IMG/VR virus record: IMGVR_UViG_3300015607_001184
Span: 4,082-68,081 of that record
From: a virus
Taxonomy: Duplodnaviria > Caudoviricetes
Reading direction: 5' to 3' (one strand)
Length of the DNA: 64,000 bases
Shown here: positions 1-64,000 of the stretch, in pieces
Numbering within the stretch: position 1 is the first letter of the stretch
How the letters are laid out: each line of letters opens with the position of its first letter
The notes under the pieces: generated by a model
Told to the model about the DNA's origin: nothing
Database searches by the model: none
Seen by the model: the letters and a program-made list of their open reading frames with translations, nothing else
Made by a program: the position numbers and the translations under genes

Positions 1-132
1 CTGCGTACCCCTACGACGACGGGACTGCGCTCACTGCTGAAGTCCCATGCCAACTCACCCGCGAGCGTGAACGGCTGACTTGTGCGAATCCGGCATATTG
101 CGCAAGGTTCTGGCGGCATCCGGAGCGCCTGC

Positions 133-2904
133 ATGTCTGCTGACCTCGACTACCGTCACTCCCGTCTTGGCCTTGGCCAACTGGTCCCCGGGACGGAGCA
201 GGGCGACGAGCCCGCCATGATCATCGACATGGGCGATCAGGGCATGGGCGAGGTCCAGAAGAAGCCGGGATCGTCCACCGTCAAGATCGAGCACCCTGAC
301 GGGACCATCACCATCGCCTTCGGGCAGGTGAAGCCAAAGCGCGAGAAGGTGGGCTGGTTCGACAATCTGGTCGACGACATCGACGACGATCAGCTGGGCA
401 TCATCGCCAACAGGCTGGTGACGGCGATCCAGTCCGACGACGACAGCCGCAAGCAGTGGCTGGAGGACCGGGCGAGGGGCATCGAGCTTCTGGGCCTGAA
501 GCTGAACACGCCACGCGGCGATCTGGCGGCCTCCACGACGCTTCTGGAGGGCATCTCGCAGGTCAACCATCCGCTGCTGCTGGAGGCGGTCCTGCGCTTT
601 CAGGCGAACGCGCGCGGCGAGATGCTGCCCACCGACGGACCGGTCAAAATCCGGGTCGACGACCTCAACACGCAGCAGGCGCAGGCGCAGGTGGGCCACA
701 ATGGCGGCCCGCCCATGGCCGAGGACGACGACAGCGAGGCGCAGCTGCTGGAGACGGCGCTGAACCACTACCTGACCGCCGTCGCCAAGGAGTATGTGCC
801 AGACACGGACCGCATGCTGTTCATGCTCGGCTTCGGCGGATGCACCTTCAAGAAGGTCTACAATTGCCCGATCCGGCGCCGCCCGGTCAGCGAATCGGTC
901 GACGCGGTCAACATCATCGTCTCCAACGCCACCACGACGCTGGCGAATTGCGGGCGCATCACCCACGAGGTGAACATGCGCCCGTCGATCCTGAAGCGCA
1001 TGCAGATCATCGGGGCCTACCGGGACATTGATCTCGGCTACAATTCACAGTCGACGCCGAACGCCGCGCAGGACGCCGCGAACAGCGTGCAGGGCATCGA
1101 GGTCGGCAACCAGCAGCCGGAAGACGCCGACCGCACGCTCTGGGAGTGCTACTGCGAGCTGGACATCCCGGGCTTCGAACACAAGCACAAGGGCAAGATC
1201 ACCGGCCTGCCACTGCCATACGTCGTCACCATTGACAAGCTGTCTCAGCAAATCCTGTCGATCCGTCGCAATTATGAGAGAGACGACGACATGGCGATGC
1301 CGAAGACGTATTTCGTCAAATACTCATTCGTGCCCGGCATGGGCTTCTATGATCTGGGCCTGCTGCACATCCTTGGGAACACGACGAGCGCTGCAACGGC
1401 GGCGTGGCGCGAAATGCTGGACGCTGGCATGTTCGCCTCGTTCCCGGGCTTCCTCTACGCCAAGTCGGCGGCCAAGCAGCGGACGAACCAGTTCCGGATC
1501 CCGCCGGGCGGCGGTATGCCCATCGAGACGAATGGCATGGCGATCTCCGACGCAGTGATGCCGTTGCCCTATCGCGAGCCCGGCCCGGCATCGATGCAGC
1601 TGGTTGATAACATCACGCAGATGGGCCAGCGCGTCGGAGGCACTGCGGAGATCAATGTCGGCGAGGGCCGTCAGGACGCGCCGGTGGGCACGACCATCGC
1701 CCTGATCGAGCAGGCGACGAAGGTGCTCGACGCCGTCCACAAGCGCATGCACGCCTCGCAGGCCGAGGAGTTCCAGCTGCTCAAAGAGCGCTTTCAGGAG
1801 GATCCCGAGGCGCTCTGGCGGTTCGACAGGAAGATGGCGTCGATCTGGGATAAGGAGCGCTTCCTCAACGCCCTCAACAATGTCGACCTCGTCCCGCAGG
1901 CCGACCCGAACACGTCGAGCCAGATGATGCGCGTCATGAAGGCGGTGGCCATCAAGCAGCTGCAGGCGCAGAACCCGAACCTCTACGACCCCATCGCGGT
2001 CGACACCCGGGTGCTCAAGGTCATCGGCGTCTCCAACCCGGAAGCGCTGTTCACGCAGAACCAGCAGCAGAACACCGATCCGAACGCCGCCAAGGCGCAG
2101 GCCCAGATGGCCACGGCGCAGATCAACGCCCAGCAGAAAGACAACGCCCACATCCGCGAGCTGGCTTTCAAGGCGTCCGAGGCCGACAAGGATCGCATGC
2201 TGCAGGTGCAGGCGCAGCAGGCCAAGGATGCCCTGTCGGGAGCCCAGCTGCAGCAGAAGGTCGAGAGCGACGAAAGGGCCCATGCGCTGTCTGCCGCGCA
2301 GCTGGAGTCCAGCCACGGGCTGGCGCAGGCCGACCTCGCGATCAAGGACAAGGGGCTCGCCCTCGCCGCCCAGCAGCACGCCCAGACCGTGCAGGCGCAG
2401 CAGGACAAGACCATGGCCGATGCCCAGACCAAGGTCTTCACCAACGTGCAGGACAACAACACCGCCCTCACGCTCAACCGGGAGAAGATCCAAGGCGAGC
2501 TGGCGCAGCAGTCGCAGCAGATCGAGCACGACAATCAGCAGGGCGAGGCGGACCGGCAGTTCCAAGCCTCCCAGCACCACGAGGATCTGGCCTATCAGGC
2601 GCACGAGAGCGAGCAGGCGCGCCAGCACCAGAGCCGCGAGGCCGCAGAGGACCGCAGGCACGGCATCCACACGGCCGAGATGGGCCATGCCGTGGACGCC
2701 GCCAAGACCTCCTCGCAGCGTGATTTCGAGCGCGAGAAGATGGACATCCAGCACCAGCACGGCATGGAGCAGACCCGCGTGACGCAGGACCACGAGGCCC
2801 GCGAGGCCAAGGAGGATCGCAAGATCGCGGCGAAGAAGATCAATCAGGGCGGTCTGAAGAACGGAAAGGGCCTCGGTCGCGGCCCCAACCCGAGCAAGCG
2901 CTGA
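133..2904 (+). CDS. Portal protein (P22-like podovirus type) with long Gln/His/Ala-rich C-terminal tail
   Basis: Motifs HPLLLEAVLRFQA, TDRMLFMLGFGGCTFKKVY, FVKYSFVPGMGFYDLGL, APVGTTIALIE typical of this portal family; ORF track starts at 82 (GTG), ATG 133 or 217 more likely. Confidence 0.9.
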   Translation: MSADLDYRHSRLGLGQLVPGTEQGDEPAMIIDMGDQGMGEVQKKPGSSTVKIEHPDGTITIAFGQVKPKREKVGWFDNLVDDIDDDQLGIIANRLVTAIQSDDDSRKQWLEDRARGIELLGLKLNTPRGDLAASTTLLEGISQVNHPLLLEAVLRFQANARGEMLPTDGPVKIRVDDLNTQQAQAQVGHNGGPPMAEDDDSEAQLLETALNHYLTAVAKEYVPDTDRMLFMLGFGGCTFKKVYNCPIRRRPVSESVDAVNIIVSNATTTLANCGRITHEVNMRPSILKRMQIIGAYRDIDLGYNSQSTPNAAQDAANSVQGIEVGNQQPEDADRTLWECYCELDIPGFEHKHKGKITGLPLPYVVTIDKLSQQILSIRRNYERDDDMAMPKTYFVKYSFVPGMGFYDLGLLHILGNTTSAATAAWREMLDAGMFASFPGFLYAKSAAKQRTNQFRIPPGGGMPIETNGMAISDAVMPLPYREPGPASMQLVDNITQMGQRVGGTAEINVGEGRQDAPVGTTIALIEQATKVLDAVHKRMHASQAEEFQLLKERFQEDPEALWRFDRKMASIWDKERFLNALNNVDLVPQADPNTSSQMMRVMKAVAIKQLQAQNPNLYDPIAVDTRVLKVIGVSNPEALFTQNQQQNTDPNAAKAQAQMATAQINAQQKDNAHIRELAFKASEADKDRMLQVQAQQAKDALSGAQLQQKVESDERAHALSAAQLESSHGLAQADLAIKDKGLALAAQQHAQTVQAQQDKTMADAQTKVFTNVQDNNTALTLNREKIQGELAQQSQQIEHDNQQGEADRQFQASQHHEDLAYQAHESEQARQHQSREAAEDRRHGIHTAEMGHAVDAAKTSSQRDFEREKMDIQHQHGMEQTRVTQDHEAREAKEDRKIAAKKINQGGLKNGKGLGRGPNPSKR

Positions 2905-3359
2905 TGCCTCGCGTTCTCATCTGCGGTGGCCGCACCTACGGATACATCCCGGCCTATCCGGAGCCCGGCCATGTCGAGGAGTGGCGTGCCGCCGTCCAGC
3001 GCGGGCAGAGGCAGCGTGACGCGCTTAACCACCGTCTCGACAGGCTGGTGAGCCGCTACGGGCCCGAGAACCTGACGATCATCCACGGCGCGGCGAGCGG
3101 GGCGGATGAGCTTGCCGGGGCATGGGCGCACGACAGCGGCATTGACGTGATCGCCTTTCCCATCACCGACGAGGAATGGGCGCGCTGGGGCAGGGCTGCA
3201 GGTCCCAAGCGCAACGCCCGCATGCTGCTGCAGGGCGAACCCGACCTCGTCATCGCCTTCGAAGGCGGCAAGGGCGCCCAGAACATGGTGCGTCTGGCGC
3301 GCGGCGCTGGCGTGACTGTCGATATCGTGGAGGCGGATCAATGCGCCGTGCTGACCTGA
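2904..3359 (+). CDS. YspA/DUF2493-like SLOG-fold protein
   Basis: RVLICGGR, IIHGAASGAD, GRAAGPKRNARML, PDLVIAFEGGKGAQNM; TGATG overlap with portal stop. Confidence 0.88.
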   Translation: MPRVLICGGRTYGYIPAYPEPGHVEEWRAAVQRGQRQRDALNHRLDRLVSRYGPENLTIIHGAASGADELAGAWAHDSGIDVIAFPITDEEWARWGRAAGPKRNARMLLQGEPDLVIAFEGGKGAQNMVRLARGAGVTVDIVEADQCAVLT

Positions 3360-6300
3360 ACGCATTGATGGACCGCTTGCGCCAGTCTTATGGCGACGAC
3401 GCGGCGCGGCGTGTCGAAAGGGCGGCTGACGAGGTCCATGGCCTCGACCAACGCTACACAGACACGGCCCTTCATCATGCATTTGCAGGTAACGCGGATT
3501 CGGCGCTGGTCGCCATGAAGCCCGGCGATTTCGAGAAATACGCGGCTCGCCTGCCCGAGAAGGGCTATCCGGATTACGGCTATTTCGACTGGGATACGGG
3601 CGCCGACCTCGATTACGACCAGTACATGGACTACCTCAACACGATTGAGCACAGGGGCGGTCTGTCGGACGTGCCGTTCCTCAATGTCGGCCACGAGGAA
3701 GGCGCGGACCTGCCTTATGTCGGGGCTCATGAGGGGCGCCATCGCATGCGCGCCATGGCCAAGGCAGGCAAGCCGACGGGCCTCGTCATGATCCGCCCGT
3801 CGGGACGGCTGGAGGAGAGCCTCCGGCACGGGCCGACCTATGAGACGGCCTACCGCGATTCCAACCAGAAAAGGCAGGCCCTGCTGGATCACCTCGCGGC
3901 GCATGACCGCATGGTCTACCCGCAGAAAGAACGCGACAGGCAGGACGACATTCGCGGCCCGGAGCAGCTTCCGGAGGCCTTTTCCAAAGGCGGGATCACT
4001 GGGAAGCCCTCGACAGTGAAGATTCCCGGCCACGGCGAGATCGCGGCCGACGAGATCCCCGAGGTGATGGCGGCCAAGCGCTCCTATATGGGACACCGCT
4101 TCGGCGACCCGCGTAAGGCGGACATCGACGGCTATACGCCATTCGACGAAGCGCACGCCCGCAAGATCGCCGAGGCCTACGAGGCCATGCAGCACGCCCC
4201 GCACGATCCGGCCGTGCGGCGCTCCTACGAAGCCATGATCGACGAGACGCTCGACCAGTACCACGCGCTCAGGAACGCCGGATACGACTTCCATTTCATG
4301 CGCGACGGCGAGCCTGACCCCTACGCGGAATCGCCCGCGCTGGGCTATCTCGACGCCAAGGATGGCCGCCTGACGGTGTTCCCGACCGATCAGGGCTACG
4401 GCATGTCCATGCTCCACAGCGAGGAGATGAACCCGCTGCTGAAGCGCGTCGGCCGCATCGGCGACCTCGACAACGCCACGGCCAACGACGCCTTCCGGGC
4501 GGTCCACGATATGTTCGGCCACCACGGCCCGGGCAACCCGTTCTTCCGCCACAAGGGCGAGGAGCGGGCGTGGGAAGCGCATTCCAGAATGTACTCCGAC
4601 GACGCGCTCCCGGCGATGACCTCGGAGACGCGCGGCCAGAACAGTTGGCTGAATTTCGGCCCGCACGAGGAGTACAACCGCACCGCCAACGGCGCCGACA
4701 CGATCTATGCCGAGCAGAAGGCAGGCCTGATGCCGGAGTGGACGTGGCGCCGCCACAGGCGCGCCGACGGGGGCTCGATCCCCGGCCGCGAGCTGAACGA
4801 GCTTGGCATGTACTCCAAGGCTCTGGAGGAGGCCAAGGCGATCAGGCAGCCCAAGGGCAAGCTGTCCGATTTCCTGCGCTATCTGAAGGGCGGGCTGGAG
4901 GAGTTCCGGCGTGGCGGGTGGGTGGATCGCGGTGGCTATGCCCGGGGCGGCATCGCCGACTATCAGGACGAACTCGACAGCGCCAACCGCATGATGAGCC
5001 CGGACGAGGAGGGGCTTCTGGCCTATCCGCGCGACCGCTACATTGACCCACACTACCGCGTGGGGGCGCTCAAGGGCTGGACCTTGAACCCGAACCTGAG
5101 GCAGGACAGGTTCCTCGACTACCCCAGCGTCAACGACGACATCGGGGCGCCCTACTTCAACGGCTGGAACGAGAACAAGGGGCGCTTCCGCAACTACGCC
5201 GACGGCGGTGCGGTCGAGCGTGAGCATTTCGAATTCGGCGGCTTTCAGGACAACTCTCGCCCCGGGCAGGCGGGCGACCCGGGTAACTGGGGAGCGTGGG
5301 GCAATGGCACGGAGGACGTGTCGGTACGCGATGCGCAGGCAGCCGGGCTGCGGGCGGGCCTGTCACGCGCCGAAGTGGCCTACGGGCAGGTTCCCGGAGG
5401 TCTTGGCTACCGTGGGGGCAGTGGCACGAGCCTGACGAACCTCCCCGAGCTGAGCGCTGCCAACCTTGCGCGCGCTGGTATCTTCAACCCCGGCGAGCGC
5501 CGGGTGTCAGGAAACCCGGCGGACGCGGCGACGGGCATGGCGCAGCCGGGATCCGTCCGCGAGGCTCTTGGGCTCGGCAAGATGCCCGAGCAGACCCAGA
5601 CGCCGGAGCAGGCGGTGCAGCAGGTTGAGGCGCAGCGCAGGCAGGCTGCCGCCGCTTCCGACCCTTCCGGCTTCAACGGGCTGGCTGGCGGCACGGTGGC
5701 GCTGGCGGCCTTCGGCGCGCTGCCCGGGCAGCACAAGCCCGGCGAGGACATGACGACGCCTGCCGACACAGGGTTCATGTCGACGCCCGAGCAGAACAGC
5801 TACAACCGGTTCATGGACACCGCCCGCAACACCTACATGGAGGCGGGGAACCAGAGCGACGAGGGCATGCTGGGTGTCGCCTTCTCGGCGCCGAACCGCA
5901 CCGCCATCAATTATGGCGGCATTGGCCCCGGGGGCATCGACACCACCGGCTACAACGACCCCAATGCCTCGTTCGACGAGAACGTGACGCGGAATATCTA
6001 CGCCCCCAAACAATACAGCTGGACGAACCCGGCCCTGAACAGAAAGACCGGCGTGGTGAATGTCGACCGCGCTCGCGACATCGCCGACGCCGAAATGGCC
6101 GGGGCGCCGGATCGTGCGCAGCGTGCCTATGCGGCTGCCTATGCGCAGCAGTTCGGAGGGGCGACGGACCCGACCTATGGCGCCGTGTCCTACCACGCCG
6201 ACTATGTCAGCCCGGCGTGGCGCCGGGACGCAGCTTCGCTGGGGACGCCCACGGTCATTGGCGACCACACCTTCTACGGCGGCAGCCCGCCCACGGCCAC

Positions 6301-7795
6301 GCAGGTGGCGGGCCCCGGCGCAGCAAGCGTCCTGTCCACCATGGCGGACCCGTGGGGCTTCTCGCACATGACGCCGGTGAACGATCTGGCTACGGCGCCG
6401 CTGTCGTGGACGGACCGCATCGGCGCGCCCCCGGCAACACCTCTCGGTTCCCCGCGCACGCCCACTCCCGCCTCTGCCTACAGCGTGGGGGAGGATGCCA
6501 CGCCTCTCGGCTCTCCGCGCACGCCGACCCCGGCCACGGCCTATGCCCCGGAGGGCGCCACGCGCACATGGGCGAACCCGATTTCGGTGCCCTATTCCGA
6601 CCCCGGCTTCGAGCGCCCGGGCTACGACATCTCGGTCTATCAGGGCGTCCCGCTGGCCGACATCACGCCGGTGCGTCCTTCCGCGCCGACGCTCACGGAG
6701 CAGGCCTACAACCCGCTGTCGTCGATTCGTGCACCTTCCGTTGTCGACCCGTTCACGGCGAGGAAGGTGCAAACCGAAAGGATCTCGCCGCCCTCCGAGG
6801 AGCCCAGCTACACCCGGGCGCCCTATCACGACACGGTCTACGATGCGCCTGCCGCGACGGCAGCCGCCGTGGCGCGGCGCATGGGATGGCACGACAGCGT
6901 CTACGACGCACCTTCGGCACAGGCATCGCCGCTTGGATCCCCCCGCACGCCGACGCCCGCCAGCGCCTATGCCAGCCCCGAAGCGGCCCCGGCTGCCCCG
7001 GTGGCGCGCCCGGCGGCGCCTTACGGAACGCGCGGGAACCCCCTTTCGGCCGCAGACATGGCTGCCGTCGGGCTCGGCGACGCGACACCGGCGCAGCTGC
7101 GCAGCTATCGCGCCGATATCCCGCGCGGGTCCATGATCAGCTCTGACTCTCCGTACTATGGCACCCGCAACAACCCGTTGTCGGACGCCGACATGGCGGC
7201 TGCAGGCCTTGGCGACGAGCAGTCCTTCTCGAAGAAGTACCTCGGCTTCCGGTCGAACGACGAGGTCGATGCCGACAACAAGCCCTACAAGGATCCCGAG
7301 ACTGGCCAGTGGGTCGATCCGCGTTTCTCGCGCACGCCCGTCGGCATGGCGGCTCTCGGCCTTCTTGGGCTCGGCCTGACCGCCGTCTCGCCGCCGCTGG
7401 GCATCGCCTACGGCCTGTCGGCGCTCATGGGCAAAAGCCCCCTCATCAATGGCGCTGACAGGCTGGCCAGCCGCTTCGGCTTCGACGGCCGCACGACGAC
7501 TACGGATCCCAATGCACCGAGCGCGTGGGGCAGCCTGAAGAGCGGCGTGCAGGGCCAGTCTTACGCGCCCGGCTATGATGGCGCCGGGACAGGGCGCTCG
7601 CTGTCATCGTTCAACGGCAATAGCGGTGGAAACGGCTACAGAATGTACGACCCCGTTCCCGGGCCCGTTGCGAATCCAATCGATGTGAAGTCCAAGAAGA
7701 AGGCAGCGGAACCGAAACCGGAACCGGTCAGGCCCTCCGATTGGAATGACATGGCCTCGTGGCAGCAGGAACTCTGGAGTGACACCTATGGCTGA
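3341..7795 (+). CDS. Large multidomain (polyvalent) virion/internal protein: ParB-like domain, HDxxGH domain, SleB-type cell wall hydrolase, repeat tail
   Basis: ATG 3341 with GGAGG upstream (track start 3176 too early); HEGRHR motif, RAVHDMFGH..GEE motif, EA..GM..V..NR / QYSW / D.TYGAVSYHA.YV.P.W / IGDHTFY hydrolase motifs. Confidence 0.75.
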   Translation: MRRADLNALMDRLRQSYGDDAARRVERAADEVHGLDQRYTDTALHHAFAGNADSALVAMKPGDFEKYAARLPEKGYPDYGYFDWDTGADLDYDQYMDYLNTIEHRGGLSDVPFLNVGHEEGADLPYVGAHEGRHRMRAMAKAGKPTGLVMIRPSGRLEESLRHGPTYETAYRDSNQKRQALLDHLAAHDRMVYPQKERDRQDDIRGPEQLPEAFSKGGITGKPSTVKIPGHGEIAADEIPEVMAAKRSYMGHRFGDPRKADIDGYTPFDEAHARKIAEAYEAMQHAPHDPAVRRSYEAMIDETLDQYHALRNAGYDFHFMRDGEPDPYAESPALGYLDAKDGRLTVFPTDQGYGMSMLHSEEMNPLLKRVGRIGDLDNATANDAFRAVHDMFGHHGPGNPFFRHKGEERAWEAHSRMYSDDALPAMTSETRGQNSWLNFGPHEEYNRTANGADTIYAEQKAGLMPEWTWRRHRRADGGSIPGRELNELGMYSKALEEAKAIRQPKGKLSDFLRYLKGGLEEFRRGGWVDRGGYARGGIADYQDELDSANRMMSPDEEGLLAYPRDRYIDPHYRVGALKGWTLNPNLRQDRFLDYPSVNDDIGAPYFNGWNENKGRFRNYADGGAVEREHFEFGGFQDNSRPGQAGDPGNWGAWGNGTEDVSVRDAQAAGLRAGLSRAEVAYGQVPGGLGYRGGSGTSLTNLPELSAANLARAGIFNPGERRVSGNPADAATGMAQPGSVREALGLGKMPEQTQTPEQAVQQVEAQRRQAAAASDPSGFNGLAGGTVALAAFGALPGQHKPGEDMTTPADTGFMSTPEQNSYNRFMDTARNTYMEAGNQSDEGMLGVAFSAPNRTAINYGGIGPGGIDTTGYNDPNASFDENVTRNIYAPKQYSWTNPALNRKTGVVNVDRARDIADAEMAGAPDRAQRAYAAAYAQQFGGATDPTYGAVSYHADYVSPAWRRDAASLGTPTVIGDHTFYGGSPPTATQVAGPGAASVLSTMADPWGFSHMTPVNDLATAPLSWTDRIGAPPATPLGSPRTPTPASAYSVGEDATPLGSPRTPTPATAYAPEGATRTWANPISVPYSDPGFERPGYDISVYQGVPLADITPVRPSAPTLTEQAYNPLSSIRAPSVVDPFTARKVQTERISPPSEEPSYTRAPYHDTVYDAPAATAAAVARRMGWHDSVYDAPSAQASPLGSPRTPTPASAYASPEAAPAAPVARPAAPYGTRGNPLSAADMAAVGLGDATPAQLRSYRADIPRGSMISSDSPYYGTRNNPLSDADMAAAGLGDEQSFSKKYLGFRSNDEVDADNKPYKDPETGQWVDPRFSRTPVGMAALGLLGLGLTAVSPPLGIAYGLSALMGKSPLINGADRLASRFGFDGRTTTTDPNAPSAWGSLKSGVQGQSYAPGYDGAGTGRSLSSFNGNSGGNGYRMYDPVPGPVANPIDVKSKKKAAEPKPEPVRPSDWNDMASWQQELWSDTYG

Positions 7796-9467
7796 TCTCG
7801 GCAAGGGCATGAGGGACAGGGCTCGCCGCCTGACGGCTGACGAGAAGACCTCCGGAATGGTGACGGGGCCGGTGTGGGATAGCGAGGAGCCTGCTGGCCA
7901 GATGCCGAGCCGCTCCAAGTTCGCTCATGGCGGCAAGATCGCGATGGGCAAGAATGCAGCCAAGCGGCTTGACCAGTACGCCCGGGGCGGCGCGGTGAAG
8001 CGCAAGACCGGAAAGACCACGATCAACATCATCATCGGCGACAAGCAGGCCGCGCCACCGGCGCCACCGGCTGCCGTCGTGCCCCCTCCGATGCCTCCGA
8101 TGGCGCCGCCGATGGCGCCCCCCATTGACCCGACTGGCGGAGCCGGTCCCGGACCAGCAGCAATGCCGCCCGTCGGCCCGATGAATCGCGGAGGCTCCGT
8201 CGGCTTCAAGAAGGGCGGATGCGTGCGCCCCGGGCGCGCCTTCGGCGGGCGCACCGAGATCCGCTCGCAGGGGTCAGACCCGGAACCCGGAAAGAAGCAC
8301 CACAAGATTTCTGCCGCCAGCGCGCGTGGCCGCAAGGGCCTGAAGACAGGCGGATGCGCCGAACCTGACGCCGACGACCGACCGGCCCGCGTCAAGCGCT
8401 ACGCCGGTGGCCGTGTCGGCTATGACAGCGGCGGCGTTCTCATGGATGGGCCGCAGGAGGGCTACTACGAAGCCCCGGCATGGCTGCGCTGGCTGATGGG
8501 GCGCGGCGCGCAGGCCGCGCCGCAGGTCAACACCCGCGCCCCCTACCACGACACCGTCTATGACGCCCCTCCGCCGCCGCGCCCGCAGTACCTGCCGGAG
8601 AACTCGATGCGCCCGAGGCCCCCCACCATGCAGGGGCCTCAGACGGCGGTTCAGATGGCGGCCATCCGCGCTGCGCAGGAGGAGATGCTCCGCCGCGCTG
8701 CGGTCGCTGCCGCCGCCGCTAGGCAGCCGCCGCTGCCGTTGCGCCGCCCTGCTGACCTAGCGGCCAGCCCGTCCTTCATGCAGCGCTTCGTGTCTGGTCA
8801 GTGGACGGCACCGCAGATCGACACCGCGCGCACCTTCGCGCATGGCGGTCGCGTCGGGCGGGCTTTCGGTGGCCCGATGGGCTTCCCCGCCTCGGCGCAG
8901 TCCTCGTCCTCGTCCTCCACGTCGGCCTCGGCTGGCGGCGGGAACTGGGGCGGTGGATTCAGCAGACCGGCTCCGCAGATGCCGCAGGCCCCGCAGATGC
9001 CGCAGTACCAGCTGCAGGCTCCTCCGGGCTTCACCATGCAGAACATACCGACGCCTCCGGGCTGGACCGGACCGCAGATGCAGGCCCCGGTGTGGAACGG
9101 AATGCAAATTCCTCCGCAGATGCAGACGCCGCCGCAGATGCCGCAGATGTCCGCTCCGGGGCAGGGCGCCGTGCCAACGGGCGACCCGCAGGGCACGCCC
9201 ACGCAGGCCCAGCAGTTCGCCCAGCAGCTGATGGGCGGAGGGCGCAACTTTGCCCAGCAGGCCATGGCGCGCTGGGGGCAGGGCGCTCCGGGCATGGGCG
9301 CTGGGCGCTGGGGCGGCGGGCCCGGAAACTGGCACCGCCAGAGCGAAGTGCAGGGGTCTGGGGCGGCCCCGGGCGGGTTCAAGAAGGGCGGTGCCGTCCA
9401 CATGACCGCCGGATCCCGCAGCGGAGAGGGGCGGCTGCAGAAGGTGAAGCTGCAAAAAGGGTGCTGA
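7788..9467 (+). CDS. Low-complexity Pro/Gly/Gln/Met-rich protein with 11 xxxGG motifs, probable internal virion protein
   Basis: ATG 7788 with GGAG upstream, overlapping previous stop; composition and position in head module. Confidence 0.6.
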   Translation: MADLGKGMRDRARRLTADEKTSGMVTGPVWDSEEPAGQMPSRSKFAHGGKIAMGKNAAKRLDQYARGGAVKRKTGKTTINIIIGDKQAAPPAPPAAVVPPPMPPMAPPMAPPIDPTGGAGPGPAAMPPVGPMNRGGSVGFKKGGCVRPGRAFGGRTEIRSQGSDPEPGKKHHKISAASARGRKGLKTGGCAEPDADDRPARVKRYAGGRVGYDSGGVLMDGPQEGYYEAPAWLRWLMGRGAQAAPQVNTRAPYHDTVYDAPPPPRPQYLPENSMRPRPPTMQGPQTAVQMAAIRAAQEEMLRRAAVAAAAARQPPLPLRRPADLAASPSFMQRFVSGQWTAPQIDTARTFAHGGRVGRAFGGPMGFPASAQSSSSSSTSASAGGGNWGGGFSRPAPQMPQAPQMPQYQLQAPPGFTMQNIPTPPGWTGPQMQAPVWNGMQIPPQMQTPPQMPQMSAPGQGAVPTGDPQGTPTQAQQFAQQLMGGGRNFAQQAMARWGQGAPGMGAGRWGGGPGNWHRQSEVQGSGAAPGGFKKGGAVHMTAGSRSGEGRLQKVKLQKGC

Positions 9468-9671
9468 TTGATCACAGTCGACATTCGCTTCAGGCAGCTG
9501 CTTGAGCGGAGAATCGCCTCCCTTGTTGAGGAGGTGCGAGACAAGTTGGAGGCCGGTCTGCAGGAGAAGGAGTATCTCCAGCAGGTCGGCTTCTTGCGTG
9601 CTCTGAGGATGCTCTCAGAGGAAGACGGCCTTCTCGACGAAATCGAGACGGAGATACTGGAGGGAAGATGA
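9468..9671 (+). CDS. Hypothetical helical protein
   Basis: Fills gap between adjacent genes, coupled stop/start, protein-like composition. Confidence 0.65.
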   Translation: MITVDIRFRQLLERRIASLVEEVRDKLEAGLQEKEYLQQVGFLRALRMLSEEDGLLDEIETEILEGR

Positions 9672-10099
9672 GCGAAGTTTACGAGATAGGTGGCGGCGCC
9701 ATGCGCAAGGCCACGATGAAGATGCACCACGATGTCGATCCCAAGAAGGATCTTCTGGACAGGATTGGAGACATCAGTGAGATGGAATTGTTCCATAACC
9801 TGATCCTCGTCGCCATGTACGTCCGGCCGGAGAAGACGGCATCTGGCATCCACCTGCCCAATTCGGTCCGCAAGGAAGACGAGTATCAGGGCAAGGTCGG
9901 CCTCGTCCTGAAGGTCGGGCCGATGGCGTTCGTGGACGACGCGGTGAACTCGTTCGGCGGCATCAAGGTGTCGCCGGGGGAATGGGTAACCTTCCGCACG
10001 TCGGACGGCTTCCAGATCACCATCAACGGGGTGCTGTGCCGGATGCTGCAGGACTCGCACATCAAGACGCGCATTCCTGATCCAGACTACGTGTTCTAG
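9668..10099 (+). CDS. groES: GroES-like co-chaperonin
   Basis: PEKTASGIHLP mobile loop, GLVLKVGP, VSPGEWVTF..SDG, RMLQDSHI. Confidence 0.85.
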   Translation: MSEVYEIGGGAMRKATMKMHHDVDPKKDLLDRIGDISEMELFHNLILVAMYVRPEKTASGIHLPNSVRKEDEYQGKVGLVLKVGPMAFVDDAVNSFGGIKVSPGEWVTFRTSDGFQITINGVLCRMLQDSHIKTRIPDPDYVF

Positions 10100-10103
10100 T
10101 TTC

Positions 10104-10574
10104 ATGAACAATATCAAAGACCTACTAATCTACGAACCGGTCACTGGCTGCCTTATCTGGAAAGTAGACAGAAACTGGCGAGTCAAGGCAGGGGATAGGG
10201 CTGGCTGCATCAACGCGGCCGGTTATCGGGTGGTATTTGTTTTTGGTGGTCCGAAATTGGAGCACAGGTTGGCTTGGGAGTTGCATTACGGGGAACCGCC
10301 CCCGGGATCCTTGGATCACGTCAATGGCGACCGAACGGACAACCGCATTGCCAACCTACGTGTCGCCACGCACGCCCAGAATATGCAGAACAAGCGCCCG
10401 TGGAGCCGCACTGGCTTCAAGGGCGTGAAGCGCGCCAAGTCTGGGCGGTATGAGGCCTCCATTCAGCGTGAATACCTCGGGGTGTTCGACACCCCCGAAG
10501 CGGCCCACGCTGCCTATTCCGCCGAGGCAAAGCGGCGGTTCGGAGACTATGCAGGAGGACTGCATGTCCAGTGA
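10104..10574 (+). CDS. HNH homing endonuclease with AP2-like C-terminus
   Basis: HRLAW..HYG, LDHVNGDRTDNRIANLR, GFKGV, YLGVFDTPEAAHAAY; lower GC than neighbours. Confidence 0.9.
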   Translation: MNNIKDLLIYEPVTGCLIWKVDRNWRVKAGDRAGCINAAGYRVVFVFGGPKLEHRLAWELHYGEPPPGSLDHVNGDRTDNRIANLRVATHAQNMQNKRPWSRTGFKGVKRAKSGRYEASIQREYLGVFDTPEAAHAAYSAEAKRRFGDYAGGLHVQ

Positions 10575-11505
10575 AGACACTGCATTAGACGAACGTCCTG
10601 CCATGGAGGTCACCATTGGCGAGGACAAGGAAAAGCCCAACGTCCGGCACATCGACGACGATGGAGGGCTTGAGCTGCGCGTGAAGCGCGGCGAAGACAA
10701 GGTGGACGGCGCCGAGGAGCTGCGGCAGCAGCTGGAGACGGAACGCCGGGCCCGTGAGGCGGCCGAGCGCCGGGCCAATGAGGTCGAGACAGGCTTCGCA
10801 GCCGAGCGCCAGAACGTCCAGATGGGGCGCATGGCGGCGGATTACCGCGAGGTGTCGACAGCACTGGACGCCATCAACGTCAAGACAGAGGACGCCGCCC
10901 GGCGCTATCAGGAGGCCTTGGAGCAGGGCGATTTTCAGGTCGCCGCGAAGGTGCAGGTCGAGATCGCCGAGCTGGCGGCAGACAAGCGGGACGCAGAGCG
11001 CTTCAAGTACAAGGTCGAGAGAGCCATCGAGCAGGCGAATAGGCAGCCGCCGGAAGCGCGTCAGCAGCCGAAGCAGACCGGAGACACTCTGGAAGACGCT
11101 CTGGCGCAGATGTCGAAGCCGACTGCGGACTGGCTGCGCAAGAATCCCGAATACGTCACGGATCCGCGCAAGAATGCGCTCGCCATGTCGGCGCACCACG
11201 CCGCTCTGGCGGAGGGCATCCTGCCGGATTCGGGTCCCTACTTCGCCTTCATCGAGGAGCGCCTCGGCATGCGCGACGGCAATGAGAAGCAGGAGCGCCC
11301 CCGGGCGCGCGTCGTCGAGCGGGAGGCCCCGGTGGCAGCGCCGGTGAGCAATCGGGCGACATCGTCCTCGGTAGGCATCGCCCAGCAGCGGGTGACGCTG
11401 ACGCGGGCGGAGGTCGAGTTCTGCAATCTGAACGACATCGACCCGGAAGTTTACGCCAAGGAAAAGGTCCAGCTGGCGGCTGAGGGCCGTCTGGGAGTGC
11501 GCTGA
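10564..11505 (+). CDS. Capsid scaffolding protein
   Basis: ATG 10564 after GGAGG; acidic coiled coil, APVAAPVS linker, C-terminal LTRAE....YAKEK helix; upstream of capsid genes. Confidence 0.75.
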   Translation: MSSEDTALDERPAMEVTIGEDKEKPNVRHIDDDGGLELRVKRGEDKVDGAEELRQQLETERRAREAAERRANEVETGFAAERQNVQMGRMAADYREVSTALDAINVKTEDAARRYQEALEQGDFQVAAKVQVEIAELAADKRDAERFKYKVERAIEQANRQPPEARQQPKQTGDTLEDALAQMSKPTADWLRKNPEYVTDPRKNALAMSAHHAALAEGILPDSGPYFAFIEERLGMRDGNEKQERPRARVVEREAPVAAPVSNRATSSSVGIAQQRVTLTRAEVEFCNLNDIDPEVYAKEKVQLAAEGRLGVR

Positions 11506-11506
11506 C

Positions 11507-12088
11507 ATGAGCGACAACATCAACCGCGCCGCCGGGCGCCGCCCGAACCCGCTCGCCGCCCGCATGCGGGAAAGCGACATCCGCGAGGATGATGTCCGCA
11601 TGACGGGGACCCACAAGGTCGCCACAGACCGCATGGGGCGCCCCGTGGTCCGCAAGCGGCTGTCCTCGATGGACCGCTACTACGTCAACCCGGACCGCAT
11701 CGAGAAGGGCTGGTCCTACGAGTGGAAGCGCTGGTCGGTCTTCAATCAGGAAGACCCGTCCTACATGATCTCCCTGCAGGAGAACGGCTGGACGCCGGTC
11801 CCCGCCGAGCGCCACCCGGAGCTGGTCCCGAACGGCGTCGGAGGCGATTCCGCGATCATCCGCGATGGCATGATTCTGATGGAACGTCCTGCAATCTTGA
11901 CAGAAGAGGCAAAACAAGAAGACATAGACATCGCGCGCGGCATGATTCGCGAGAAGCAGCGCCAGTTGGGGGAAGCCCCCAACGGAACGCTTCCGCGAGA
12001 TGTGCATCGCGATACCGCGCCCCGCCTGAAGCGCGGTTACGAGGCGATCCCGGTCCCCGACGACGCGGACCAGCCCCTCGACCAGTAA
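11507..12088 (+). CDS. Conserved head-module protein
   Basis: WSYEWKR, NGWTPVPAERHPE, GMILMERP; lies between scaffold and capsid genes. Confidence 0.65.
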   Translation: MSDNINRAAGRRPNPLAARMRESDIREDDVRMTGTHKVATDRMGRPVVRKRLSSMDRYYVNPDRIEKGWSYEWKRWSVFNQEDPSYMISLQENGWTPVPAERHPELVPNGVGGDSAIIRDGMILMERPAILTEEAKQEDIDIARGMIREKQRQLGEAPNGTLPRDVHRDTAPRLKRGYEAIPVPDDADQPLDQ

Positions 12089-12180
12089 GGCACCAAACGC
12101 CTCCACGCGCCGTGGCGGCTCCCATCCCTGACCGAGGCTCCCCACGCCGGGGCGCGTAGGTCACCGATCAGGAGCGCGCC

Positions 12181-12771
12181 ATGCCCAATACGCAGGCCCC
12201 CTTCGGTTTCCAGCACATCGGCTATCTGGAGGGGGCTGCCCCCACCAGCGGCAACGCTGTGCGCAAGATCGCCTCCAACTACAACACGGCGATCTATTTT
12301 GGTGACCCCGTCGTTTCCGTCTCTACCGGCTACATCCAGCGCGCCGCTGCAGGCACGACCCAGATCGCTGGCATCTTCATCGGGTGCAAGTATCTGTCGA
12401 CCTCGCAGGGCCGCACCATCTGGATGCGCTACTGGCCCGGCTCTGACGCCGCAGCCGATGTCGAGGCCTACATCATCAACAGCCCGCAGGCGCTGTTTCA
12501 GGTGCAGGCGGGCGGCGCGGCGACGGCCATCGGCTTCGCCGACATCAACGCGAACGCCAACTTCGGCCTCGGTACGGGCAATGCCACGACCGGCCAGTCG
12601 GGCGCGTTCCTCGACCAGACCACCCTCGGCACGACCACGACGCACCCCTTCAGGGTCGTCGACATCGTGACGTTCCCCTCCGGTGCCAACGGTACGGACG
12701 CTGCTTCTGCCTACAATTTCGTCATCGTGACGTTCAACTGGCAGGACTTCAAGTCCACGACCGGTATCTGA
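12181..12771 (+). CDS. Probable capsid decoration/cement protein
   Basis: NTQAPFGF start, IYFGDPV, G..AGIFIGC; RBS AGGAG; immediately upstream of MCP. Confidence 0.7.
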   Translation: MPNTQAPFGFQHIGYLEGAAPTSGNAVRKIASNYNTAIYFGDPVVSVSTGYIQRAAAGTTQIAGIFIGCKYLSTSQGRTIWMRYWPGSDAAADVEAYIINSPQALFQVQAGGAATAIGFADINANANFGLGTGNATTGQSGAFLDQTTLGTTTTHPFRVVDIVTFPSGANGTDAASAYNFVIVTFNWQDFKSTTGI

Positions 12772-12789
12772 TCTGAGGAGATCTGAACC

Positions 12790-13704
12790 ATGGCTGTCAA
12801 TCTTTCTGCCATCAAGGATCTCCTCCTCCCCGGCCTTCGCGGCATCACGGGGAAGTACGACCAGATCCCGACCCAGTACGACAAGCTCTTCGAGAAGTCG
12901 AAGTCGAACATGGCTCTGGAGCGCACCGCTGAGATGCGCTACCTCGGCCTCGCTGCCCTGAAGAACGAGGGCGGCCAGACCTACTTCGACAACAACGCCG
13001 GTGAGCGCTTCGTCTACAATCAGGAGCACACCGAGCTGGGTCTTGGCTACGCGATCACTCGCAAGGCCATCGACGACAACCTCTACAAGACCCAGTTCAA
13101 GCCGTCGAACCTTGGCCTGATGGAGTCCTTCGTGCAGACGAAGGAGATCCTCGGCGCCTCGATCTTCAACACGGCGACGACCTACAACTCCTCCTTCGGC
13201 GGCGACGGCAAGGCCCTGCTGGCGACGGACCACCCCATCGACGGCGGCACGTTCGCCAACAAGCCCACGACCGAGGTCGACCTCAACGAGGCCACCCTCC
13301 TGAACGGCATGCTGGCGATCCGCCAGAACATGAAGGATCAGGCGGGCCTCAAGATGTACGCCCGGGCGCGTAAGCTTGTGGTTCCTGTCGCTCTTGAGCC
13401 GGTTGCTGTACGTCTTACCAAGACTGAACTGCGCCCCGGCACTGCCGATAATGATGTCAATGCAATCCGCAGCGTATCGGGAGGCCTTCCCGAAGGTTAT
13501 ATCGTCTGCGATTTCTTGACGTCTAACTTCGCTTGGTTCCTTCTCACTACGGTGAAGGGGCTGATTTACATGGAGCGCGTAGCATTCGAAATGGACATGC
13601 AAGTGGACTTCACGACAGATAACCTGTTGGTGAAGGGCTACGAGCGGTACAGCTTCGGCTACTACAACCCGCGCGCTCTCTGGGGAACTTTTCCGACATC
13701 TTAG
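12790..13704 (+). CDS. Major capsid protein (Mu gpT-like family)
   Basis: LLLPGL, LGYAITRKAIDDNLY, GDGKALLATDHP, DLNEATL, KLVVPVALE, DFTTDNLLVKGYERYSFG; RBS GAGGAG; strong codon bias. Confidence 0.92.
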   Translation: MAVNLSAIKDLLLPGLRGITGKYDQIPTQYDKLFEKSKSNMALERTAEMRYLGLAALKNEGGQTYFDNNAGERFVYNQEHTELGLGYAITRKAIDDNLYKTQFKPSNLGLMESFVQTKEILGASIFNTATTYNSSFGGDGKALLATDHPIDGGTFANKPTTEVDLNEATLLNGMLAIRQNMKDQAGLKMYARARKLVVPVALEPVAVRLTKTELRPGTADNDVNAIRSVSGGLPEGYIVCDFLTSNFAWFLLTTVKGLIYMERVAFEMDMQVDFTTDNLLVKGYERYSFGYYNPRALWGTFPTS

Positions 13705-13727
13705 ACTGTAGAACAGGTTCCCCTCCA

Positions 13728-14228
13728 ATGCTCAATGCAGATCACCTCCGCAGCCTTCTGGACTACGACCGGGCCACGGGCGTCTTCGTGTGGAAGATGC
13801 CCGCTGGCCGCTACGGTCGCATTCCGGCTGGGACGCGCGCAGGCAGCTACACGAGCGCCGAGGGGTATGGCTACGTCACGATTGCGGGAAAGAGCTACCG
13901 CCTTTCCCGCCTCGCGTGGCTCTACGTCCATGGCGAGTGGCCGAAAGATCAGATCGACCACGTCAATGGCGATCCTTCCGACGACCGCATCGCCAACCTG
14001 CGCGAAGCGACACAGTTCCAGAACAAGGCGAATTGCAGGCGCTACGCCAACAATACGTCAGGGTTCAAGGGCGTCTCGCTCGACCGGTCAAAGGGCCTCT
14101 ACAGGGCCTACACGAACAAAGATGGCCGCCGGGTCTATCTCGGCCGCTATCGCACCCCTGAAGAGGCTCACGCGGCCTACGCCGCTGCGGCCATGTCCAT
14201 TCACCGCGATTTCGCGAGGTTCACATGA
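13728..14228 (+). CDS. HNH homing endonuclease with AP2-like C-terminus
   Basis: RLAWLYVHGEWP, IDHVNGDPSDDRIANLR, NNTSGFKGV, YLGRY.TPEEAHAAY. Confidence 0.9.
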   Translation: MLNADHLRSLLDYDRATGVFVWKMPAGRYGRIPAGTRAGSYTSAEGYGYVTIAGKSYRLSRLAWLYVHGEWPKDQIDHVNGDPSDDRIANLREATQFQNKANCRRYANNTSGFKGVSLDRSKGLYRAYTNKDGRRVYLGRYRTPEEAHAAYAAAAMSIHRDFARFT

Positions 14229-15124
14229 CCGTCACTGCTCTGCAGGGTCCGGTCGTCGCCTACGGGAGCGACGTTCCGGACTACAACCCGGATCTCGGCC
14301 CGTCCCTCTTCTGGGGCGGCGTCGGGATCATGGACCCCCGGTTCGCATGGCGTCCGGGCTCGTCCCGCACGGCTGTGGGCTGGCTCGGCTCCGACATGCC
14401 GATGGTCATCGACGCTGTCCCGTCGGCGATCTCGGCCACCAACATCGCGACCGCGCAGGTCCCGGTGGCGGGCACGGCGCTCACCTTGACGGCGGGCACC
14501 GGTATCACCTCCGGCGTCACGCTGACCAACCAGCTGACGGGCCTCAATGTCACGGTCCTCGCCATCGACACGGCGATGACCCCGGTCAATCTGGCCACGG
14601 CTGTCGTGGGTCAGGCTGGCCAGATCGGCATGTGGGACCCGACCAAGGCCATTGCCCGCAACGTCAGGATCACGTCGGTCGGCAACGACTCGGCGGCGAC
14701 CTTCTCGGTGCGCGGCTATGACCTCTACGGCTTCCCGGTGTGGGAGACGATCACTGGCGCCAACGCTGGCGTCGCGTCGGGCGTCAAGGCCTTCAAGTAC
14801 ATCTCTTCCATCGTCCCCGCTGGCACCCTCTCGGGCTCCAACGTGACGGTCGGAACCGGTGACGTGATCGGCCTGCCTCTGGTGTCGACCCGCTTTCAGG
14901 ATCTGCAGATCTACTTCAACGCAGCCCTGATCTCGGCGACCACCGGCTACACGGCGGCGGTGACCACCAACCCGGCGACTGCGGTCACCGGCGACGTGCG
15001 TGGCACCTATGCCCTGCAGACGGCTTCGGACGGCACCCGTCGTCTTCAGGTGAAGATCCAGATCACCCCGGCGAAGCTGGCCTCCACGGCGGCTCTCTAC
15101 GGCGTGACCCAGTTCAGCGCCTGA
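14225..15124 (+). CDS. Virion structural protein
   Basis: TALQGPV start, Thr/Gly/Ala-rich beta composition, strong codon bias, follows MCP. Confidence 0.65.
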   Translation: MTVTALQGPVVAYGSDVPDYNPDLGPSLFWGGVGIMDPRFAWRPGSSRTAVGWLGSDMPMVIDAVPSAISATNIATAQVPVAGTALTLTAGTGITSGVTLTNQLTGLNVTVLAIDTAMTPVNLATAVVGQAGQIGMWDPTKAIARNVRITSVGNDSAATFSVRGYDLYGFPVWETITGANAGVASGVKAFKYISSIVPAGTLSGSNVTVGTGDVIGLPLVSTRFQDLQIYFNAALISATTGYTAAVTTNPATAVTGDVRGTYALQTASDGTRRLQVKIQITPAKLASTAALYGVTQFSA

Positions 15125-15135
15125 GGAGGATCGTC

Positions 15136-15381
15136 ATGAAGGGTCGCAAGGGGTCGCATCCGGCGAAGGCTCGCCTTGGGAACAAGGTCCACGCCCCGCA
15201 CGGAGACGGCAAGCAGCCGCCGTTCTCGGACGCCCCCGCCGCGCGTGGCAAGGTCACGCCGACGGAGGTCCCGATGCTCGGCAAGATCAGCGCCATGCGG
15301 CTCGACCGGCCCGGGCGGAAGCGGGGAGGGGCCTGCGGCTCCGAGCTGTCGCCGCTCTCCATGGCCGCCAAGAGCATCTGA
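15136..15381 (+). CDS. Small basic protein with RKRGG motif, possible core/internal protein
   Basis: RBS GAGGAGG; K/R/P/G-rich; carries one xxxGG motif. Confidence 0.6.
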   Translation: MKGRKGSHPAKARLGNKVHAPHGDGKQPPFSDAPAARGKVTPTEVPMLGKISAMRLDRPGRKRGGACGSELSPLSMAAKSI

Positions 15382-15415
15382 GATGGCCCACGGGCCGTCT
15401 CTCCACCACCACGAT

Positions 15416-15443
15416 GGGCGGCCTGACCAGCCGCCCGTTTCGT
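15416..15443 (+). terminator. Possible weak intrinsic terminator/hairpin
   Basis: GGGCGGC-CTGACCA-GCCGCCC followed by GTTTCGT; second hairpin GATGGCCC-AC-GGGCCGTC just upstream. Confidence 0.35.
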
Positions 15444-15457
15444 AAGGATCGGGCCTC

Positions 15458-15769
15458 ATGGCGAACCCTATCATCCTGTCGGTCACCGGCGTGGGCAACT
15501 CGCAGTGGATCATGCCGGACTGGCGCGCGGTGCCGTTCGCCGTGGCGCTCAATGTCTACGTCAGCGGCACGATCACCTACACCGTGCAGGACACGCCGGA
15601 CGACTGCATGGTCGGCACACCGTCGAACATCAACAACCACCCGACGCTGGCCGCGCTCTCGGCGCAGGCCACCGGCAACTACGCCTTCCCGGTGCGAGGC
15701 ATACGCCTGAACACCTCGGCAGGGTCAGGTACGGCCACTCTCATCATCGTGCAGGGAGAAGCGATATGA
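15458..15769 (+). CDS. Small beta-rich virion structural protein
   Basis: ITYTVQDTPDD, PVRGIRLN..GSGTATLIIVQ; RBS AAGGA. Confidence 0.65.
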   Translation: MANPIILSVTGVGNSQWIMPDWRAVPFAVALNVYVSGTITYTVQDTPDDCMVGTPSNINNHPTLAALSAQATGNYAFPVRGIRLNTSAGSGTATLIIVQGEAI

Positions 15770-16362
15770 GCCTGTCGGCTGACACGGGCATCTCGCCCGA
15801 CCTGCTTCTGGTGGCCAAGGGCGGCGATGCCTTTGCCGAACGCCTTACCCAGCTGGATGCGGCCAAGAGCGAGGCAGTGGCCGCGTTCGAAGCCCTGCGT
15901 ATCGGCAACGATGCGAAGGCGGCGTGGGACGAGGCGAACGCCGCCAAGGCGGAGATCAAGGCCAAACGCGAGAAGGCGCAGGCTGACATTGACGAAATGC
16001 TGCAGATAGCCCGCGCCCAGTGCGACACCATGCGCCACGAGGCGGGTCTAGTTGTCGCAGACGCCGCGCAGCGCGCCAAGGAGACGGCAGCGGAGGCCGA
16101 TGCCGCCCTCGCCGACGCCAAGGCCGAAGCCGCCCAGATCGTCAAGGACGCCAAGGCGAAGGCCATGGAGGCCGGGCGCAAGGCCAAGGCGGCGGAGGAG
16201 GCCAAGGCCATCTACGAGGAGCAGACGGCTGCCGCAGAGGCCGCCATCGCCGCCGCGCAGGCCTCGCAGGCCAAGTACGACGCCCTCGTGAAGAAGCTGA
16301 TGGACCACATCACCGACACGCTCATGGCCGAGCAGCAGCCGGAGGCGCCCGATGCGCAGTGA
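15766..16362 (+). CDS. Ala/Lys/Glu-rich coiled-coil protein
   Basis: ATG 15766 overlaps previous stop, GGAGA RBS; heptad-like composition. Confidence 0.65.
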   Translation: MSLSADTGISPDLLLVAKGGDAFAERLTQLDAAKSEAVAAFEALRIGNDAKAAWDEANAAKAEIKAKREKAQADIDEMLQIARAQCDTMRHEAGLVVADAAQRAKETAAEADAALADAKAEAAQIVKDAKAKAMEAGRKAKAAEEAKAIYEEQTAAAEAAIAAAQASQAKYDALVKKLMDHITDTLMAEQQPEAPDAQ

Positions 16363-16960
16363 GATCTATATCATCGGCGCCCCGGACAGCGGCGGCGTCG
16401 TCGACACGCTGCACGTCACGGACGCCTGCTCCGCCCAGATGATCATGGGCGGCGTGATGGCCGAGTCCATCGGCAAGATCCGGGGCTTCTTCACGGCGCA
16501 GCACATTCGCGATGGCGAGGTGATCTGGGAAGACGTGATCCACAATCTGGTCACGACGGTCGGCAAGAACCTCGTCCTCGACGCGGTGTTTGCTGTCGCT
16601 TCCTCGGGCTCCGTCTTCATGGGCCTGAAGGGCACCGGCTCGGCGGTCGTCGGCGACACGCAGGCCTCGCACGCAGGCTGGAACGAAGTTGGCTCTGCCA
16701 ACGCTCCGACCTACTCCGGAACCCGCAAGACGCCGACCTTCTCCGCAGCATCCGGATCGTCGAAGACCACGTCCTCGGCGGTGGCCTTCACTTTCACCGG
16801 CTCCGGCACCGTGGCGGGCTGCTTCATCAACGTGGGCGGCACGTCGGCCATCGACAACACCACGGGCACGCTGTTCAGCGCTGGCGACTTCTCGGGCGGC
16901 TCCCGCACCGTGGCCTCTTCGGATGTAATCAACGTCACCTATACCGTAACCATCACCTGA
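16352..16960 (+). CDS. Tail-associated structural protein
   Basis: NLVTTVGKN, TGTLFSAGDF..RTV..SDVINVTY pattern common in phage tail modules. Confidence 0.65.
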   Translation: MRSEIYIIGAPDSGGVVDTLHVTDACSAQMIMGGVMAESIGKIRGFFTAQHIRDGEVIWEDVIHNLVTTVGKNLVLDAVFAVASSGSVFMGLKGTGSAVVGDTQASHAGWNEVGSANAPTYSGTRKTPTFSAASGSSKTTSSAVAFTFTGSGTVAGCFINVGGTSAIDNTTGTLFSAGDFSGGSRTVASSDVINVTYTVTIT

Positions 16961-16973
16961 CGAGGGCTCGCCC

Positions 16974-17954
16974 GTGCTCATCACGCACGCCAAGAGCCTG
17001 ACGGTATCACCGGCGACGGGCACGCTGACCATCTGGAACGGCGGCACGACATCGTCGATTGCCGCATCCGATGTCATCCAGCCGAACGACTGGAACTCGC
17101 AGCACGCGCTGTCGTTCGTCTTTGGCGGGAACACGACCAACATCTCATCGGTATCGGGAACGCAGGTTCCTTTTGCCGCGACTGGCGGCGTTTCCATCGG
17201 CGCAAGCAATGGGTCGCTGCTGATCTCGGCGCCGATAAATGTCACCGTGTCGACCTACTCCCCCTACTTCCCGGCATCGACCTCGTCGCAGACGCATGGG
17301 GCGATGGGGACCAGCACGGCGAGAGCTCTGGTTTTCCCAGTTCCTGTGTACCAAGACGTTGCGTTCAATGCTCTCCGGATCATTCAATCCGCATCATATG
17401 TCACGTCTACCGTCTCTGGAAGGCAGACGATCACGTCTGCTTATGGCATCTATAGCAACAATGGCGGCACTCTAAGCCTTATATCGTCAGGATCGCATTC
17501 CATTGCGATGACGGTATCATCCGTCAGCGCGACAATATCTCTTCCGACATCTTCAAATTCTGCCGGATACACATACGGAAGCGTCTCGATCACGGCTACC
17601 GCGCAAGGCCAATCCCTGATCGGGACGGCCGGGAACCGCGTTGCCGATCTCGTCTTCGGCAACACGCTCAGCCTGTCTCCGGGCATCTACTGGGTGGGCG
17701 TTCATCAGAGGCAAAGCTCCTCGTCTGCGAACGTCGGTATCTCGACCGCTCTTGTCGGAAACGCCATGAACGCCACGAGCGGCGTCGGGCCAATGGGCTC
17801 GTCAACGGCGGCGTTTACGAATAATTCGGCCTATCACCTCGGCGCGCACGGCTTCTACACAGCTACCAGCACCACGCTGCCTTCTGCGATGTCGCTCACG
17901 GGTGTATCAAATGCCGTGAACGTCATGCCGATGATCACTCTCTTGAGCACCTGA
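16974..17954 (+). CDS. Ser/Thr-rich virion protein (tail appendage candidate)
   Basis: GTG start; P.DWNSQH N-terminal motif; very S/T-rich; 3' two-thirds with atypical codon usage. Confidence 0.6.
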   Translation: MLITHAKSLTVSPATGTLTIWNGGTTSSIAASDVIQPNDWNSQHALSFVFGGNTTNISSVSGTQVPFAATGGVSIGASNGSLLISAPINVTVSTYSPYFPASTSSQTHGAMGTSTARALVFPVPVYQDVAFNALRIIQSASYVTSTVSGRQTITSAYGIYSNNGGTLSLISSGSHSIAMTVSSVSATISLPTSSNSAGYTYGSVSITATAQGQSLIGTAGNRVADLVFGNTLSLSPGIYWVGVHQRQSSSSANVGISTALVGNAMNATSGVGPMGSSTAAFTNNSAYHLGAHGFYTATSTTLPSAMSLTGVSNAVNVMPMITLLST

Positions 17955-18670
17955 TGAAGCCAGAACTCGTCATGCTCTCCCCCTCCGGGCGCAACAACGA
18001 GGGGATCGAAGAGTCCTTCCAGCGCATCCTTGAGGGGGCGACGTGGAAGAAGCAGCGCGTGATCGTCATCATCCCGGCGGGAAAGGACATCCCGACGAAG
18101 GTGGCGCTCAGCCATTGGAACCTGATCTTCCCGCCCAACCAGCCCGTTGCCAAGCTGGCGGCCATCGGCATGGAGGTTGGGCAGGCATACTCTCTGGCCA
18201 TCGAGAGCGTGCTCAATCACTCGGAACTCTCGCAGTGGGAGTTCATCCTGACGGTGGAGCATGACAATGCGCCCCCGGCGGACGGCGTTCTGCAGCTGAT
18301 CAGGCAAATGGAGGCTCACCCGGAGTTTGCCTGCATCGGAGGCCTGTACTGGACGAAGGGGGAGGGCGGCGTGCCCCAGATCTGGGGCGACCCAGCGGAC
18401 CCCGTCCTCAACTTCCGGCCGCAGGCGCCGCGCCCCGGCGAGCTGCAGGAGTGCAATGGCACCGGCATGGGATTCAATTTGTGGCGCATTTCGATGTTCA
18501 AGGACGAGCGCATTGCCCGCCCGTGGTTCACCACCAAGGCCAGCATCGAGGGTGTCGGGACGCAGGATCTGGCCTTCTGGTCGGAGGCGAAGAAGCACGG
18601 CTACCGGTGCGCCATCGATAACTCCGTTCTGGTCGGGCATTGGGAAAAAGAGCGGGGGATCATGTGGTGA
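17954..18670 (+). CDS. GT-A fold (family 2-like) glycosyltransferase
   Basis: ILTVEHD (DxD-like), GTGMGFNLW, PWF, TQDLAFW..A..GY..AID.SV.VGH. Confidence 0.8.
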   Translation: MKPELVMLSPSGRNNEGIEESFQRILEGATWKKQRVIVIIPAGKDIPTKVALSHWNLIFPPNQPVAKLAAIGMEVGQAYSLAIESVLNHSELSQWEFILTVEHDNAPPADGVLQLIRQMEAHPEFACIGGLYWTKGEGGVPQIWGDPADPVLNFRPQAPRPGELQECNGTGMGFNLWRISMFKDERIARPWFTTKASIEGVGTQDLAFWSEAKKHGYRCAIDNSVLVGHWEKERGIMW

Positions 18671-19209
18671 AGCTTTGCCTCGATTTCGGCTGCGGACCCA
18701 ACCCCAGAGAGGGCTTTGAAGGCGTCGACCAGTACCCCTTCGACGGCAAGGTGAAGCATGTCTGCGACCTGACGGACCCCCGCAGCTGGGAGCGCTGGGA
18801 AACCGATTCCGTCGATGAGGCGCACGCCTCGCACTTCGTCGAGCATCTTGAGCCGGAAGAGCGCACCCTGTTTTTCAACGAGGTGTGGCGCATCCTGAAG
18901 CCGGGCGCGCAGGTCACTATCATCACTCCGTTCTGGGCCTCGGGGCGCGCCTATGGCGACCTGACGCACAAATGGCCTCCGGTGTCGGAGATGTTCTATT
19001 TCTACCTTAACCGTGACTGGAGAAAGGTGAACTCTCCGCACTATGACTTCGACACGGTCGGCGTCGGCTTCAAATGCCACCTGACCGGGAAGTGGGGCTA
19101 CGCCCCGCACGAGGAGCTGAAGACCCGGAACCCGGAATACGGGCAGTTCGCGGTGCAGTGGTACAAGGAGGCTGCTCAGGATCTGCACGCCACCCTGACC
19201 AAGGAGTAG
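18667..19209 (+). CDS. Class I SAM-dependent methyltransferase
   Basis: LDFGCG motif I, GVD, SVDEAHASHFVEHL, EVWRILKPGA; GTG start overlapping GT stop. Confidence 0.85.
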   Translation: MKLCLDFGCGPNPREGFEGVDQYPFDGKVKHVCDLTDPRSWERWETDSVDEAHASHFVEHLEPEERTLFFNEVWRILKPGAQVTIITPFWASGRAYGDLTHKWPPVSEMFYFYLNRDWRKVNSPHYDFDTVGVGFKCHLTGKWGYAPHEELKTRNPEYGQFAVQWYKEAAQDLHATLTKE

Positions 19210-19219
19210 GGGGTGCGAT

Positions 19220-20872
19220 GTGCCGATCAGCCTTGTTCAAAGGGGGTCTGAGGGGCGGCAGGCTGGCGTAAGCAGCGTCACGTCCGTCTTCTCGGCGAAC
19301 CCGGCTGTCGGCAGCAAAATCATCGTCACGGTGGCGATGTGGAACAGCGTGGCTGGCGTCACCGGATCCGTCGCAGACAATTACAGCAACACCTATACCC
19401 AACGCTCCTTCATCGCCAACACCGACAATGGGCGGCTGGAGATCTGGGAGGCCGATGTCACAACGACCGGGGCGACCTTCACGGTCACCCTGACCGCTTC
19501 CCTAAGCTCCAGCGAAATGAACTGCGTGGCGCTGGAATATAGCGGCGTCGGGTCATTCGACCTGCAGGCGACGAATAACGTCGCGGCAGCCGGGACATCG
19601 ATCAGCGTCGGCCCGACCGCGAACCTAGCCAACGACGAATCGCTGGCGGTGACGCTGGCCACCGAACTCGGCAACAGCAACGCCGCCTATCAGACACCGT
19701 CCACTTTCACGACGATCATCATCCAGAACGACAGCTCGACCGTCTATTCATACGGATCGGCCTACCAGATCACGCAATCGGCCGTCCCGCTCAACCCGAC
19801 GTGGACGATGACCAACCAGACCGACAGGGCGTGCATTCTGGCGGTCTTCTCGCGCGGCCCGGCTACCTACAACGTTTCGATCACGGAGAATATCGGGGCG
19901 ATCTACGAGACGCTGGGGCTCTATGGCGCCACGCTTGGCCAACCATGGCAGCCCAACGCTTTCGGCATCTTCCCTCAGGCCACAGGCGGCACGATCTTCA
20001 ACGTCTCGATCTCCGAGAGCATCGGGACGATTGCCGAGACGATCACCAATACGGCAGTGTTTCAGGTATCGCTTTCCGAGCCCATCGGCACCATCGCCGA
20101 AAGCCAGAGCAACACCGGGACGTTCGGCCATTCGATCAGCGAGCCCATCGGGACGATTTCCGAAACGCAGTCGGCGCAGGCGTCGTTCGCGTCCTCCCTC
20201 ACGGAGAACATCGGCACCATCGCAGAGAGCGCGCAGGGCGCGGCCACCTATCAGGTGACGATCTCCGAGCCCATCGGCACCATCGCAGAGACGGTCGCCA
20301 GCGGGTCGCTGTACTCGGTCACCATCACCGAAAGCGTCGGCACCATCGCCGAAACACAGACCGGGCCAGCCACCTTCGCCTCGTCCGTCACTGAGAACGT
20401 CGGGTCCATCGCCGAGAGCCAGAGCAACACCGGCAGCTTCAATCATTCCGTGTCCGAATCGATTGGTACGGTGGCCGAGACGCAGACATCTCAGGCCGTC
20501 TTCGCGTCGGCTGTGAGCGAGGCGGTCGGCACCATCGCCGAGACGCAGACGGGCCCGGCCACCTTCCAGAGCGCGGTGACGGAGGGCGTCGGCACCATCG
20601 CCGAGACGCAAACCGCGCAGGCCTCTTTCTCGTCTTCCGTGAGCGAGAGCATCGGATCCATCGCCGATGCCGTGGCCGTCGCGGGCGGCAGCGTGTTCAA
20701 TGTCACCATCACCGAAAGCATGGGCGTCATCACCGACACGACCAACGCGACAGGCGGCGGCGGGTCAACTTCGTTCTACGAACTGGGAGGCGACACGGTG
20801 ACAGAGAAATATCTGCCCGCCGAGACGCTGCAGCAGCCCGACTATCTGCTTAAGAAGACGCGGGGGACCTAG
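19220..20872 (+). CDS. Tail/appendage protein with 13 imperfect 21-aa repeats
   Basis: N-terminal beta domain then repeats of type F.xSISEPIGTIAETQ. Confidence 0.7.
   Translation: MPISLVQRGSEGRQAGVSSVTSVFSANPAVGSKIIVTVAMWNSVAGVTGSVADNYSNTYTQRSFIANTDNGRLEIWEADVTTTGATFTVTLTASLSSSEMNCVALEYSGVGSFDLQATNNVAAAGTSISVGPTANLANDESLAVTLATELGNSNAAYQTPSTFTTIIIQNDSSTVYSYGSAYQITQSAVPLNPTWTMTNQTDRACILAVFSRGPATYNVSITENIGAIYETLGLYGATLGQPWQPNAFGIFPQATGGTIFNVSISESIGTIAETITNTAVFQVSLSEPIGTIAESQSNTGTFGHSISEPIGTISETQSAQASFASSLTENIGTIAESAQGAATYQVTISEPIGTIAETVASGSLYSVTITESVGTIAETQTGPATFASSVTENVGSIAESQSNTGSFNHSVSESIGTVAETQTSQAVFASAVSEAVGTIAETQTGPATFQSAVTEGVGTIAETQTAQASFSSSVSESIGSIADAVAVAGGSVFNVTITESMGVITDTTNATGGGGSTSFYELGGDTVTEKYLPAETLQQPDYLLKKTRGT
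19867..20750 (+). repeat. Coding tandem repeat array, mostly 63-nt period
   Basis: Recurring ggcaccatcgccga(g/a)acg core; 13 peptide units counted by eye. Confidence 0.85.
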
Positions 20873-20916
20873 CGAATCCAAGCCATTAACGGCACGAAGG
20901 AAACGAGGAGTGCAGC

Positions 20917-21594
20917 ATGGCGGTCAGCGGAACGATCACGTTCAACCCCACGATGGCAGATTGCACGGTCAATGCTTTCGGGCGGCTGCTCATCAGGGCC
21001 GACCAGCTGACGCCGCAGCATCTGCGCGACGCGCGGTTCGAAGCCAACCTCCTGTGCCAGACGTGGCAGCAGAAGGGCGTCAACCTGTGGACCGTGGAGC
21101 TGCAGACCCTGACAACCGTGCAGGGCACGGCAACCTATACGCTGGCGGCCGGGACGATCAGCCTGCTCGACACCTACATCACGGCTGAAGGGCAGGACAT
21201 GGTGCTGCCGCCCGTCTCGCGCACCGACTATGCAAGTCAGCCGAATAAGACTCAGCAGGGGCGCCCGAACATGATGTGGGTGAACCGGCAGTCGCCGACG
21301 CCCACCATGACCCTGTGGCCGACCCCTGATGCGGCCTACGTCATCAGCTACTACCGCCTGCGGCAGCTGTACGACGTGAACCTCGACAGCACCGGCAACC
21401 CCGACGTGCCGCTGCGCTTCACCGACGCCTTCATCTCCGACCTGTCATGGCGGCTGTCGCGCCTGTGGCGCCCGGACCTTGAGGACAAGCGCAAGCAGGA
21501 CGCCATGGACTCGTGGAACCTTGCCTCCGGCGACGATGTCGAAGAGGGCATCCAGATGTTCATCTCGCCGTCCATCGGGGCCTACTTTCCATGA
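20917..21594 (+). CDS. Head-tail adaptor/connector protein
   Basis: MAVSGTITF, WQQKGVNLWT, QGRP..W..RQ....LWPTPD, DVP.RF.DA; RBS GAGGAG. Confidence 0.7.
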   Translation: MAVSGTITFNPTMADCTVNAFGRLLIRADQLTPQHLRDARFEANLLCQTWQQKGVNLWTVELQTLTTVQGTATYTLAAGTISLLDTYITAEGQDMVLPPVSRTDYASQPNKTQQGRPNMMWVNRQSPTPTMTLWPTPDAAYVISYYRLRQLYDVNLDSTGNPDVPLRFTDAFISDLSWRLSRLWRPDLEDKRKQDAMDSWNLASGDDVEEGIQMFISPSIGAYFP

Positions 21595-22124
21595 TCGTCT
21601 ACCGCGTGACCAACCGGCTGAACGGAGACGCCTACATCGGTGTCACCGGGCGCTCGGCCAAGCGCCGGTGGTGGGAGCATCGCCGCAACGCGCGGCGCGG
21701 CGAGCCGGGGCGGCTTTGTGACAGTATCCGCAAATGGGGCGAGGACGCCTTCACTATGGAGGTTGTCGCGCGCTTCTCGTCGAACGTCGAGGCGTGGGCC
21801 GCAGAGGTGCGTCTGATCGCCGACGAAGAGCCCGTTTTGAACATGGCACGAGGCGGCCACGGGAACGCCCGCCCGGCGTCACCCAAGACAAAAGCCAAGC
21901 TGGCCGAGGCGGCGCGAGGCAAAGCCTTCAACGGCTACGCCCACCTCGGACCCATAGCTACCGCCAAGGCTGTGCGCTGCGTCGATGACGGCATCGTCTA
22001 CCCAAGCGCAGCAGCGGCGGCTCGCGCATACGGCGCAAGACCGAACTGCGTATCGATGGTGTGCGCAAAAGTAAAATATCGCCATAGTGCTGCTGGCAGA
22101 CGTTTCGAATACGTGGAGGCTTAA
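21591..22124 (+). CDS. GIY-YIG homing endonuclease with NUMOD-type DNA-binding tail
   Basis: IVYRVTNRLNGDAYIGVT, RWWEHR, LN..GG, KAVRCVDDGIVYPSAAAAAR. Confidence 0.85.
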   Translation: MIVYRVTNRLNGDAYIGVTGRSAKRRWWEHRRNARRGEPGRLCDSIRKWGEDAFTMEVVARFSSNVEAWAAEVRLIADEEPVLNMARGGHGNARPASPKTKAKLAEAARGKAFNGYAHLGPIATAKAVRCVDDGIVYPSAAAAARAYGARPNCVSMVCAKVKYRHSAAGRRFEYVEA

Positions 22125-22126
22125 TC

Positions 22127-22390
22127 GTGGCTTGGAGACAGCACGGAAGGGCTAAGGTAAATGCCAGATGGCCTCAAGCATTCGCGATTTGCGACGCTTG
22201 CGGGTTCGTCTACAATTTGGTGGATCTGCGCTGGGGGCAGGAGTGGCAGGGGCCGAACCTCGTCAACAGGCGCATTCTGGTCTGCTCGGTCTGCATCGAC
22301 ACGCCGAACCCGCAGCTGCGGTCCATCACCCTCCCGGCGGACCCTCCGCCTATCGAAAACGCGCGCCCGCCGCGCTACTCGGTGACCTGA
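22127..22390 (+). CDS. Small Zn-finger protein of tail module
   Basis: ICDACG and VCSVCID Cys pairs, PNPQL, DP..IENARP. Confidence 0.7.
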   Translation: MAWRQHGRAKVNARWPQAFAICDACGFVYNLVDLRWGQEWQGPNLVNRRILVCSVCIDTPNPQLRSITLPADPPPIENARPPRYSVT

Positions 22391-22391
22391 C

Positions 22392-23030
22392 ATGGCGATG
22401 GACTACAACACCTACCTGACCCGTCTGGCGGCCATGGCGACCGCCTCGACGACCGACACCAAGTTCACGACCATCGTGCCAGCGGTCATCGACTATGCCG
22501 AGCAGCGCATGTATCGCGAGCTGCAGCTCGTCTCGACGCAGTCGCGCAATCAGGCCGGGCTCACGTCGTCCGGCGTCCGGACTTTCAATTTCCCGACACG
22601 CTTCGTCATCGCCGAGGCGATAAACCTGATCATCTCCAGCCAGCGCTTTCCGCTGATGCCAGCCAGCCGGGAATTCATCGACTTCGTGTACGGCACGGCA
22701 TCGAACGGCGTCCCGGTCTATTACGCTATGGAGACGGACCAGAGCATCTCTCTGGGGCCCACCCCGAACGGCGCCTATACGGTCGAGATCGTCGGCAGGG
22801 TCCGCCCCACGCCCCTGTCGTCCGGAACGCCGAACACCTTCCTGACGGACTACCTCCCGGACGCCTTCCTCGCCTGCTCGATGATCTTCTATTCGGGCTT
22901 CCAGAAGAATTTCGCGGCGCAGTCATCCAACCCGCAACAGGGCACCAGCTGGGAGGACCAGTACACGAAACTGATGGCCTCGGCGCAGGTCGAGGAATTG
23001 CGCAAGCGCTTCACCCAAGCGCCGCAGTGA
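22392..23030 (+). CDS. Tail adaptor/tubular protein
   Basis: IDYAEQRMYREL, GVPVYYA, LGPTPNGAYTVE, TFLTDYLPDAFL; position before hub. Confidence 0.65.
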   Translation: MAMDYNTYLTRLAAMATASTTDTKFTTIVPAVIDYAEQRMYRELQLVSTQSRNQAGLTSSGVRTFNFPTRFVIAEAINLIISSQRFPLMPASREFIDFVYGTASNGVPVYYAMETDQSISLGPTPNGAYTVEIVGRVRPTPLSSGTPNTFLTDYLPDAFLACSMIFYSGFQKNFAAQSSNPQQGTSWEDQYTKLMASAQVEELRKRFTQAPQ

Positions 23031-23038
23031 GGTGAGGC

Positions 23039-25102
23039 ATGGCATTCGGATCCCTTCGCCTTCGGCCGGGCGTGCAAGTTGAGGCGACGCCTGCCTTGAA
23101 CGAGGCGGGCGTCTCGGCAAGCCAGCTGATCCGCTTCCGCGACGGCCTGATCGAGAAACTGGGCGGCTGGACCAAATATTATGGCTACCCGTCCAGCGGG
23201 AAGATCCGGCACCTGCATGCATGGCAGGATCTGACGAAGGTCGGGCGCCTCGCCATCGCGGCCGAGCAGTCTCTGGTGTCGGCATCGAGCACCACGACGG
23301 GCGTCACCATCACGCCGCAGCGAACCACCTCGTCGATTGCCGTGGCCCTGTCGACCGTCAACGGGTCCCCCACGGTCACGGTGACCGACAACGCCTCCAA
23401 CATGACGACCAATGACGTGGTCGTCTTCCAGACGCCTGTCTCCGTCGGCGGCCTGATCATCTTCGGCGCCTATGCCGTCGCATCGAGCATCAGCGCGAAC
23501 CAGTACACGATCACGGCCACGGATCTGGTGCAGGGGTCGCCGACCTATGGCCAACCAAAGAACGCCACGTCGACCGTCGTCTCCGGCGGCGCGGTGCCAT
23601 CCTTCGCCACCACCAACGGCTCCTTCGAAGTCACGGTGACGCTGAACAACCATGGCCTGACGACGCCGGGCCAGATCGTCGCCTTCCCAGTGTCGACCAC
23701 CGGCGGCGGCGTGACGATCTACGGCACCTATTCGGTGATCACCGTCCCGGGCGCCAACACGTTCACGATCTATGTCTCCAACTCGGCCTCGTCGACGACG
23801 ACCTTCTCGATGAACGCCGGAAACGCCTATCTGGACCGCTGGATCGCCGTCGGCCCGGGAGCGGCCGGTTCGGGCTACGGCATCGGCGGCTATGGGTCCG
23901 GCGGCTACGGAACCGGTTCCCCGACGCCGGGCCACACCGGCACGCCGATCACCGCGACCGACTGGGATCTGGATAACTGGGGATCGTATCTGCTGGCGCA
24001 ACCTGCGCAGGGCCCGTGCTTCTGGTGGGACCCCGTCGGCGGCTTCCAGACGATGCGCATCATCACGAACGGGCCGATGATCGGAACCGGCATGTTCGTC
24101 GCCATGCCGCAGCGGCAGATTGTCGTCTACGGCGCCGAGCTGGGCGGCTATCAGGACCCGCTTCTGGTGCGCTGGTGCGACGTGGACGACTTCTCAAATT
24201 GGATCGCGTCCACGACCAATCAGGCGGGCTCCTACCGCATCCCGCGCGGATCCGGCATCATCTCCGGCATCCAGACATCCCAGCAGGCCCTGCTGTGGAC
24301 GGACCTTGCCCTGTGGTCGATGCAGTACCTCGACGGCCTCCTTGTATGGGGCTTCAACGAGATCGGCGCCGGGTGCGGCATCATCTCCAAGAAGGCCCGG
24401 GCCGCGCTTGGAGGGACCGTCTACTGGATGGGGCGCTCGCAGTTCTTCCGTTACTCGGGGTCTGGCGTCGAGCCGGTGGATTGCTCGGTTTGGGACGTGA
24501 TTTTCCAAGACCTAGACACCGACAACGCCAGCAAGATCCGCATGGGCGCGAACTCGATGTTCAACGAGATCGTGGTCTATTACCCATCCCTCTCCGGCGG
24601 AACGGGCGAGAACGACAAATATGTGAAGCTGAAGGCGACGACCGGAGAGTGGGACTACGGCACCCTCGCGCGCACGGCATGGATCGACCAGAACGTCCTT
24701 GGCCAGCCCTTTGGCGCCGGGACGGACGGTTTCACCTACCAGCACGAGAGCGGGCGCAACTCCGACATCAACGCCATGACCAGTTGGTTCGAAACGGGCT
24801 GGCTCATGCTCAACGAGGGCGAGCAGTTCACCTTTGTCGACTGGCTGCTGCCCGACTTCAAATGGGGGCTCTACAACGGGTCGCAGGACGCCGACATGCT
24901 GATCACGGTCAGCTGGGTCGAGTACCCTCAGGATGCGCCAAAGTCAGCCGGTCCATTCACGGTGACGCAGCTGACGCAGGCCATCACCGACATCCAGTTC
25001 CGTGCCCGGATGGTCAAGTTCAGGATCGAGTCGCAGGACATCAATTCGTTCTGGCGCATTGGCAACGTGCGCTACCAGTACGCCCCAGATGGAACGTGGT
25101 GA
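23039..25102 (+). CDS. Tail hub / packaged-DNA stabilisation protein (P22 gp10-like)
   Basis: IRFRDG..EK.GGW, DNWGSYL, LLVRWCD, AGSYRI..GS.I, WTD.AL.SMQY, YWMG..QFF.Y.G..V..VDC.V.D. Confidence 0.8.
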   Translation: MAFGSLRLRPGVQVEATPALNEAGVSASQLIRFRDGLIEKLGGWTKYYGYPSSGKIRHLHAWQDLTKVGRLAIAAEQSLVSASSTTTGVTITPQRTTSSIAVALSTVNGSPTVTVTDNASNMTTNDVVVFQTPVSVGGLIIFGAYAVASSISANQYTITATDLVQGSPTYGQPKNATSTVVSGGAVPSFATTNGSFEVTVTLNNHGLTTPGQIVAFPVSTTGGGVTIYGTYSVITVPGANTFTIYVSNSASSTTTFSMNAGNAYLDRWIAVGPGAAGSGYGIGGYGSGGYGTGSPTPGHTGTPITATDWDLDNWGSYLLAQPAQGPCFWWDPVGGFQTMRIITNGPMIGTGMFVAMPQRQIVVYGAELGGYQDPLLVRWCDVDDFSNWIASTTNQAGSYRIPRGSGIISGIQTSQQALLWTDLALWSMQYLDGLLVWGFNEIGAGCGIISKKARAALGGTVYWMGRSQFFRYSGSGVEPVDCSVWDVIFQDLDTDNASKIRMGANSMFNEIVVYYPSLSGGTGENDKYVKLKATTGEWDYGTLARTAWIDQNVLGQPFGAGTDGFTYQHESGRNSDINAMTSWFETGWLMLNEGEQFTFVDWLLPDFKWGLYNGSQDADMLITVSWVEYPQDAPKSAGPFTVTQLTQAITDIQFRARMVKFRIESQDINSFWRIGNVRYQYAPDGTW

Positions 25103-25153
25103 TGTCAGTCGCGTCCTACAATGTTCTAGAAACAAAATCAAAGGAACAAGAAC

Positions 25154-25363
25154 ATGCTTAATGACCTCGTGACCGCTTTGAAAAATGCAGTAACGGCCAT
25201 ATCGTTAATCAATCAGACGCTGCGCAGCGTCTTCCCCTACGCCACGGGGACATCATCGACCGCAACAGCCGGTGCCGCATCGCTTCCGGCAAATCCGGTC
25301 GGCTTCATCACGATCACCCTTCCCGACGGCACGTCGGCGAAGGTGCCGTACTACAACACTTGA
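25154..25363 (+). CDS. Small tail protein
   Basis: C-terminal LPANPVGFITI..G...KVPYY motif seen in phage tail proteins; RBS AAGGA. Confidence 0.55.
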   Translation: MLNDLVTALKNAVTAISLINQTLRSVFPYATGTSSTATAGAASLPANPVGFITITLPDGTSAKVPYYNT

Positions 25364-25370
25364 GGGCGGC

Positions 25371-27971
25371 ATGGCTGACGATTTCACAGAAGACCTCGCC
25401 TCGACCGCCGATCTGGCAGACGCCACCACGTCTGACGAGCAGCATCGCATGGAGATCGAGCGAGCCAAGCGCCGCACGATCAAGACCGTCTCGCTGACCG
25501 ACAACGAGAAGGCGCTGCTAGACCGCGTGGCCGACAAGAACCAGCGCAAGAAGATCGCGGAATCGATTAAGAGGACCAAGGGCCGTTTCCCGGTGTCGGA
25601 GGGCTGGGCCGCACCGGAAGCGAGCAAGCTGGTCACCAACAAGGCGGGTGAGCTGAAGACCGACAAGAGCGGGACGCCAAAGATCGGCTACAAGGGCATC
25701 GGCTTCAACTACGACCGCGACGACGCCGGAAAGAAGCTGCAGCGCTACACGCCGGAGTACGACCGCGCCGTCAAGGCGGTAACCAACCGGGCGCTGAACG
25801 AGATCCGTAAGACAATCGCGCGCGCCGAGGCCGGTGACCTGAATGCCCAGAAGACGCTGCGGCAGGTCGGCTGGTATCGCGAGGCGATGAAACGCGAGAT
25901 CGACCGGCGCGGCGGTGCCCACATGGCCTTCGCCGACCTGCTCGGGGCGACATCCCCAAACACCGTCGTCTCGGAGAACTATAAGCTGGCCGACCTTGCC
26001 CAGCAGGGCCACGCACGGGGCGACTTCGACGCACAGAACGAGTTCATGGCCCGGTACAACGGCAACATGAACGACTACCCTGAAGATCAGCTGATCAGAA
26101 AGAAGAGCGGGGCCCAATTCGGCATGAACAGCCGAACCGCCTCCATGGCGATGACTGACCGCTGGTCGCAGGAGGAGCCCGGGCAGGCACCCAAGGCGCG
26201 CAATTTCTCCGGCAACCTGTCGGGCCGCTCGGACAAGGCCACCATCGATGTGTGGGCGGCGCGCTTCCTCAACCGCATGGCCCAAAAGGCCCGCGTCCCG
26301 GTGCCGTCGCAGATGGGCGTCGAAGGCGACATGCGCCCTGACAGACCCGACCGCAAGATGGTCGGCCCGGTCCGGCTGCGCGCCTCCGGTGAGTTCGGCT
26401 TCGGGCAGGACGTGTTCGACATGCTGGCCAAGCGCCTGAAGACGACAGGCGAGCTGGCGCCATACCTGAAAGAGCTTGGCTACAAGCACGCCACGCCAGC
26501 CGACCTGCAGGCGCTGACGTGGTTCATCGAGAAAGAGCACTGGGCCAAGAACGACTGGACCTCAGCGGCAGGCGAGGGTGGCTCATTCGAAGATGAGCAG
26601 GCGCGCCAGCCCTTGCACCGCTATCAGGCAGGGTTCTCGATCCAGCAGGACGCGCCGCCGAGCGACGAAATGATGCACGAGGCCGCCCAGCACATCCACA
26701 ATGGGTTGGCGAGCGACGACAAGGTGCGCGTCTTCCGCGTCAATCCGACCTATGGCCGGTACGGCGGCGAGAACGAGCGCAGTTTCGACTCCGAGGTCAC
26801 CGCGCACCCGGACTGGGATCCGAGCGACTGGATGATCCGTCATCTGGAGCTGGCCAAGCAGCACAACCAGAAGGACGTGTTTTTCTCACGCCGCCTCGAC
26901 CCGGAGGAGGCCGACGAGCACCCCAACGCGCGCCCGGGCGTCGAGATCTATTTCAAGAACCGCAAGGCCATGGAGGCGGCCCAGCCGGTCCTCGACAGGT
27001 TCACGAACAAGGGCATTGACGGCTTCACCTACATCACCGACCTGCGTCACTCCCACCGCACCGCCAAGGGCGCCGACAGCAAGGACTACGTCGGCGTCAG
27101 GCTGCAGTGGGTGCCGGAGATCTCGCAGCGCTGGGACGACGAATTGCGCGACCGCTGGGAGCAGGATCCAGAGGCCCTGAAGGCCGACAAGATGGACGCT
27201 CTGGAGCGCATGCAGGACGTGATTCACCATCTTGATAAGCATAAGCACGGCATTGTTGACGCACGCATCCATAATTATGATACAGTGGTATCTGGGAAAG
27301 AGGACTACGATGACCACATCCGTGAACTCAGAGAAGCCCAGCGCACATCTGGAAATGCTGCGGGAGCAGCTCGCACGGTCGCTCCGCAAGTACGGGGAGG
27401 ACTCTCTCTCCACGAGAACATTGCGCGCCGAAATCGCGCGCTTCGAACGGCGGAGGAAGGAGGGTCGTCAGGACCACCACCAGCACTGGACGGCGGGCCG
27501 GACCTGAAATTCAAGAAGGGCGGCAAGGTCCCGCCCTACGAGCCGGGGTCGCCGATCCACCATCCGGTGGCCGACGATCCTATCATCATTGGCGCCATCG
27601 AGAGCGACGTGCCCGGCAGGACCGACAAGCACGAGTGCTCGGTCCCCGCCGGTTCCTACGTCATCCCCGCTGACGTGGTGAGCGCGCTCGGCCAAGGCAA
27701 CACCTTGGCTGGGCAGCGGGTGCTTGACCAGCGCTTCCGGCAGGGCCAGCACGGCCTCCCCGACATTCATGCCCACATGGCCAGAGGCGGCCCCGCCACG
27801 ACGGTCCCCGTCGTTCTGGCGGGTGGCGAGTATGTCGTCGCCCCGGCAGCCGTGGCGCGCGCTGGTATGGGCAACCTTGACCGGGGGCACCGGGCGCTCG
27901 ACAAGTTCGTGCGAGCAACCCGCGCCAAGACCGTGAAGACGCTGCGCAAACTGCCTCCGCCGAAGAAGTGA
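25371..27971 (+). CDS. Polyvalent internal/ejection protein: helical DNA-acting domain, SAM-lyase-like domain, tandem GEYV domains
   Basis: ATG 25371 after GAGGG; motifs GWY, LLGATSP, KARNFSGNL.G..ATIDVWAAR; GRY..ENERSF..LAKQHNQKDVFF; GRTD...GSYVIPADVV..LG and GGEYVV. Confidence 0.7.
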   Translation: MADDFTEDLASTADLADATTSDEQHRMEIERAKRRTIKTVSLTDNEKALLDRVADKNQRKKIAESIKRTKGRFPVSEGWAAPEASKLVTNKAGELKTDKSGTPKIGYKGIGFNYDRDDAGKKLQRYTPEYDRAVKAVTNRALNEIRKTIARAEAGDLNAQKTLRQVGWYREAMKREIDRRGGAHMAFADLLGATSPNTVVSENYKLADLAQQGHARGDFDAQNEFMARYNGNMNDYPEDQLIRKKSGAQFGMNSRTASMAMTDRWSQEEPGQAPKARNFSGNLSGRSDKATIDVWAARFLNRMAQKARVPVPSQMGVEGDMRPDRPDRKMVGPVRLRASGEFGFGQDVFDMLAKRLKTTGELAPYLKELGYKHATPADLQALTWFIEKEHWAKNDWTSAAGEGGSFEDEQARQPLHRYQAGFSIQQDAPPSDEMMHEAAQHIHNGLASDDKVRVFRVNPTYGRYGGENERSFDSEVTAHPDWDPSDWMIRHLELAKQHNQKDVFFSRRLDPEEADEHPNARPGVEIYFKNRKAMEAAQPVLDRFTNKGIDGFTYITDLRHSHRTAKGADSKDYVGVRLQWVPEISQRWDDELRDRWEQDPEALKADKMDALERMQDVIHHLDKHKHGIVDARIHNYDTVVSGKEDYDDHIRELREAQRTSGNAAGAARTVAPQVRGGLSLHENIARRNRALRTAEEGGSSGPPPALDGGPDLKFKKGGKVPPYEPGSPIHHPVADDPIIIGAIESDVPGRTDKHECSVPAGSYVIPADVVSALGQGNTLAGQRVLDQRFRQGQHGLPDIHAHMARGGPATTVPVVLAGGEYVVAPAAVARAGMGNLDRGHRALDKFVRATRAKTVKTLRKLPPPKK
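27310..27507 (+). CDS. Overprinted 65-aa protein in +1 frame inside the 25371-27971 gene
   Basis: GAGGA 6 nt before ATG; GC-ending codons in this frame; helical sequence LREQLARSLRKYGEDSLSTRTLRAEIARFE. Confidence 0.55.
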   Translation: MTTSVNSEKPSAHLEMLREQLARSLRKYGEDSLSTRTLRAEIARFERRRKEGRQDHHQHWTAGRT

Positions 27972-28029
27972 CGGGATAGCGAATCCGTGCGCGCTCGTGC
28001 ATGCATGTGATGCCGATCTGGGGAAGCGA

Positions 28030-28512
28030 ATGGTCGACTACGCCACAGAGGTCCGTCTCGCGGTCCAGTCCGACGAAGAGGACATCATGGTCCTGTGCCG
28101 GTTACTCCACAAGGAGAACGGCCTGTGGACGCTCAACGAGCAAAAGGTGCGCCATATGCTTCGGCGCGCGTGGCGTAAAGAATTTGCCATTGTCGGAATT
28201 GTCGGGAAACCCGGCGCCCTTGAGGGCATGATCTTGCTGGTGCTCGACCAGCCTTGGTACTCGGACGACTGGATGCTTGAGGAGATGCTCAACTACGTTC
28301 ACCCGGAGCATCGCAAGTCGGGCCACGCGAAGCGCCTTGTCGAGTTCGCGAAGAAGACATCGGAGGGGCTTGGTATCCCTCTGATGATCGGCATCATCTC
28401 AAATGAGCGCACGGAAGCGAAGGTAAAGCTGTACCAGCGGCAACTGGGAAGCCCGGCTGGAGCCTTCTTTGTCTACGGAGCCCGAACGGGCGACGTGGGG
28501 GCGGAGCACTGA
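28030..28512 (+). CDS. GNAT-fold acetyltransferase preceding ejection proteins
   Basis: PWYSDDWMLEE..YVHPEHRKSGHAKRLVEFAK acetyl-CoA motif A. Confidence 0.75.
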   Translation: MVDYATEVRLAVQSDEEDIMVLCRLLHKENGLWTLNEQKVRHMLRRAWRKEFAIVGIVGKPGALEGMILLVLDQPWYSDDWMLEEMLNYVHPEHRKSGHAKRLVEFAKKTSEGLGIPLMIGIISNERTEAKVKLYQRQLGSPAGAFFVYGARTGDVGAEH

Positions 28513-28513
28513 C

Positions 28514-31500
28514 ATGGGTTCGAAGAGCAGCAAGCCGACCACCACGGTAACTCAGGCCGGGATCCCCGACTACCTGAAGAAGAATTACGAGACGCTGACC
28601 AAGGCGGCGACCAAACTGGCGACGCAGCCATTCAACCCGTACAAGGGCGAGATGGTCGCGGGCCTGACGGCGGCTCAGGAGCAGGCCATCGCCCGCATGG
28701 GCGAAATTCAGGGCATTGGCGACCCGTATTTTCAGGCTGGCGCAGACGCGCTGAGCAAAGTCGGGCAGTTCACCGACAAGGCGCTGGAATACGGCGACAA
28801 GGCGCTAACCTACACCGACAAGGGGTCGCAGTACGGGGCGACCGCCGCAGAGATCGCGGGCGACCTCCGGAACACGCAGATCACGCCCATCGAGTGGAGC
28901 CAAGAACAGCTCGACAAGTACATGAATCCCTATCAGGCCGAGGTCATTCGGGCTACGATGGGGAACATCGCCGAGAACAACGCCCAGCAGATGCAGGGCC
29001 TCATCGGCAACGCCATTTCCAAGGGCGCATGGGGCGGCGACCGGGCAGGCATCGCTCAGGCCGCCATGGCGCGCCAGCAGGATTTGGCGGCAAACCAGAC
29101 GCTGGCGCAGCTCAACGCGCAGAACTACCAGCAGGCGATGGCGCAGTTCAACGTGCAGCAGCAGGTTGACTTGCAGCGGCAGCAGGCCAATGCGGCCCTG
29201 AAGGCGCAGGCTGGCGGCATGTACACGGGCCTTGGCGGCCTGCAGGCACAGCTGGGTGGCGTGACCGGCCAGCTGGGGAGCATGGCGGCGCAGCTCGGGC
29301 AGGTGCAGGCTGGCGTCGGATCTGCCTATGGCTCTCTCGGCACGGGCATCTCACAGGCGGCGATCAATCAGGCCATGGGCCTTCTGCAGGCGGGGACCGT
29401 CGAGCAGCAGACCAATCAGGCCTACGACAATGCCCAGTATCAGGAGTTCATGCGCAGGCAGCAGTTCCCGTACCAGCAGCTTGGCTTCCTGTCGAACATC
29501 TACTATGGCCTCCCGGCGACCAACACCGGCACTTCGTCGACTTACGCTCCGGCCCCGTCCATGGGGTCGCAGATCGGTGGCGCGCTGCTCACCGGCCTTG
29601 GCGCCCTGTCTGACCGGCGGGCGAAGAAAGACATCGAGGGCCTCGGCCAGCTGAACGGCCATAACCTGTACAAATTCAAGTACAAGGGCGATCCGGACGA
29701 GCGCGAGCAGGTCGGCTTCATGGCCGACGAGGTCGAGAAGACGCACCCCGAAGCCGTCTCGGTGCGCCCCGACGGCCTGAAGCAGGTCAATTACGCTCTC
29801 GCCATGGCGGCCAAGTCTGCCGACGAGGTGACCCGCCAGAAGCGCGCATTTGGCGGCGGCCTCGGCGTCATGGACGATCCGTCCTTCGACCCCACCGCCG
29901 GAGGGTTCTCCGGCGTCGAGATGCCTCTGGATCGGCTGGCCCGGGCGCGCGCTGCGACCTCGGCAATCGAGTCCGGCGGGCGCTATGACGCTCTCGGCCC
30001 CATGGTGAAGGGCGACCGCGCCTATGGCCGCTATCAGGTCATGGGCAAGAACATTCCCAGCTGGACGGAGATGTATGCCGGGCGCCGCATGACGCCGGAC
30101 GAGTTCCGCGCCGACAAGGGGGCTCAAGACGCGGTCTACAACGGTCGCATGGGGATGTATCTCGACAAGTACGGCCCGGAGGGCGCCGCCCGGGCGTGGT
30201 TCACAGGATCCCCGACGGGCAAGGGCTCGGATGGGTACACCAGCGCCGACGACTACGCCTCCCGGTTCATGAAGGGGTACAACGGCGGAAACGCCGACAT
30301 CCCGCGCGGGGAGGAGGCGTCTTACACGCCGCCCGCTTCGGCCAATGATGGGTCCGATTTCAAGGGCGGTCTGGGCTGGTTCGACAAGCCGGGGCTGCTG
30401 ACCGGGGACATGATGTCGGGCGACATCCGCATGGGCCTCATGCAGGCTGGCGCGGCCATGATGGCTTCCAAGAGCCCCTATGCCGGGCAGGCGATTGGCG
30501 AGGGGCTGCAGTCCGGCCTTGGCGCCTATGCGGAGCTGCAGGAGAAGCGCCGCCGGGATGCTCTGGCGCAGTCGCAGATTGCCCACAGCAAGGGCGCACT
30601 GGGTCTGGCCGAGCGGCGGCTCAGTGCGGAAGTTCCGGAGATCGAAGCAAGGACCGCCGAGCTGAAACAGCGCACTGCGGCAGAGCGTTGGGATATTCGC
30701 CCCGGGCTCACTGGTTGGCAGGTCATCGACAGGACCAACCCGCAGGCTGGCGCTGTGATGGTGCCGTTTGGCGGACGATTCCCCGATGGCACAAAAGCCC
30801 CTCCCGCACCGGCTGGAGCATCGCCTGCCGGTGGCGGAGGCGCGGGCGGGGCTCCTACATCCCCTCCGGCTTCGCCCGCGCCAACCGCGCCCGCCGCGAC
30901 CACCGACCCAACGTCGGAATCCGGCAACCATTACGATCCGATCACCGGCAATGTGCGCCCCGGCCTGCCGCAGGACGGCTTCGCGCCGCCGCCCGCGCGC
31001 AGCGAGCCCGGCATCACCGAGATGGACCACAACGGCAACCGCTATCTGTCGGACGAGCCCGACGATCTGGCTCAGCCGGAGCAGTACCCGACCAACCCGC
31101 AGGCCTTCAACCCGGAAGCGCAGCCGGGCCTGTTGGCGGCGGGGCGCGAACAGTTGATGGCCGGGCAGGAAGCGGCCGAGAAGGCGCAGCAGGCCAAGAT
31201 CACCGCGCAGAACATGCGCGAGGCCATGTCGATCTTGAACAGCAATCGCTTCACCAAGGGCGGCGCAAATTTCGAGGAGAGGCTTGCGCTGGTGAAGAAG
31301 ATCAACATGATCGCTAACCTGATGGGCAAGCAGGCGCCCTACCAGAACGAGGAGGCGGCAGCCAACTCGCTGCAGAAGGACACGTTCCGCATGGGCATGC
31401 AGGCGCTGCAGTCGCTGGCGGGCGGCCAGCGCGAGGCGGGCTTCATGCAGCAGGCTGGCATCGGCGCCGTACCCAATGGCGAGCAGAACGGGCTTGGCCA

Positions 31501-31786
31501 GCAGCGCCTTATGGCGTCGCTGGAGGTGCAGTCACAGCGCATGATCGACATGCAGCGCTTCCGCGAGCAATGGGCGCGGGGGACCGGCGGCGACCTGACC
31601 GGCGCCGACAGCTACTTCAACCAGAAGCGGCCACCTTCCTACTACGCCCGCAAGACGGTGCTCCTGTCGGTGCCGCAGCCCGCCATCGCCGAACTGATGG
31701 CCGACCCCACCCCGTCCAAGATGCGTATCTTTGACAGCCATTTCGGCGCTGGGACTGCCCGACTTATCGTGACAGGGGGGCATTGA
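28514..31786 (+). CDS. DNA ejection/pilot protein with internal S74-type autocleavage domain and lysozyme-like domain
   Basis: TTTVTQ..IPDYLK, YMNPYQ, GAWGG.R, Q.PYQQLGFLSN; LSDRRAKKDI..YKFKYK..GFMADEVEK..P.AV; AIESGGRY..AYGRYQVM. Confidence 0.78.
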   Translation: MGSKSSKPTTTVTQAGIPDYLKKNYETLTKAATKLATQPFNPYKGEMVAGLTAAQEQAIARMGEIQGIGDPYFQAGADALSKVGQFTDKALEYGDKALTYTDKGSQYGATAAEIAGDLRNTQITPIEWSQEQLDKYMNPYQAEVIRATMGNIAENNAQQMQGLIGNAISKGAWGGDRAGIAQAAMARQQDLAANQTLAQLNAQNYQQAMAQFNVQQQVDLQRQQANAALKAQAGGMYTGLGGLQAQLGGVTGQLGSMAAQLGQVQAGVGSAYGSLGTGISQAAINQAMGLLQAGTVEQQTNQAYDNAQYQEFMRRQQFPYQQLGFLSNIYYGLPATNTGTSSTYAPAPSMGSQIGGALLTGLGALSDRRAKKDIEGLGQLNGHNLYKFKYKGDPDEREQVGFMADEVEKTHPEAVSVRPDGLKQVNYALAMAAKSADEVTRQKRAFGGGLGVMDDPSFDPTAGGFSGVEMPLDRLARARAATSAIESGGRYDALGPMVKGDRAYGRYQVMGKNIPSWTEMYAGRRMTPDEFRADKGAQDAVYNGRMGMYLDKYGPEGAARAWFTGSPTGKGSDGYTSADDYASRFMKGYNGGNADIPRGEEASYTPPASANDGSDFKGGLGWFDKPGLLTGDMMSGDIRMGLMQAGAAMMASKSPYAGQAIGEGLQSGLGAYAELQEKRRRDALAQSQIAHSKGALGLAERRLSAEVPEIEARTAELKQRTAAERWDIRPGLTGWQVIDRTNPQAGAVMVPFGGRFPDGTKAPPAPAGASPAGGGGAGGAPTSPPASPAPTAPAATTDPTSESGNHYDPITGNVRPGLPQDGFAPPPARSEPGITEMDHNGNRYLSDEPDDLAQPEQYPTNPQAFNPEAQPGLLAAGREQLMAGQEAAEKAQQAKITAQNMREAMSILNSNRFTKGGANFEERLALVKKINMIANLMGKQAPYQNEEAAANSLQKDTFRMGMQALQSLAGGQREAGFMQQAGIGAVPNGEQNGLGQQRLMASLEVQSQRMIDMQRFREQWARGTGGDLTGADSYFNQKRPPSYYARKTVLLSVPQPAIAELMADPTPSKMRIFDSHFGAGTARLIVTGGH

Positions 31787-34700
31787 GTGGAAGACGATCC
31801 CTTCGTCAAATACACCCGGCCGGGGTGGAACACGGAAGGCCAGCCGCCCGACATCCCGGAAGGCGGCGAGGATCCGTTCGCCAAGTACGTGCCCGGCTAC
31901 CGCAAGCCGTCGCAGACCAGCCGCACCAAGGATTTCGTACGGCAGCTGGGTGTCGGCGCCGTGCGCGGCGTCGAGATGGGCGCTGGAGCGGTCGGGAGCG
32001 CTCAGCATTCGTGGGATCAGGGCTGGGGCGGCATGATCAACCGTGGCGTCGCCCGCGCCGGGGCCGGAGCCTACAAGCTGTTCGGTGGCGACCCCAAAAA
32101 GGCCGACGAGTTCGTCGCCGACATCGACAAGCTCAACCCCATCGGCGAGGAGGAGGGCGATAGCTATAACGGCATGCCGACTGCTTCCGGCATGTTGAAG
32201 GCGGGAGAAGCCGTGCACGGCGCTCTGCCGGAGCCCGAAACCGACGATGGCAAGTATGGCCGCACCATCGGCGAGTTCGTCCCCTTCGCCACCAACCCCG
32301 CAGGCGCATTCAAGCAGGGCGTTCGTAAGGGTATTTGGCGGGCAGCAACGGATCTAACTGTTGGCGCCGCTGTCCCGGGGGCAGTCTCGGAGGCCGCCGG
32401 GCAAGCGACAGAAGGGACCCCTTTTGAAAGCGCGGCGCGTTTTGGTGCTGGCCTCTTGGGCGGCGCCGGGGCTGCTGGTGTGCGTGGTGTTGCTGGCGCC
32501 GCCCGCGAGGCCCGCGTGGCGCAGAGGCAGCTGAACAATTCCGAAGGCCAGATGCAATTGGCTGGACAGCGCATTGCCGACGCCGCCAATGCCGAGACGG
32601 CGGCAAAACGCGCCCGTCTTGCTGACCAGCTGGAGACAGAGCCAGTTGGTGCCCCCGGCGTCCATGAAACGACGGCGCAGCGCATCGGAACAAATTCCGG
32701 ACTCTATGATCTAGAAGAGCGGATGCGCGGCACCGATGCCGGTAGGCGCCCCTTCGCGGCGTTGGCGGAAAGCAACAACCAGCGCCTGACAAATGCACTG
32801 GAGGGCATGGAGGGGCAGACCAGCGCTGGGGAAGTGTCGCAGCAACTGCGTGCTTTGCGTGACGATATGGCCAGACGGGCGGATCAGGCTGTGGAGGCGG
32901 AGCGCGCCCGGGCGCGCGCGTCATCAGCCGCCATTCCGGATGAGCCCGCCCAAACGGTTGGGCAGGGCATCCGCGCCACCGCGCAGGACTGGCAGGACCG
33001 CGTGCGCCGCTATGTCTCGGGGCTCTACGGCATCGCCGAAAAGCATGGTGTTAACGCCGTCGATCACGGCCCGCTACTGAACAAGGTCGATGAGGTCTAT
33101 CGGCCCGATCTGTTCAAAGAGTTCACTGCGCCGGAAGTGAAGTTGGCTGAAGAAATCCGATCCTCTGCCGGGCAGATGCCAACCCTGAAACAGCTTGACA
33201 GTCTGGCGGGGCGAATATCGCGAGAGATGCGTGAAGCCAATAAAACCGGCGACCGACAGGTATATGGCCGCTTGACGCAGGTTCGGAGCGCTATTGAGCA
33301 GTCAATCGACGACACCATCGCGGCGCGCATCGCTCGCGAAAACAGCATGGTTGCAGCCGGAAGGATGATGCAAGAGGATACGCTTGGTAGGGCTATTGGG
33401 CGATATCATGCTGATTCCGACCTCATCCATGTCGACGCAAGAGCAGCTGGTGTGGGGGGACCGCCTTCTGGACCATCTGGATACGCTTCGACCCGGATTC
33501 CGCGAGATCCTGCTCTACAAGATCAGAACCGACCCGAACCCGGAACCGGTGGCCGTCGCAGCCCTGCGGGGCTATTACGAGATCTTCGGGGACGGGATGT
33601 ATCTGGATCTGGCGAACGATCCTTAGGGGTAGGCGCGCGGGCCTTGCGTCGGGCGCGCGGTGCCGCGCGCATGCAGCACGAAGTGTTCGATCAGGGCCCC
33701 CTTGACGATATTCTTGCGCCCGGGCGCGGCGTGAGAGGCTCTTATGGAACGCCCGAAAGCGATGTCCCCGGAAAGGTCTGGATAGCGGGGCGCCGGGGCG
33801 GCGAGACGATCCAGCAGTTCCTGCGCGGCCAGCAAGCGGCACGGCGCCCGGCTGATCAGGCTCTACAGCAGGTGTCGCAGGCAGCGGCCCTGTCCCTGCG
33901 CAACACGCGCGGCGCCTTCCGGCCGGACGGCACGCTCGACCCGGCCGTATACAAGGCGTGGGCCGAACGCCATAAAGAAGCGCTGAACGCCCACCCTCAA
34001 CTGAAGCAGGTGCTTGGGTCGGTGCAGCGCGCCTCCGAGACGCTCGACGCAACGGCCAAGACCGGCGCCCAGAAGATCGCCAATTTTGAGAAGGGAGCGG
34101 TTGCTGACCTGATCGGGCTACGCGACTCTAGTAGCGTGACCAAAGTAGTGGGCTCAATCATGCGCTCGCCTGACCCTGTCCAGAACATGCGCGAACTGGC
34201 GCAGCGCGTCGGTCGCAACCCGGACGGGTCGCGCAACGAGACGGCTTTGCGCGGCCTGCGTCGCGCCATCGTCGAAGACATGATGGGAAAGATCCAGAAC
34301 AAGACCGACATGGGTGTCACCGGTGGCCAGAAGTTGTCGTTTGGCCAAATGCGCAGCTATCTGAAGCAAAATCGGGCGGCAATGGCCACCGTCTTCCCGT
34401 CCGAGCAGATCCGGCAGATGGATCGTATCCTTGCCCAGATGGGCAGGCTGGAACGCTCGCGTACAGCCACCGTGTCGGTGCAGGGTGGTCCGGGAACAGC
34501 TGAAAAGATCCTCGCTCAGGGCCACAAGATGGCCAGCACCTCGCCAAGCTTTCTCGATGTGCTGTTCTCCTCGCAGGCTATGGGCGAAACGGCCGGAGCG
34601 GTGGCTGGAAGCGCCGTCGGCGCGCCGGGCGTAGGCGCCATGGTTGGGCGCCATATTGGGTCGGGTTACGCGCTGGCCAAGTTCCTGCTTGGCAAAAGCG

Positions 34701-34903
34701 CTCGCGCGGGACTTGCCACAGTCGACGATCTTGTTGCGCAAGGCATGATGGACCCTCAGTTTGGCGCCATGCTTCTGCGTAAAGTTCCGCTAGAATTCAA
34801 ATCCGTTGCGCACATGAAAATGTTCGCAAATAGCTTTGAGCGAACTCTTCTTGCTTCAATGAACTCTGCCAACGCACCCCGGGGCGAAGACGATGGCCAG
34901 TAG
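31787..34903 (+). CDS. Large helical DNA ejection protein (P22 gp16-like position)
   Basis: DPFVKY/DPFAKY N-terminal repeats, Gly/Ala-rich segment, long helical body; GTG start coupled to previous stop. Confidence 0.65.
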   Translation: MEDDPFVKYTRPGWNTEGQPPDIPEGGEDPFAKYVPGYRKPSQTSRTKDFVRQLGVGAVRGVEMGAGAVGSAQHSWDQGWGGMINRGVARAGAGAYKLFGGDPKKADEFVADIDKLNPIGEEEGDSYNGMPTASGMLKAGEAVHGALPEPETDDGKYGRTIGEFVPFATNPAGAFKQGVRKGIWRAATDLTVGAAVPGAVSEAAGQATEGTPFESAARFGAGLLGGAGAAGVRGVAGAAREARVAQRQLNNSEGQMQLAGQRIADAANAETAAKRARLADQLETEPVGAPGVHETTAQRIGTNSGLYDLEERMRGTDAGRRPFAALAESNNQRLTNALEGMEGQTSAGEVSQQLRALRDDMARRADQAVEAERARARASSAAIPDEPAQTVGQGIRATAQDWQDRVRRYVSGLYGIAEKHGVNAVDHGPLLNKVDEVYRPDLFKEFTAPEVKLAEEIRSSAGQMPTLKQLDSLAGRISREMREANKTGDRQVYGRLTQVRSAIEQSIDDTIAARIARENSMVAAGRMMQEDTLGRAIGRYHADSDLIHVDARAAGVGGPPSGPSGYASTRIPRDPALQDQNRPEPGTGGRRSPAGLLRDLRGRDVSGSGERSLGVGARALRRARGAARMQHEVFDQGPLDDILAPGRGVRGSYGTPESDVPGKVWIAGRRGGETIQQFLRGQQAARRPADQALQQVSQAAALSLRNTRGAFRPDGTLDPAVYKAWAERHKEALNAHPQLKQVLGSVQRASETLDATAKTGAQKIANFEKGAVADLIGLRDSSSVTKVVGSIMRSPDPVQNMRELAQRVGRNPDGSRNETALRGLRRAIVEDMMGKIQNKTDMGVTGGQKLSFGQMRSYLKQNRAAMATVFPSEQIRQMDRILAQMGRLERSRTATVSVQGGPGTAEKILAQGHKMASTSPSFLDVLFSSQAMGETAGAVAGSAVGAPGVGAMVGRHIGSGYALAKFLLGKSARAGLATVDDLVAQGMMDPQFGAMLLRKVPLEFKSVAHMKMFANSFERTLLASMNSANAPRGEDDGQ
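33384..33626 (+). CDS. Overprinted ~80-aa protein in +1 frame inside the 31787-34903 gene
   Basis: AGAGGA 5 nt before TTG; strongly GC-ending codons in this frame; globular-looking sequence while the host frame is G/P/R linker. Confidence 0.55.
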   Translation: MVGLLGDIMLIPTSSMSTQEQLVWGDRLLDHLDTLRPGFREILLYKIRTDPNPEPVAVAALRGYYEIFGDGMYLDLANDP

Positions 34904-35804
34904 CTACACTACCAACAAAAACATCGAGAAGCCCGCTTCCGGCGACTACCCCGGAGCTTGGGCTGCTCCGATCAATGCTAACTGGGACCTGATCGACAGC
35001 GCTCTCGGGGCGACGCTTTCTTTGGCGCTGACCAACGTCAACGTGACGCTGTCGCGCGTTCAGGCCGGAAACCTGATCATCAAGCTGACCGGCACCCTGA
35101 CCGGGAACGTCCAGATCACTTTCCCGGCCTATGGCGGCTTCTGGGTGGTTTCGAACGAGACGACCGGGTCGTTCACCGTGACCATCGCCTGCGCTGGCGG
35201 CGGCACGACGATCACGGCAGCCCAGTCGGCGCGCACCATCGTCATGACGGACGGCACCAATGCGCGCATCGCGGATGACCGCGTCGTGCCCTCCACCGTG
35301 GCCGGGCCTCCCACGGGCGAGATCTCCATGTATGGCGGTTCGACGGCCCCCACCGGCTGGCTGGAATGCGACGGGGCGGCCATCTCGCGCACCACCTACG
35401 CCGCGCTCTTCACGGCGATCAGCACCAACTATGGCGTCGGAAACGGCTCGACCACGTTCAATGTCCCCGACTTCCGTGGCTACTTCGCGCGCGGCTGGGA
35501 CCATGGGCGCGGCATCGACACGGGCCGCGCGCTCGGCACGACACAGACCGGAAACGTCGGCACCCACACGCATTCCGGCACCACGGCGTCGAACGGCGAC
35601 CACACCCATAACGTGACGAATGCCGCTTGCGGCCTTGGCGGTGGCGCCTACAGCAACAGGCCCTCGTCGTTCGCCTCCACGGGGCCGACGCCGGGCACCG
35701 ACACGGCTGGCGCCCATACCCACACCTTCACAACCGACAACGGCACGCAGACAGGCGAGACGCGGCCGGTGAACCTGTCTGTGATGTTCATCATCAAGAC
35801 CTAA
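34893..35804 (+). CDS. Tail fibre protein with tail-collar domain
   Basis: PTGEISMYGG..APTGWLECDG..ISRTTYAALF..I...YG.GNGSTTFNVPDFRG.F.RG; HTH repeats; ETRPVN. Confidence 0.9.
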   Translation: MASSYTTNKNIEKPASGDYPGAWAAPINANWDLIDSALGATLSLALTNVNVTLSRVQAGNLIIKLTGTLTGNVQITFPAYGGFWVVSNETTGSFTVTIACAGGGTTITAAQSARTIVMTDGTNARIADDRVVPSTVAGPPTGEISMYGGSTAPTGWLECDGAAISRTTYAALFTAISTNYGVGNGSTTFNVPDFRGYFARGWDHGRGIDTGRALGTTQTGNVGTHTHSGTTASNGDHTHNVTNAACGLGGGAYSNRPSSFASTGPTPGTDTAGAHTHTFTTDNGTQTGETRPVNLSVMFIIKT

Positions 35805-35815
35805 CGGAGGGAACC

Positions 35816-36025
35816 ATGAGGCTGCTCGGCATGGCCCTGATCGCCACGGGCCTCCTCATCTGCGCGGCAGCCTGCATGCCAGCTCTCCGGAACGGAAACG
35901 GCCTGATCGGGAACAAGCAGTCTCGCCCGGCCTGCCATATCGAAACCGACTACGGCATCAAGTTTTTCGACATGGAGGATCCGCAATGCTCTCGCTCCTC
36001 GCGATCCCGGTCTGCGCGGCCCTGA
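35816..36025 (+). CDS. Small secreted/lipoprotein-like protein
   Basis: GGAGG RBS; hydrophobic N-terminus ending in AAAC. Confidence 0.4.
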   Translation: MRLLGMALIATGLLICAAACMPALRNGNGLIGNKQSRPACHIETDYGIKFFDMEDPQCSRSSRSRSARP

Positions 36026-36504
36026 ATCGGTTTCGGGGCGGTGGCCTCGGCGCTTCCGAGCTGCCGGGCCATCCGCGTTTCTATGTCTGGCCATTCGTCG
36101 GCCTCGTCGCCGCTCTGGTTCAGGAAAGCTGGTGGGGCTTCCTGTTCGGGGGCGCCTATCTGGCGTGGTCTTTCCTGCCGTGGGGTCACTTCATCGGCAT
36201 GGGCCGCTTCGTGCCGAACAGGCCGTGGACCAAGCTGGAGGAGACGGTCGACCGGATTGCGGATGGCGACCCGCGCCTCGCGCTGGGCCTGCTCTACGTC
36301 GCGGCGCCCGTGGCGCTGTTCCCGTGGGTCTACATGACCGACGCCTATCTCGCGGGCCTGATGTCGCTTCTCTTCCCGATCCTCGCCCCGCGGGCCTACG
36401 AGGCGTCGTGGGGCATGTCTCCCAAAGGTGAGGAGATCCGCAACGCCGAAATCGCCGTAGGCGTCTGGTGGGGTGTTCTGGCGTTTGCAGGGGGCATTGC
36501 GTGA
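35986..36504 (+). CDS. Multi-pass membrane protein in lysis region
   Basis: Several hydrophobic segments; GGAGGA upstream; directly upstream of endolysin. Confidence 0.6.
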   Translation: MLSLLAIPVCAALNRFRGGGLGASELPGHPRFYVWPFVGLVAALVQESWWGFLFGGAYLAWSFLPWGHFIGMGRFVPNRPWTKLEETVDRIADGDPRLALGLLYVAAPVALFPWVYMTDAYLAGLMSLLFPILAPRAYEASWGMSPKGEEIRNAEIAVGVWWGVLAFAGGIA

Positions 36505-37628
36505 CGACCACCGCGCAGGTTCTGCGGGCCGTCTGCCCGAACGGACGCCCGGATCTCATGGACGGTTTTGCGCAGGAGCTTGACCGCTCCGGCGAGGCGC
36601 ACGGACTTGGCGTCGACCATGCGCTGCGCCGGGCGCACTTCATTGCCCAGTGCGCGCATGAGTCGGATGGGTTCCGCACCTTTCAGGAGTACGCCTCCGG
36701 AAAAGCCTATGAGGGGCGCAAGGATCTCGGCAATACCAAGCGCGGCGATGGCCCGCTGTTCAAAGGGCGCGGCCCGATTCAGATCACCGGACGCGCCAAT
36801 TACCAGAGGTTCGGCTCCCTGATCGGCGTCGATCTCATCCGCGACCCATCAGCGGCGGCGCGCCCGGATGTGGGCACCAAGCTGGCGCTGGCCTATTGGG
36901 ATGATCGCAATCTCTCCGCCTACGCTGACCGCGATGATGTGCGAGCCGTCACCAAGCGCATCAACGGGGGCTACAACGGCATCGAGCAGCGCCGGGCCTA
37001 CCTTGCCCGGGCCAAGGCCGCCTTGGGGCTGCAGGACCCTCCCGTGGCCGCTGCGCAGCCTGTCGGGCTTCTCTCGACGGGGATCGCCGAACCGCCAGCG
37101 CAGGGCAAGGTCAAGGTGGTGCAGGAGCGCCTCGACGCTCTCGGCTATCACATGGTCGGGACCCCCGACGGCCAAATCGGGCCGCGCACCGTCGCCGCCC
37201 TCTCCGCTTTTCAAGCCGAGAACGACCTGCCCGTCACCGGCGCCCTCGATATGACCACGGAGGAAGCGCTCTGGAGCGCCGACCCCCACCTCGTGCCAGA
37301 CGAGCGTGCCAACGGAAAGCCGGGCGATTCCCAGATCCTCAAGACCGCGACAAAGCTTCGTAATGGCGCGGCGGTCGGCGGCGTCGGCGGTGGCGCCCTG
37401 CTGCAGGTCATCCCAGACAGTCCGGATGCTGTCCTCGACAAGGCTGAGCAGGCGCATTCCTACTTCGCCCGGGTACAGGCCCTCCTGTCTCCCCTCTCGT
37501 GGGTTCGCGACTTTGTCATGGAGCACCCCGGTCTTGTCCTGATGGCCGGGAGCGCCGTCGTCGTCGGGCTCGCTCATGTCATCTACTCCCGCAGGCTGGA
37601 AGACTACCGGACTGGGAGGGTGCCTTGA
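36501..37628 (+). CDS. Endolysin: GH19 chitinase/lysozyme-like domain, peptidoglycan-binding domain, C-terminal membrane anchor
   Basis: RRAHFIAQCAHES, YEGRKDLGN..GDG..FKGRGPIQITGRANY, TKRINGG.NG..QR; VQERL..LGY...DG.IGPRT.AAL..FQ. Confidence 0.92.
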   Translation: MTTTAQVLRAVCPNGRPDLMDGFAQELDRSGEAHGLGVDHALRRAHFIAQCAHESDGFRTFQEYASGKAYEGRKDLGNTKRGDGPLFKGRGPIQITGRANYQRFGSLIGVDLIRDPSAAARPDVGTKLALAYWDDRNLSAYADRDDVRAVTKRINGGYNGIEQRRAYLARAKAALGLQDPPVAAAQPVGLLSTGIAEPPAQGKVKVVQERLDALGYHMVGTPDGQIGPRTVAALSAFQAENDLPVTGALDMTTEEALWSADPHLVPDERANGKPGDSQILKTATKLRNGAAVGGVGGGALLQVIPDSPDAVLDKAEQAHSYFARVQALLSPLSWVRDFVMEHPGLVLMAGSAVVVGLAHVIYSRRLEDYRTGRVP

Positions 37629-38074
37629 TCACCGCCGCTCTGTCGTTTCTGCAGGTCGGGTGGTCCATTTTGACCTCGCGAATCGGATTGGCTGCATGCA
37701 CTTTCGCCGTCGGCTACGGCCTGTGCTGGTGGCAGACGATTGACGACGCCGCGCTGCGCGCCGCCAAGGGACGGGCCGAAGCGCTGCAGCGCGATCTCGA
37801 TGCCGCCAGACTGGCGGCCAAGTACGACGAGGTGATCCTCACAGAGCAGCGCGAGCGCGCGACGAAGGACAGGAAGCTGATCGATGACTATGCAGCAGAA
37901 CTCGCCAAGCGCGAGATCGTTCCTGAGCCCGTCACGCCAGAGCCGCCCCCGGCGCCGACGCCCGCCGTCGCCGAGCCGACCCCTCCCCTGCGGATCCCGG
38001 CGCTCCCCCGCCGCCCCGATCCTTGCCGCCTTACTGACCATGACCTTGGGCGCCTGCGCCCCATCGGCCAGTAA
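37625..38074 (+). CDS. Rz-like inner spanin
   Basis: N-terminal TM, coiled coil, C-terminal C.L motif; follows endolysin. Confidence 0.7.
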   Translation: MITAALSFLQVGWSILTSRIGLAACTFAVGYGLCWWQTIDDAALRAAKGRAEALQRDLDAARLAAKYDEVILTEQRERATKDRKLIDDYAAELAKREIVPEPVTPEPPPAPTPAVAEPTPPLRIPALPRRPDPCRLTDHDLGRLRPIGQ

Positions 38075-38255
38075 GGTTATGCTGCCACCTCTCCCGGCAG
38101 CCGTCTCCGAAGTTCCTGCGCCAGAATTGCGCCGGGGTCAGGACGCCCGCATCGCGCTTGCCGAGTGCCGCTCTGCACTTGCTCAGGCGAATGCGGTCAT
38201 TCGCAGCGTGGACGTGTTCTACGCAGATCTGGTGGCGCGTTATGGCGGGCAATAA
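37884..38255 (+). CDS. Rz1-like outer spanin lipoprotein (true start uncertain, downstream of 37884)
   Basis: Lipobox LGAC, Pro-rich then helical; overlaps 3' end of Rz in another frame. Confidence 0.65.
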   Translation: MTMQQNSPSARSFLSPSRQSRPRRRRPPSPSRPLPCGSRRSPAAPILAALLTMTLGACAPSASKVMLPPLPAAVSEVPAPELRRGQDARIALAECRSALAQANAVIRSVDVFYADLVARYGGQ

Positions 38256-38706
38256 CATGCAGATGCAACAGGAGACGGCGGACCACGTCGCGAAGATTGA
38301 TTCGCGCGTCACGGGGCTGGAGGTCCAGTTCAGGGCCCTCGACGCGAACCTCACAGCGCTAGGAGCCGACACCAAGGCAAACTTCCAGAACCTCTCGGCG
38401 GCCATCAACCAGCTGGGCGCCAAGCTGGAGGGCTCACAGCGCACCAACTGGCCAGTGCTGATCTCCGGGGCGCTCCTGATCGTCTCGATCCTGTCTGCCC
38501 TTGGCGTCACCTTCTGGAGCCCGGTAAAGAGCGAACTGGAGCGTCTCACCGCCGAGACGCGGGTGCTCGCGAAAGAGAAGCTGGATCGCGAGGAGAGCGC
38601 CATGTGGACGCGCTTGCGAGACGAGCAGTTTGCCCGGCGAGACGAACGCGACCGGGACCTGCAAGCGCGCGTGGATAGGCTGGAGCACAAAGCCTATGGG
38701 TTCTAG
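38242..38706 (+). CDS. Coiled-coil plus single TM protein (holin/XhlA-like candidate)
   Basis: RVTGLE coiled coil, TM WPVLISGALLIVSILSALGVTFW. Confidence 0.55.
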   Translation: MAGNNMQMQQETADHVAKIDSRVTGLEVQFRALDANLTALGADTKANFQNLSAAINQLGAKLEGSQRTNWPVLISGALLIVSILSALGVTFWSPVKSELERLTAETRVLAKEKLDREESAMWTRLRDEQFARRDERDRDLQARVDRLEHKAYGF

Positions 38707-38811
38707 ACATCAGCCTCTACGTGTGCCAAGCTTATGCTATCCTCCGGAATGGTTCCGGATGGCGAGTGGCTCCTGCCACTGCATTTGTTGGCCTCAGTTC
38801 CAAGACCGACT

Positions 38812-38837
38812 GGCCGGGCTTCGCGCCCGGCCTTTTT
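38812..38837 (+). terminator. Intrinsic terminator ending the late operon
   Basis: GGCCGGGC-TTCGC-GCCCGGCC-TTTTT at the convergence point. Confidence 0.85.
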
Positions 38838-38839
38838 CG

Positions 38840-39346
38840 TCAGGCCTCGATGGTCAGGCGCGTGATCAGCAGGCTCCGCATGTGCTTCCGCACGGCCGCC
38901 ATGGCATCGGCCAGAGCGAACGCACTTGCGGGGCTGGCCCCATCGAGGGGCGACCCGTCGCCGTCGATGTTCAGGGCGTCTTCCACAATGATCTCGTCCA
39001 TCGCCGCGTCGGCGGCCATGAAATACCCACGCTCTTCGTCTGCCCAGTTGAGCGCATCGCTACAGGCCTTGATCAGCTCCGGCCCGGTGCAGCGGATCCA
39101 AAGGTAGGACAGGCGCCCCTCTCCGCGCCGGATCTGATACACGACGTGCGGATCGAGAATAGTGGCGAGGACCCTCAGGGTCGGCTTCAGCTTGGCGTCT
39201 GAAATGCCTGCGCCCGTGTAGGCATAGCCCTTTTCGATGCGCGTCGGCAGGCGCTTGCGCGTCGCAAACCACTGAACAAGCTTGTAAAGATCCTTGTTCG
39301 TGCGGATGCTCACGGCAAGGGCGTGAACCTTCTTCTGTTCGATCAT
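38840..39346 (-). CDS. Hypothetical protein (moron-like position)
   Basis: 168-aa ORF with AAGGG upstream and own AT-rich upstream gap. Confidence 0.6.
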   Translation of the reverse strand: MIEQKKVHALAVSIRTNKDLYKLVQWFATRKRLPTRIEKGYAYTGAGISDAKLKPTLRVLATILDPHVVYQIRRGEGRLSYLWIRCTGPELIKACSDALNWADEERGYFMAADAAMDEIIVEDALNIDGDGSPLDGASPASAFALADAMAAVRKHMRSLLITRLTIEA

Positions 39347-39489
39347 GTCGCAGCCCTTCTTCTTGGCGGGATAGCCAAGCTATGAAGTGCGGCAAAACCG
39401 AAAGTTCTGCAAGAGGAAAATTCTATATCATTGAATTTCAGATCGGAGAACGCCAAAGAACACGCGCGAACGCCAGCAAACGCGAAAAT

Positions 39490-39771
39490 TCATTGCATTG
39501 TAGCGGCTTGCTTCGCTTCCTTCTGCTCAGACAGCACCAGAGTGACGACATCCTGCAAATTAGCGGCAGCTTCGATCAAGCGCAGCATCTGGCCCATCGT
39601 CGTCAGCGATCCCGGGTCGGCGGTCTTCATGATCTCGGCCCGGATCCCGCGCGCGATGGAGCGATAGTCAAACGGGCGGAAGGCCACATAAGCACCCACC
39701 ACGAGATCGGCGACATGGGCCAGTAGCTCGGCCTCAGTCGGAGGGGGAGGTGTGTCTGCCGGTTCGCTCAC
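39490..39771 (-). CDS. Hypothetical protein
   Basis: GTG start inferred, GAGG upstream; helical. Confidence 0.5.
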   Translation of the reverse strand: MSEPADTPPPPTEAELLAHVADLVVGAYVAFRPFDYRSIARGIRAEIMKTADPGSLTTMGQMLRLIEAAANLQDVVTLVLSEQKEAKQAATMQ

Positions 39772-40159
39772 GGGGCGGCCTCTTCGGGAAGGGGCGGGAC
39801 GGGATCTTTGCCTTGGGACGAGGTTGATAGTCGGCGGGCAGGAAGGCGGGCACGGGCGCCTTTTCCAGAAGGCGGGCACGGAATTCCTGTTCCGTTTTTG
39901 ACAAACGCCTCGACTTCGCGATGGCGTGAATATCGGAGCCAGCTGTGGTAGCGGGCTTCCCCCTCGATTTCTGCGAATGACACTGCTTGTGGACCCCTCT
40001 GATGTTACTGGGGCGGTCCTCGCCGCCAAGGGCGAGCGGCACGGCATGATCGTATTCGATTCCCTCCTTGCCGAGCCGCTCGCCGCACAGCGGGCATACG
40101 GCCTGCGCCAGCAGGATTTCAACCTTTTCCATCAGCGACAATTTTTTGCGCTTGGGCAT
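39734..40159 (-). CDS. HNH endonuclease (CxxC...DH..PL..GG...N..H..CH)
   Basis: VCPLCG, EYDHAVPLALGGEDRPSNIRGVHKQCH. Confidence 0.85.
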   Translation of the reverse strand: MPKRKKLSLMEKVEILLAQAVCPLCGERLGKEGIEYDHAVPLALGGEDRPSNIRGVHKQCHSQKSRGKPATTAGSDIHAIAKSRRLSKTEQEFRARLLEKAPVPAFLPADYQPRPKAKIPSRPFPKRPPRERTGRHTSPSD

Positions 40160-40466
40160 CGGCTCGCTTCCTGTCGTAATGGCGCTGCTGGTTTTGCGAC
40201 CGCGTAGTAGGCTCAAGATGGTCCGGGTTCACGCACAGCGTGTTGCGGCACTTGTGGTCGATCTCCAGACCATCAGGGATCGGCCCTCGGTGCAGCTGCC
40301 ACGAGTACCGGTGTGCGTACTCGTTCCACTCGCGACCGGGCTCGCGAGAGTGGATCGTCGCGTAGCGCAAGTTCCACCGGCCGAGCCAGATCCAGCACCC
40401 GCTATTCGGTTCCGGCTGGTACTGCTTCTGGAACCATTCCGGCAGGCTCTCCTTCCGCTTTCGCAT
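40119..40466 (-). CDS. HNH homing endonuclease (short)
   Basis: SGCWIWLG, AHRYSWQLHRGPIPDGLEIDHKCRNTLCVNPDHLE. Confidence 0.88.
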   Translation of the reverse strand: MRKRKESLPEWFQKQYQPEPNSGCWIWLGRWNLRYATIHSREPGREWNEYAHRYSWQLHRGPIPDGLEIDHKCRNTLCVNPDHLEPTTRSQNQQRHYDRKRADAQAQKIVADGKG

Positions 40467-40779
40467 CCTCAGCCCCCTCGATGGCCGCCAGAATACGGCC
40501 GACAATCTCTTCCAGCCTGTCAATCCGGGTGGCCACCTTCGCCAGACCGACAAAGGTCGCGAGGTCGATGGCTGCCGGGGCGGGGACCTCACTCGCCTTG
40601 GCGCCCTTCACGAGGTCGCCAAATGCCCACGGGTCTTCGCACTCAACCGTGCCGTCGCCGAGGAACTTCAGCGTGATCATCTCGCTCATCCCGGCCCGGC
40701 GAAGCTGGATCACCAGAGGGAAGTGCGGCTGCACGCTGACCGGCTGGCCTGCGCCGTTCAGGAGAGGCGGCTGGCTCAT
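40402..40779 (-). CDS. Hypothetical protein
   Basis: ATG after GGAG; GC-ending codons; overlaps neighbours. Confidence 0.5.
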   Translation of the reverse strand: MSQPPLLNGAGQPVSVQPHFPLVIQLRRAGMSEMITLKFLGDGTVECEDPWAFGDLVKGAKASEVPAPAAIDLATFVGLAKVATRIDRLEEIVGRILAAIEGAEDAKAEGEPAGMVPEAVPAGTE

Positions 40780-41230
40780 TGTCGCTCCACAGGTCCCCGT
40801 ATGACATCCCCAGCATCTGCTCGACGGGGGCGAGCAAATCCCTGCGCCGGACATCCGGCACGATCTCGCTCAGGATAAGCTGCAGCGCGTCGTCAAAAAA
40901 GGCCTTGAACTCGACCTGATCCATTTTCGCGAAGCTGGTGCTGGATACGATGGGGATAACCTCGCCGTCGTGCAGGGTCAGCTTGTCGAAGTAGCCCAAG
41001 CTGTACTTCAGGGCGAGGTGCAGCTGCTCCGCCTTTTGATAGACCGGGTGCCCCTTGCACACATGTGCCAGCAGCGCCCAAAAGAACCGGTGATGCCGGG
41101 GCGACCGGCTCTGGCGCACCAGAACCGTCACCGGCTTCATCGGAGACAGCTGCTCCAGAATTTCAAGGTCATGCGGGGTCATCGGCACCAGACGGGAATA
41201 CTCCCGTCGCATCATCATCTCGTGTGCCAC
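40643..41230 (-). CDS. DUF1367/NinB-like protein
   Basis: RS..HHRFFWALL, LK...GY, STSFAKMDQ.EF..FFD; AGGAGG RBS before GTG. Confidence 0.75.
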   Translation of the reverse strand: MAHEMMMRREYSRLVPMTPHDLEILEQLSPMKPVTVLVRQSRSPRHHRFFWALLAHVCKGHPVYQKAEQLHLALKYSLGYFDKLTLHDGEVIPIVSSTSFAKMDQVEFKAFFDDALQLILSEIVPDVRRRDLLAPVEQMLGMSYGDLWSDNEPAASPERRRPAGQRAAALPSGDPASPGRDERDDHAEVPRRRHG

Positions 41231-41579
41231 GCGCAGTCCTCCTGATGCGGGGCGGCTCGGGATGAGCCTCCCATTGCGAGCATGCCGCAGCATAGTGCGG
41301 GACGCCGTGCTTGGGGCGCTGCCCGGTCATCATCCACGCCTTGTGGCAGCGCCTTGGGTTGATGATCCTGTCGGGGCCATACCCGGTCGACGAATAGGTG
41401 GGGACCCAGTCGCTGAACACTCGGTCCCAGACCCATTTCCTGCCCAAGTAGAGGCAGGATCCGCATGTCGTGCCCGGCGGCCCACGACCTGCAAACGAAG
41501 CCATCCCCTCGTAGGTTCCCGCCGCCATCAGATCGGCGTCGGTGGTCTTCAGATTCGGGTTGGGGCCGAGCGGCTTCAC
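41169..41579 (-). CDS. Cys-rich hypothetical protein
   Basis: G.ASFAG.GPPG.TCGSC, RC.K, ACSQW. Confidence 0.6.
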   Translation of the reverse strand: MKPLGPNPNLKTTDADLMAAGTYEGMASFAGRGPPGTTCGSCLYLGRKWVWDRVFSDWVPTYSSTGYGPDRIINPRRCHKAWMMTGQRPKHGVPHYAAACSQWEAHPEPPRIRRTARGTRDDDATGVFPSGADDPA

Positions 41580-42583
41580 TGGCCACCATCGAGTTCGCGC
41601 GACCGCTCGTTGAAGGCAGTGTCAAACTCTGCCCGCTCGTTCGCCGACCATTCCTCGCGGGGCCCGGCCCACTGGTCGAGCACGGACGACAGCTCGAAAA
41701 TATCCACAGCGCTCTGAATATCGAGCAGGGCCTGTGCATAAGCCTCATTGGGCGCGTCGGTGAAGTCCGCGTCCTCCGGGTCGTCGAGCGGCGGCGGGCC
41801 CTTGGGCTTTGCTGCCTCTGCGTAGGGCGTCGTCGACCGCCCGCTGGTCACCTTCACTGCAGCTCCCCGCGTGTCGGATCCCGTGCGCAGGTCAAGGACG
41901 ACCTCCTCGACTTTCTTGGCCTCGATGGCCGGGGCCGGGTCCTCGATCACCGGCGGGCGCTCGACCACGCGCAGCTGCTCGGCCTGCTCGATGCGCTCGG
42001 CCTCGTCCTCGTCATAGATCCCGGCAAATCCGAAGGCGAGGCGGGCGCACTGGATCCACGCCTTGTGCCGCAGCATGCGCTTCGTGTGGCTCTGCCACGG
42101 CCCAGCGTAGCGGTTCTGGCCGCGCGGCGGCTGGTAGACCTCATCGAGGTACTCGCGCACGACGATGGGCCGCGAGCGGTCCTTGCGGGTGATCGAGCAC
42201 TCGATCCACGCCGGGCACGGCTTGTGCTCGTTCCCCGGGTGAACGGTGATGGCGCTCGCGTAGGAGAACTCGACGCCGTCCATCGCCTTGTGCTCGTTGA
42301 TGATGCGGGCCCAGCCATCGACGCTGACGATGGGGATGATCGCGTCCTTGTCGGCGAAGGCGTAGATCTCTTTCGTCCACGGGTTCAGGCCATGCTGCTC
42401 GGCGACGATGAGCAGGGCCTGCATCTGCTCGTCCGTGATCGGCCTGTTGTCGCGCTGGCGGAACGCCGTGGCCTTCAGGGTCGACAGCAGCCTGTTGGGT
42501 TCGACGCCGTAGCGCTCTGCAAATCGCGCCACGAGCTTCTTGGACTTCTCGGTCGCCACCGGAACGACGCTTTCCTCGGTCAC
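41576..42583 (-). CDS. bet: Bet-family single-strand annealing recombinase
   Basis: LKATAF, GLNPWTKEIYAF, PIVSVDGWARIIN, GPWQSH.KRMLRHKA.IQCARLAFGF.GIYD.DEAERI. Confidence 0.92.
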   Translation of the reverse strand: MTEESVVPVATEKSKKLVARFAERYGVEPNRLLSTLKATAFRQRDNRPITDEQMQALLIVAEQHGLNPWTKEIYAFADKDAIIPIVSVDGWARIINEHKAMDGVEFSYASAITVHPGNEHKPCPAWIECSITRKDRSRPIVVREYLDEVYQPPRGQNRYAGPWQSHTKRMLRHKAWIQCARLAFGFAGIYDEDEAERIEQAEQLRVVERPPVIEDPAPAIEAKKVEEVVLDLRTGSDTRGAAVKVTSGRSTTPYAEAAKPKGPPPLDDPEDADFTDAPNEAYAQALLDIQSAVDIFELSSVLDQWAGPREEWSANERAEFDTAFNERSRELDGGQ

Positions 42584-42798
42584 GGCATGCCCCTTTCGTA
42601 GTGATCCTTGATCCACCTGCGGATCCTGCGCCGGGCGTCCCACGACGACGGCGCTGTTCGAATATGAGGGCGCCGGTTGGGGCGCTGCAGCAGATAGCTG
42701 ACGCGCCCGTGCCCGATGTCCTCGATGATCCCGGCCCGGAAACCGTCCTGCTCGATGCACACCTCCAGCAGGAAGAGGATGCCGTCACGCGGGGGCAT
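42580..42798 (-). CDS. Hypothetical protein
   Basis: Coupled overlaps at both ends. Confidence 0.5.
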   Translation of the reverse strand: MPPRDGILFLLEVCIEQDGFRAGIIEDIGHGRVSYLLQRPNRRPHIRTAPSSWDARRRIRRWIKDHYERGMP

Positions 42799-43249
42799 TT
42801 AGCCTCGCAAACTCACCGAAATGCTCTTTGGCGGAAGCATCATATGCTGCTGCTGCCTGTTGCTCGGTTGCAAACAGTCCAAGGTGAATGCTCTTTCGGT
42901 TCACCTTGATTCCCGCTTGCCATTTGCGGCTGGCTTTGTTCCAACAGACGCCCTTGAAACTGGACGACGACCCCTTCTTGCTGGAGCTGTTCCGGCTGTT
43001 GCCGACGCGGTCGCAAAGCCGGAGGTTGACCTTCCGGTTGTCGAGTGGGTCGCCATTGATGTGGTCGACCCACACGCCATCGGGTGCGTCGATCACGTCG
43101 CGGTGGATGCCGCGCTTGATCTTGCCGCGCTGAATCGATCGGTGGACGTGTCCGCTTTGCTTCCGATGCCAGCGGAACGCCGACAGGCGCTCCACATCCT
43201 CGTCGTCAACCAGAACGGGCGTGCCGCAGTGTGTGTAGATGGTTCCCAT
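42785..43249 (-). CDS. HNH homing endonuclease with AP2 domain
   Basis: LVDDED, VDHINGDPLDNRKVNLR, SSFKGVCWNK...W.A.I....IHLGLF..E.QAA.AYD. Confidence 0.92.
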   Translation of the reverse strand: MGTIYTHCGTPVLVDDEDVERLSAFRWHRKQSGHVHRSIQRGKIKRGIHRDVIDAPDGVWVDHINGDPLDNRKVNLRLCDRVGNSRNSSSKKGSSSSFKGVCWNKASRKWQAGIKVNRKSIHLGLFATEQQAAAAYDASAKEHFGEFARLNAPA

Positions 43250-43251
43250 AG

Positions 43252-44328
43252 CTAGGCTCGGTGTTCGTCCCTGATCTCGACGCCCACCACCGGGACCCCG
43301 GCGGAGATCATCCGCTTGGCCGCCTTGCGAATCGCGTCGAGGAGGTCCGGCTGATCCGGCACCTGCTGGAGAATGTGCTGGGCCGCTGCGGCGGCGTCCG
43401 TCACCACGACAACCTGCACGGTCCGGAAGCCCTTGGGGGCCTCCCTTAGGGGCTCGGAAGGCACCGGGCCGTCCGCTACCTGAGCGGCAGCCTCGCGCGC
43501 CTTCTTGGCTTCCTCGCGGCGCTTCCTGTCGCGCTCCACGCGATAGGCTGTGAGGATGTCCGACAGGCGCTTCTTGACCGTGTCGGCGCGCTCGCGCACC
43601 AAGCGCCACTTGTCGTCGACAGCCTTCCCCGCCTTGACCAGAGGGTCCTTCTCGGCGCGGAACCCATCCTCGATGGTCTTCGCCACGTCGGCCACGAGCT
43701 TCTTGAACTGCTCGCCCTGCGCGTCCTTCTCTTCATTGTCCACGGCACCGATCTGATCGATCCACGCCTTGATGCGGCGCTCGACCGACTTCAGCTCATC
43801 AAGCGCGACTTCCTCGGGAAGGCCAGAATTGTGGCCGATGCCCGTGTAGACGGGCGCGTAGGACGGCTGATCGATTGTCTCGGTCTGTGTGACCTCGACG
43901 CCCGGACCGAAATGCTTCTCGGCTGCGACGACGACCTGCTGGATCGTTTCGGGACCGGAGGCTATCGCCGCCGCCGTCTTCGCGGCCTGCAGCGCCTTCC
44001 CCTCCTCGTCCTCGATGTGATCGATCCCGTCGGGCCACGGGTTCCCCGCCATCACGGAGGCGTAGATCGCCGCCCTGATGGGGCGCGTCGCGCAGTGCGT
44101 CCAGATCTCGTATGGATCGGTCTTGATCTCGCCGCGCAAGGCCTTCAGGCGACCGTCGTCGTCAATCCAGATTGCGACCGGGTCCCATCCCTTCCCATCG
44201 CGGCTCTTGGCCCTGTAGCGGCCCGGCTGCGGCTCGTTTTCATGGATGGGAAGGGTCGGCGTGCCAATCAGCTTCGGGTTGGCCAGCGCGTTGCGCCACC
44301 AGTCGTGTGGATCTGTCTTGATAGGCAT
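43252..44328 (-). CDS. Conserved early protein with coiled-coil C-terminus, possibly recombination-associated
   Basis: GAGGA RBS; PQPGRYR, WDPVAIW, AEKDPL.KAGKAVD.KW; next to bet. Confidence 0.6.
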   Translation of the reverse strand: MPIKTDPHDWWRNALANPKLIGTPTLPIHENEPQPGRYRAKSRDGKGWDPVAIWIDDDGRLKALRGEIKTDPYEIWTHCATRPIRAAIYASVMAGNPWPDGIDHIEDEEGKALQAAKTAAAIASGPETIQQVVVAAEKHFGPGVEVTQTETIDQPSYAPVYTGIGHNSGLPEEVALDELKSVERRIKAWIDQIGAVDNEEKDAQGEQFKKLVADVAKTIEDGFRAEKDPLVKAGKAVDDKWRLVRERADTVKKRLSDILTAYRVERDRKRREEAKKAREAAAQVADGPVPSEPLREAPKGFRTVQVVVVTDAAAAAQHILQQVPDQPDLLDAIRKAAKRMISAGVPVVGVEIRDEHRA

Positions 44329-44470
44329 CTTTGCAGTCCTCTCTGTCTCCGTCATGCGACGTGGCCCCATGGAAGAACGCCCAGATCAGGACGTTCAGCG
44401 CGGCCCACGCGGCGATCACAAGCCACCAGTCGTGGAACGCCTGTATCAGCACCGATCCCACGACAGTCAT
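44240..44470 (-). CDS. Small membrane protein
   Basis: TM WWLVIAAWAALNVLIWAFF; GGGGG upstream. Confidence 0.4.
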   Translation of the reverse strand: MTVVGSVLIQAFHDWWLVIAAWAALNVLIWAFFHGATSHDGDREDCKDAYQDRSTRLVAQRAGQPEADWHADPSHP

Positions 44471-44472
44471 TG

Positions 44473-44754
44473 TCACCCCCTTTTCCGTTTGATGTCCGAC
44501 CAGATGTCGCGGAGGATCTCCCCAAGAGACTGCCATCCCTCACCGGGAGCGTCCTCGGGCAGGCGTTCCGCGATCATCATCTTCAGCGTGAAGAAGACCG
44601 GCGTCAGGGCGGAGGCTCGGTTGTTCCACAGGAACCACTCTTCGCTGCCGTCTGGGTGCCGATCCCTCTCTGCCTTGTAGCGCAGATCCAGCTTCTCGAC
44701 ACTCTCCCTGAACTCGCGCAGGGCGTCAACGGGCTGTTCACTTGTCTGAAGCAA
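44473..44754 (-). CDS. Hypothetical protein
   Basis: GGAGGAGG before TTG. Confidence 0.55.
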   Translation of the reverse strand: MLQTSEQPVDALREFRESVEKLDLRYKAERDRHPDGSEEWFLWNNRASALTPVFFTLKMMIAERLPEDAPGEGWQSLGEILRDIWSDIKRKRG

Positions 44755-45010
44755 GGCGCCTCCTCCACCGGCCCGCAGCGAGGCCACCCTTGCGGCCAGC
44801 CTTAATCGCCAGTTCCCTGTTTTGGCTGAAGGCACGATTGTCGGCCTTCACGCTCTTGCCACCTTTGACGCCAGCTACGGAAGCCAGCACCTTGTTGCGG
44901 CTGAAGGACCGCTTCTCATGCGGAACGGCCTTCCCGCCCATGGATGCAATGCGGCGCCGCTCCTCAGGCGACATCACCGCAAACCCGCGTCTCTTTTTCT
45001 GCTCGCTCAT
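44738..45010 (-). CDS. KGG-motif general-stress-type protein
   Basis: RGFAVMSPEERRRIASMGGK, FSRNKVLASVAGVKGG, FSQNRELAIKAGRKGG. Confidence 0.88.
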   Translation of the reverse strand: MSEQKKRRGFAVMSPEERRRIASMGGKAVPHEKRSFSRNKVLASVAGVKGGKSVKADNRAFSQNRELAIKAGRKGGLAAGRWRRRLASDK

Positions 45011-45258
45011 GCTTTCCTCTTTTTCGAACCCGCCTTGACGATGGGCCTCTCGTACCCAAGGCACCTGACGACAGCTTCTACCGTGGCGTTGTTGGGACGC
45101 TTGGTGTTTCCAGCAAACCAGTTCTGCAGTGTCTGCTTGGTCACGCCGCTTTTTGCCTCGATATAGGCGTATGTAACTTTCTCATCCGCGATGATCGTTC
45201 GCAGATGATCGATGACAGGATCCTTGTCGATGAAATTATAACTCAGGTAAAGCTTCAC
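45007..45258 (-). CDS. XRE-family HTH regulator
   Basis: IEAKSGVTKQTLQNWFAG.TKRP..ATV..V...LG. Confidence 0.8.
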   Translation of the reverse strand: MKLYLSYNFIDKDPVIDHLRTIIADEKVTYAYIEAKSGVTKQTLQNWFAGNTKRPNNATVEAVVRCLGYERPIVKAGSKKRKA

Positions 45259-45291
45259 CTTGCTTCTCCCTTCTGTTGTCCACAGCTCAGG

Positions 45292-46038
45292 TCACGGAAC
45301 TACGCGGTAGACGGTCTTGCGCGGAACGCTCGGGTCGCCACGGCGATGGCCGCGCACATTGACCAGACGCCCGTCGCGCAGGCGCCGGGTGAATGGCCGC
45401 ACCTCGTGCTCGCACACCTTGCGGCCGGTCGGCTCGCCCTTGGGTTGCGCCAGAAGGCTGGTCAGGCTGGGGAGGGCGTCGCCGATCAGCACCGTCTCGG
45501 GCTTGGTCAGCGATACCGTGACCACGCGCTCGTGCCGATGGGCGTTCAGGCGCTGCCGAACCCCCTTGGGGGCAGCCCGGCGCATCTGGAACTCTTGCGG
45601 CCGGTTTTGTTCGAAATGCAGGTAGGTCATCACCCAGAGGCGGCACAAGTACACCACCGTCAGGTTCTGGTCATCGGCATCCTCATCGACCGGGATGAGA
45701 TCGCCACCCAGAGACTCGAACACCACTTCGACACCAGTGATGCCGCCAGTGACGATCCAGAGGCAGATGATGCTGTTCTCGCTGTCTCCATCCCAAAAGC
45801 CGAGCCGCATGATGAACGGTTCGATCCGGCTGACTTTGAAGATCCTGTCCATGTAGGCAAAATCGTCGGACCGGTCGCCAATCAGGTGGTCGAACTCGGC
45901 GCCCTTTCGAGCAAGGAGGCGCCACGCCTCGTGCGTGACATCAAGGCGGCGCAGCTTGCGCGGATCGCGCTGGCCGGGGCGCAGCGACAGGTTCAGCCAC
46001 GCCATGTCGCAGAATTTGTCAAAATCCATAGCCATCAC
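45292..46038 (-). CDS. Hypothetical phage protein with C-terminal HEVR..TRR...G..V.VRGH.RG motif
   Basis: GGAGGAG RBS; recurrent phage C-terminal motif. Confidence 0.6.
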   Translation of the reverse strand: MMAMDFDKFCDMAWLNLSLRPGQRDPRKLRRLDVTHEAWRLLARKGAEFDHLIGDRSDDFAYMDRIFKVSRIEPFIMRLGFWDGDSENSIICLWIVTGGITGVEVVFESLGGDLIPVDEDADDQNLTVVYLCRLWVMTYLHFEQNRPQEFQMRRAAPKGVRQRLNAHRHERVVTVSLTKPETVLIGDALPSLTSLLAQPKGEPTGRKVCEHEVRPFTRRLRDGRLVNVRGHRRGDPSVPRKTVYRVVP

Positions 46039-46310
46039 AGGCTCCTCCAGTCTTCGGGCCCCGACTGCTCGGCGAGAGCAAGAGCGGCGTCCATCGCGCC
46101 CTTGGCCTTGTCGCGCACGCGCTCGATCTCGGCTTCGTGCTTGGCACGGTCGACGCCGTACTCGGCGTCCCGTCCGATGTAGTCGCGAGGGTGCGGCGCG
46201 CTGAGAATCAGCGCGTCAAACAGCTGGTCGTAGGCCTTTTTCAGGGTCAGCTGATGGCGCACGAGGTCCTTCAGGCTGGTTCCGTTGACGTTGACGTGGG
46301 CGGCCATCAC
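46035..46310 (-). CDS. Conserved small phage protein
   Basis: VNVNGTS..L, APHPRDY. Confidence 0.6.
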   Translation of the reverse strand: MMAAHVNVNGTSLKDLVRHQLTLKKAYDQLFDALILSAPHPRDYIGRDAEYGVDRAKHEAEIERVRDKAKGAMDAALALAEQSGPEDWRSL

Positions 46311-46603
46311 GCAGCCTCCCCAAACTGAGGAACGGGCTTGATGGAGAAACGGGTCACCTCGGTGAGGCGCTGGAATTCCGGCAGGCGGTCGCCGAGGTAT
46401 TCCTTGACCTCTCCCTGATCGAGCACCAATGACGTGGTGGTCGTGATCGTGATGTTGAAGGCGCTGCCCTCCGCGACTTCGACGCGGCGCTTGCGCAATT
46501 CGGCCTTGAGAGCAGCCACACGGGCCTCGGCATCCTTGCGCTGCGCGTCGGCGGCGCCAAGCGCGTCGGCAATCTGGACGAGGGTCATCTTGGTCGGGGT
46601 CAT
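46307..46603 (-). CDS. Hypothetical early protein
   Basis: GGAGGA RBS; coiled coil then beta strands; first gene of leftward operon. Confidence 0.65.
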   Translation of the reverse strand: MTPTKMTLVQIADALGAADAQRKDAEARVAALKAELRKRRVEVAEGSAFNITITTTTSLVLDQGEVKEYLGDRLPEFQRLTEVTRFSIKPVPQFGEAA

Positions 46604-46648
46604 CGCAGTCCTCCGTTCTGACCAGATGAAGCTACACCAGATTGCCGC

Positions 46649-46677
46649 TTGACGCAATGCCTTTTTGGCATGATGAT
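46649..46677 (+). promoter_or_regulatory. Sigma70-type promoter containing an ATGCC-N5-GGCAT operator
   Basis: TTGACG, 17 nt, GATGAT; palindrome ATGCCTTTTTGGCAT at 46657-46671. Confidence 0.6.
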
Positions 46678-46683
46678 GAGGGT

Positions 46684-46968
46684 ATGAGGACTGCACCCAT
46701 CCCCATCATCCGGTTCATCCGCGAGCGCTACTTTCATGCGACGCAGGAGTCTTTTGCCGCCCTTCTGGGGGTGCATCAGGCCACGGTCGCGAAGTGGGAG
46801 CGCTCGACGTTCTCGCCGGACATCGATCTGCTGCGCCGCATCCGCAGCGCGGCGCATGGCGCTGGCCTGCATTGGCAGGATGACGTGGTTTGGGCCTATG
46901 CCATGGGAGACGGCAGCGTTTCTCCACAGGTGTGGATTACGCCGCGAATCCACCTAGACGAACCGTAG
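46684..46968 (+). CDS. Cro/XRE-like HTH regulator
   Basis: TQESFAALLGVHQATVAKWER; divergent from early operon. Confidence 0.85.
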   Translation: MRTAPIPIIRFIRERYFHATQESFAALLGVHQATVAKWERSTFSPDIDLLRRIRSAAHGAGLHWQDDVVWAYAMGDGSVSPQVWITPRIHLDEP

Positions 46969-47060
46969 CGCTCAGGCCAAGATCCCCGCCGCATCATGTG
47001 ATTCGGGGGTTTGATGACACTGCCGTGTCTGCCAACGCGCCAGCCGCCAGAAGGTTCCCC

Positions 47061-47522
47061 ATGACGGGGCACCCACCTGATCTGGTAGAGGCTGTCGTTA
47101 AGGAGTACGGCAGAAAACGTGCGCAGGACGTGGCGGCCGAATATGGCCTCCCGTCCCGATCATCTGTCATTGCACTCTGGTATCGGGCGAGGCGGTCTGG
47201 TCTGATTGACAAAAAGACGGCGGTCGCAAAGACCGTAGACAGATCAGATAAACAGAACAGGAAGTCATTGATGTCCGCCCCAGCCAGAAAACATGATCCC
47301 GAACCCGAACCGAGGGTTGCATTGCCTATCGATGGCGATCCGCAATCGCGCGGATGCAACATCATGGGCCTTCATTATTTGTCGTGCAGGTGGATCGTCC
47401 GTGGATCCGGCGTGTCCGCGATCTATTGCGGTGAGCGCAAGAGCAAGGGTGCCTACTGCACTGCGCACGCAAAGCTGGCCTATGTGCCGATCCGCCTCAT
47501 CCAGAGCAAGCGCGCCCGGTGA
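47061..47522 (+). CDS. gcrA: GcrA-like transcription regulator
   Basis: A..VA..YGL.SRSSVI N-terminal HTH; C-terminal L.Y.SCRWI....YCG....AYC.AH...AY. Confidence 0.8.
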   Translation: MTGHPPDLVEAVVKEYGRKRAQDVAAEYGLPSRSSVIALWYRARRSGLIDKKTAVAKTVDRSDKQNRKSLMSAPARKHDPEPEPRVALPIDGDPQSRGCNIMGLHYLSCRWIVRGSGVSAIYCGERKSKGAYCTAHAKLAYVPIRLIQSKRAR

Positions 47523-47956
47523 GACTGATGCGCGGGACGGTCCATCGCATTCCTTCTGGCCCGCCGACCCGCCGGGCGCTGAAGACCGCCGAGGACCGGC
47601 TGCAGGAAGCCTGCGTTGCGTGGGCTCGGACGCAGATGCCCAGCCTTCTGATCTTTGCCATACCGAACGGCGGGGCTCGCAGCAAGGCTCAGGGTGGCAT
47701 CTTGAAGGCGACAGGCGTGAAGCCCGGCGCCCCTGATCTATGCGCGGTGCTACCGGGTGGGCGTTGCCTTTGGCTGGAGGTCAAGACGCCGGAGGGGCGC
47801 CTCTCGCCGGATCAGCGCAAGTTTCACGCGGCTCTCGCGGAGCGCGGCCACACCGTGGTGACCGTCTACGGATTTGATGAGTTCCGTCAGGTTTTTGTCA
47901 GAGCCGGGATCTGGACCCCTAGAGGCGCCGATGGAAAGCGGGGGGATCCGCCATGA
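47519..47956 (+). CDS. VRR-NUC domain nuclease
   Basis: E..LQ, FAIPNGG.RS, GVKPGAPDL, LEVKT..GRLSPDQ..F. Confidence 0.88.
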   Translation: MRLMRGTVHRIPSGPPTRRALKTAEDRLQEACVAWARTQMPSLLIFAIPNGGARSKAQGGILKATGVKPGAPDLCAVLPGGRCLWLEVKTPEGRLSPDQRKFHAALAERGHTVVTVYGFDEFRQVFVRAGIWTPRGADGKRGDPP

Positions 47957-48432
47957 TACCTACAGCGGATCGCTTGCGCGAACTAGTGTCCTACGACCCA
48001 GAGACGGGTGTGTTCACCGCCTTAGTAAAGCGGAGAGGGCTTAACGTCGGCGAAAGCATCGGGACAGCACATCATTCGGGGTATCTTATTTGCAGCATCG
48101 ACGGCCACCGCAATTTGCTGATGCACCGTCTAGCATGGCTATACATGATGGGCGAGATGCCCGTTGCACAGATCGACCACCGCAACGGGAACAAGTCGGA
48201 TAACCGTTGGGAGAACCTTCGTCTGGCAACCTTTGGCCAGAACCAGATGAACAAGGGTGGTTGGAACAAGCATCTGAAGGGTGTCAACGCTGGTAAGAGG
48301 GGGTTCACCGCGCGAATCATGGCGTGCGGGCGCTCTTATTATTTAGGGCACTTCAAGACAGCGGAGGCCGCCCATGCCGCCTATCAAGAGGCAGCCACGC
48401 GGCTTCATGGCGATTTTGCGAGGCTGGCATGA
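47953..48432 (+). CDS. HNH homing endonuclease with AP2-like C-terminus
   Basis: YDPETG.F, HRLAWLYM.G, IDHRNGNKSDNRWENLR, YLGHFKT.EAAH.AY; low GC. Confidence 0.9.
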   Translation: MIPTADRLRELVSYDPETGVFTALVKRRGLNVGESIGTAHHSGYLICSIDGHRNLLMHRLAWLYMMGEMPVAQIDHRNGNKSDNRWENLRLATFGQNQMNKGGWNKHLKGVNAGKRGFTARIMACGRSYYLGHFKTAEAAHAAYQEAATRLHGDFARLA

Positions 48433-49025
48433 CCAGTTTCTCCGACTTCACAGACATCCCGCTCGGCCGCTACAGCGCCATTATGGCAGACCCGCCTTGG
48501 CGGTTCGCCACCTTCAGCGAGAAGGGGCGCGGGAAGTCGGCCGAGCGCCACTACCAGACGATGACGTTGGACGCCGTCAAGCATTTGGGCGTCGAGCGCA
48601 TCGCCGCCGCCGACTGCATGCTGTGGCTGTGGGCGACAGCGCCGATGCTCCCGCAGGCTCTGGAGGTCGTTGAGGCATGGGGATTCACCTACAAAACTTC
48701 CGGCGTCTGGGTGAAGACTACGCGGGGCGGCGCACCGGCTTTTGGAACAGGGTACATCCTGCGCTCCGCGCACGAGCCCTTCATCATCGCCACGCGCGGC
48801 AAGCCGCCGATCTGCTCGCGATCCATTCGCTCCGTGGTGATGGATCATCGTCGCGCCCACAGCCAGAAGCCAGACAGTGCCCGCGTCATGTTTGAGCGCA
48901 TGACGGTGCCGCAGCGCATCGAACTTTTCGCGCGAACCACCCCAGAGGACTGGGACGTGTTTGGCAACGAGACCGACCACTTCACGGAGGGCTGCCATGT
49001 CGAAGTCGCGGGTCAGGCTTCCTGA
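48429..49025 (+). CDS. MT-A70 family N6-adenine methyltransferase
   Basis: IMADPPW, HY.TMT, LWLWAT, V.EAWGF.YKT..VW.K, GTGY.LR..HE, HSQKP, RIELFAR. Confidence 0.92.
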   Translation: MTSFSDFTDIPLGRYSAIMADPPWRFATFSEKGRGKSAERHYQTMTLDAVKHLGVERIAAADCMLWLWATAPMLPQALEVVEAWGFTYKTSGVWVKTTRGGAPAFGTGYILRSAHEPFIIATRGKPPICSRSIRSVVMDHRRAHSQKPDSARVMFERMTVPQRIELFARTTPEDWDVFGNETDHFTEGCHVEVAGQAS

Positions 49026-49224
49026 CTACCTGATTGCAGAGGCAGAGCTTCTGGGGCTTCCGCCACCCGTGATGGAGGTCGGGGCTCGGCACCTGAAGGT
49101 CTACATCGACGGTCATCTGGTGACGGTCCTGTCGCACGGGTCCACGAAGGAGGGATGCCGCACGACGCGGCTGAACACGCTGCGCGCCATACGGCACTTC
49201 GCTCGGGAGCGCGCGCATGGATGA
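48997..49224 (+). CDS. Small protein, HicA-like pattern possible
   Basis: GGAGG RBS; G.RHLKV...G..VTV. Confidence 0.45.
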   Translation: MSKSRVRLPDYLIAEAELLGLPPPVMEVGARHLKVYIDGHLVTVLSHGSTKEGCRTTRLNTLRAIRHFARERAHG

Positions 49225-49447
49225 GATTACCCGGCAGGCGGACGAGATCGAGCTGCTCTGCGCCGAGCGGCGCGACCACATCGCCGCGATGAAGCGCAGC
49301 AAGAAGATCCACTACGCCCCGGAGATCATCGCCTTGGCCGAGGTCCGCTTGGACATCCTCCGCCGGGCCGCGCGCACCATGCGCGCCATCGCCAACAATG
49401 CCGAGGCCGTCAGGGCCGCGCTGAAGAAGGGAGTTAACCATGGTTGA
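49217..49447 (+). CDS. Hypothetical helical protein
   Basis: Coupled overlaps; GGAG upstream. Confidence 0.6.
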   Translation: MDEITRQADEIELLCAERRDHIAAMKRSKKIHYAPEIIALAEVRLDILRRAARTMRAIANNAEAVRAALKKGVNHG

Positions 49448-50216
49448 CTGGTTCCGCTCGTGGCACGGCGCTCCGATGGACGCCAAGTTTTTGGTCGTGG
49501 CGCGTAACGCAGGTGTAACGCCGGGTATCGTTTCGTGGCTGTTTTGGCACCTCTGCGACATCGCATCGAGCGACTCCGAGGACCGGGGAAGCATCTCTTC
49601 CTTCGACCCCGAAACCGCCTCGGTGTGGACGGGATGGCCGCAGGAACAGATTGAGTCAGCGCTTCATGCGATGCGTGAAAAAGGAATGATAACTAACGAA
49701 AATCGCTTACATAATTGGGAGAAGAGACAGCCGAAGCGAGAGGATGATTCGAGGGATCGTGTCAGAGCGTTTCGTGCACGGCGTGACGCAGAGAAACGCG
49801 ATGTAACGCAGTGTAACGCCCCAGAGGAGAAGAGAGTAGAGGAGAATCCCTCTACGGAAGAGTCTCCTCCGACTCCAACTGAGACTCGGACTCGTTCCTC
49901 GACGCGAAAAACTCGCGTCTCGGCGACCGAGCCTCCGCCGGGCTTCGACCTGTTCTGGCAGGCGTACCCCCGGCGAGACGCGAAGCGCGATGCGATGCAG
50001 GCGTTCCGCAAGGCGCTGGAGACAGGCGCCACGGCCGAGGAGCTGCTGCGCGGCGCCCGGTCCTACAGCGAGCACTGCAGCCGCCTGAAGGCCGACGAGA
50101 GGCGGTTCATCAAGCTTCCGGCGACATGGCTCAACAAGGGCTGCTGGGAGGACGAGGGGCTGTTCAGCCGGGCCAGCGGCTTCACGCTGTCGAAGCGCGC
50201 GGCGAGGGCGACATGA
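49440..50216 (+). CDS. Phage replication initiator / replisome organiser
   Basis: WFRSWHG..D.KF, I.NW.KRQ, FDLFWQAYPRR.AK, FIKLPATWLN.G.WED. Confidence 0.78.
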   Translation: MVDWFRSWHGAPMDAKFLVVARNAGVTPGIVSWLFWHLCDIASSDSEDRGSISSFDPETASVWTGWPQEQIESALHAMREKGMITNENRLHNWEKRQPKREDDSRDRVRAFRARRDAEKRDVTQCNAPEEKRVEENPSTEESPPTPTETRTRSSTRKTRVSATEPPPGFDLFWQAYPRRDAKRDAMQAFRKALETGATAEELLRGARSYSEHCSRLKADERRFIKLPATWLNKGCWEDEGLFSRASGFTLSKRAARAT

Positions 50217-50530
50217 GCGGCGCGGCGGATATCCTTGCCCGGGAGGGCATCCGGTGCTCGTCGGCGCCGGGCGACCACCACACCACCTGCCCTAGGTGTT
50301 CCTACTTACGCCGAAAGAAAACGCAGCGCTGCCTTTCGGTCACGGTGACGAATCAGGAAACGTTGTGGCTATGCTGGCATTGCGGCTTTTCGGGAGGACT
50401 GCGACATGACGGAAATCAATCCGGATCACAGACGATGGCTAATCGAGGAAAGGCGGCTGGACCCGGACGTGGTCCGACGCATGGGGATCTACTCCGTCGC
50501 GCGGCAGCCGGATGGGTCCGCCGTGCCTGA
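50213..50530 (+). CDS. Stand-alone primase zinc-binding domain
   Basis: TTCPRCS..R.K...CLSV, LCWHCGFSGG. Confidence 0.75.
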   Translation: MSGAADILAREGIRCSSAPGDHHTTCPRCSYLRRKKTQRCLSVTVTNQETLWLCWHCGFSGGLRHDGNQSGSQTMANRGKAAGPGRGPTHGDLLRRAAAGWVRRA

Positions 50531-51896
50531 CGCCACGGGGCGGGTCATGGCCTTCCCGTTCTGGCGCGACGGCGAGGAGGTCAACACCAAGTACCGTGGC
50601 CCGCAGAAGCTGTTCTGGCAGCGCAAGGGCGGCCGGAAAGTGTTCTGGAACCGGGATTGCCTGAAGGACGAGCGTCTGGCCTCTGGCGCCCTGCCGCTGG
50701 TGATCTGCGAGGGCGAGATCGACGCGATGAGCCTGATGGCGCTGGTGCCGACCGTGGTGAGCGTGCCGGATGGCGCGCCGCCCGCCCGGGGCGCCGACGG
50801 CAGGCTGATTGAGGTCCCCGAGGGCGCTGACGACATCGTGGTCGGGGACGACACGAAATTCGAGTTCCTGCACGCCGACTGGGGTCTGCTGGCGAAGGTG
50901 AAGCGGATCATCATCGCGGTCGACGCGGACGAGCCGGGCCAGAGGCTGGCGAAGGAGCTGGTACGCAGGCTTGGCAAGCCGCGCTGCGAATTTGTCGAGT
51001 GGCAGGGCCACAAGGACGCCAACGAGGTGCTCTGCCACGAGGGGCTGCAGGCGCTATCGGATTGCTTCTACGACGCCAAGCCCTACCCGGTGAGCGGCAT
51101 CTACGGGCCGGACGACCTTCCGCCCCGCCAGCCGTTCGAATATGGCTCGACGCCGTGGGGGAGGCTGGACGAGATCCTGAAGCCGTACTGCCCGGCGCTG
51201 ACCATCGTCACCGGGTTCGCCAACCACGGCAAGAGCGCATGGACCATGCAGCTTGCCGCGCACCTCATGGCGCGCCACGACTGGCCGACGGCGGTTTCCT
51301 CTTTCGAGATGCTGCCGGAGGTGGTCCTGCACGCCATGGAGAGGGCGGCGGCGGAGAGCATCCCGGGGCCGAAGGTGGACGCCATGCGCCGGGCTCACGA
51401 GCTGATGCGAAACCGGCTGAAATTCATCTCGCCCGACCCCGAGCAGGACGAGGTGACGGACGTGGACTGGCTGCTCGACAGGGCGACGACATGCGTCATC
51501 CGCTATGGCATCAAGCACCTGATCCTCGACCCGTGGAACGAGATCGAGCACAACCGCCGCCGTGACGAATCGCTGACCGAGTACACCGGGCGGGCGTTGC
51601 GCAAGATCCACCGCTGGCGGCGCCAGATGGAGTGCTCTGTGACCATCGTGGCGCACCCGACCAAGAGCGCAGCGGCCAAGGACCCGGAAGACCTGACGCT
51701 CTACGACGTGAGCGACTCGGCGCACTTCGCGAACAAGGCCGACGTGGGCATCGTCGTGGCCCGTCTGGGGGACGTGGCGAACCCGCAGGAGCGCATGACG
51801 GGCGTCTACGTCAAGAAGGTGCGCTACCAGCCAGAGACGGGCCTGTTGGGCTCTGTGGAGCTTGTTTTTGACAGGGACGCGCGGACCTTCCATTGA
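50406..51896 (+). CDS. Toprim primase plus DnaB/RecA-like helicase (T7 gp4/Twinkle-like) lacking ZBD
   Basis: VNTKYR, ICEGEIDAMS, SVPDGA, VDADEPG, KDANEVL; Walker A TGFANHGKS; LILDPWN, VAHPTK, DVSDSAHF.NKAD. Confidence 0.92.
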   Translation: MTEINPDHRRWLIEERRLDPDVVRRMGIYSVARQPDGSAVPDATGRVMAFPFWRDGEEVNTKYRGPQKLFWQRKGGRKVFWNRDCLKDERLASGALPLVICEGEIDAMSLMALVPTVVSVPDGAPPARGADGRLIEVPEGADDIVVGDDTKFEFLHADWGLLAKVKRIIIAVDADEPGQRLAKELVRRLGKPRCEFVEWQGHKDANEVLCHEGLQALSDCFYDAKPYPVSGIYGPDDLPPRQPFEYGSTPWGRLDEILKPYCPALTIVTGFANHGKSAWTMQLAAHLMARHDWPTAVSSFEMLPEVVLHAMERAAAESIPGPKVDAMRRAHELMRNRLKFISPDPEQDEVTDVDWLLDRATTCVIRYGIKHLILDPWNEIEHNRRRDESLTEYTGRALRKIHRWRRQMECSVTIVAHPTKSAAAKDPEDLTLYDVSDSAHFANKADVGIVVARLGDVANPQERMTGVYVKKVRYQPETGLLGSVELVFDRDARTFH

Positions 51897-52020
51897 CAGG
51901 CCCTGCGCGCCGGTGCAGTGTCGCATCACGAGGTGGCGAGCCGCACGACACTTGCTGCCTCTCTTGGCCCCGACGCTATGGCAGATTTCGCAGTCCTCCA
52001 CGAGCGTCGGGGCCGCTCAA

Positions 52021-52131
52021 TCACCGCACACACCAAAGATACCAGCGCACCAGCAGAAACCCCGCCGCAAGCGCGAGGCCTGCGACGGGGCAGAGAAGCC
52101 CTGTAAGGGCGATGGCGATGGCGACGGCCAT
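52021..52131 (-). CDS. 36-aa hydrophobic membrane peptide
   Basis: Hand translation MAVAIAIALTGLLCPVAGLALAAGFLLVRWYLWCVR; below track cutoff. Confidence 0.35.
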   Translation of the reverse strand: MAVAIAIALTGLLCPVAGLALAAGFLLVRWYLWCVR

Positions 52132-52135
52132 GCGG

Positions 52136-52420
52136 TCAATCCACGTAGAACTGGTCCCGGTAGAGCAGGCCGCGCTTGGCGTAGCCGCACCATTTCTTTT
52201 GGGCGGTCGTCAGGTCTGTGAGAACCGCCGGAGGCAGCTTGCAGGTGCTGCTGAGCGCCAGCAGGTCGCTGAGCATGCGGCATCCCGTGTCGCCCGTCAT
52301 GCCCTGTGGACCGCTCAGCCACGAGGCTGTCTCACGATGCTTGGCTTCGTAGGTGGTGCAGTCGGCGAGCGCCGGGGCCGTAGCCGCGACAGCCGCCGCA
52401 ATGATGAATGCACGCAACAT
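52136..52420 (-). CDS. Small exported protein with signal peptide and four Cys
   Basis: MLRAFIIAAAVAATAPALA-D cleavage pattern; GGAG RBS. Confidence 0.65.
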   Translation of the reverse strand: MLRAFIIAAAVAATAPALADCTTYEAKHRETASWLSGPQGMTGDTGCRMLSDLLALSSTCKLPPAVLTDLTTAQKKWCGYAKRGLLYRDQFYVD

Positions 52421-52485
52421 GGTCGTCTCCGTTCTGGGCTACCCGCCCCTGAGCCGGGCACCGTGGCGCCCGGCTGGGGGGAAGG

Positions 52486-52767
52486 TCAGGCCCGCTCTGG
52501 GGCGTGCTCAAACCATGCGTTGGCGATTAGCCCAACGACGGAGCGTATCTTGCCCTCGACCAGCAGCTTCCCGGCTTTCACGCCCCGGTCATAATGATTG
52601 GTGCGCTCGTGGTGGACGATGGCAACCAGCGCGGGCGCGTGCTTGTGTGGGAATGCGGAAATGGTGAGCCAAGGCTCGCCGTCCTCGGCGTTGCTGATAA
52701 CGGAAACGCCGCTCGTTGTCTCGATGCTGAATGTGCCGATGCCGGGCACGGTGAAGATGTCGGCCAT
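52486..52767 (-). CDS. Hypothetical protein
   Basis: AAGGA RBS. Confidence 0.6.
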   Translation of the reverse strand: MADIFTVPGIGTFSIETTSGVSVISNAEDGEPWLTISAFPHKHAPALVAIVHHERTNHYDRGVKAGKLLVEGKIRSVVGLIANAWFEHAPERA

Positions 52768-52792
52768 GTCGCAGTCCTTTCGGTTGAGGTGG

Positions 52793-53266
52793 CTATCCAC
52801 CCGTGCCCTGCCGCAGGTACGCGGCGAGGCGGTCAAAAACGGTGGGGTCGGTGACCCCGCCTTTGATCTTATTCGCGGCCCACGAGATGACGTGGACGTT
52901 TCCCTTCACGTAGCCCTTGGAAGGCACCAGCCGGTCCAAGGTAGGCGAGCCGGGAGCCAACTTTCCCTCGCCGATGGAAAGGGGAATGCCGAGCACCGGG
53001 CAAGCATCTGGCGCCGTGATGTCCTCCGGCGTCAGGTCGAAGGGCACACCCTCTGCCCGAGCCCGCCGCCGGGCGCCTTGCAGGACCAGCGCCGCCCAGC
53101 GTCTCGGCGTCCGGTACTTTTCGCGTTGCTTGGCGCGGTACTCCGGCGTTCGCCTCTTGGCTAGGTCGCATGCCTTGCAGTCGGGAGCCCGGCCATCCCT
53201 CACCCCAACCTGCCGGTTGAAGGCAGGTAGGGGCTTGGCGATGCCGCAGGAGCGGCAGGTCTTCAT
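52793..53266 (-). CDS. HNH-type endonuclease with N-terminal Zn finger
   Basis: KTCRSC..KP..F, CKAC, CPVLG, PTLDRL.P.KGYVKGNV.VIS..AN.IK. Confidence 0.85.
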   Translation of the reverse strand: MKTCRSCGIAKPLPAFNRQVGVRDGRAPDCKACDLAKRRTPEYRAKQREKYRTPRRWAALVLQGARRRARAEGVPFDLTPEDITAPDACPVLGIPLSIGEGKLAPGSPTLDRLVPSKGYVKGNVHVISWAANKIKGGVTDPTVFDRLAAYLRQGTGG

Positions 53267-54162
53267 CAGGCAGCCTTTTTCAGCGAAGCAAAGTGTTCCG
53301 TAATAAGCCACAAAGCCTGATTTACGCGAACCGTCTGGTCGATGCCCTTCACCTCGCGGGTCCGGGTGATGCGCTGAGCGCCCTCGCGGCGGCCGGTGAG
53401 CCCGCCCCGGATGGCATTCTCCTGCACGATGTTGAACGTGGTCCACAGCTGGTTGCGGGTCTGGCGATCCTCCCAGCGGCGCGTCGTGAGGAGCTGCTCC
53501 GGCTGGATCGGGGTCTGCTCCTCTTCCGTCTCGGCGACGCCGAAGCGGGCGACGTGGGCGGCCTGAGCGAGCAGCAGCTGCTCGTCGCGGTTGACGCCGA
53601 TCTGGGCCCAGTCCTCCGCTTTCCCGAGAACCGTCTCGGCCGTCTGCAGCACCTTGAAGGTGCCGTCGATGACCTTCGACTGCACGTCGCCGGAGTGGCG
53701 CACCTTGACCGAGTCGACCTCACCGGCGTTGGCCACCAGCGAGTTCAGGCACAGGATCCGGAACAGGCCAGCGTAGAGGTCGTAGGCGGCGGTGCCGTCG
53801 TTGGCGTTGCGCAGCAGGATCTCGAAAACCGAGTCGCCGGTGCGAAACTGGCGGCCACCGTTGATGTCGTCGAGGCGGCGCAGGCGAAGCAGGTGCTTGG
53901 TGAACTCGCGCTTGCTGGCGTCGCGGGTGCGGGACTGCACGGCGCCGACGACGGCGAAGCCCTCACGGCGCAGGCCGCGCAGCACTTCGATGGTCGGGAT
54001 CGGCTGGAAGCGCTCGGAACGGCTCTCGTGCTTGTCGAGCGCAAAGACGGACGGGGCGGCGCGGTAAAGCTCGGCCTCGGTCAGCTCGCGGGCGGCGCCG
54101 TCGAAGCGGGCGGTGTTGGTGTAGACGCGGGCGTCGGCGATGTTGCGGGTGATGGTGTTCAT
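53266..54162 (-). CDS. DUF932-family protein
   Basis: APSVFA..HESRSERF..IPT.EV..L..EGF, FTKH.LRLR, L.NANDGT.AY...AGLFR..CLN.LV. Confidence 0.88.
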   Translation of the reverse strand: MNTITRNIADARVYTNTARFDGAARELTEAELYRAAPSVFALDKHESRSERFQPIPTIEVLRGLRREGFAVVGAVQSRTRDASKREFTKHLLRLRRLDDINGGRQFRTGDSVFEILLRNANDGTAAYDLYAGLFRILCLNSLVANAGEVDSVKVRHSGDVQSKVIDGTFKVLQTAETVLGKAEDWAQIGVNRDEQLLLAQAAHVARFGVAETEEEQTPIQPEQLLTTRRWEDRQTRNQLWTTFNIVQENAIRGGLTGRREGAQRITRTREVKGIDQTVRVNQALWLITEHFASLKKAA

Positions 54163-54211
54163 GGAAGCAGTTCTCTCGATGCCCGGGGTCACCGCGACCC
54201 CGTTGATGTGA

Positions 54212-54242
54212 TCTATATGCCGATATGGCATCTTTGTCTAGA
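54212..54242 (-). promoter_or_regulatory. Sigma70-type promoter with ATGCC-N5-GGCAT operator in spacer
   Basis: Minus strand TAGACA, 17 nt, TATAGAT; palindrome at 54217-54231. Confidence 0.7.
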
Positions 54243-54264
54243 CAGAAAATGAAGGTGGGTAGAA

Positions 54265-54522
54265 TTATTTTTCGGGGCGCATGGCGGCGCGGGCGCGGCC
54301 AATGAGCCGGAAATACACGTCGGGGCGCTTCGCCTCTAAGGGCAGATCTTGGAAGTCAACGATGTCTCGAAGCGCTTCCCGCAGCCTGTCCCGCTCGGCT
54401 TCCAGCGCCTCGATGCGGTCGGCGGCCTCGTCGTCTAGCTTGGCGTGATATTCCTTGTGTGAACGGTTCATAGCGCGCGTGGCAAATGCGCGATGCCGCA
54501 ACCTCTCCACCAAATCACTCAC
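54265..54522 (-). CDS. Hypothetical protein
   Basis: SDLVERLR...EAADRIEALE pattern typical of phage small-gene clusters. Confidence 0.65.
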   Translation of the reverse strand: MSDLVERLRHRAFATRAMNRSHKEYHAKLDDEAADRIEALEAERDRLREALRDIVDFQDLPLEAKRPDVYFRLIGRARAAMRPEK

Positions 54523-54740
54523 CCCACCCTCCTCTTGCTCCCGCCCGAGGCGGGCTGCTGCCAACGCTTGCGCGACATAGCGACGCCGCCGTTGCAGTCA
54601 CGACAGACCCACGCATCCCAGAATGAGCGGTCGGCTGCATACTCAGGCTCGCCAATGTCCCAGCAGAGGGAAACGCCGCAATCATTGCAGATCGGCGTCA
54701 GGGAACCGTCCATGGTTCCTTTGTGCTTGTGGACGCCCAT
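54519..54740 (-). CDS. Small Zn-finger protein
   Basis: CNDCG and CRDCN. Confidence 0.6.
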   Translation of the reverse strand: MGVHKHKGTMDGSLTPICNDCGVSLCWDIGEPEYAADRSFWDAWVCRDCNGGVAMSRKRWQQPASGGSKRRVG

Positions 54741-54753
54741 CCCATCCCTCCCT

Positions 54754-54966
54754 TTATTCGCCTTCGTCTTTGTCTTCGTCTTCCTCGGGCGGGAGGAGGC
54801 TGTTGCCGTCCTCGTCTTCCCACCCCATCGCTATCCGGCGCTGGCGCTCGCGCTCCGTCCGAGCGCGCCTCTGCTCGATCTTCTCGGGCGTGCTGCGGCG
54901 GTCGTGGTCCGCTGCGTTTTCGCGGGCGACTTCGGCAAACGCATCGTCCATCCAATTGTCACTCAT
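54754..54966 (-). CDS. Hypothetical acidic protein
   Basis: ORF with GGAG upstream. Confidence 0.6.
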   Translation of the reverse strand: MSDNWMDDAFAEVARENAADHDRRSTPEKIEQRRARTERERQRRIAMGWEDEDGNSLLPPEEDEDKDEGE

Positions 54967-54967
54967 C

Positions 54968-55165
54968 TCACTGCTCCAACTTGTTGAGGTTGTGGTCGGC
55001 GGTTAGTACGGCGCGGCACTGCTCAATGCGCCGCTCTGCCTCTTCGGCGTTGCGCCGATAGATGCGGGCGCCTTCGACCGTCTTTGCCGTCTTCGCGAAG
55101 GCACGGCATGACGCCGCATACATTGGGAGGCTGCGAAGGTAGTAGCGGGCTTCGTCGGCGGTCAT
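54968..55165 (-). CDS. Hypothetical protein
   Basis: AGGAG RBS; first gene after promoter. Confidence 0.65.
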   Translation of the reverse strand: MTADEARYYLRSLPMYAASCRAFAKTAKTVEGARIYRRNAEEAERRIEQCRAVLTADHNLNKLEQ

Positions 55166-55189
55166 CTCGTGTCTCCTGACTTAACCCTA

Positions 55190-55218
55190 CATATATGCCA
55201 TATCGGCATGAAGATCAA
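55190..55218 (-). promoter_or_regulatory. Sigma70-type promoter with ATGCC-N5-GGCAT operator in spacer
   Basis: Minus strand TTGATC, 17 nt, TATATG; palindrome at 55195-55209. Confidence 0.7.
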
Positions 55219-55310
55219 GCACTACCTCAGCCTGTGGAGAACCTTTTTTCGAGCCTTGCCGCAGCCGCAGAAATGATAGACTGGACAACAGATTCGCGAG
55301 GGGCTGCTGC

Positions 55311-55673
55311 ATGTCCGAGCTGGATGAGACGCGGGCGCTGTACGAGGCGCGGCTCAAGGTCTTTGAGACGGCAGCTCGGCTGTGCGAGGCGAGCGTCACC
55401 CCTCAGCGGGTGTCGGAGATGATCGACGTGGTCGAGGCCCGCCTGCTGTCGGCCAATTTGCAGCGGTGCTTCGCGGTCGCGATGAAGGAAGACGGGAAGA
55501 CGCTGTTCTTTGCTGGATGGGCTGGCCCGTACCCGGCGTGGTCCGATTCGGCGCGCACGGCCATCGCCTTCGCCCGGCAGAGCGACGCCTCCGAGTTCAT
55601 CGAGACGCTGCCTCTGGATGAGCCGGAGGGGCGCGAGCGGATGTTCGTTCAGGTGATTGGAGGTCCGCTGTGA
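55311..55673 (+). CDS. Hypothetical protein
   Basis: GAGGG RBS; GC-ending codons. Confidence 0.65.
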   Translation: MSELDETRALYEARLKVFETAARLCEASVTPQRVSEMIDVVEARLLSANLQRCFAVAMKEDGKTLFFAGWAGPYPAWSDSARTAIAFARQSDASEFIETLPLDEPEGRERMFVQVIGGPL

Positions 55674-55900
55674 TGCTCGACCGACCCTCGCCGGGGGAAT
55701 TCGTGGACGCCGAGCCGGACTTCTCCGGCATGGGCGCCCGCCTCGTCGGCGGCTTTCTGTTCACGCTGTTGTCGTTCCTCGCGGCGTGCTGCGCCAGCGT
55801 CCTCGACGACAGCTTCATTCGCATCTGGTTCGTCTGCGCCGCCGCCATGATCGGGCTGGTGGCGCTGATCTGTTTTGTTTGGGCCGTGGTGGAGGCGTGA
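55670..55900 (+). CDS. Two-TM membrane protein
   Basis: Two hydrophobic segments; GGAGG RBS. Confidence 0.6.
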   Translation: MMLDRPSPGEFVDAEPDFSGMGARLVGGFLFTLLSFLAACCASVLDDSFIRIWFVCAAAMIGLVALICFVWAVVEA

Positions 55901-56274
55901 TGAGCAAGGGCGAGAAGAGCGCGCTGGATCGCGTGTTGGAAAATGCCGACGCGGAACTGGCAAGGATCAGCGCGGAGGCGGAAGAGGCGGACGACGACGC
56001 TGCGTCCGAGTTTGGCGACTTTGAGGCAGCGCAGGCTCCCCAGCCGCAGGATCTGCCGTTCTGGGCGCCCCCCTTGGACCCCGGCCTCGACGCTCTGGTG
56101 CGCATCGCCGAAGGCGAGGCCAGCTGCGGGGCGTGCGTGTTCTTCGCGGCAGCCGAGCGCGAGTGCCGCAAGGCGCCTCCGCCGCGCGGATCTGGCCAGC
56201 AATGGCCCACCGTGGCCGCCAATGCGTGGTGCGGGGAATTCCTCGCCGCCGACCTGTTCCTGACCGGCACCTGA
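55900..56274 (+). CDS. Acidic protein with C-terminal Cys cluster
   Basis: SCGAC.FF...EC...PP, WP.V...WCGEF. Confidence 0.6.
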   Translation: MSKGEKSALDRVLENADAELARISAEAEEADDDAASEFGDFEAAQAPQPQDLPFWAPPLDPGLDALVRIAEGEASCGACVFFAAAERECRKAPPPRGSGQQWPTVAANAWCGEFLAADLFLTGT

Positions 56275-56504
56275 TGGCGCGGGCCTACCAGCGCGGCGAG
56301 ACGGTGTTCGCGGCGATGCTGTCGCATGCGACGTGGCGCAGAGGCTTCGGCTATGCGGCGCGCTTCGACCGCACGAAGCCCCTGACGGCGCATGTGGCGC
56401 ATGACCTGATCCGCAACGAAGGCTGCGACACGATGGACGTGGCCCTCTGGTGGGGCGTCCCCGAGCACTTCGTCTACAATCTGCTGCGGCAGGTGACGGC
56501 ATGA
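56274..56504 (+). CDS. Hypothetical protein, possible HTH
   Basis: TGATG coupling; DVALWWGVPEHFVYNLL. Confidence 0.55.
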   Translation: MARAYQRGETVFAAMLSHATWRRGFGYAARFDRTKPLTAHVAHDLIRNEGCDTMDVALWWGVPEHFVYNLLRQVTA

Positions 56505-56941
56505 CCGCGCTGCAGCGGAAGTCCGATTACACGGCGCAGGTCGAGATCGGCGACGCCTTGGCGCAGGCGTTCGGCGTGGTGGTGCGCCATCATTTCGACC
56601 AGTTCGCGCCCATCGACACGTATGCCCTCATCGACGACCGCACGGTGGGTTACGCGGAGATCAAGGATCGCGACCACGCGGCGCACTTCAAGACGGTCTA
56701 CGTGTCGGTCCGCAAATGGGGGAACCTGCATCTCTACGGCAGCAGGCTGAAGGTGGTGCCGCTCTTTGTGGCGCGCTTCACCGACGGCACGATCCGCTGG
56801 CTGGATGTGCGCGGCACGGGCGGCGACGTGTGGTATCGCGGGCGCCGCGACAGGGGGCTCAACAACGACATGGAGCCGATGCTGGAGGTGCCCACGACGC
56901 TGTTCTCGATCCTCGGCGACGGGCGCAACCCGTGGATGTGA
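56501..56941 (+). CDS. PD-(D/E)XK restriction-endonuclease-like protein
   Basis: PID....YAEIK.R catalytic pattern; R.DR...D.EP. Confidence 0.75.
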   Translation: MTALQRKSDYTAQVEIGDALAQAFGVVVRHHFDQFAPIDTYALIDDRTVGYAEIKDRDHAAHFKTVYVSVRKWGNLHLYGSRLKVVPLFVARFTDGTIRWLDVRGTGGDVWYRGRRDRGLNNDMEPMLEVPTTLFSILGDGRNPWM

Positions 56942-57117
56942 TCGAGCACTGGCTGAACATCTATGAGCGGCCCGACGGCACGCAATATGCCGGTATTGCA
57001 TGGACGAACAGGGCGCTGTGCCTGAGGCAGGTGAGGGTGGCTGGCGTGCGCCTCGTCTATCGCCTCCACGTCCGTCTGCACAACCGGCCCCAAGCTGTGG
57101 TAGGGGCTGGAGAATGA
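56938..57117 (+). CDS. Hypothetical protein
   Basis: Coupled GTG start; WLNIYE. Confidence 0.5.
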   Translation: MIEHWLNIYERPDGTQYAGIAWTNRALCLRQVRVAGVRLVYRLHVRLHNRPQAVVGAGE

Positions 57118-57308
57118 GCGATCCTGACGAGCCTGAAAACGATGAGGTGGTGGATGTCCCGTGGGCGCGCATCCGCGCTGGCGAGTGGCGTCCTGCCACG
57201 GTGCTGGAGGATCGGGTGAAGGATCTGGAGCAGGCGTTCGCGCAGCTCGACGAGCGCCTCAACGCGCTGCAGGGAACCGTTGACAGGCTGGGGAGGGCTG
57301 TGAAGTGA
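57114..57308 (+). CDS. Small coiled-coil protein
   Basis: GGAG RBS; LEDRVKDLE heptads. Confidence 0.55.
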   Translation: MSDPDEPENDEVVDVPWARIRAGEWRPATVLEDRVKDLEQAFAQLDERLNALQGTVDRLGRAVK

Positions 57309-57508
57309 ACGTCGCAATCGAGAACGCCAACTTTCAGGCCTTCCACAAGCAGATGCCCAACGGCGAATCGATGTATGTCGTGGTCGACACGGGCAATGAC
57401 GTGCCCATCTGCTGGTGCACGGACGAGGGTGCTGCCCAGTGCATCGTGATCGCCCTGCAGACGATGGTCCGGCTCTCGCAGGAGAAGGGCACGGGGAGGC
57501 ATCACTGA
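57305..57508 (+). CDS. Hypothetical protein
   Basis: Coupled overlaps. Confidence 0.55.
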   Translation: MNVAIENANFQAFHKQMPNGESMYVVVDTGNDVPICWCTDEGAAQCIVIALQTMVRLSQEKGTGRHH

Positions 57509-57627
57509 TGCTGGTCTACACGCTGGACGAGGTCCTGTTCTTCGGCGGCAGCGCGGCGATCGTGCTGCTCGTCGTCGTGGGCGCCTGCGTCTCATGGGTG
57601 ATCCGCACCATCATGGGAGTGGAGTGA
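57508..57627 (+). CDS. 39-aa membrane peptide
   Basis: GGAGG RBS; single TM. Confidence 0.45.
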   Translation: MLVYTLDEVLFFGGSAAIVLLVVVGACVSWVIRTIMGVE

Positions 57628-57694
57628 GACAAATGCCGCCATTCGACCCCATGGGCGACGATGATCTCGACGACGACACAGAGGAGTGCGCCTG

Positions 57695-58360
57695 ATGCCC
57701 AGCCTGCCGAACGCGAGATGGGAAGCCTTCGCGCAGGCTCTGGCACGCGGCGAGACGCAGGCCGAGGCGTATCGGCAGGTGTATGGGAAAACCAGCTACG
57801 CCAGCGCCAGCACCCTTGCGAACCGACCCCCGGTTATTAAAAGGGTCGCCGAGCTGAGGCAGAAGGTTGAGGCGAAGATCGTTGCCAAGGTGGCTGCACC
57901 GGCGATTGCGGCCAACATTTCCAAGGCGCGAGTGGCTGAAGAGCTTGCGAAAATCGCTTTCGCTGACATTTCCAAGGCGGTTGTCTGGGGCACGCGGAAG
58001 GTCGCCGTTCAGCAGCAGGGGCGCAATGCAGGCGCCGTGGAGCTGACCGTCGAGGAGACGCGCACTTTCGTCGAGTTTCTCGACAGCGAGAGCCTGCCGC
58101 CTGAGATCACGGCGGCCATCTCTGAAATCAAAATGTCAGCAGAAGGCGCCATCACACTGAAATTCCACGACAAACGTGCCGCCCTCATGGACCTTGCGAA
58201 GCTCTTCGGCTGGGTGATCGAGCGCAAGGAGATCGGGCAGGCTGGGGAATTTGAGGACCGGACCGATGACGAGCTTGCCGCCATTATCGCGGGACGAGTT
58301 GATCCTGCGGGCCGCCGCCGCCAAGGAGCTAAGCCTGCGGGAGGTGAGACGCTTAACTGA
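57695..58360 (+). CDS. terS: Terminase small subunit
   Basis: N.RWEAFAQAL..G..QA.AY, IAFAD, ITLKFHDK..AL..L.K..G; upstream of TerL. Confidence 0.85.
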   Translation: MPSLPNARWEAFAQALARGETQAEAYRQVYGKTSYASASTLANRPPVIKRVAELRQKVEAKIVAKVAAPAIAANISKARVAEELAKIAFADISKAVVWGTRKVAVQQQGRNAGAVELTVEETRTFVEFLDSESLPPEITAAISEIKMSAEGAITLKFHDKRAALMDLAKLFGWVIERKEIGQAGEFEDRTDDELAAIIAGRVDPAGRRRQGAKPAGGETLN

Positions 58361-59927
58361 GAAGCCGCGCGGCGGGTTAATCGAGTTTGTGAGAGAATTC
58401 TGGCATGTTGTTGAACCTGTTAGAGAATTGCAGGAAGGCTGGGTTCTAGACGCGATCTGCGAGCATCTGGAGGCGGTGACAGACGGGCGCATCACGCGCC
58501 TGCTCATCAACGTGCCGCCCGGATCGATGAAGAGCCTGCTGTGCAACGTGTTCTGGCCCGCGTGGATGTGGGGACCAAGGGGTTACGACAATTATCGCAT
58601 CCTTTCGTTTAGCTATGCGGCGCATCTCACTGAAAGAGATAACGAAAAGTTTCGCGACATCCTGCAGAGCCAGCTGTTCCGCGATTGCTGGCCTTCGGTG
58701 CGGCTGGTGAAGGCGGGCGCCACCCGTGTGAAGACGGCGCGGCAGGGCAGCAAGATGGCCTCGTCGGTGGGCGGCGTGGTCACCGGCGAGCGCGGCGACA
58801 TCGTGGTGCTGGACGACCCTCACAACGTGGCGGAGGGCGAGTCGGAGGTGGTGCGGCAGGCGACCGTGGAGTGGTTCAGGACGGCCATGTCGAACCGCCT
58901 CAATGATCTGGAGAAGAGCGCCATCGTGGTGATCATGCAGCGCGTGCACGAGGGCGACGTGTCGGGCTGCATCCTGTCCGACTTCAACGGCGAGTACACG
59001 CACCTGATGATCCCGGCCGAGTATGACCCGGGGCGCCATTGCGTCACGTCCATCGGCTGGGAAGACCCGCGCATGGTCGAGGGCGAGACGTTCTGGCCGA
59101 GCCGCTTCCCCAAGCGGGTGCTGAACAACGCCAAGACGGTGCTGGGCAAGTACGGCTACGCCGGGCAGTACCAGCAGACGCCGGAGCCGAAGGGCGGCGG
59201 CATCATCAGGCGCGATCACTGGCAGCTGTGGGAGCACGCCACGTTCCCGCCGATGACGACGCTCGTGGCCAGCCTCGACACCGCCTACACGGAGAAGCAG
59301 GAGAACGACATGTCGGCCCTGACGCTGTGGGGCCTCTTCGAATGGAGCGGCTTCTACGGCGAGGGCGGCGAGCAGCTCAACGCCATCGTCAGCTATCAGG
59401 GCGAGCGCATGAGCCGGTCGAACGCCCACCTGTCGTCGTCGGTGCCGCAGCTGATGCTGATGTATGCGTGGGCGGAGAGGCTGGAGTTCCCCGAGCTGGT
59501 CGACAAGGTCCACGCCACCTGCAAGAAGTTCAAGGTGGAGACGCTGCTGATCGAGGCCAAGGCGGCGGGCCACAGCGTGGCGCAGGAGCTGCGGCGCCGG
59601 GCCTCGACGCTGGGCTTCAGCGTCCACCTGATCGATCCCAAAGGGCAGGACAAGGTCGCCCGGGCTCACTCGGTCGTGCCCTTCTTCGACGCCAAGCAGG
59701 TCTGGGCGCCGGACCGCAGCTGGGCCGACATGGTCATCAACCAATGCGCCCGCTTCCCCAAGGGCGAGCACGACGACGCTGTGGATTCCGTAACGCAGGC
59801 GTTGCGGTGGATGCGCGTTAATGCTCTGCTTACGTCGCCGGAGGAGATCGACGAGGACGAGCGCGAGGCGGCCGACTGGGGTCAGGCCAAGCTCTTGCCG
59901 CCCATATATCCGACAGCTGGATACTGA
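58266..59927 (+). CDS. terL: Terminase large subunit
   Basis: LINVPPGSMKS, TGERGD..VLDDPH, IMQRVHE.D, YAGQYQQ.P.P..GG, SLDTAY, LIEAKAAG, DKVARA, FPKGEHDD.VDS.TQA. Confidence 0.95.
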   Translation: MTSLPPLSRDELILRAAAAKELSLREVRRLTEKPRGGLIEFVREFWHVVEPVRELQEGWVLDAICEHLEAVTDGRITRLLINVPPGSMKSLLCNVFWPAWMWGPRGYDNYRILSFSYAAHLTERDNEKFRDILQSQLFRDCWPSVRLVKAGATRVKTARQGSKMASSVGGVVTGERGDIVVLDDPHNVAEGESEVVRQATVEWFRTAMSNRLNDLEKSAIVVIMQRVHEGDVSGCILSDFNGEYTHLMIPAEYDPGRHCVTSIGWEDPRMVEGETFWPSRFPKRVLNNAKTVLGKYGYAGQYQQTPEPKGGGIIRRDHWQLWEHATFPPMTTLVASLDTAYTEKQENDMSALTLWGLFEWSGFYGEGGEQLNAIVSYQGERMSRSNAHLSSSVPQLMLMYAWAERLEFPELVDKVHATCKKFKVETLLIEAKAAGHSVAQELRRRASTLGFSVHLIDPKGQDKVARAHSVVPFFDAKQVWAPDRSWADMVINQCARFPKGEHDDAVDSVTQALRWMRVNALLTSPEEIDEDEREAADWGQAKLLPPIYPTAGY

Positions 59928-59929
59928 GC

Positions 59930-60430
59930 ATGCCGACGACTGACGTGTCTCGCCTCGATCCAAACGAAGTGCGCGCCGCTTTTTCGTACGATCCAGAGAC
60001 TGGCGTCGTGACGTGGCGCGTCAGGCGCAACGGTTATGGCGGCGGGGTCTGGCCGGGCAAGCCCGCAGGTGGCGTCGACAAATACGGTTATCTGCTGACC
60101 GCGTTCAAAGGCGTACGCATCCCGAACCACAGGCTTGCGTGGTTTCTGCATTACGGGCGTTGGCCGGTCGGGCAGATAGATCACCGCGACCTCGACCCGA
60201 TGAACAACCGCATCGCCAACCTGCGCGAGGCGACGATGACGCAGCAGCGTGCCAATCAGGCCGTGCGGCGAGACAGCCAGACCGGTGTGAAAGGTGTGAG
60301 TAACTACCGTGGGCGCTACCGCGCCCGCTGCGCAGGCTCAGAGATAGGCGTATACGACACTATGGTCGAGGCGCAGGTGGCATATGAGCGGGCCGCGCGT
60401 GCCCGTTGGGGGGAGTTTGCGCGGACCTAA
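59930..60430 (+). CDS. HNH homing endonuclease
   Basis: YDPETG, HRLAWFLHYG.WP.GQIDH.DLDPMNNRIANLR, TGVKGV. Confidence 0.9.
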   Translation: MPTTDVSRLDPNEVRAAFSYDPETGVVTWRVRRNGYGGGVWPGKPAGGVDKYGYLLTAFKGVRIPNHRLAWFLHYGRWPVGQIDHRDLDPMNNRIANLREATMTQQRANQAVRRDSQTGVKGVSNYRGRYRARCAGSEIGVYDTMVEAQVAYERAARARWGEFART

Positions 60431-60442
60431 AAGGAGGACTGC

Positions 60443-60697
60443 ATGAGCAATTGGAAAGAGCTTGACGGCATGGACGAGGAGGTCCCTGCCGACCTGAACC
60501 TCAAGCGCATGATCGACAGCATCAGGGAGGCGGCCGAGGACGCTCAGGCGGATCGCGCCGAGGCCGTCCGCGCCACCGTGGTGAAGTGGCTGATCAAGGA
60601 TCCCAGCCGCGCGGCGTGGGATGGCAAGCGTCTGGTCAAGGAGGCGGCCATCATCGCTGCCTTCATCATGGGGGTGCGCGATGGCGAGGCTGGCTGA
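60443..60697 (+). CDS. Hypothetical protein
   Basis: AGGAGG RBS. Confidence 0.65.
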   Translation: MSNWKELDGMDEEVPADLNLKRMIDSIREAAEDAQADRAEAVRATVVKWLIKDPSRAAWDGKRLVKEAAIIAAFIMGVRDGEAG

Positions 60698-60833
60698 GAC
60701 GTACCGGGGCAACGTGCGCAACAGGGCGCGCGAGATCCGCAAGCTGACGAACCGCATGCGCGACCCCTCCAAGACGGGGCGCATGCCGTGGTGGGCCGCG
60801 CTGCAGCAGGCCAAGCAGGAGGTGTCGAGATGA
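60681..60833 (+). CDS. Small basic protein
   Basis: Arg-rich, coupled overlaps. Confidence 0.45.
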   Translation: MARLAETYRGNVRNRAREIRKLTNRMRDPSKTGRMPWWAALQQAKQEVSR

Positions 60834-61312
60834 AGCCGCAGAAGACCACGATCCTCGACCGCTGGCTCGCCGCCATGCGGATGCCGGGCCTCTACCAGCA
60901 GGTTCGCCACAAGTATTGCGACGAGCACGGCTTCTGTGGGCTGGGCGTGCTGGCCAATGAGAGCGGCATGCTCGGCGACGACGTGCGTCAGGCATATTGG
61001 CGGTATCTGGAGCGCAAGGGGTGCGGCGGCTTGAAGGTAAGCGACGTGGAAGCCGCGGGTCAGCTATCTAAGGGCGTCGGCCGCCTGCTGGTGGCCATGA
61101 TGGTGGAGCAGGGACTTGGGCCGGAGCACGCCACGTTCCTCTCCACAATCGTTCCGCGCTGGAACGACATGGCTCTGATGAGCCTCAGCGAGATCGCCGA
61201 TCACGTCGAGGCGCTGGTCAAGGAATGGAAAGCGAATCCAAAGGCAGACCCGATCGATGGCCTGCTTCTCGATGGAACGGCTTTCAAAGCGCTGAGTGCG
61301 GCCCATGTCTGA
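60830..61312 (+). CDS. Conserved phage protein
   Basis: W.AAMR.G.Y.Q, FCGLGVLA; GGAGG RBS. Confidence 0.6.
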   Translation: MKPQKTTILDRWLAAMRMPGLYQQVRHKYCDEHGFCGLGVLANESGMLGDDVRQAYWRYLERKGCGGLKVSDVEAAGQLSKGVGRLLVAMMVEQGLGPEHATFLSTIVPRWNDMALMSLSEIADHVEALVKEWKANPKADPIDGLLLDGTAFKALSAAHV

Positions 61313-61475
61313 CGAGATTGGCCCTCAGGGTCTGCTGGACCACGTCGAGAGCGAGCTGGCGCGCGAGTTGCGCCTGCAGCGCCGGGAGCGGGAGGCGGGC
61401 ATTCCCGCCCCCGAAAGCAAGGCGGCTATCGACGACCTCGTGCAGCGCGTCCAGAAGCTGGAGAGCGGCAAGTGA
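61305..61475 (+). CDS. 56-aa helical protein
   Basis: Hand translation MSDEIGPQGLLDHVESEL...KLESGK; fills the gap. Confidence 0.5.
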   Translation: MSDEIGPQGLLDHVESELARELRLQRREREAGIPAPESKAAIDDLVQRVQKLESGK

Positions 61476-61699
61476 GGCGCAAACTGCTCAACGGCAGGCA
61501 CGTCGTTCGCGGCGACCCGTCCAAGCGCAAGCTGACGGGCGAGCAGATCAGCGCGCTGCTGGCCGAGTACGAGGCGGTGAAGGCGTCACGCCCGGGCAAG
61601 CGCAACGCGCCGAACGGCTGGCGGGCGGCCAAGGCGGCTGAGCTGGGCGTCAGCGAGAGCCTGATCCGGAGCGTGCTGGAGGGAAGGATCGCAACGTGA
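61472..61699 (+). CDS. Small HTH protein
   Basis: KLTGEQI, AKAAELGVSESLIRSVL. Confidence 0.65.
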   Translation: MRRKLLNGRHVVRGDPSKRKLTGEQISALLAEYEAVKASRPGKRNAPNGWRAAKAAELGVSESLIRSVLEGRIAT

Positions 61700-62286
61700 G
61701 TGGATTGGCATATGCGCTGGCGGTCTTTGGGCTCGCCTGCCTGATCATCATCGGCGTCAGCACCGTCGCCGTCACCGTCGCGCTGGCGCTGCGCGTCAGG
61801 TGGCTGGAGGAAAGGTTCGTCGCGCTGGACCAAGCAGGCATGGAAATGCAGGTCAGCCTGCGCGACCTGCAGCAGACGACGGGCAACGCCAACCATCGCA
61901 TCGACGAGCTGTACAGACGCACCGGCGAGCTTGCATCGCGGATCGAGTCGGCGTTCGCGTCCATCGATGCGGTGAAGAATGGCCTGCGCGGCGCCGAGCT
62001 GACCATGTCGGAGATAGAGACGAAGCTCTCCGACAGCGAGCAGCTGCATGTGATGTTCACGGATTGGCGCGCCGATTTTGGCCAGCGCCTGCACGCGACG
62101 GAGACACGTCTGGAAAACGTAGATGCGGCCCTGACTTTGCTGAAGGAGACTTCGTTCAACAGATACAACGACTTGGAGAAGAAAATTCGCGCAACTCAGG
62201 AGGGGAATGGGGAACATGACACACCGAAAAAGCACGTCGGCGATATGTTTATTGGTACTGGCGTTCAGCCTGCAGCTGGGGAGTGA
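61696..62286 (+). CDS. N-terminal TM plus long coiled-coil protein
   Basis: Hydrophobic N-terminus, heptad repeats. Confidence 0.6.
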   Translation: MSGLAYALAVFGLACLIIIGVSTVAVTVALALRVRWLEERFVALDQAGMEMQVSLRDLQQTTGNANHRIDELYRRTGELASRIESAFASIDAVKNGLRGAELTMSEIETKLSDSEQLHVMFTDWRADFGQRLHATETRLENVDAALTLLKETSFNRYNDLEKKIRATQEGNGEHDTPKKHVGDMFIGTGVQPAAGE

Positions 62287-62289
62287 GAC

Positions 62290-62472
62290 ATGGGCGGGGG
62301 AAAAATGTACTGGTTCGCCGCCGGATGCTGGGCCGTCTCAGCCGCCCTCTCCACCGTCGCCGCCGTCCACACCTCCGACGACGCCTCCGTCGCCGCCCAC
62401 ATCGCCAACGCCCTCGCGTCCGCCCTCGGCGCCCTTCTCTTCGGTGTCATCGCCCGGAAAGGGGTGCGATAG
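62290..62472 (+). CDS. Small two-TM protein
   Basis: Hydrophobic; GGAG RBS. Confidence 0.5.
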   Translation: MGGGKMYWFAAGCWAVSAALSTVAAVHTSDDASVAAHIANALASALGALLFGVIARKGVR

Positions 62473-62708
62473 CTACGTGCTCGGCCAGCGCGTCTGCGCC
62501 AACCGGGACGTGCTGATCATCCACGACGACCGTAACGTCGTCAGGGCGCTGTACTGATGGGCGGGCGGAACTTAAGGCGTGGCGCGACAAGGCGGCCAAG
62601 GCGAAGAGCGAGCCGCGCATCGTCCTGAAGCACGTCAAGGTGAAGCGCGGCACTTCCGAATCGTCGAAAAGGGTGGTATAGTCCACCCTTCTTTGGATGG
62701 AAGACTGC

Positions 62709-62804
62709 ATGGACTGGTGGCTCGATCACGTTGTTTTTCCGTTTCTCGGCGGGGGCGCGGTTGGCTGCGTGATCGGGCTCGTCAGCGCCATGGTCAGGCG
62801 ATGA
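62709..62804 (+). CDS. 31-aa membrane peptide
   Basis: Hand translation MDWWLDHVVFPFLGGGAVGCVIGLVSAMVRR. Confidence 0.35.
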   Translation: MDWWLDHVVFPFLGGGAVGCVIGLVSAMVRR

Positions 62805-62819
62805 TTTGGAGGACTGCGC

Positions 62820-63416
62820 ATGACTACTGAAGACGGACCGGCCGCCAGCCCTGCCGAGCCGACTGAGCGTGAACGCCTGTACGGGATTGCGAAAGCTGGC
62901 GGCAACTGGTACGCCGCCGCCAAGCCCCTACCCGACGAGGCGTTTGACGCCCTCGCCGCCCCGCCCGCCAGCCCTGCCGCCACGGACGAGGAGGTGGCGA
63001 GGATGGTGGAGAGGCTGCTCCACGACTGCTCACGCATCGGCGAGCCGCACGATCACATGATCATGGCGCAGGCCGCCGACCTCCTCGCCCGCGTGGCGCG
63101 GGAGCAGGATGAGGCGCGAGATTGGTTGCGGCTGCGGGCGCATGACATCGTGGAGCTAGGCCAGCAGCTTGCCGCAGCCGAACAGCGTGCGGAGGCGGCG
63201 GAGAAGGTGCTCGCCATCGCAAACCGTGGTGGTCTCGATCTTCTTTATGCCGTCCGCAAGGCCATCGGCTGGACGGACAAGCATGCGCTATCGCTGCTGC
63301 CGGACGAGTGCGCGCGACTGAAGAAAGCCGCTGTCCGCAATGCGCCGATCTGGCCGGGCAAAGATTTCGATCACTCTCAACCCGGCGGTTTCGACGGCCC
63401 GACAGGAGCGGACTGA
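62820..63416 (+). CDS. Hypothetical protein
   Basis: GGAGGA RBS; coiled-coil EQRAEAAEK. Confidence 0.65.
   Translation: MTTEDGPAASPAEPTERERLYGIAKAGGNWYAAAKPLPDEAFDALAAPPASPAATDEEVARMVERLLHDCSRIGEPHDHMIMAQAADLLARVAREQDEARDWLRLRAHDIVELGQQLAAAEQRAEAAEKVLAIANRGGLDLLYAVRKAIGWTDKHALSLLPDECARLKKAAVRNAPIWPGKDFDHSQPGGFDGPTGAD
63183..63207 (+). repeat. 25-nt direct repeat, second copy at 63849-63873
   Basis: CAGCGTGCGGAGGCGGCGGAGAAGG identical in two different genes. Confidence 0.8.
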
Positions 63417-63417
63417 C

Positions 63418-63651
63418 ATGGCATCCCTTGGCGACCTGACCGACGAACTGGTCAACCTCACTCAGTTTTGGAACAACCACGAGGATATTCCGAAATCGCA
63501 GCAGCATTGCTGCCGAGCCATTGGCCGGAAGCTGCACGAGGCCGGCGGCTTGCGATACATGACCGATGCCTACTACCACGCCAAAGCGCGCAACAGGCAC
63601 GTTGCTGTCATCCAAGCGTATTGGGACGGCATCGGCGCATGGAGGTGGTGA
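63418..63651 (+). CDS. Conserved small phage protein
   Basis: R.IG.KL...GG..M, WDGIG.W; AGGAG RBS. Confidence 0.65.
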   Translation: MASLGDLTDELVNLTQFWNNHEDIPKSQQHCCRAIGRKLHEAGGLRYMTDAYYHAKARNRHVAVIQAYWDGIGAWRW

Positions 63652-63653
63652 TC

Positions 63654-63989
63654 ATGGCGATTGTCACCAGCCAGCGGCAGGCATCATTGAACGAAATAGT
63701 TGCTGAGATGGATCGGCGTGGGCTTGTCATCCAACAGCTTGAGGAACTTCGCGACCGGCTTTGCGACGACATCAAGACACTTCGCGACGATGTCGAGATG
63801 GAGAAGCGCGTCCGTGAGGAATGGCGGCAGCGGTGCGAATGGGCCGAGCAGCGTGCGGAGGCGGCGGAGAAGGCGTTGGCCCTGCTGGTGGCCGACGTGG
63901 CCGACTATCCGGCTTGGCAGCGCCCTTGCCATGCACTGGATGTAGCCCGCGACCATCTCGCAAAGCACGCAGGAGGGGACAATGGCTGA
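63654..63989 (+). CDS. Coiled-coil hypothetical protein
   Basis: GGAGG RBS; EQRAEAAEK; next gene starts at 63982 and runs off the window. Confidence 0.6.
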   Translation: MAIVTSQRQASLNEIVAEMDRRGLVIQQLEELRDRLCDDIKTLRDDVEMEKRVREEWRQRCEWAEQRAEAAEKALALLVADVADYPAWQRPCHALDVARDHLAKHAGGDNG

Positions 63990-64000
63990 AGAGGGGCAGA

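Follow-up and report, generated by a model that had tools for sequence, protein, structure and literature searches.

The 867-residue protein and its gene neighbourhood

The analysed window comprises 64,000 nucleotides of a 68-kb phage genome and includes a plus-strand structural operon that extends from portal to fibre genes. Within this operon lies a gene for an 867-aa protein (Table 1), with a 687-aa virion structural protein encoded on one side and ejection and fibre genes on the other. A database counterpart of 866 aa is 99% identical, and tblastn searches of 50,697 phage records matched the C-terminal end only (126 aa), in one uncultured phage record. An opposite-strand ORF (26583-26864) was rejected, as it had no support against hundreds of homologues of the plus frame. 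Using PF23780, the Pfam family of the T3 S-adenosylmethionine (SAM) lyase, no canonical standalone SAM lyase was found elsewhere in the genome.

The gene product is multi-domain, is encoded among virion genes and has relatives with shuffled enzymatic domains, and was therefore classed as a polyvalent protein. In its multi-domain build and virion module it resembles the polyvalent proteins of phages and conjugative elements described by Iyer, Burroughs, Anand, de Souza and Aravind in 2017 (PMC5512222); neither "SAMase" nor the spelled-out "S-adenosylmethionine" occurs in the text of that paper, and the Pfam LPD models derived from it do not cover the domain considered here. The 867-aa protein is probably a virion component ejected with the DNA, and its position in the structural operon, together with the cell-wall hydrolases fused to its relatives, makes delivery by the virion likely. 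The original prediction had placed a SAM-lyase-like domain inside a protein of this kind, and operon position and multi-domain relatives uphold that context.

Table 1. Positions in the window of the gene, its predicted domains and the signature residues
Feature	Position	Strand	Details
Gene for 867-aa polyvalent protein	25368..27971	+	ATG 25368 (MADDFTED); frame open from GTG 25272
Helical DUF7178 domain, residues 70-407	25575..26588	+	Pfam PF23802, E 1e-7; ends in conserved GEGGSF loop
Unit 1, SAM-lyase-like ferredoxin/PII-like core, residues 408-517	26589..26918	+	β1-α1-β2-β3-α2-β4; contains 26615-26890
Signature G463-x-Y465-x4-E470-x-S472	26754..26783	+	End of β2, short T-loop, start of β3
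B-loop signature Q501-K-D503	26868..26876	+	Loop before β4
Unit 2, residues 518-650	26919..27317	+	Second β-α-β-β-α-β unit
Low-complexity linker and C-terminal duplicated domain	27318..27971	+	Translation

Residues 408 to 650, which form the domain under study, follow directly on DUF7178. The same order was seen at 80 of 80 IMG/VR loci, where DUF7178 always preceded the domain in the same ORF and the domain never occurred alone. This cassette of DUF7178 and two tandem units was found at 226 loci in IMG/VR and, among 1.84 billion representatives, in 413 clusters formed at 50% identity; the proteins that carry it are ejected or polyvalent ones from uncultured phages, and relatives came from freshwater and marine samples and from Proteobacteria bins. 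The relatives range from 477 to 4,461 aa, many of them having 2,000 to 4,400 aa, and domains fused in them include SLT, lysozyme, amidase, M15 peptidase, ART-PolyVal, InPase, LPD23 and RelA/SpoT. The cassette previously had no functional annotation, and the link to SAM lyases provides the first testable biochemical hypothesis for it.

Predicted fold and structural matches

AlphaFold2 modelled residues 408 to 650 as two tandem β-α-β-β-α-β units (pLDDT 94.5, pTM 0.89), and a larger model of DUF7178 together with the domain was also confident (pLDDT 92.9, pTM 0.91). DSSP assigned a ferredoxin-like core to unit 1 of the model (E10-15, H26-41, E46-58, E61-72, H79-91, E96-103). The stretch flagged in the original prediction, 26615-26890 (residues ~417 to 508), coincides with β1 to β4 of this unit, and the second alpha/beta unit that had been proposed to follow is real, with strands at 114-126, 146-149, 167-173 and 222-236 of the 243-aa domain. 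Comparison of the two units using hhalign gave no sequence sign of internal duplication (P 0.14). Unit 2 lacks the lyase signature, and its top structural matches were PII-like (CPII and SbtB, Z 4.8; TM0021, Z 5.0). Its invariant residues are R522, P523, G524, E526, T554, G576, R578, Q580, P583, E584, Y637 and T639.

A VIA-align search of 48,161 PDB representatives returned the SAM lyase Svi3-3 as the best single-unit match of the domain (6zm9_A; Z 6.9; rmsd 3.6; 114/129 residues), with T3 SAMase at Z 5.2 and generic ferredoxin-like proteins at Z ≤5.6. A second structure comparison gave 6.9 for 6zm9, 6.8 for 6znb, 6.0 for 7ock_J (118/149 residues) and 5.8 for 8bb1_E. Overall, T3 chains scored Z 5.2 to 6.0 with 118 to 120 residues aligned, and their superposition on the model extended into unit 2, to residue 174-176. 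With the larger module model, 6zm9_A reached Z 7.6 at rank 3. The SAM-AMP lyase chain 9gab_D scored only Z 4.4, aligned on unit 2. The Z-scores of SAM lyases are middling, lying just 0.3 to 1.3 above those of generic ferredoxin-like folds, and larger tandem-ferredoxin proteins outscored them (RND pump porter domains, Z 9 to 10; aldoxime dehydratase, Z 7.3).

Foldseek comparison with viral models, which the original prediction had proposed as a check, matched a 125-aa protein of phiR8-01 (E 1e-3) and a 137-aa protein of RSB2 (E 7e-3). Genes of these phages match PF23780 at E 4e-25 and 5e-28, respectively, and the two Foldseek matches are taken to be the products of those genes. RSB1 ORF6 was a possible further Foldseek match, although an ambiguous one. 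The first ESM Atlas match was to a cluster with PF23780 in 27% of its members (score 0.77, weak). Chlorite dismutase and coproheme decarboxylase, returned by Foldseek from the PDB, were dismissed, as TM values were 0.2 to 0.3 and only the tandem-ferredoxin topology was shared.

Middling, nearly tied scores for one of the commonest folds could also reflect a convergent or generic likeness, the domain being a plain tandem ferredoxin-like module of ACT, PII or DABB type with which an ejection protein oligomerises, senses a small ligand or maintains its structure. The Foldseek matches in the PDB, which were tandem-ferredoxin enzymes and ACT-type regulatory domains, fit such a module, and the domain goes undetected by curated family models. 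We nevertheless consider a generic likeness improbable, given that VIA-align in the PDB, Foldseek in viral models, hhalign, two-way HMMER and ESM Atlas all pick the same small family. The match is also colinear across the whole unit with catalytic residues in register, and invariant polar residues on strands speak against a purely structural role.

Probable sequence kinship with T3-type lyases and the signature residues

All motifs quoted in the original prediction are present in the plus frame (RYQAGFSIQ...NPTYGRYGGENERSFDSEVT...LELAKQHNQKDVFFS, followed by NARPGVEIYF...DGFTYITD...VGVRLQWVPE), and the T3 pattern to which they had been likened was given correctly, T3 gp0.3 reading VSAFRS...TGCYRE...EEKTVRV...LACNEWEQDCVLV. 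Aligned with 67 PF23780 sequences using hhalign, unit 1 gave a P value of 0.0013 across 92 colinear columns, and P was 0.005 after both profiles were enlarged. Against divergent PF23780 members, the unit-1 profile scored 28.0 (P 2e-4), compared with 16.3 for the reversed target, at most 17.7 in 120 column shuffles and at most 21.8 in 120 shuffles of 8-column blocks. Since neither the reversed target nor any shuffle equalled 28.0, the resemblance is beyond chance. Unit 2 and DUF7178, used as controls against SAM lyases, scored 9 to 19 and gave no signal. An initial alignment restricted to close relatives of T3 did not reach significance (P 0.07 to 0.2), which would suit a generic likeness. When IMG/VR was scanned for PF23780 members of greater diversity, most of the phages recovered were T3-like.

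Searches in both directions with HMMER agreed with this result. A SAM-lyase HMM matched unit-1 sequences with up to 16.5 bits (E 8e-5; filters off, among 244), a unit-1 HMM matched 97 residues of P0254, a member of PF23780 (E 6e-4; filters off, among 71), and the registers were consistent. The custom SAM-lyase HMMs, run with filters off, reached 13.7 to 16.5 bits, and the cut-off of Pfam PF23780 is 28 bits. Run against the protein, the domain and each unit separately, the Pfam PF23780 model itself had no match at E values up to 10. PHROGs and NCBIfam likewise gave none for the domain at this limit, and no solved structure was found by sequence in the PDB with either the protein or the family profile as query. 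The motifs KGIDGF/KGIDGY and LQWVP/FQEVP are colinear between the domain and T3-type lyases, although unit 2 alone gave no profile signal.

Conservation was counted among 195 unique relatives. The G463 column is Gly in 191/191, the Y465 column is aromatic in 186/191 (115 Tyr, 71 Phe), the E470 column is Glu in 189/191, and the S472 column holds Ser in 113 and Ala in 74. In the loop before β4, the Q501 column is Gln in all 191 sequences, with Asp at +1 or +2 in 183. G463, Y465 and E470 align with G55, Y57 and E68 of T3 SAMase and with the "GVYKGxxExS" stretch of short-loop PF23780 members; Q501-K-D503 aligns with Q94-D95 of T3 and Q104-E105 of Svi3-3, and "AKKYNQDSVFIS" in the relatives falls opposite "AEQYNQESIMIR" in the SAM lyase of phiR8-01. 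Based on alignment and strand position in the model, rather than on a 3D overlay, G463, Y465, E470, Q501 and D503 are the putative equivalents of lyase catalytic residues. Gly, Glu and Gln are the only residues strictly conserved across known SAM lyases (PMC7877911), and T3 SAMase loses activity in E68Q/Q94A (10.1101/2023.02.27.530186).

The motif match in the original prediction needs one correction. Short-T-loop PF23780 members read G-V-Y-K-G-x-x-E-x-S, and so the counterpart of the catalytic Glu is most likely E470, in "ENERS", and not the Glu of "SEV". The proposal of a SAM-lyase-like domain thus held for fold class, for motif order and spacing and for T3-type kinship, to which structure, Foldseek, hhalign, HMMs and residues all testify. 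Kinship with T3-type SAM lyases specifically, and not just with ferredoxin-like folds in general, is supported. Residues 408 to 650 are likely homologous to SAM lyases, as a very remote and hitherto overlooked relative of the T3 enzyme.

Approximately 15 further polar residues are invariant in the domain, among them the acidic row E470, D474 and E476 and a large share of unit 2. Acidic residues that are invariant or nearly so number eight (E470, D474, E476, D503, E526, D551, D558 and E584); they lie on or beside strands and could bind divalent ions. The domain would then be a metal-dependent phosphoesterase or nuclease that, once ejected, attacks nucleic acids of the host or nucleotide alarm signals. 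InPase and RelA/SpoT exemplify the nucleotide-processing domains that are common in polyvalent proteins. Such an enzyme is very unlikely, as the searches turned up no nuclease or phosphoesterase family similar in structure or sequence and the β2-β3 hairpin is variable except for E470, unlike GGDEF or palm motifs. Acidic pockets would also suit the cationic SAM. A palm- or GGDEF-like reading of "YGGENE" was likewise discarded, E470 alone being conserved in the hairpin.

Proposed action and comparison with known systems

The best explanation, which we hold tentatively and which falls a little short of being probable, is that residues 408 to 650 are a divergent T3-type lyase in which two PII-like units form one catalytic body, acting by a SAM or SAM-conjugate lyase mechanism. 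Unit 1 would supply the substrate-holding residues, with Gly463 and Tyr465 at the end of β2, Glu470 and Ser472 after the short T-loop and Gln501 and Asp503 in the loop before β4. Unit 2 may stand in for β5 to β9 of the T3 barrel or for the neighbouring subunit of the Svi3-3 trimer. T3 SAMase is a monomeric nine-strand barrel; a trimer is therefore not required, and unit 2 is probably part of the same catalytic body. Phages would insert the fixed cassette of DUF7178 and the domain into capsid-packaged polyvalent proteins that are ejected with the DNA. Once in the cytoplasm, the pre-made enzyme could bind SAM or a SAM conjugate and convert it to methylthioadenosine and homoserine lactone, and the loss of SAM could blunt type I and III restriction-modification, BREX and SAM-AMP signalling before phage genes are expressed. 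Svi3-3 has a turnover of ~9.5 per second (PMC7877911). By our own estimate, ~10 packaged copies would take many minutes to work through the ~1e5 SAM molecules of a cell, and restriction would set in before the pool was emptied.

This kinetic argument against bulk SAM depletion fits a SAM-lyase relative with a changed job, in which the domain and DUF7178 would form one enzyme working on DNA or a nucleotide-like ligand, and the old pocket would bind an adenosyl compound, or regulate through one, with no bulk SAM degradation. The obligate fusion to DUF7178, its confidently modelled two-domain arrangement and the numerous invariant residues outside the lyase signature are in keeping with it, and the fusion and the extra residues suggest a larger or different active site. 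Adenine nucleotides, moreover, are the typical ligands of this cleft in PII-like folds (PMC7877911, PMC12255297). DUF7178 also has leads to Ogg/AGOG-type HhH DNA glycosylases (Ogg-type fold 3n0u_A, Z 7.4 for the helical domain, 185/209 residues; Atlas score 0.77), but these are weak, and the Pfam Ogg-HhH and AGOG models had no match in this genome. All residues for the undemanding, unimolecular lyase reaction are kept and invariant, and a changed job is on balance unlikely. If the domain is inactive as a lyase, a lyase pocket would have been reused inside a larger enzyme. An extreme form, which we consider highly improbable, would have DUF7178 and the lyase-like barrel as one new enzyme that turns SAM Cγ-S chemistry on DNA; a flipped base would replace the SAM carboxylate as nucleophile, and 3-amino-3-carboxypropyl transfer, or another coupling of SAM cleavage to the base, would take place during ejection, either on the incoming genome or on DNA of the host.

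For the preferred lyase reading, one of the closest known counterparts is T3 gp0.3 (PF23780; PDB 7OCK, 8BB1), a phage counter-defence enzyme. The two share the same order of motifs at nearly the same positions (Ser of β1, G-x-Y/F, Glu after the T-loop and Q-D before β4), and in both extra strands follow β4, which in the domain would be part of the same body. However, the T3 enzyme is a free early protein of 152 aa with a nine-strand barrel and two helices, whereas the domain has eight strands and four main helices and always lies behind DUF7178 in a late virion protein of 867 to 4,400 aa. The N-terminal tail and β4-β5 loop of T3 SAMase contain its MetK-binding set (10.1101/2023.02.27.530186). 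In the hhalign register, the residues concerned (T4, N9, Q103, T104 and H105) are absent from the aligned segment, which has R-Q-P-L-H and an unrelated longer loop, RRLDPEEADEHPN.

With Svi3-3 (PDB 6ZM9) the domain shares the C-terminal Glu of the T-loop, the Gln of the B-loop and the Gly and aromatic residue at the end of β2, with 114 to 116 of 129 residues aligned at Z 6.9 to 7.6. Svi3-3 and SAM-AMP lyases (PDB 9GAB) are homotrimers with active sites between subunits; the domain, in contrast, has two unlike units in one chain, which suggests an intramolecular arrangement like that of T3 rather than a homotrimer. Fusion of a lyase of the Svi3-3 and SAM-AMP kind behind another domain is also seen in the candidate AcrIIIB4. 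With its tandem two-unit form, the domain would add a third architecture to the SAM-lyase superfamily, next to the trimers of Svi3-3 type and the monomeric barrel of T3.

A 2023 study of cyanophage S-CREM2 reported a SAM hydrolase among its virion proteins (PMC10665884). As in S-CREM2, a SAM-degrading enzyme, here a predicted one, would be carried in the particle and presumably injected to act before transcription, but the form described here is far more divergent, has two units, belongs to a podovirus-type ejection protein and is tied to DUF7178. The T4 proteins Ip1 to Ip3 are likewise pre-made and delivered with the DNA, and disable host restriction (PMC12373910). Unlike the action proposed for the domain, they inhibit nucleases or modify DNA. 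Cofactor degradation is not known for any of the three. If the domain is active, destruction of SAM or SAM conjugates would not be just a function of early genes, and podovirus-type ejection proteins, too, would bring it along as a pre-loaded counter-defence.

Genomic context and domain composition

The stretch 26615-26890 (residues about 417-508) lies within a single long open reading frame, 25272-27971 on the plus strand, and all of the peptides quoted in the original prediction were found in its translation. The likely start codon, ATG 25368, gives a protein of 867 amino acids, encoded among structural genes of a complete IMG/VR virus record (68,081 bp). InPase domains akin to the ones found in polyvalent proteins occur in fusion with GNAT and NUDIX domains or beside them (Iyer et al. 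2017, PMC5512222). The 1,539-aa portal neighbor matched only PHROG 3170 (unknown function; residues 431-494) and is probably a further polyvalent protein that this phage packages.

Features of the structural region and of the 867-aa protein gene
Feature	Coordinates	Position
Portal	82-2904	First in structural operon
1,539-aa multidomain protein	3176-7795	After portal in structural operon
Major head protein	12790-13704	After 1,539-aa protein gene in structural operon
Two SU10-type adaptors		Between major head protein and 687-aa protein genes
687-aa virion structural protein		Immediately before 867-aa protein gene
867-aa protein	25368-27971 (+)	
DUF7178 region	25575-26588	Residues 70-407
GEGGSF loop	26571-26588	Residues 402-407
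171-aa GNAT acetyltransferase	27997-28512	Directly 3′ of 867-aa protein gene, within ejection-protein cluster
1,105-aa "DNA ejection protein" with S74 chaperone domain		After GNAT gene
1,038-aa protein		After 1,105-aa protein gene
Tail-collar fiber		After 1,038-aa protein gene; last of operon
Large terminase	58251-59927	With replication genes, beyond structural operon

In curated libraries, the 867-aa protein matched nothing except DUF7178 (residues 165-306). Searches with residues 390-640 identified 62 relatives in a 5.8-billion-protein set and 413 clusters at an E value of ≤1e−3 among 1.84 billion representatives. Many of these clusters were proteins of 2,000 to 4,461 aa, and the domains co-occurring in relatives (SLT, glucosaminidase, amidase, phage lysozyme, M15 peptidase, ART-PolyVal, InPase, and LPD23) make up the architecture described by Iyer et al. 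2017 (PMC5512222) as that of a "polyvalent protein". IMG/VR held 226 loci with the domain spanning residues 408-650. Among the 80 fetched, with ORFs of 424 to 4,369 aa, a DUF7178-like region directly preceded the domain in the same ORF in every case and no free-standing copy was found; the two-domain cassette is thus the real unit. No paper on this cassette, or tying DUF7178 proteins to SAM lyases, was found in the literature.

The near-invariant glycine-rich loop GEGGSF falls exactly at the boundary between the DUF7178 region and the domain, where more distant relatives carry an insert of 40 to 130 residues. The DUF7178 region resembled the Thermotoga Ogg-type 8-oxoguanine DNA glycosylase 3n0u_A (Z 7.4; rmsd 4.7; 185/209 residues superposed), and ESM Atlas returned weak matches (0.77 to 0.76) to clusters bearing Ogg-HhH and AGOG; the Pfam models for both gave no match. 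Invariant P275-K276 and D294 (in "ATIDVWAAR") are spaced 18 residues apart, near the Lys-Asp spacing of HhH-GPD enzymes. Kinship with Ogg/AGOG-type glycosylases is a lead only.

Fold and probable relationship to SAM lyases

Predicted from a 63-sequence alignment, the domain (pLDDT 94.5; pTM 0.89) consisted of two beta-alpha-beta-beta-alpha-beta units, unit 1 (residues 408-517) and unit 2 (residues 518-650), the latter being the second alpha/beta unit originally proposed. A model of residues 70-650 (pLDDT 92.9; pTM 0.91) placed both units after a mostly helical DUF7178 region.

Across 48,161 PDB representatives, matches spanning both units were RND-pump porter domains (Z 7.6 to 9.0) and aldoxime dehydratase (Z 7.4), which are other tandem-ferredoxin bodies. 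The top single-unit match was the SAM lyase Svi3-3 (Z 6.9; rmsd 3.6; 114/129 residues); T3 SAMase scored 5.2, and S6, ABM, and designed ferredoxin folds scored ≤5.6. A second comparison gave Z scores of 6.9 (6zm9), 6.8 (6znb), 6.0 (7ock_J), and 5.8 (8bb1_E), with PII-like proteins closest to unit 2. Svi3-3 ranked third (Z 7.6) with the residue 70-650 model. The margin of SAM lyases above generic folds was small (0.3 to 1.3). Foldseek matches among viral models outside the family included a 125-aa phiR8-01 protein and RSB2 ORF3, taken to be the phiR8-01 and RSB2 genes that Pfam assigns to PF23780, the T3-type SAM lyase family (E values, 4e−25 and 5e−28). The nearest ESM Atlas neighbor was a cluster with PF23780 in 27% of members, at a weak score of 0.77.

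Using hhalign, the unit 1 profile aligned with 67 PF23780 sequences over 92 colinear columns (P = 0.0013), a score reached by 0/150 column shuffles and 4/150 block shuffles. Against a divergent PF23780 subgroup the score was 28.0 (P = 2e−4), compared with 16.3 for the reversed target, and no column or block shuffle (120 of each) reached it; unit 2 and DUF7178, run as controls against PF23780, scored only 9 to 19. With HMMER filters off, a SAM-lyase HMM gave unit 1 sequences up to 16.5 bits (E value, 8e−5 among 244), and the unit 1 HMM aligned 97 residues of PF23780 member P0254 (E value, 6e−4 among 71).

Svi3-3 and SAM-AMP lyases form trimers whose active sites lie at subunit interfaces (PMC7877911, PMC12255297). 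Unlike Svi3-3, T3 SAMase holds the whole body in one chain, a monomeric nine-strand barrel completed by beta5-beta9 (10.1101/2023.02.27.530186), and tandem units need therefore not be an obstacle to a SAM-lyase reading. T3 chains overlay the domain model through residues 174 to 176, into unit 2, which could plausibly take the completing role of beta5-beta9.

The predicted likeness was thus supported by structure, Foldseek, hhalign, HMMER, and ESM Atlas, which point the same way, but no curated model matched the domain and the structural scores were middling. Homology to SAM lyases appears probable. The lack of curated matches, the middling structural scores, and the constant attachment of DUF7178 in the fetched loci argue against a plain SAMase.

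Signature residues and possible activity

According to Guo et al. (PMC7877911), strict conservation among active SAM lyases is limited to Gly56, Glu69, and Gln104, to which Tyr58 and Glu105 lend support; E68Q/Q94A inactivates T3 SAMase (10.1101/2023.02.27.530186), and SAM-AMP lyases carry Gln in the B-loop and Glu at the C-terminal end of the T-loop (PMC12255297). The T3 pattern behind the original prediction agreed with the real gp0.3 sequence. Conservation was counted in 195 unique relatives, with per-position counts out of 191. G463 and Q501 were kept in all 191, the latter with Asp at +1 or +2 in 183, and E470 was kept in 189. At position 465, 115 relatives had Tyr and 71 had Phe, and position 472 was Ser or Ala. 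In alignments E470, not the Glu of "SEV", paired with T3 E68, and short-loop PF23780 members showed G-V-Y-K-G-x-x-E-x-S with the same spacing as the domain. The many additional invariant polar residues, in unit 2 and in the strand row E470, D474, and E476, likewise argue against a plain SAMase; operation by the lyase mechanism is predicted only tentatively, at slightly below even chances.

Svi3-3 turns over at 9.5 per second (PMC7877911). By our own rough estimate, ∼10 packaged molecules at ∼10 per second would take many minutes to clear ∼1e5 SAM molecules per cell, a further point against a plain SAMase. The domain might act locally or on a less common substrate such as SAM-AMP, or its function may have changed. 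A packaged SAM-degrading enzyme is not a new idea, since a SAM hydrolase has been detected in virions of cyanophage S-CREM2 (PMC10665884).

On a 66-kb IMG/VR contig (L027:1381-1788), a divergent SAM-lyase relative of 135 aa, whose gene is followed by a ParB-like gene, reads G-A-F where others have G-x-Y, so the aromatic position can also be Phe in free-standing family members. The 125-aa early protein ORF6 of Ralstonia phage RSB1 (L003:3197-3571) keeps "TTEPTFIV" and "NQDCIAA" without the G-x-Y motif and is possibly a SAM lyase that has degenerated or diverged very far; its gene lies just upstream of a kinase-like gene, an arrangement much like that of SAMase gene 0.3 and the kinase gene in T3. 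The SAM lyase is annotated as a "SAM-dependent methyltransferase", the opposite of its action, in the RefSeq T3 record (L001:901-1359), in PHROG 2226, and in one or more phage records, and this label has been passed on to relatives.

What the first reader, a model, noticed from the sequence alone, without database searches (positions are those of the whole stretch)
27310..27507. Hidden gene overprinted in +1 frame in the linker of the effector polyprotein
GAGGA-N6-ATG start and 65 codons with the genome's C/G-ending bias, while the host frame there is an A/T-ending G/R/A linker. The product is an amphipathic helical hairpin (LREQLARSLRKYGEDSLSTRTLRAEIARFE). Its TGA ends 2 nt before the FKKGG codons, so effector domains, overprinted ORF and GG motif form one cassette. 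It could be an immunity or chaperone protein for the upstream enzymatic domains, like toxin-immunity pairs in MuF systems.
Basis: partly seen in the sequence, partly recalled or inferred. Interest (0 to 1): 0.8.

Follow-up and report, generated by a model that had tools for sequence, protein, structure and literature searches.

The report
Conserved hidden gene inside phage ejection-protein gene
A 65-codon gene read one base out of step inside a phage virion-protein gene is real: the same small helical protein, with its own ribosome-binding site and ATG, sits at the same spot in well over a hundred related viral contigs, but what it does is still unknown.

Summary
Window 27310-27507 (+) is a 65-codon ORF in the +1 frame of a DUF7178 virion/ejection-protein gene (25371-27971). 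In this window alone the ORF is no longer than chance allows; the proof is comparative.

- A profile of the peptide ("X") finds it in 74 of 83 related viral contigs (GC 34-67%) and 2 MAG contigs, in the +1 frame in all but two viral contigs.
- 64 of 65 distinct copies start with ATG. 78% have a Shine-Dalgarno core upstream, against 9.5% background.
- A reverse search seeded on X found a DUF7178 gene overlapping it in 59 of 59 evaluable loci.
- In 14 independent sequence pairs, host-frame third-position changes fall from 22.9% to 5.2% inside the overlap (chi-square p=2e-35). Crude pN/pS is 0.27 for X and 0.67 for the host frame.

X is predicted to be a helix-loop-helix hairpin with no Pfam, PDB or named homologue. 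Relatives show embedded, 3'-overlapping and nearly separate layouts, as spanin genes do.

Function is inferred only: probably a binding partner (chaperone, small subunit or inhibitor) in the ejection-protein module. The "immunity" and "GG cassette" ideas are not supported.

The parts
25371..27971 (+). Host gene: DUF7178 virion/ejection protein, 866 aa from ATG 25371 (the open frame runs from 25272).
   Evidence: ORF. Pfam PF23802 matches at E=1.2e-7. The database form P0003 starts at MADDF. 230 relatives in IMG/VR pass tblastn.
25371..27332 (+). Conserved body of the host protein. Its N-terminal helical part is HhH-glycosylase-like and its C-terminal part has tandem ferredoxin-like units. The last helix (EDYDDHIRELR) carries the ribosome-binding site and ATG of X.
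   Evidence: AlphaFold2 model with pLDDT 88.4 and pTM 0.87. Structure matches are only middling, Z 5-8.6.
27300..27304 (+). Shine-Dalgarno sequence GAGGA, 5 nt upstream of the X start codon.
   Evidence: Sequence. A GGAG/GAGG/AGGA core lies at -18..-4 in 51 of 65 distinct X loci, against 9.5% of positions in the host genes. The 'gactacgATG' context recurs in distant relatives.
27310..27507 (+). Gene X: a 65-aa protein in the +1 frame of the host gene, fully embedded in it.
   Evidence: Homologous +1-frame ORFs occur in 74 of 83 related loci and in L084 and L085. ATG is the start in 64 of 65. A profile built from distant members alone picks this ORF as the best of 1116 window ORFs, E=6.6e-4. 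Against L004, 3 synonymous and 1 non-synonymous change in X.
27310..27509 (+). Host-frame reading of the same bases: a G/R/A/S/P-rich linker (residues about 680-746 of the 899-codon frame) joining the body to the C-terminal domain.
   Evidence: Translation. Host-frame GC3 is 0.52. Crude pN/pS is 0.67 in the host frame and 0.27 in the X frame within the overlap. The frame is kept open in 35 of 64 distinct loci.
27510..27971 (+). C-terminal domain of the host protein, starting at FKKGG immediately after the X stop codon. The same domain ends many phage proteins that have other front parts.
Evidence: Residues about 774-899 match over 100 proteins carrying lysozyme, NUDIX, ART and other domains. 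Among the X-bearing loci it is present only in the window and L004.

Best explanation
Window 27310-27507 is a genuine, independently translated small gene, called X here. It encodes a 65-aa basic helix-loop-helix protein and lies wholly inside the +1 frame of a DUF7178 virion/ejection-protein gene.

Shown:
- X starts at a conserved ribosome-binding site and ATG written into the codons of the last helix of the host protein's body (the D-Y-D motif).
- X is under stronger purifying selection than the host frame over the shared bases.
- X is physically tied to the 3' end of DUF7178 genes across a wide range of uncultivated podophage-like viruses.
- Over the same bases the host frame is a low-complexity tail or linker.
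- In this phage that linker reads right through X and, 2 nt after the X stop, continues into a structured C-terminal domain. Other lineages hang other modules there, or stop.

Inferred:
- The host-frame linker is the younger reading, made by extending the upstream gene across X.
- X is made from the same late mRNA as the ejection proteins and works by binding one of them. The most likely partner is the DUF7178 protein whose gene it overlaps. The alternative is the giant internal virion protein that follows it in most relatives.
- X would then act as an assembly chaperone, a small subunit or an inhibitor.
For: Homology in the +1 frame:
- tblastn of X hits the +1 frame of host homologues that are only 30-50% identical, at the same place.
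- The HMM finds X in 74 of 83 loci at E down to 1e-28 (four of them only at 1e-3 to 1e-2), in the +1 frame in all but two, and in two MAG contigs.
- In loci with 34-39% GC, X is the longest +1 open run of the whole host gene.
- A profile without any close relative of the window still ranks this ORF first of 1116.

Start signals:
- 64 of 65 distinct loci have ATG.
- The SD core is present in 78%, against 9.5% background.
- In L001 a +1-frame stop lies 4 codons before the ATG, which fixes the start.

Selection:
- In 14 disjoint pairs, substitutions by host codon position are [72, 33, 46] inside the overlap and [618, 333, 3013] outside (chi-square p=2.3e-35).
- The host third-position rate is 5.2% inside and 22.9% outside.
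- Nei-Gojobori-style pN/pS is 0.27 for X and 0.67 for the host frame.
- Window against its 99% twin L004: 4 of 5 changes in 27232-27507 are silent in the +1 frame. Elsewhere most changes fall on host third positions.

Linkage:
- An X-seeded search gave 59 of 59 evaluable loci with a DUF7178 ORF overlapping X.

Fold and family:
- Helix-loop-helix with core pLDDT 84-90.
- 336 clusters at 90% identity and 385 at 50% identity, mostly 50-110 aa stand-alone 'hypothetical proteins'.

Context:
- In canonical loci the next gene matches phrog_6651, 'internal virion protein'.
- In the window the flanking genes match virion structural and DNA-ejection PHROGs.
Against:
- In this window alone the ORF length is within chance.
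- The similarity of the window's X to the canonical subfamily is modest on its own (15.3 bits). It rests on intermediates and on position.
- The function is pure inference. There is no Pfam, PHROG-named, PDB-sequence or fold match.
- Binding could not be tested.
- Six loci of one divergent clade lack a detectable X.
- The pN/pS values ignore the mutual constraint of the two frames, so they are only relative.
Confidence: 0.8

Rival explanations
1. X is a real gene whose specific role is that of an immunity protein or inhibitor. It would keep the enzyme-like DUF7178 body inactive in the producing cell or in the capsid until ejection.
For: - Linkage to the DUF7178 body is obligate.
- The body has a helical domain with a middling resemblance to HhH-GPD DNA glycosylases (Z 7.4 to 3n0u; Z 5-5.6 to MagIII, AGOG and EndoIII) and a unit resembling phage SAM lyase (Z 6.4).
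- Overlap would guarantee that the two are inherited and expressed together.
Against: - The structural matches are below the level the tool itself calls reliable, and no catalytic residues were examined.
- No toxin-family domain was found in the body.
- X resembles no known immunity or inhibitor protein.
- Binding was not tested.
Confidence: 0.15
2. X is not initiated on its own. It would be reached by programmed +1 ribosomal frameshifting from the host frame, giving a second, shorter form of the host protein that ends in the X peptide and lacks the C-terminal domain.
For: - X is in the +1 frame and overlaps the host 3' region in nearly every locus.
- An SD-like element lies upstream, as in prfB-type shifts.
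- One database protein (P0181) runs from host-frame residues straight into X.
Against: - ATG is conserved in 64 of 65 distinct loci, at the spacing typical of initiation rather than of prfB-type stimulation.
- The distinct loci L074 and L083 (plus L141, from L074's contig) have X in the +2 frame with only a 10-nt overlap.
- In L001 the +1 frame is closed 4 codons before the ATG, leaving almost no room to shift.
- No in-frame stop or rare codon lies at the junction in the window.
- Hundreds of database entries are stand-alone proteins of 50-60 aa.
Confidence: 0.06
3. The family is real in relatives, but the copy in this window is a decaying relic, tolerated only because the host frame needs the bases as a linker.
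For: - The window's subfamily is the most divergent from the canonical X (15.3 bits).
- The host protein here has acquired an extra domain, so the host frame must stay open.
Against: - ORF, ATG and SD are all intact.
- Against L004, 3 silent and 1 replacement change in X, while the same changes are 3 replacements and 1 silent in the host frame.
- In the same subfamily, the pair L001/L005 gives 14.5 silent and 6.5 replacement changes for X, and the reverse for the host frame.
Confidence: 0.04
4. There is no second gene. The +1 open frame and its apparent conservation would be by-products of constraints on the host protein or on an RNA/DNA element.
For: - High-GC genomes give long off-frame ORFs; a 114-codon run lies elsewhere in this same gene.
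- Over these bases the host-frame peptide also aligns among the four closest homologues.
Against: - The host frame is the less conserved of the two.
- The substitution maximum sits on X third positions.
- The ORF stays open in genomes of 34-39% GC, where +1-frame stops occur about every 13 codons.
- ATG and SD are conserved while the host peptide around them changes.
- X extends beyond the host stop codon in 27 of 64 distinct loci, so there it cannot be a by-product of host coding.
Confidence: 0.02

Closest known systems
Lambda Rz/Rz1 two-component spanin genes (Rz1 embedded in the +1 frame of Rz), with the 'embedded / overlapped / separated' architectures catalogued in PMC6139136
   Same: - A small gene lies wholly inside the +1 frame of a larger phage gene.
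- Relatives show the same three layouts. Of 64 distinct X loci, 35 are embedded, 27 overlap only the host 3' end, and 2 are nearly separate with a 10-nt overlap.
- The two spanin products act together, which is the model inferred here.
   Different: - X has no signal peptide, lipobox or N-terminal Cys.
- It lies in the virion/ejection-protein module, not in a lysis cassette.
- The host gene is not an inner-membrane spanin.
- There is no sequence or fold relation.
Classical overprinted genes of small phages (phiX174 B in A, E in D, and K; MS2 L) and viral overprinting in general (reviews PMC8227390, PMC3494269)
   Same: - Two proteins are read from the same bases in different frames.
- One reading is ordered and conserved; the other is compositionally biased and faster-evolving.
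- Synonymous change in the host frame is suppressed.
   Different: - Here the genome is a dsDNA tailed-phage genome of about 57 kb (the contig behind L004 is 57,582 bases), with no obvious need to save space.
- The biased reading belongs to the large gene, as a linker or tail, not to the small one.
- The codon-usage test for the older frame gives no answer, because the base pattern is fixed across GC contents.
Tail assembly chaperone G/GT-type programmed frameshifting in tailed phages (from general knowledge)
   Same: A conserved overlap of two frames at the 3' end of a structural-module gene.
   Different: - G/GT uses a -1 slip on a slippery heptamer and has no separate start.
- X has a conserved ATG and SD and is in the +1 frame.
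- No slippery site is visible near either end of X in the window.
Toxin-immunity pairs next to MuF/polyvalent phage proteins
   Same: - The host is a virion-delivered multi-domain protein with a small adjacent partner gene.
- One relative (L068) carries an ART-PolyVal domain after the X overlap.
   Different: - No MuF domain in the host.
- X goes with the constant DUF7178 body, not with the variable cargo.
- Immunity genes in those systems are separate downstream genes, not embedded ones.

Membership tests
Overlapping (embedded) protein-coding gene | The alternative-frame ORF is kept open across diverged relatives beyond chance. | tested here: met
   - Present in 74 of 83 related loci plus 2 MAG contigs.
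- It is the longest +1 open run in the host gene in all loci of 34-39% GC.
- 59 of 59 evaluable loci in the X-seeded set.
Overlapping (embedded) protein-coding gene | A conserved start codon and ribosome-binding site of its own. | tested here: met
   ATG in 64 of 65 distinct loci. SD core in 78%, against 9.5% background. Sequences.
Overlapping (embedded) protein-coding gene | Purifying selection on the alternative frame and suppressed synonymous change in the host frame. | tested here: met
   - Host third-position change is 5.2% inside and 22.9% outside the overlap, chi-square p=2.3e-35.
- pN/pS is 0.27 for X and 0.67 for the host frame. These are crude estimates, not corrected for the overlap.
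Overlapping (embedded) protein-coding gene | The product is actually made (ribosome footprints or peptides). | not testable with these tools
Rz1-type o-spanin | N-terminal lipoprotein signal with a lipobox Cys, and a location in the lysis cassette. | tested here: not met
   - The window's X has no Cys and no hydrophobic N-terminus; the alignment shows none at the N-terminus either.
- The neighbouring genes encode virion and ejection proteins.
Programmed ribosomal frameshift product | No independent start; a shift site (slippery heptamer, or a stop or rare codon with a closely spaced SD) at the frame junction. | tested here: not met
   - Conserved ATG and SD at initiation spacing.
- A +1-frame stop 4 codons before the ATG in L001.
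- Variants in the +2 frame.
- No such site seen in the window; it was looked for by eye only.
MuF-associated toxin-immunity module | A MuF (Phage_Mu_F) domain in the large protein and a recognisable toxin domain paired with the small gene. | tested here: not met
   - Pfam scan of the host protein finds only PF23802/DUF7178.
- X is linked to the constant body, not to variable C-terminal modules.
DUF7178 (PF23802) protein family, for the host gene | A match to the Pfam model above the curated cut-off. | tested here: met
   32.3 bits against a cut-off of 27, E=1.2e-7, residues 197-338. The precomputed PF23802 label is on P0003-P0006.

The most novel reading that the evidence does not exclude
X is a dedicated partner of a virion-delivered, DNA-glycosylase-like enzyme, acting as a chaperone or inhibitor. 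Writing X into the enzyme's own 3' end enforces co-inheritance and fixed co-expression. The out-of-frame reading of X has in turn become a ready-made flexible linker, on which different lineages have repeatedly bolted new C-terminal modules: a docking domain here, an ADP-ribosyltransferase in L068, and unknown domains elsewhere. An embedded gene would then act as a hotspot for domain accretion in ejected phage proteins.
Probability: 0.15. Interest if true: 0.8.

Novelty: new member of a known kind. Interest (0 to 1): 0.6.

Why it matters
- **Annotation.** Gene finders forbid long same-strand overlaps. This family is therefore called only on short contigs, or where the overlap is small: 336 unnamed clusters. 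It is missed in full-length genomes such as this one.
- **A clean test case.** It is one of the clearest comparative cases of a fully embedded gene in a large dsDNA phage. It is old enough to be shared by viruses from 34% to 67% GC, and it shows all three overlap architectures known from spanins.
- **A new component.** It adds an unrecognised, apparently obligatory small protein to the ejection-protein module of a widespread group of uncultivated podophage-like viruses.
- **Evolution of a linker.** The 'linker' of a modular injected protein may be the shadow of another gene, which explains why structured domains begin exactly where X ends.
- **A caution.** Third-position GC bias in an alternative frame can be a fixed consequence of dual coding rather than codon adaptation.

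Tried and rejected
**Ideas tested and dropped**
- Codon usage as a clock for which frame is older. X-frame GC3 is 0.53-0.85 and host-frame GC3 0.27-0.53 in all loci, whatever the genome GC3, so the test is uninformative.

**Searches on X that found nothing useful**
- Pfam: only chance-level hits.
- PHROGs: phrog_7334, of unknown function, for 2 of 32 members.
- PDB sequences: best E=0.19.
- Foldseek against PDB: best E=0.56, generic hairpins.
- ESM Atlas: scores no higher than 0.86, all unnamed clusters.

**GenBank phages (INPHARED)**
- No hit for a canonical X or a canonical host protein.
- Only the C-terminal domain of the window's protein hit one record.

**Loci that could not be obtained**
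- DNA of the 66%-identical homologue P0004 was not found in viral contigs.
- P0350 gave no loci.

**Literature**
- 'DUF7178' appears in no paper.
- Podovirus internal-virion-protein papers, including PMC10386132, do not mention an embedded gene.

**Host body fold**
- Foldseek found nothing at E<=1e-3. VIA-align gave only middling Z of 5-8.6.

- The look-up of encoding contigs, complex prediction, the look-up of sequencing runs.
- The genome search cannot draw relatives for a virus record.
- No complex prediction was obtained, so nothing can be said from these tools about binding.

**Divergent clade**
- L073, L075, L076, L079, L080 and L082 have no X by HMM. A conserved +1 ORF of about 100 codons sits at the same place, but no homology to X could be shown.
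Full report
**1. What is at the coordinates**

The window's + strand carries a long ORF, 25272-27971.
- Its real start is ATG 25371 ('MADDF'), the start of the 866-aa database form P0003.
- Pfam recognises only PF23802/DUF7178, at residues 197-338.
- The flanking genes match PHROGs for a virion structural protein (23039-25102) and a DNA-ejection / tail-fibre-like protein (28469-31786).

Inside this gene, in the +1 frame:
- ATG 27310 opens a 65-codon ORF that ends with TGA at 27505-27507.
- GAGGA lies at 27300-27304, 5 nt before the ATG.
- The stop ends 2 nt before the Phe codon of FKKGG.
- Over these bases GC3 is 0.79 in the +1 frame and 0.52 in the host frame. The host gene as a whole has 0.83.

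The description is therefore accurate. On length alone the ORF is unremarkable: the same gene holds another +1-frame open run of 114 codons.

**2. The close relative**

L004 is an independent IMG/VR contig, 99% identical, with the same frame structure, so a sequencing error is excluded.
- 37 differences lie across 25272-27971.
- Four fall inside 27310-27507. Three are silent in the +1 frame but change the host protein; one does the reverse.
- A fifth, at 27237, is also a +1-frame third position.
- Elsewhere in the gene most changes fall on host third positions.

**3. Distant relatives**

An alignment of the host protein with its closest database homologues was used to fetch 83 loci from IMG/VR and JGI metagenomes. 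Host-protein identity runs from 99% down to 28%.
- In L001 and L005 (48-49% identity, GC 0.52) the +1 frame at the same place is open. It starts with ATG and encodes a peptide plainly homologous to the window's.
- tblastn with the window peptide then found the same motif, L-x-x-Q-L ... G-E-x-S-P ... L-R-x-Q-I-A, in dozens of loci at the equivalent position.
- An HMM built from 17 seeds finds it in 74 of the 83 loci. Most score E of 1e-13 to 1e-28; four score only 1e-3 to 1e-2.
- Three of the nine loci without it are cut off before the site. The other six belong to one divergent clade.
- Two MAG contigs, labelled Burkholderiaceae and Flavobacterium, carry it too.
- A profile built only from the canonical subfamily, with no close relative of the window, ranks the window ORF first among all 1116 six-frame ORFs of the window (E=6.6e-4).

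I call the product X.

**4. Signals of an independent gene**
- 64 of 65 distinct copies begin with ATG at the aligned start. The odd one was my own mis-set coordinate for L077.
- 78% have a GGAG/GAGG/AGGA core 4-18 nt upstream, against 9.5% of positions in the host genes.
- The start context 'gactacgATG' recurs in the window and in distant loci, because the ATG is written across the host's conserved D-Y-D motif. Where the host peptide differs, the ATG and SD are still there.
- In L001 a +1-frame stop lies 4 codons before the ATG. This supports 27310 as the start, rather than ATG 27277 or TTG 27232.

**5. Selection**

Fourteen phylogenetically disjoint pairs of loci (76-99% identical) were compared.
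- Substitutions by host codon position are [72, 33, 46] inside the overlap and [618, 333, 3013] outside (chi-square p=2.3e-35).
- The host third-position rate falls from 22.9% to 5.2%.
- The commonest changes inside the overlap lie on X third positions.

A simple Nei-Gojobori count over the 11 pairs of equal length gives pN/pS of 0.27 for the X frame and 0.67 for the host frame.
- These figures ignore the mutual constraint of the two frames and are only comparative.
- They show that X is the more strongly conserved reading, and that the host frame is still not free.

In the loci of 34-39% GC, +1-frame stops occur about every 13 codons. There the X ORF, 61-82 codons from stop to stop, is the longest +1 open run of the whole host gene.

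**6. Linkage tested from the other side**

A search seeded on a database X protein (P0125) returned 60 loci that carry X.
- 59 have a DUF7178 ORF overlapping X: 58 in the +1 frame and one in the +2 frame with a 10-nt overlap.
- In the remaining locus X lies at the very edge of the contig.

**7. Architectures**

| Layout among 64 distinct X loci | Loci |
|---|---|
| X overlaps only the host 3' end (29-182 nt) and runs past the host stop | 27 |
| X embedded; host ends 60 nt or less after X (typically 38 nt, at the start of the next gene) | 15 |
| X embedded; host continues 61-200 nt | 8 |
| X embedded; host continues more than 200 nt into extra domains | 12 |
| X in the +2 frame with a 10-nt overlap | 2 |

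- The window belongs to the class with extra domains.
- Its C-terminal domain (27510-27971) occurs, among the fetched X-bearing loci, only in the window and L004.
- L068 carries an ART-PolyVal domain in that position. Others carry domains of no known family.

X goes with the end of the DUF7178 body, and whatever follows varies. The neat abutment of the X stop and FKKGG is best explained by constraint: a structured host-frame domain can begin only where dual coding ends.

**8. The GC3 argument re-examined**

X-frame GC3 in the overlap is 0.53-0.85 and host-frame GC3 is 0.27-0.53 in every locus, while the host genes' own GC3 ranges from 0.18 to 0.90.
- The pattern is a fixed property of the dual-coded sequence. 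X third positions are host first positions, in a G/A/R/P/E-rich tail.
- It is not codon adaptation. It matches the genome's bias here only because this genome is GC-rich.
- For the same reason, the usual codon-usage test for the older frame (PMC3494269, PMC8227390) gives no answer.
- That the host tail is the younger reading is my inference. It rests on the tail's low complexity, its higher pN/pS, and the existence of nearly separate arrangements.

**9. What X is**
- AlphaFold2 on a 32-sequence alignment (A3) gives helix 10-27, a loop at the conserved G-E-D-S, then helix 33-60. Mean pLDDT is 73, and 84-90 in the core.
- The C-terminus carries a conserved aromatic-aliphatic-T/A-G motif (WTAG here, LYLTG in most), followed by a basic tail.
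- There is no Cys, no signal peptide and no membrane segment.
- Pfam, PHROGs, PDB sequences, Foldseek and the ESM Atlas give nothing usable.
- The family is large: 336 clusters at 90% identity and 385 at 50% identity. Nearly all are 50-110 aa, unnamed, and on short contigs.
- Some members are 103 aa with an extra C-terminal piece.
- GenBank phage records hold neither X nor the canonical host protein at tblastn level.

**10. Context and likely role**
- In canonical loci the order is: a gene of about 600 aa, the DUF7178 gene of about 935 aa with X at its end, then a gene of over 900 aa matching phrog_6651, 'internal virion protein'.
- The DUF7178 body folds with high confidence (pLDDT 88). It has a helical domain with middling resemblance to HhH-GPD glycosylases, and tandem ferredoxin-like units (Z 5-8.6). 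That is below the level that proves kinship.
- X is therefore a constant small component of the ejection/internal-protein module.
- I infer that it acts by binding one of those proteins, most likely the one whose gene it overlaps, as a chaperone, small subunit or inhibitor.

**11. Rivals**
- Programmed +1 frameshifting is disfavoured. The ATG and SD are conserved, some loci carry X in the +2 frame, a +1-frame stop lies just before the ATG in L001, and free-standing database forms are abundant.
- A chance ORF or a by-product of host constraints is excluded for practical purposes. In 27 of 64 distinct loci X extends beyond the host stop, and the X frame is the better conserved.
- A decaying relic in this window is unlikely, given intact signals and the 3:1 ratio of silent to replacement changes against L004.

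**12. Comparison with known systems**
- The nearest known thing in architecture is the lambda Rz/Rz1 pair and the embedded / overlapped / separated series of spanin genes (PMC6139136). X fails every defining feature of an o-spanin.
- It is a new family and a new instance of a known phenomenon: an embedded overlapping gene in a phage.

**13. Verdict**
- Observation: confirmed.
- The 'hidden gene' reading: supported.
- The functional and 'cassette' readings: not supported or untested.
- Confidence that X is a real, separately translated gene is about 0.9.
- Confidence that it works as a binding partner within the ejection-protein module is about 0.4-0.5.
- Of that share, the specific inhibitor/immunity form carries about 0.15.

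Noticed in passing
Against the 96%-identical contig L086 there are only 3 differences in 243 nt inside it, 2 of them on host first positions, versus 121 in 2874 nt outside. GC3 is 0.75 in the ORF frame and 0.38 in the host frame. This is the same kind of signal as for X, but from a single pair only.
   Followed up: partly
window 25371-27332 (host protein body): The AlphaFold2 model has pLDDT 88. Residues 136-406 resemble HhH-GPD DNA glycosylases (VIA Z 7.4 to 3n0u; Z 5-5.6 to MagIII, AGOG and EndoIII). Residues 413-640 form tandem ferredoxin-like units (Z 8.6 to RND-pump porter domains; Z 6.4 to phage SAM lyase 6zm9). All of these are in the range the tool calls inconclusive.
   Followed up: partly
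L068:5101-5676: In this relative the host frame, after reading through X, continues into an ART-PolyVal ADP-ribosyltransferase domain (PF18760, E=6.9e-8). Other relatives continue into 130-930 aa of unknown domains. Different modules have therefore been appended after the same overlap.
   Followed up: partly
L073, L075, L076, L079, L080, L082 (for example L075:3935-4240): This divergent clade of DUF7178 genes has no X detectable by HMM. All six still keep an open +1-frame ORF of about 100 codons at the equivalent place. Its host frame there contains a segment weakly reminiscent of X (YGTEARDPDALRQEF...W-E-G). Whether either of these is a diverged X is unresolved.
   Followed up: partly
database protein P0181 (77 aa): It begins with host-frame residues (VFYDTKVYFRDD) and runs directly into X (TMSTLQEQL...). 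Either there is a one-base difference in that contig, or a natural fusion of the body end to X.
   Followed up: no
database proteins P0125 and P0250 (103 aa); loci L135-L137, L142, L150, L152-L160: Many X homologues are 103 aa, with a conserved extra C-terminal piece of about 46 aa. That piece alone matches 14 other viral loci that have neither X nor a DUF7178 gene.
   Followed up: partly
window 27997-28512 (+): A GNAT-type acetyltransferase gene (PF13508 / PF00583) sits directly after the host gene and overlaps the start of the 1105-aa ejection-protein ORF (28469-31786). In canonical relatives a giant internal virion protein gene follows instead.
   Followed up: no
window 27774-27971 region and proteins P0007, P0008, P0077: Several proteins that share the window's C-terminal domain also share an unrelated conserved N-terminal motif (MPL-K-GSK-A-S-NI ... 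PQKQA-AIAL..ARKYA). The window's protein lacks this motif.
   Followed up: no

Follow-up and report, generated by a model that had tools for sequence, protein, structure and literature searches.

The open reading frame at 25368-27971 of the window (the whole 64,000-nucleotide stretch of viral DNA analysed here) encodes a putative virion protein of 867 aa. In a preliminary description, the end of this gene was proposed to carry two copies of one module, each preceded by a GG motif, that would read or cut such motifs on other internal proteins of a phage without a tape measure. The question raised by this locus is what such a GG-flanked, duplicated element does at the end of a large podophage protein.

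Layout, duplication and predicted fold of the module

The flagged stretch (27510-27971) begins with the F codon of the first GG motif, finishes with the stop codon (27969-27971) and encodes the final ~150 residues of the protein. Ahead of the constant C-terminal module, the protein consists of ~700 aa of variable cargo (Table 1). The only domain that Pfam identified in the protein is DUF7178 (residues 165-306), and searches of the N-terminal part in the ESM Atlas returned DUF7178 clusters alone, below the trust threshold; disparate enzymatic domains occur in relatives having the same module. The protein has orthologues of 866 aa (99% identical) and 858 aa (81% identical), and a search for a second copy of the module elsewhere in this phage found none.

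Table 1. Features of the module-bearing gene and its neighbours in the window.
Feature	Position	Strand	Basis and remarks
P22-gp10-like nozzle/hub, 687 aa ("phage stabilization protein")	23039..25102	+	phrog_3287; homologue annotations; upstream
Module-bearing gene	25368..27971	+	ORF and start codon; 867-aa putative virion protein
First GG motif, F-K-K-G-G	27510..27524	+	Translation; upstream of unit 1
Unit 1	27609..27737	+	GRTD loop, beta-hairpin at invariant YVIPADVV, two helices with G-x-GN turn
Second GG motif, M-A-R-G-G	27777..27791	+	Five residues before unit 2 here
Unit 2	27804..27911	+	Duplication evidence, AF2, hhalign to tape-measure unit
Basic end of long C-terminal helix and terminal L-P-x-P-K-K tail	27912..27968	+	AF2; end of the protein
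GNAT acetyltransferase	27997..28512	+	Pfam and PHROG; downstream
1105-aa DNA-ejection protein	28469..31786	+	phrog_4287, PF13884; next in cassette

The proposal that the module consists of two copies of one unit was confirmed, since a BLASTP comparison of its halves gave 12/30 identities (E 0.003) and a profile-profile alignment of unit 1 with unit 2, based on 43 homologues, covered 35 columns with 96% probability (E 1.8e-9). The translation also places a GG motif ahead of each unit, as had been described. Ahead of unit 2, G103 is present in at least 90% of the 43 aligned sequences and G104 is invariant, and the spacer between this GG and the glycines that immediately precede the GE of the unit has a median of 11 residues (range 5-36, 181 proteins). 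The GG ahead of unit 1 is a majority consensus in the 43 modules and an invariant column in 69 long relatives, and it is missing from some short stand-alone forms.

The module has ~125 core residues, and its last elements are a long helix of basic character and a free tail, L-P-G-P-K-K. In the AlphaFold2 models (pLDDT 79 and 91.6), both units are predicted with pLDDT >90 to share a strand-strand-helix-helix pattern. Unit 1 would have strands at 51-56 and 60-62 and helices at 64-70 and 75-87. In unit 2, a beta-hairpin carrying the invariant GE (GGEYV; strands 108-113 and 118-120) would be followed by a helix (122-128) and a G-x-G(N/D) turn, and its GH..LD motif opens the long C-terminal helix (133-156). 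The module is predicted as a globular monomer, with no obvious plug or coiled coil. Its invariant residues are YVIPADVV, GG, GE, one D, one R and one P, and it ends with a conserved K-T-L-K-K-L-P-G-P-K-K-(D).

No credible match to the module was obtained with Foldseek against the PDB (best E 1.8). A wide VIA-align search gave a best Z of 3.1 for the module, and the Z of 5.2 obtained with the second model covers the N-terminal helical hairpin only. The only fold matches in BFVD were phage proteins that are uncharacterised and share the module, and tiny DUF6496 proteins. AbrB/SpoVT-like, double-psi or cradle-loop barrels were considered because of the duplicated strand-helix-"GD" pattern, but the predicted units, a hairpin plus two helices, did not bear this out, and no barrel proteins appeared in the fold searches with the module models.

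A constant end on exchangeable proteins

The module is an unnamed and very common phage domain. Its family comprises 9,052 clusters (50% identity) at E <=0.001 and 1,377 at 1e-30, yet it has no Pfam or NCBIfam family, no PDB match by single sequence or profile and only weak matches in PHROGs, and a literature search for its motif found nothing. Among GenBank phages, the two-unit form was found in just two uncultured records and in no cultured phage.

In 187/189 proteins the module ends at most five residues from the C-terminus. It is found either alone, in proteins of 123-235 aa, or behind N-terminal parts that range from a short DUF6496 hairpin to over 1000 residues. In the long forms, the domains ahead of the module are those of ADP-ribosyltransferases, NUDIX proteins, pyrophosphatases, lysins or lipases, or else are of unknown function, as with DUF7178 here. 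Among 69 long proteins we counted ART-PolyVal (5), LPD23 (4), DUF6496 (4), InPase (3), DUF7178 (3) and SLT (2), with NUDIX, M15, ADPrib_exo_Tox, LysM and GDSL seen once each. Such domains are those of polyvalent proteins delivered by virions (PMC5512222). Close relatives can share the N-terminal hairpin, up to A-D-G-G, and the C-terminal module while their middle parts are wholly different. The module, with more than 9,000 sequence clusters, flags a hypervariable cargo gene in widespread environmental podophages, and searching for it is an easy way to locate and annotate a large, so far hidden set of probably injected enzymes.

There are also single-unit relatives, such as Caulobacter phage GB2A gp065c, which is annotated as a tape measure and matches the single-unit HMM with E 5e-16, and proteins of Planktothrix and Synechococcus phages. 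They have the unit at the C-terminus, with GG motifs on both sides, and are encoded in the same structural genome region, but they contain one unit and lack the L-P-G-P-K-K ending. By hhalign the single-unit profile matches unit 1 with 99.4% and unit 2 with 98.2% probability. Their "tape measure" label probably comes from the shared unit alone, given its weak PHROG matches to tape measures.

The gene is surrounded by portal, head, adaptor, nozzle, ejection-protein and fibre genes; Pfam, PHROGs and homologue annotations identify this phage as a podovirus that indeed has no tape measure. Like those of polyvalent proteins, the gene lies among the virion and late genes of a phage with portal and terminase. 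The order adaptor, adaptor, P22-gp10-like nozzle, module gene, GNAT, ejection protein is conserved, the adaptors being of SU10 type, and across a large clade of environmental podophages the module gene is found at this one place. A nozzle homologue ends at most 2.5 kb upstream of the module gene in 63/72 testable loci, a GNAT gene lies within 350 nt downstream in 51/70 testable loci, and an ejection-protein homologue follows downstream in 48/70. In the ejection protein of this phage, a Peptidase_S74 chaperone domain is combined with a lysozyme-like part. The homologue of the nozzle, annotated as a P22-type stabilization protein, has been detected in the particle proteome of Sinorhizobium phage phiM5. 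This phage lacks a module gene although it has the nozzle, a small GNAT-like gene and the cassette of internal proteins; a tail of this type can therefore do without the module.

Resemblance to lambda-type tape measures

It had been suggested that the C-termini of siphovirus tape measures, including that of lambda gpH, carry a similar unit. This likeness was recovered for lambda gpH, although weakly (64-88% by hhalign), and searches of the HK97, SPP1 and TP901-1 tape measures for the GG-GEFV element gave no match. The whole module aligned to a profile of eight tape measures with 64.5% probability (E 6.3e-5) and unit 2 alone to the tape-measure unit with 84% (E 7.6e-6); in the shuffle run unit 2 reached 88%, a score that 1/200 column shuffles also attained. 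Unit 1 gave a non-significant 2%. The similarity is short (22-39 columns), and searching the whole lambda genome with the module yielded only E 0.06-0.1.

The alignment is in register: gpH ~733-772, containing a GG motif, a 12-residue spacer, the GEFV hairpin and G-x-GN, faces unit 2, and the second GG motif of the module faces FATGG of gpH. In both elements an aromatic-A-x-GG is followed, after a spacer, by a hairpin bearing an invariant G-E-(F/Y)-V, then by a short helix and a G-x-G(N/D) turn. In tape measures, where the element is 75-85% conserved across more than 1000 records, a second Y-A-x-GG often comes after it. In gpH the element is located at ~725-793, within TIGR01541 and close to the C-terminus of a protein that precedes the DNA down the tail channel. 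A tape measure contains a single, non-terminal unit with ~60 more residues and the gpI-binding helix after it, whereas the podophage module has two units and its own terminal helix and tail, in a virus with no tail tube. On its N-terminal side the element of gpH directly adjoins the Gly-rich region in which gpH is cleaved (PMC12617516). The element belongs to gpHC, a fragment that gpI holds in the tail tip by its C-terminal helix (PMC10721106; PMC12617516). Among solved PDB entries, the lambda tape measure is the only one having the tape-measure unit, which its model leaves out.

Neither the module nor the whole protein matched TIGR01541, PF06791 (TMP_2) or PF09718 (Tape_meas_lam_C), even with cut-offs relaxed to E 10 for Pfam and E 1 for NCBIfam, whereas lambda gpH matches all three. 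Membership of the lambda-type tape measures was also rejected by locus, the neighbours being adaptors, nozzle, GNAT and ejection protein and not tail chaperone or gpM/gpL-type tip genes, and general tape-measure homology was discarded given the absence of matches to HK97, SPP1 and TP901-1 and the result for unit 1. What the module appears to share with lambda-type tape measures is a short element, not family membership, and this weak similarity may reflect either ancient common origin or convergence.

Possible functions of the module

The strictly C-terminal position, the fixed gene slot and the exchangeable N-termini suggest an anchoring role. The explanation that we favour, by a modest margin over doubt, is that the module is a domain for virion incorporation and ejection docking of swappable cargo. 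The module would dock the protein into the virion, either at the nozzle and tail channel or in the internal stack of ejection proteins, much as the C-terminal fragment of siphophage tape measures is held in the tail tip, and the cargo would be packaged with it and leave through the tail at infection; the virion location, the docking partner and the ejection of the protein are what we infer. The GG motifs, which are part of the unit, would act as a turn or hinge before the first strand and mark the joints where cargo is exchanged. Against this reading speak the globular monomer of the models, the tail cassette of phiM5, which does without the module, and the shortness of the tape-measure similarity. 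If the module suffices for incorporation, it could serve to load laboratory phages with chosen proteins.

A comparable arrangement is known for the MuF/SPP1 gp7 head-incorporation domain, in which a constant domain is combined with changing effectors among late structural genes (Iyer et al., 2017; PMC5512222). ART-PolyVal, LPD23, InPase and NUDIX are cargo common to those polyvalent proteins and to the module proteins. The module, however, is unrelated to that domain in fold and sequence and is C-terminal, and its gene adjoins the nozzle and ejection genes instead of the portal.

The gene slot itself invites another interpretation. In P22, the tail needle gp26 is encoded after the gp10-type hub and the ejection proteins are gp7, gp20 and gp16; the module gene likewise comes directly after a gp10-like gene and before the ejection proteins, and in both cases the products are expected to exit the virion first. 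Hence the module might be a plug that seals the nozzle in the place of gp26, its N-terminal parts being external tip domains and not ejected effectors, in line with the cell-wall-directed nature of some cargo (SLT, M15 peptidase, LysM, PG_binding, GDSL). We consider this rather improbable. Much of the cargo is directed to the cytoplasm (ART-PolyVal, NUDIX, InPase, ParB-like), no trimeric coiled-coil needle is predicted, and the polarity is opposite to that of gp26, whose conserved plug end is N-terminal. The module has no sequence or predicted-fold similarity to gp26, and its cargo is variable and enzymatic.

The GG motifs could instead be candidate cleavage sites, the hairpin unit positioning or triggering a cut during assembly that frees the cargo from its C-terminal anchor in the virion. 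The invariance of the GG before unit 2 is consistent with this, as is the observation that conservation between close relatives breaks exactly at the GG motifs, but a recombination joint or a flexible hinge would produce such a break just as well. The parallel in lambda is the cut of gpH into gpH* and gpHC, with the look-alike element directly after the cut region; the catalyst of that cut is not known (PMC12617516). Against processing in cis, no Ser, Thr, Cys or His of the module is invariant: about one quarter of the sequences have Ala in place of the Ser of G-S-Y-V, several have Ala or Leu for the Thr of GRTD, and four have lost the His of GH..LD. SEA-like autoproteolysis of the G-S-V-V-V kind at G-S-Y-V was rejected because this Ser is often Ala. 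The fold searches likewise returned no peptidase match, and no peptidase family was matched in Pfam, NCBIfam, PHROGs or PDB sequences. Processing in cis seems unlikely, if still the best placed of the alternatives to docking.

The same arguments against a protease bear on the original idea of recognition or cleavage in trans, in which the module would bind or cut x-x-x-GG on other virion proteins and so recruit or process them; neither recognition nor cleavage in trans was supported, and the GG is a constant part of the module. The premise that this phage has many GG-tagged internal proteins stood in part: p573 (7 motifs vs 1.45 expected, p 0.0005) and p1539 (7 vs 2.15, p 0.0065) are enriched, but the 1105-aa and 1038-aa internal proteins are not. 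In a comparison that took in four genomes, gpH was the only enriched protein of lambda. Short p573-like GG proteins occur in 3/5 other module-bearing genomes, many modules are stand-alone proteins, and in one genome (G002) a cargo gene with ParB-like and ART-like domains ends in GG with a stand-alone module gene directly downstream, all of which would suit a reader of the motif. Nevertheless, the motif is short, Gly-rich linkers are common, and the module's own GG motifs are always in cis, as in lambda gpH, and we regard a trans-acting reader as the least probable of these explanations.

A broader speculation, to which we give about the same low credence as to the nozzle plug, is that the GG-flanked hairpin is a junction triggered by assembly, or an element that processes itself, of ancient origin and common to siphophage tape measures and podophage ejection proteins; it would hold the protein in the tail channel, and its GG joints would be the sites of cutting and of cargo exchange. 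If so, it could explain the cleavage of gpH into gpH* and gpHC, and a stand-alone module could capture a separate cargo protein ending in a GG motif. The likeness to the element beside the gpH cleavage site offers a concrete, mutable target for the study of gpH processing, and it also bears on the role of the structurally unresolved part of gpHC.

The terminal module and its duplication

Window 27510-27971 encodes the final 153 residues, plus the stop codon, of the 867-aa protein listed in the table, whose ATG lies five bases past the stop codon of a small upstream ORF. Just 5' of the module gene, a 69-aa ORF (window 25154-25363) carries the conserved C-terminal peptide L-P-A-N-P-V-G-F ... V-K-V-P-Y-Y-N, and ORFs with this type of ending are found at the equivalent position in three retrieved loci (L007, L028, and L044). 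The 68,081-bp IMG/VR source record, of which the window covers 64 kb and which is rated 100% complete, contains a single copy of the module.

Structural gene order in the window and layout of the module (P0001 is a 163-residue fragment, window 27480-27968)
Feature	Position	Remarks
Portal	window 82-2904	first in structural gene order
p1539	window 3176-7795	1539 aa, after portal; Hydrolase_2 (SleB-type, cell-wall hydrolase) domain, residues 931-1034
p573	window 7746-9467	573-aa Gly-rich protein, after p1539
Major head protein, then two SU10-type adaptors		after p573
Nozzle protein		687 aa, after adaptors; homologues annotated P22-type 'stabilization' (gp10-like hub or nozzle)
Module gene	window 25368-27971 (+)	867 aa; contains 27510-27971 in frame
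First GG motif	P0001 11-15
Unit 1	P0001 44-86	GRTD loop, invariant YVIPADVV, G-x-GN turn
Second GG motif	P0001 100-104
Unit 2	P0001 109-144	GGEYV hairpin, G-x-GN, GH..LD
Basic helix with Pro-rich K-K tail	P0001, after unit 2	protein end
GNAT acetyltransferase	window 27997-28512	directly 3' of module gene
Ejection protein	window 28469-31786	1105 aa; Peptidase_S74 domain
1038-aa protein, then collar fibre, then endolysin		after 1105-aa ejection protein

The preliminary description had seen a tandem repeat here, and the repeat is real far beyond chance. The two halves share 12 identities over 30 positions (E 0.003), and the unit-1 and unit-2 profiles, both derived from an alignment of 43 homologous C-termini from IMG/VR loci (A1), match each other with 96% probability (E 1.8e-9). 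AlphaFold2 on A1 (overall pLDDT 79, both units above 90) predicted the same strand-strand-helix-helix succession for each unit. A second model, built for a 162-aa stand-alone relative (pLDDT 91.6), shows the same elements, with an additional two-helix DUF6496 hairpin predicted at the N-terminus. YVIPADVV, the second glycine of the GG that precedes unit 2, GE, and single D, R, and P residues are invariant in 43/43 sequences. The module had no match in Pfam, NCBIfam, or the PDB sequences and only weak matches in PHROG, and the fold searches with both predicted models gave no credible match.

A conserved gene slot with exchangeable cargo

The source phage is a podovirus, and it has no tape measure, as the preliminary description stated. 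The gene order around the module is strongly kept across 78 related IMG/VR loci, some of them near-duplicates of each other: Of 72 testable loci, 63 have a nozzle homologue that ends at most 2.5 kb 5' of the module gene, the GNAT gene starts at most 350 nt 3' of the module gene in 51 of 70, always before the ejection-protein gene, and an ejection-protein homologue is found downstream in 48 of 70. The Peptidase_S74 domain (endosialidase intramolecular chaperone) of the 1105-aa protein spans residues 381-430 and is flanked by a phrog_4287 N-terminal part on one side and a lysozyme-like part on the other. This placement suggests that a trimeric N-terminal piece cleaves itself off the remainder.

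Sinorhizobium phage phiM5, a cultured relative by its nozzle gene for which a particle proteome exists, has the nozzle, internal-protein genes, and a small GNAT-like ORF at the GNAT position, and no module gene. Thus, the module is an addition to the cassette and not a universal part of it.

Searching 1.84 billion representative proteins with a profile yielded 9,052 clusters at E ≤0.001, 1,377 of them at ≤1e-30. The module stops no more than 5 residues short of the C-terminus in 187 of the 189 proteins retrieved, the conserved ending being K-T-L-K-K-L-P-G-P-K-K-(D). Proteins with the module are between 123 and about 1,400 aa long, the short forms consisting of the module by itself or preceded by the DUF6496 hairpin. 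Among 69 long forms, the Pfam cargo comprised ART-PolyVal (5), LPD23 (4), DUF6496 (4), InPase (3), DUF7178 (3), and SLT (2), with single cases of NUDIX, Peptidase_M15_4, ADPrib_exo_Tox, LysM, GDSL lipase, and PG_binding_1. Several of these domains are signatures of virion-delivered polyvalent proteins (PMC5512222). Four close relatives have in common the N-terminal hairpin up to A-(D/G)-G-G and the C-terminal ~200 residues, with unrelated sequences between them, and therefore the module is the end that stays constant in a gene that swaps cassettes.

The DUF6496 two-helix hairpin, N-terminal in many module proteins (such as L030 3940-4425), stops exactly at A-D-G-G. It also occurs by itself, as tiny proteins (43-70 aa) of Burkholderia phages BcepF1 and BcepNY3 and Ralstonia phage RSB1 (BFVD matches).

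Likeness to the lambda tape measure

The A1 profile aligned in register with residues 726-772 of the lambda tape measure protein gpH, covering unit 2 and its GG motif (5.3 bits, E 0.001, with this one pre-specified protein searched); when the whole lambda genome was scanned in six frames, gpH was the top match, at E 0.06-0.1 only. The gpH element is strikingly conserved: Residues 690-853 retrieved 1,044 phage records by tblastn, and in many T1-like and Webervirus phages the match is confined to gpH residues about 745-788, at 75-85% identity. When A1 was compared by hhalign with an alignment of eight diverse tape-measure units, the match reached 64.5% (E 6.3e-5, 39 columns), and unit 2 alone reached 84% (E 7.6e-6), or 88% in a shuffle run in which 1/200 column-shuffled controls attained its score. 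Unit 1 alone was not significant (2%; 5/200 shuffles reached its score), and the tape measures of HK97, SPP1, and TP901-1 did not match the module. The resemblance to siphovirus tape-measure ends named in the preliminary description holds weakly, for gpH against unit 2, and not for unit 1 or for these three phages.

Single-unit relatives bridge the two groups. Their profile matched unit 1 with 99.4% and unit 2 with 98.2%, one of them (at L067) has a tape-measure PHROG match (E 9e-5), and gp065c of Caulobacter phage GB2A (L080 7507-9249), annotated as tail length tape measure, matches the single-unit HMM at E 5e-16. This 'tape measure' label probably rests only on the C-terminal GG-GEYV unit. 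The setting of gp065c looks like a podovirus-type structural cassette.

The module and lambda-type tape measures have a short element in common, by homology or convergence, but the module does not belong to the tape-measure family. No Pfam model covers the GG-GEFV element of gpH. It lies in gpHC, a ~14-kDa fragment cut from gpH in a Gly-rich region. The resolved part of gpHC is limited to residues 818-849, which bind gpI in the tail tip; no catalyst of the cut is known (PMC10721106, PMC12617516).

Proposed role of the module and the GG motifs

The reading we find best supported, and hold somewhat more probable than its negation, is that the module anchors the protein and its fused cargo in the virion for ejection at infection. 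In this reading, the compact and constant domain, which has a free, conserved C-terminal tail and whose gene lies next to the nozzle and ejection genes, would dock the protein in the virion, and whatever is fused N-terminal of it would travel along and be ejected at infection. From the architecture and the context, which are observed directly, we infer the virion location, the docking partner, and the ejection. The place of gpHC in the lambda tail tip offers a parallel to this role, as do the MuF-type head-incorporation domains, constant domains that carry cargo into the virion. On balance, this unnamed module, which is very common, would be a variant of a known strategy, in which a constant domain for virion incorporation comes with polymorphic injected cargo. 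What is newly described here is the two-unit terminal module of podophages, together with the fixed slot of its gene.

The tie of the module to lambda-type tape measures, at their processed end, is intriguing but weak. A cis-processing element cleaved at GG is an unlikely reading. A purely structural analogue of the needle is slightly less probable still; in P22 gene order, the slot of the module gene is that of the needle and ejection genes after gp10. The proposal that the module reads or cleaves GG motifs in trans found no support and seems improbable. Speaking against catalysis, substitutions occur in some members at each Ser, Thr, and His position, and neither a peptidase family nor a peptidase fold matched the module. 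The original observation was confirmed and its interpretation partly supported.

The claim of many GG-tagged internal proteins was also correct in part. Counting aromatic/Met-x-x-GG motifs against residue shuffles, p573 (7 vs 1.45 expected, p 0.0005) and p1539 (7 vs 2.15, p 0.0065) are enriched, neither containing a GEYV unit, whereas the 1105-aa and 1038-aa proteins are not. By count, the two motifs of the module protein are not significant (p 0.11), although the second has stayed invariant in evolution. Enrichment in three further complete genomes with the module falls on the module gene product, an ejection protein, and a cargo gene product; in lambda, gpH is the sole enriched protein. Short p573-like proteins occur in 3/5 other module-bearing genomes.

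In genome G002 (G002:C1:13228-15751; L007 7834-10390), the cargo is a separate gene 5' of a stand-alone module gene. The cargo protein has 583 aa, shows sequence motifs that by eye look ParB-like and ART-like, and ends in a GG motif (Y-N-T-G-G-A-V...). Its gene is followed by the small V-P-Y-Y ORF and then by the gene for the stand-alone module protein, which has 175 aa and a DUF6496 N-terminus. These motif data fit GG as typical of proteins passing through the tail. The motif may generally mark proteins that leave by this route, with two anecdotal cases in T7, where gp6.7 (L094 565-831) ends in S-A-F-G-G-K-K and gp7.3 (L094 1236-1535) has A-R-A-G-G-K-K near its end, both small virion proteins ejected at infection.
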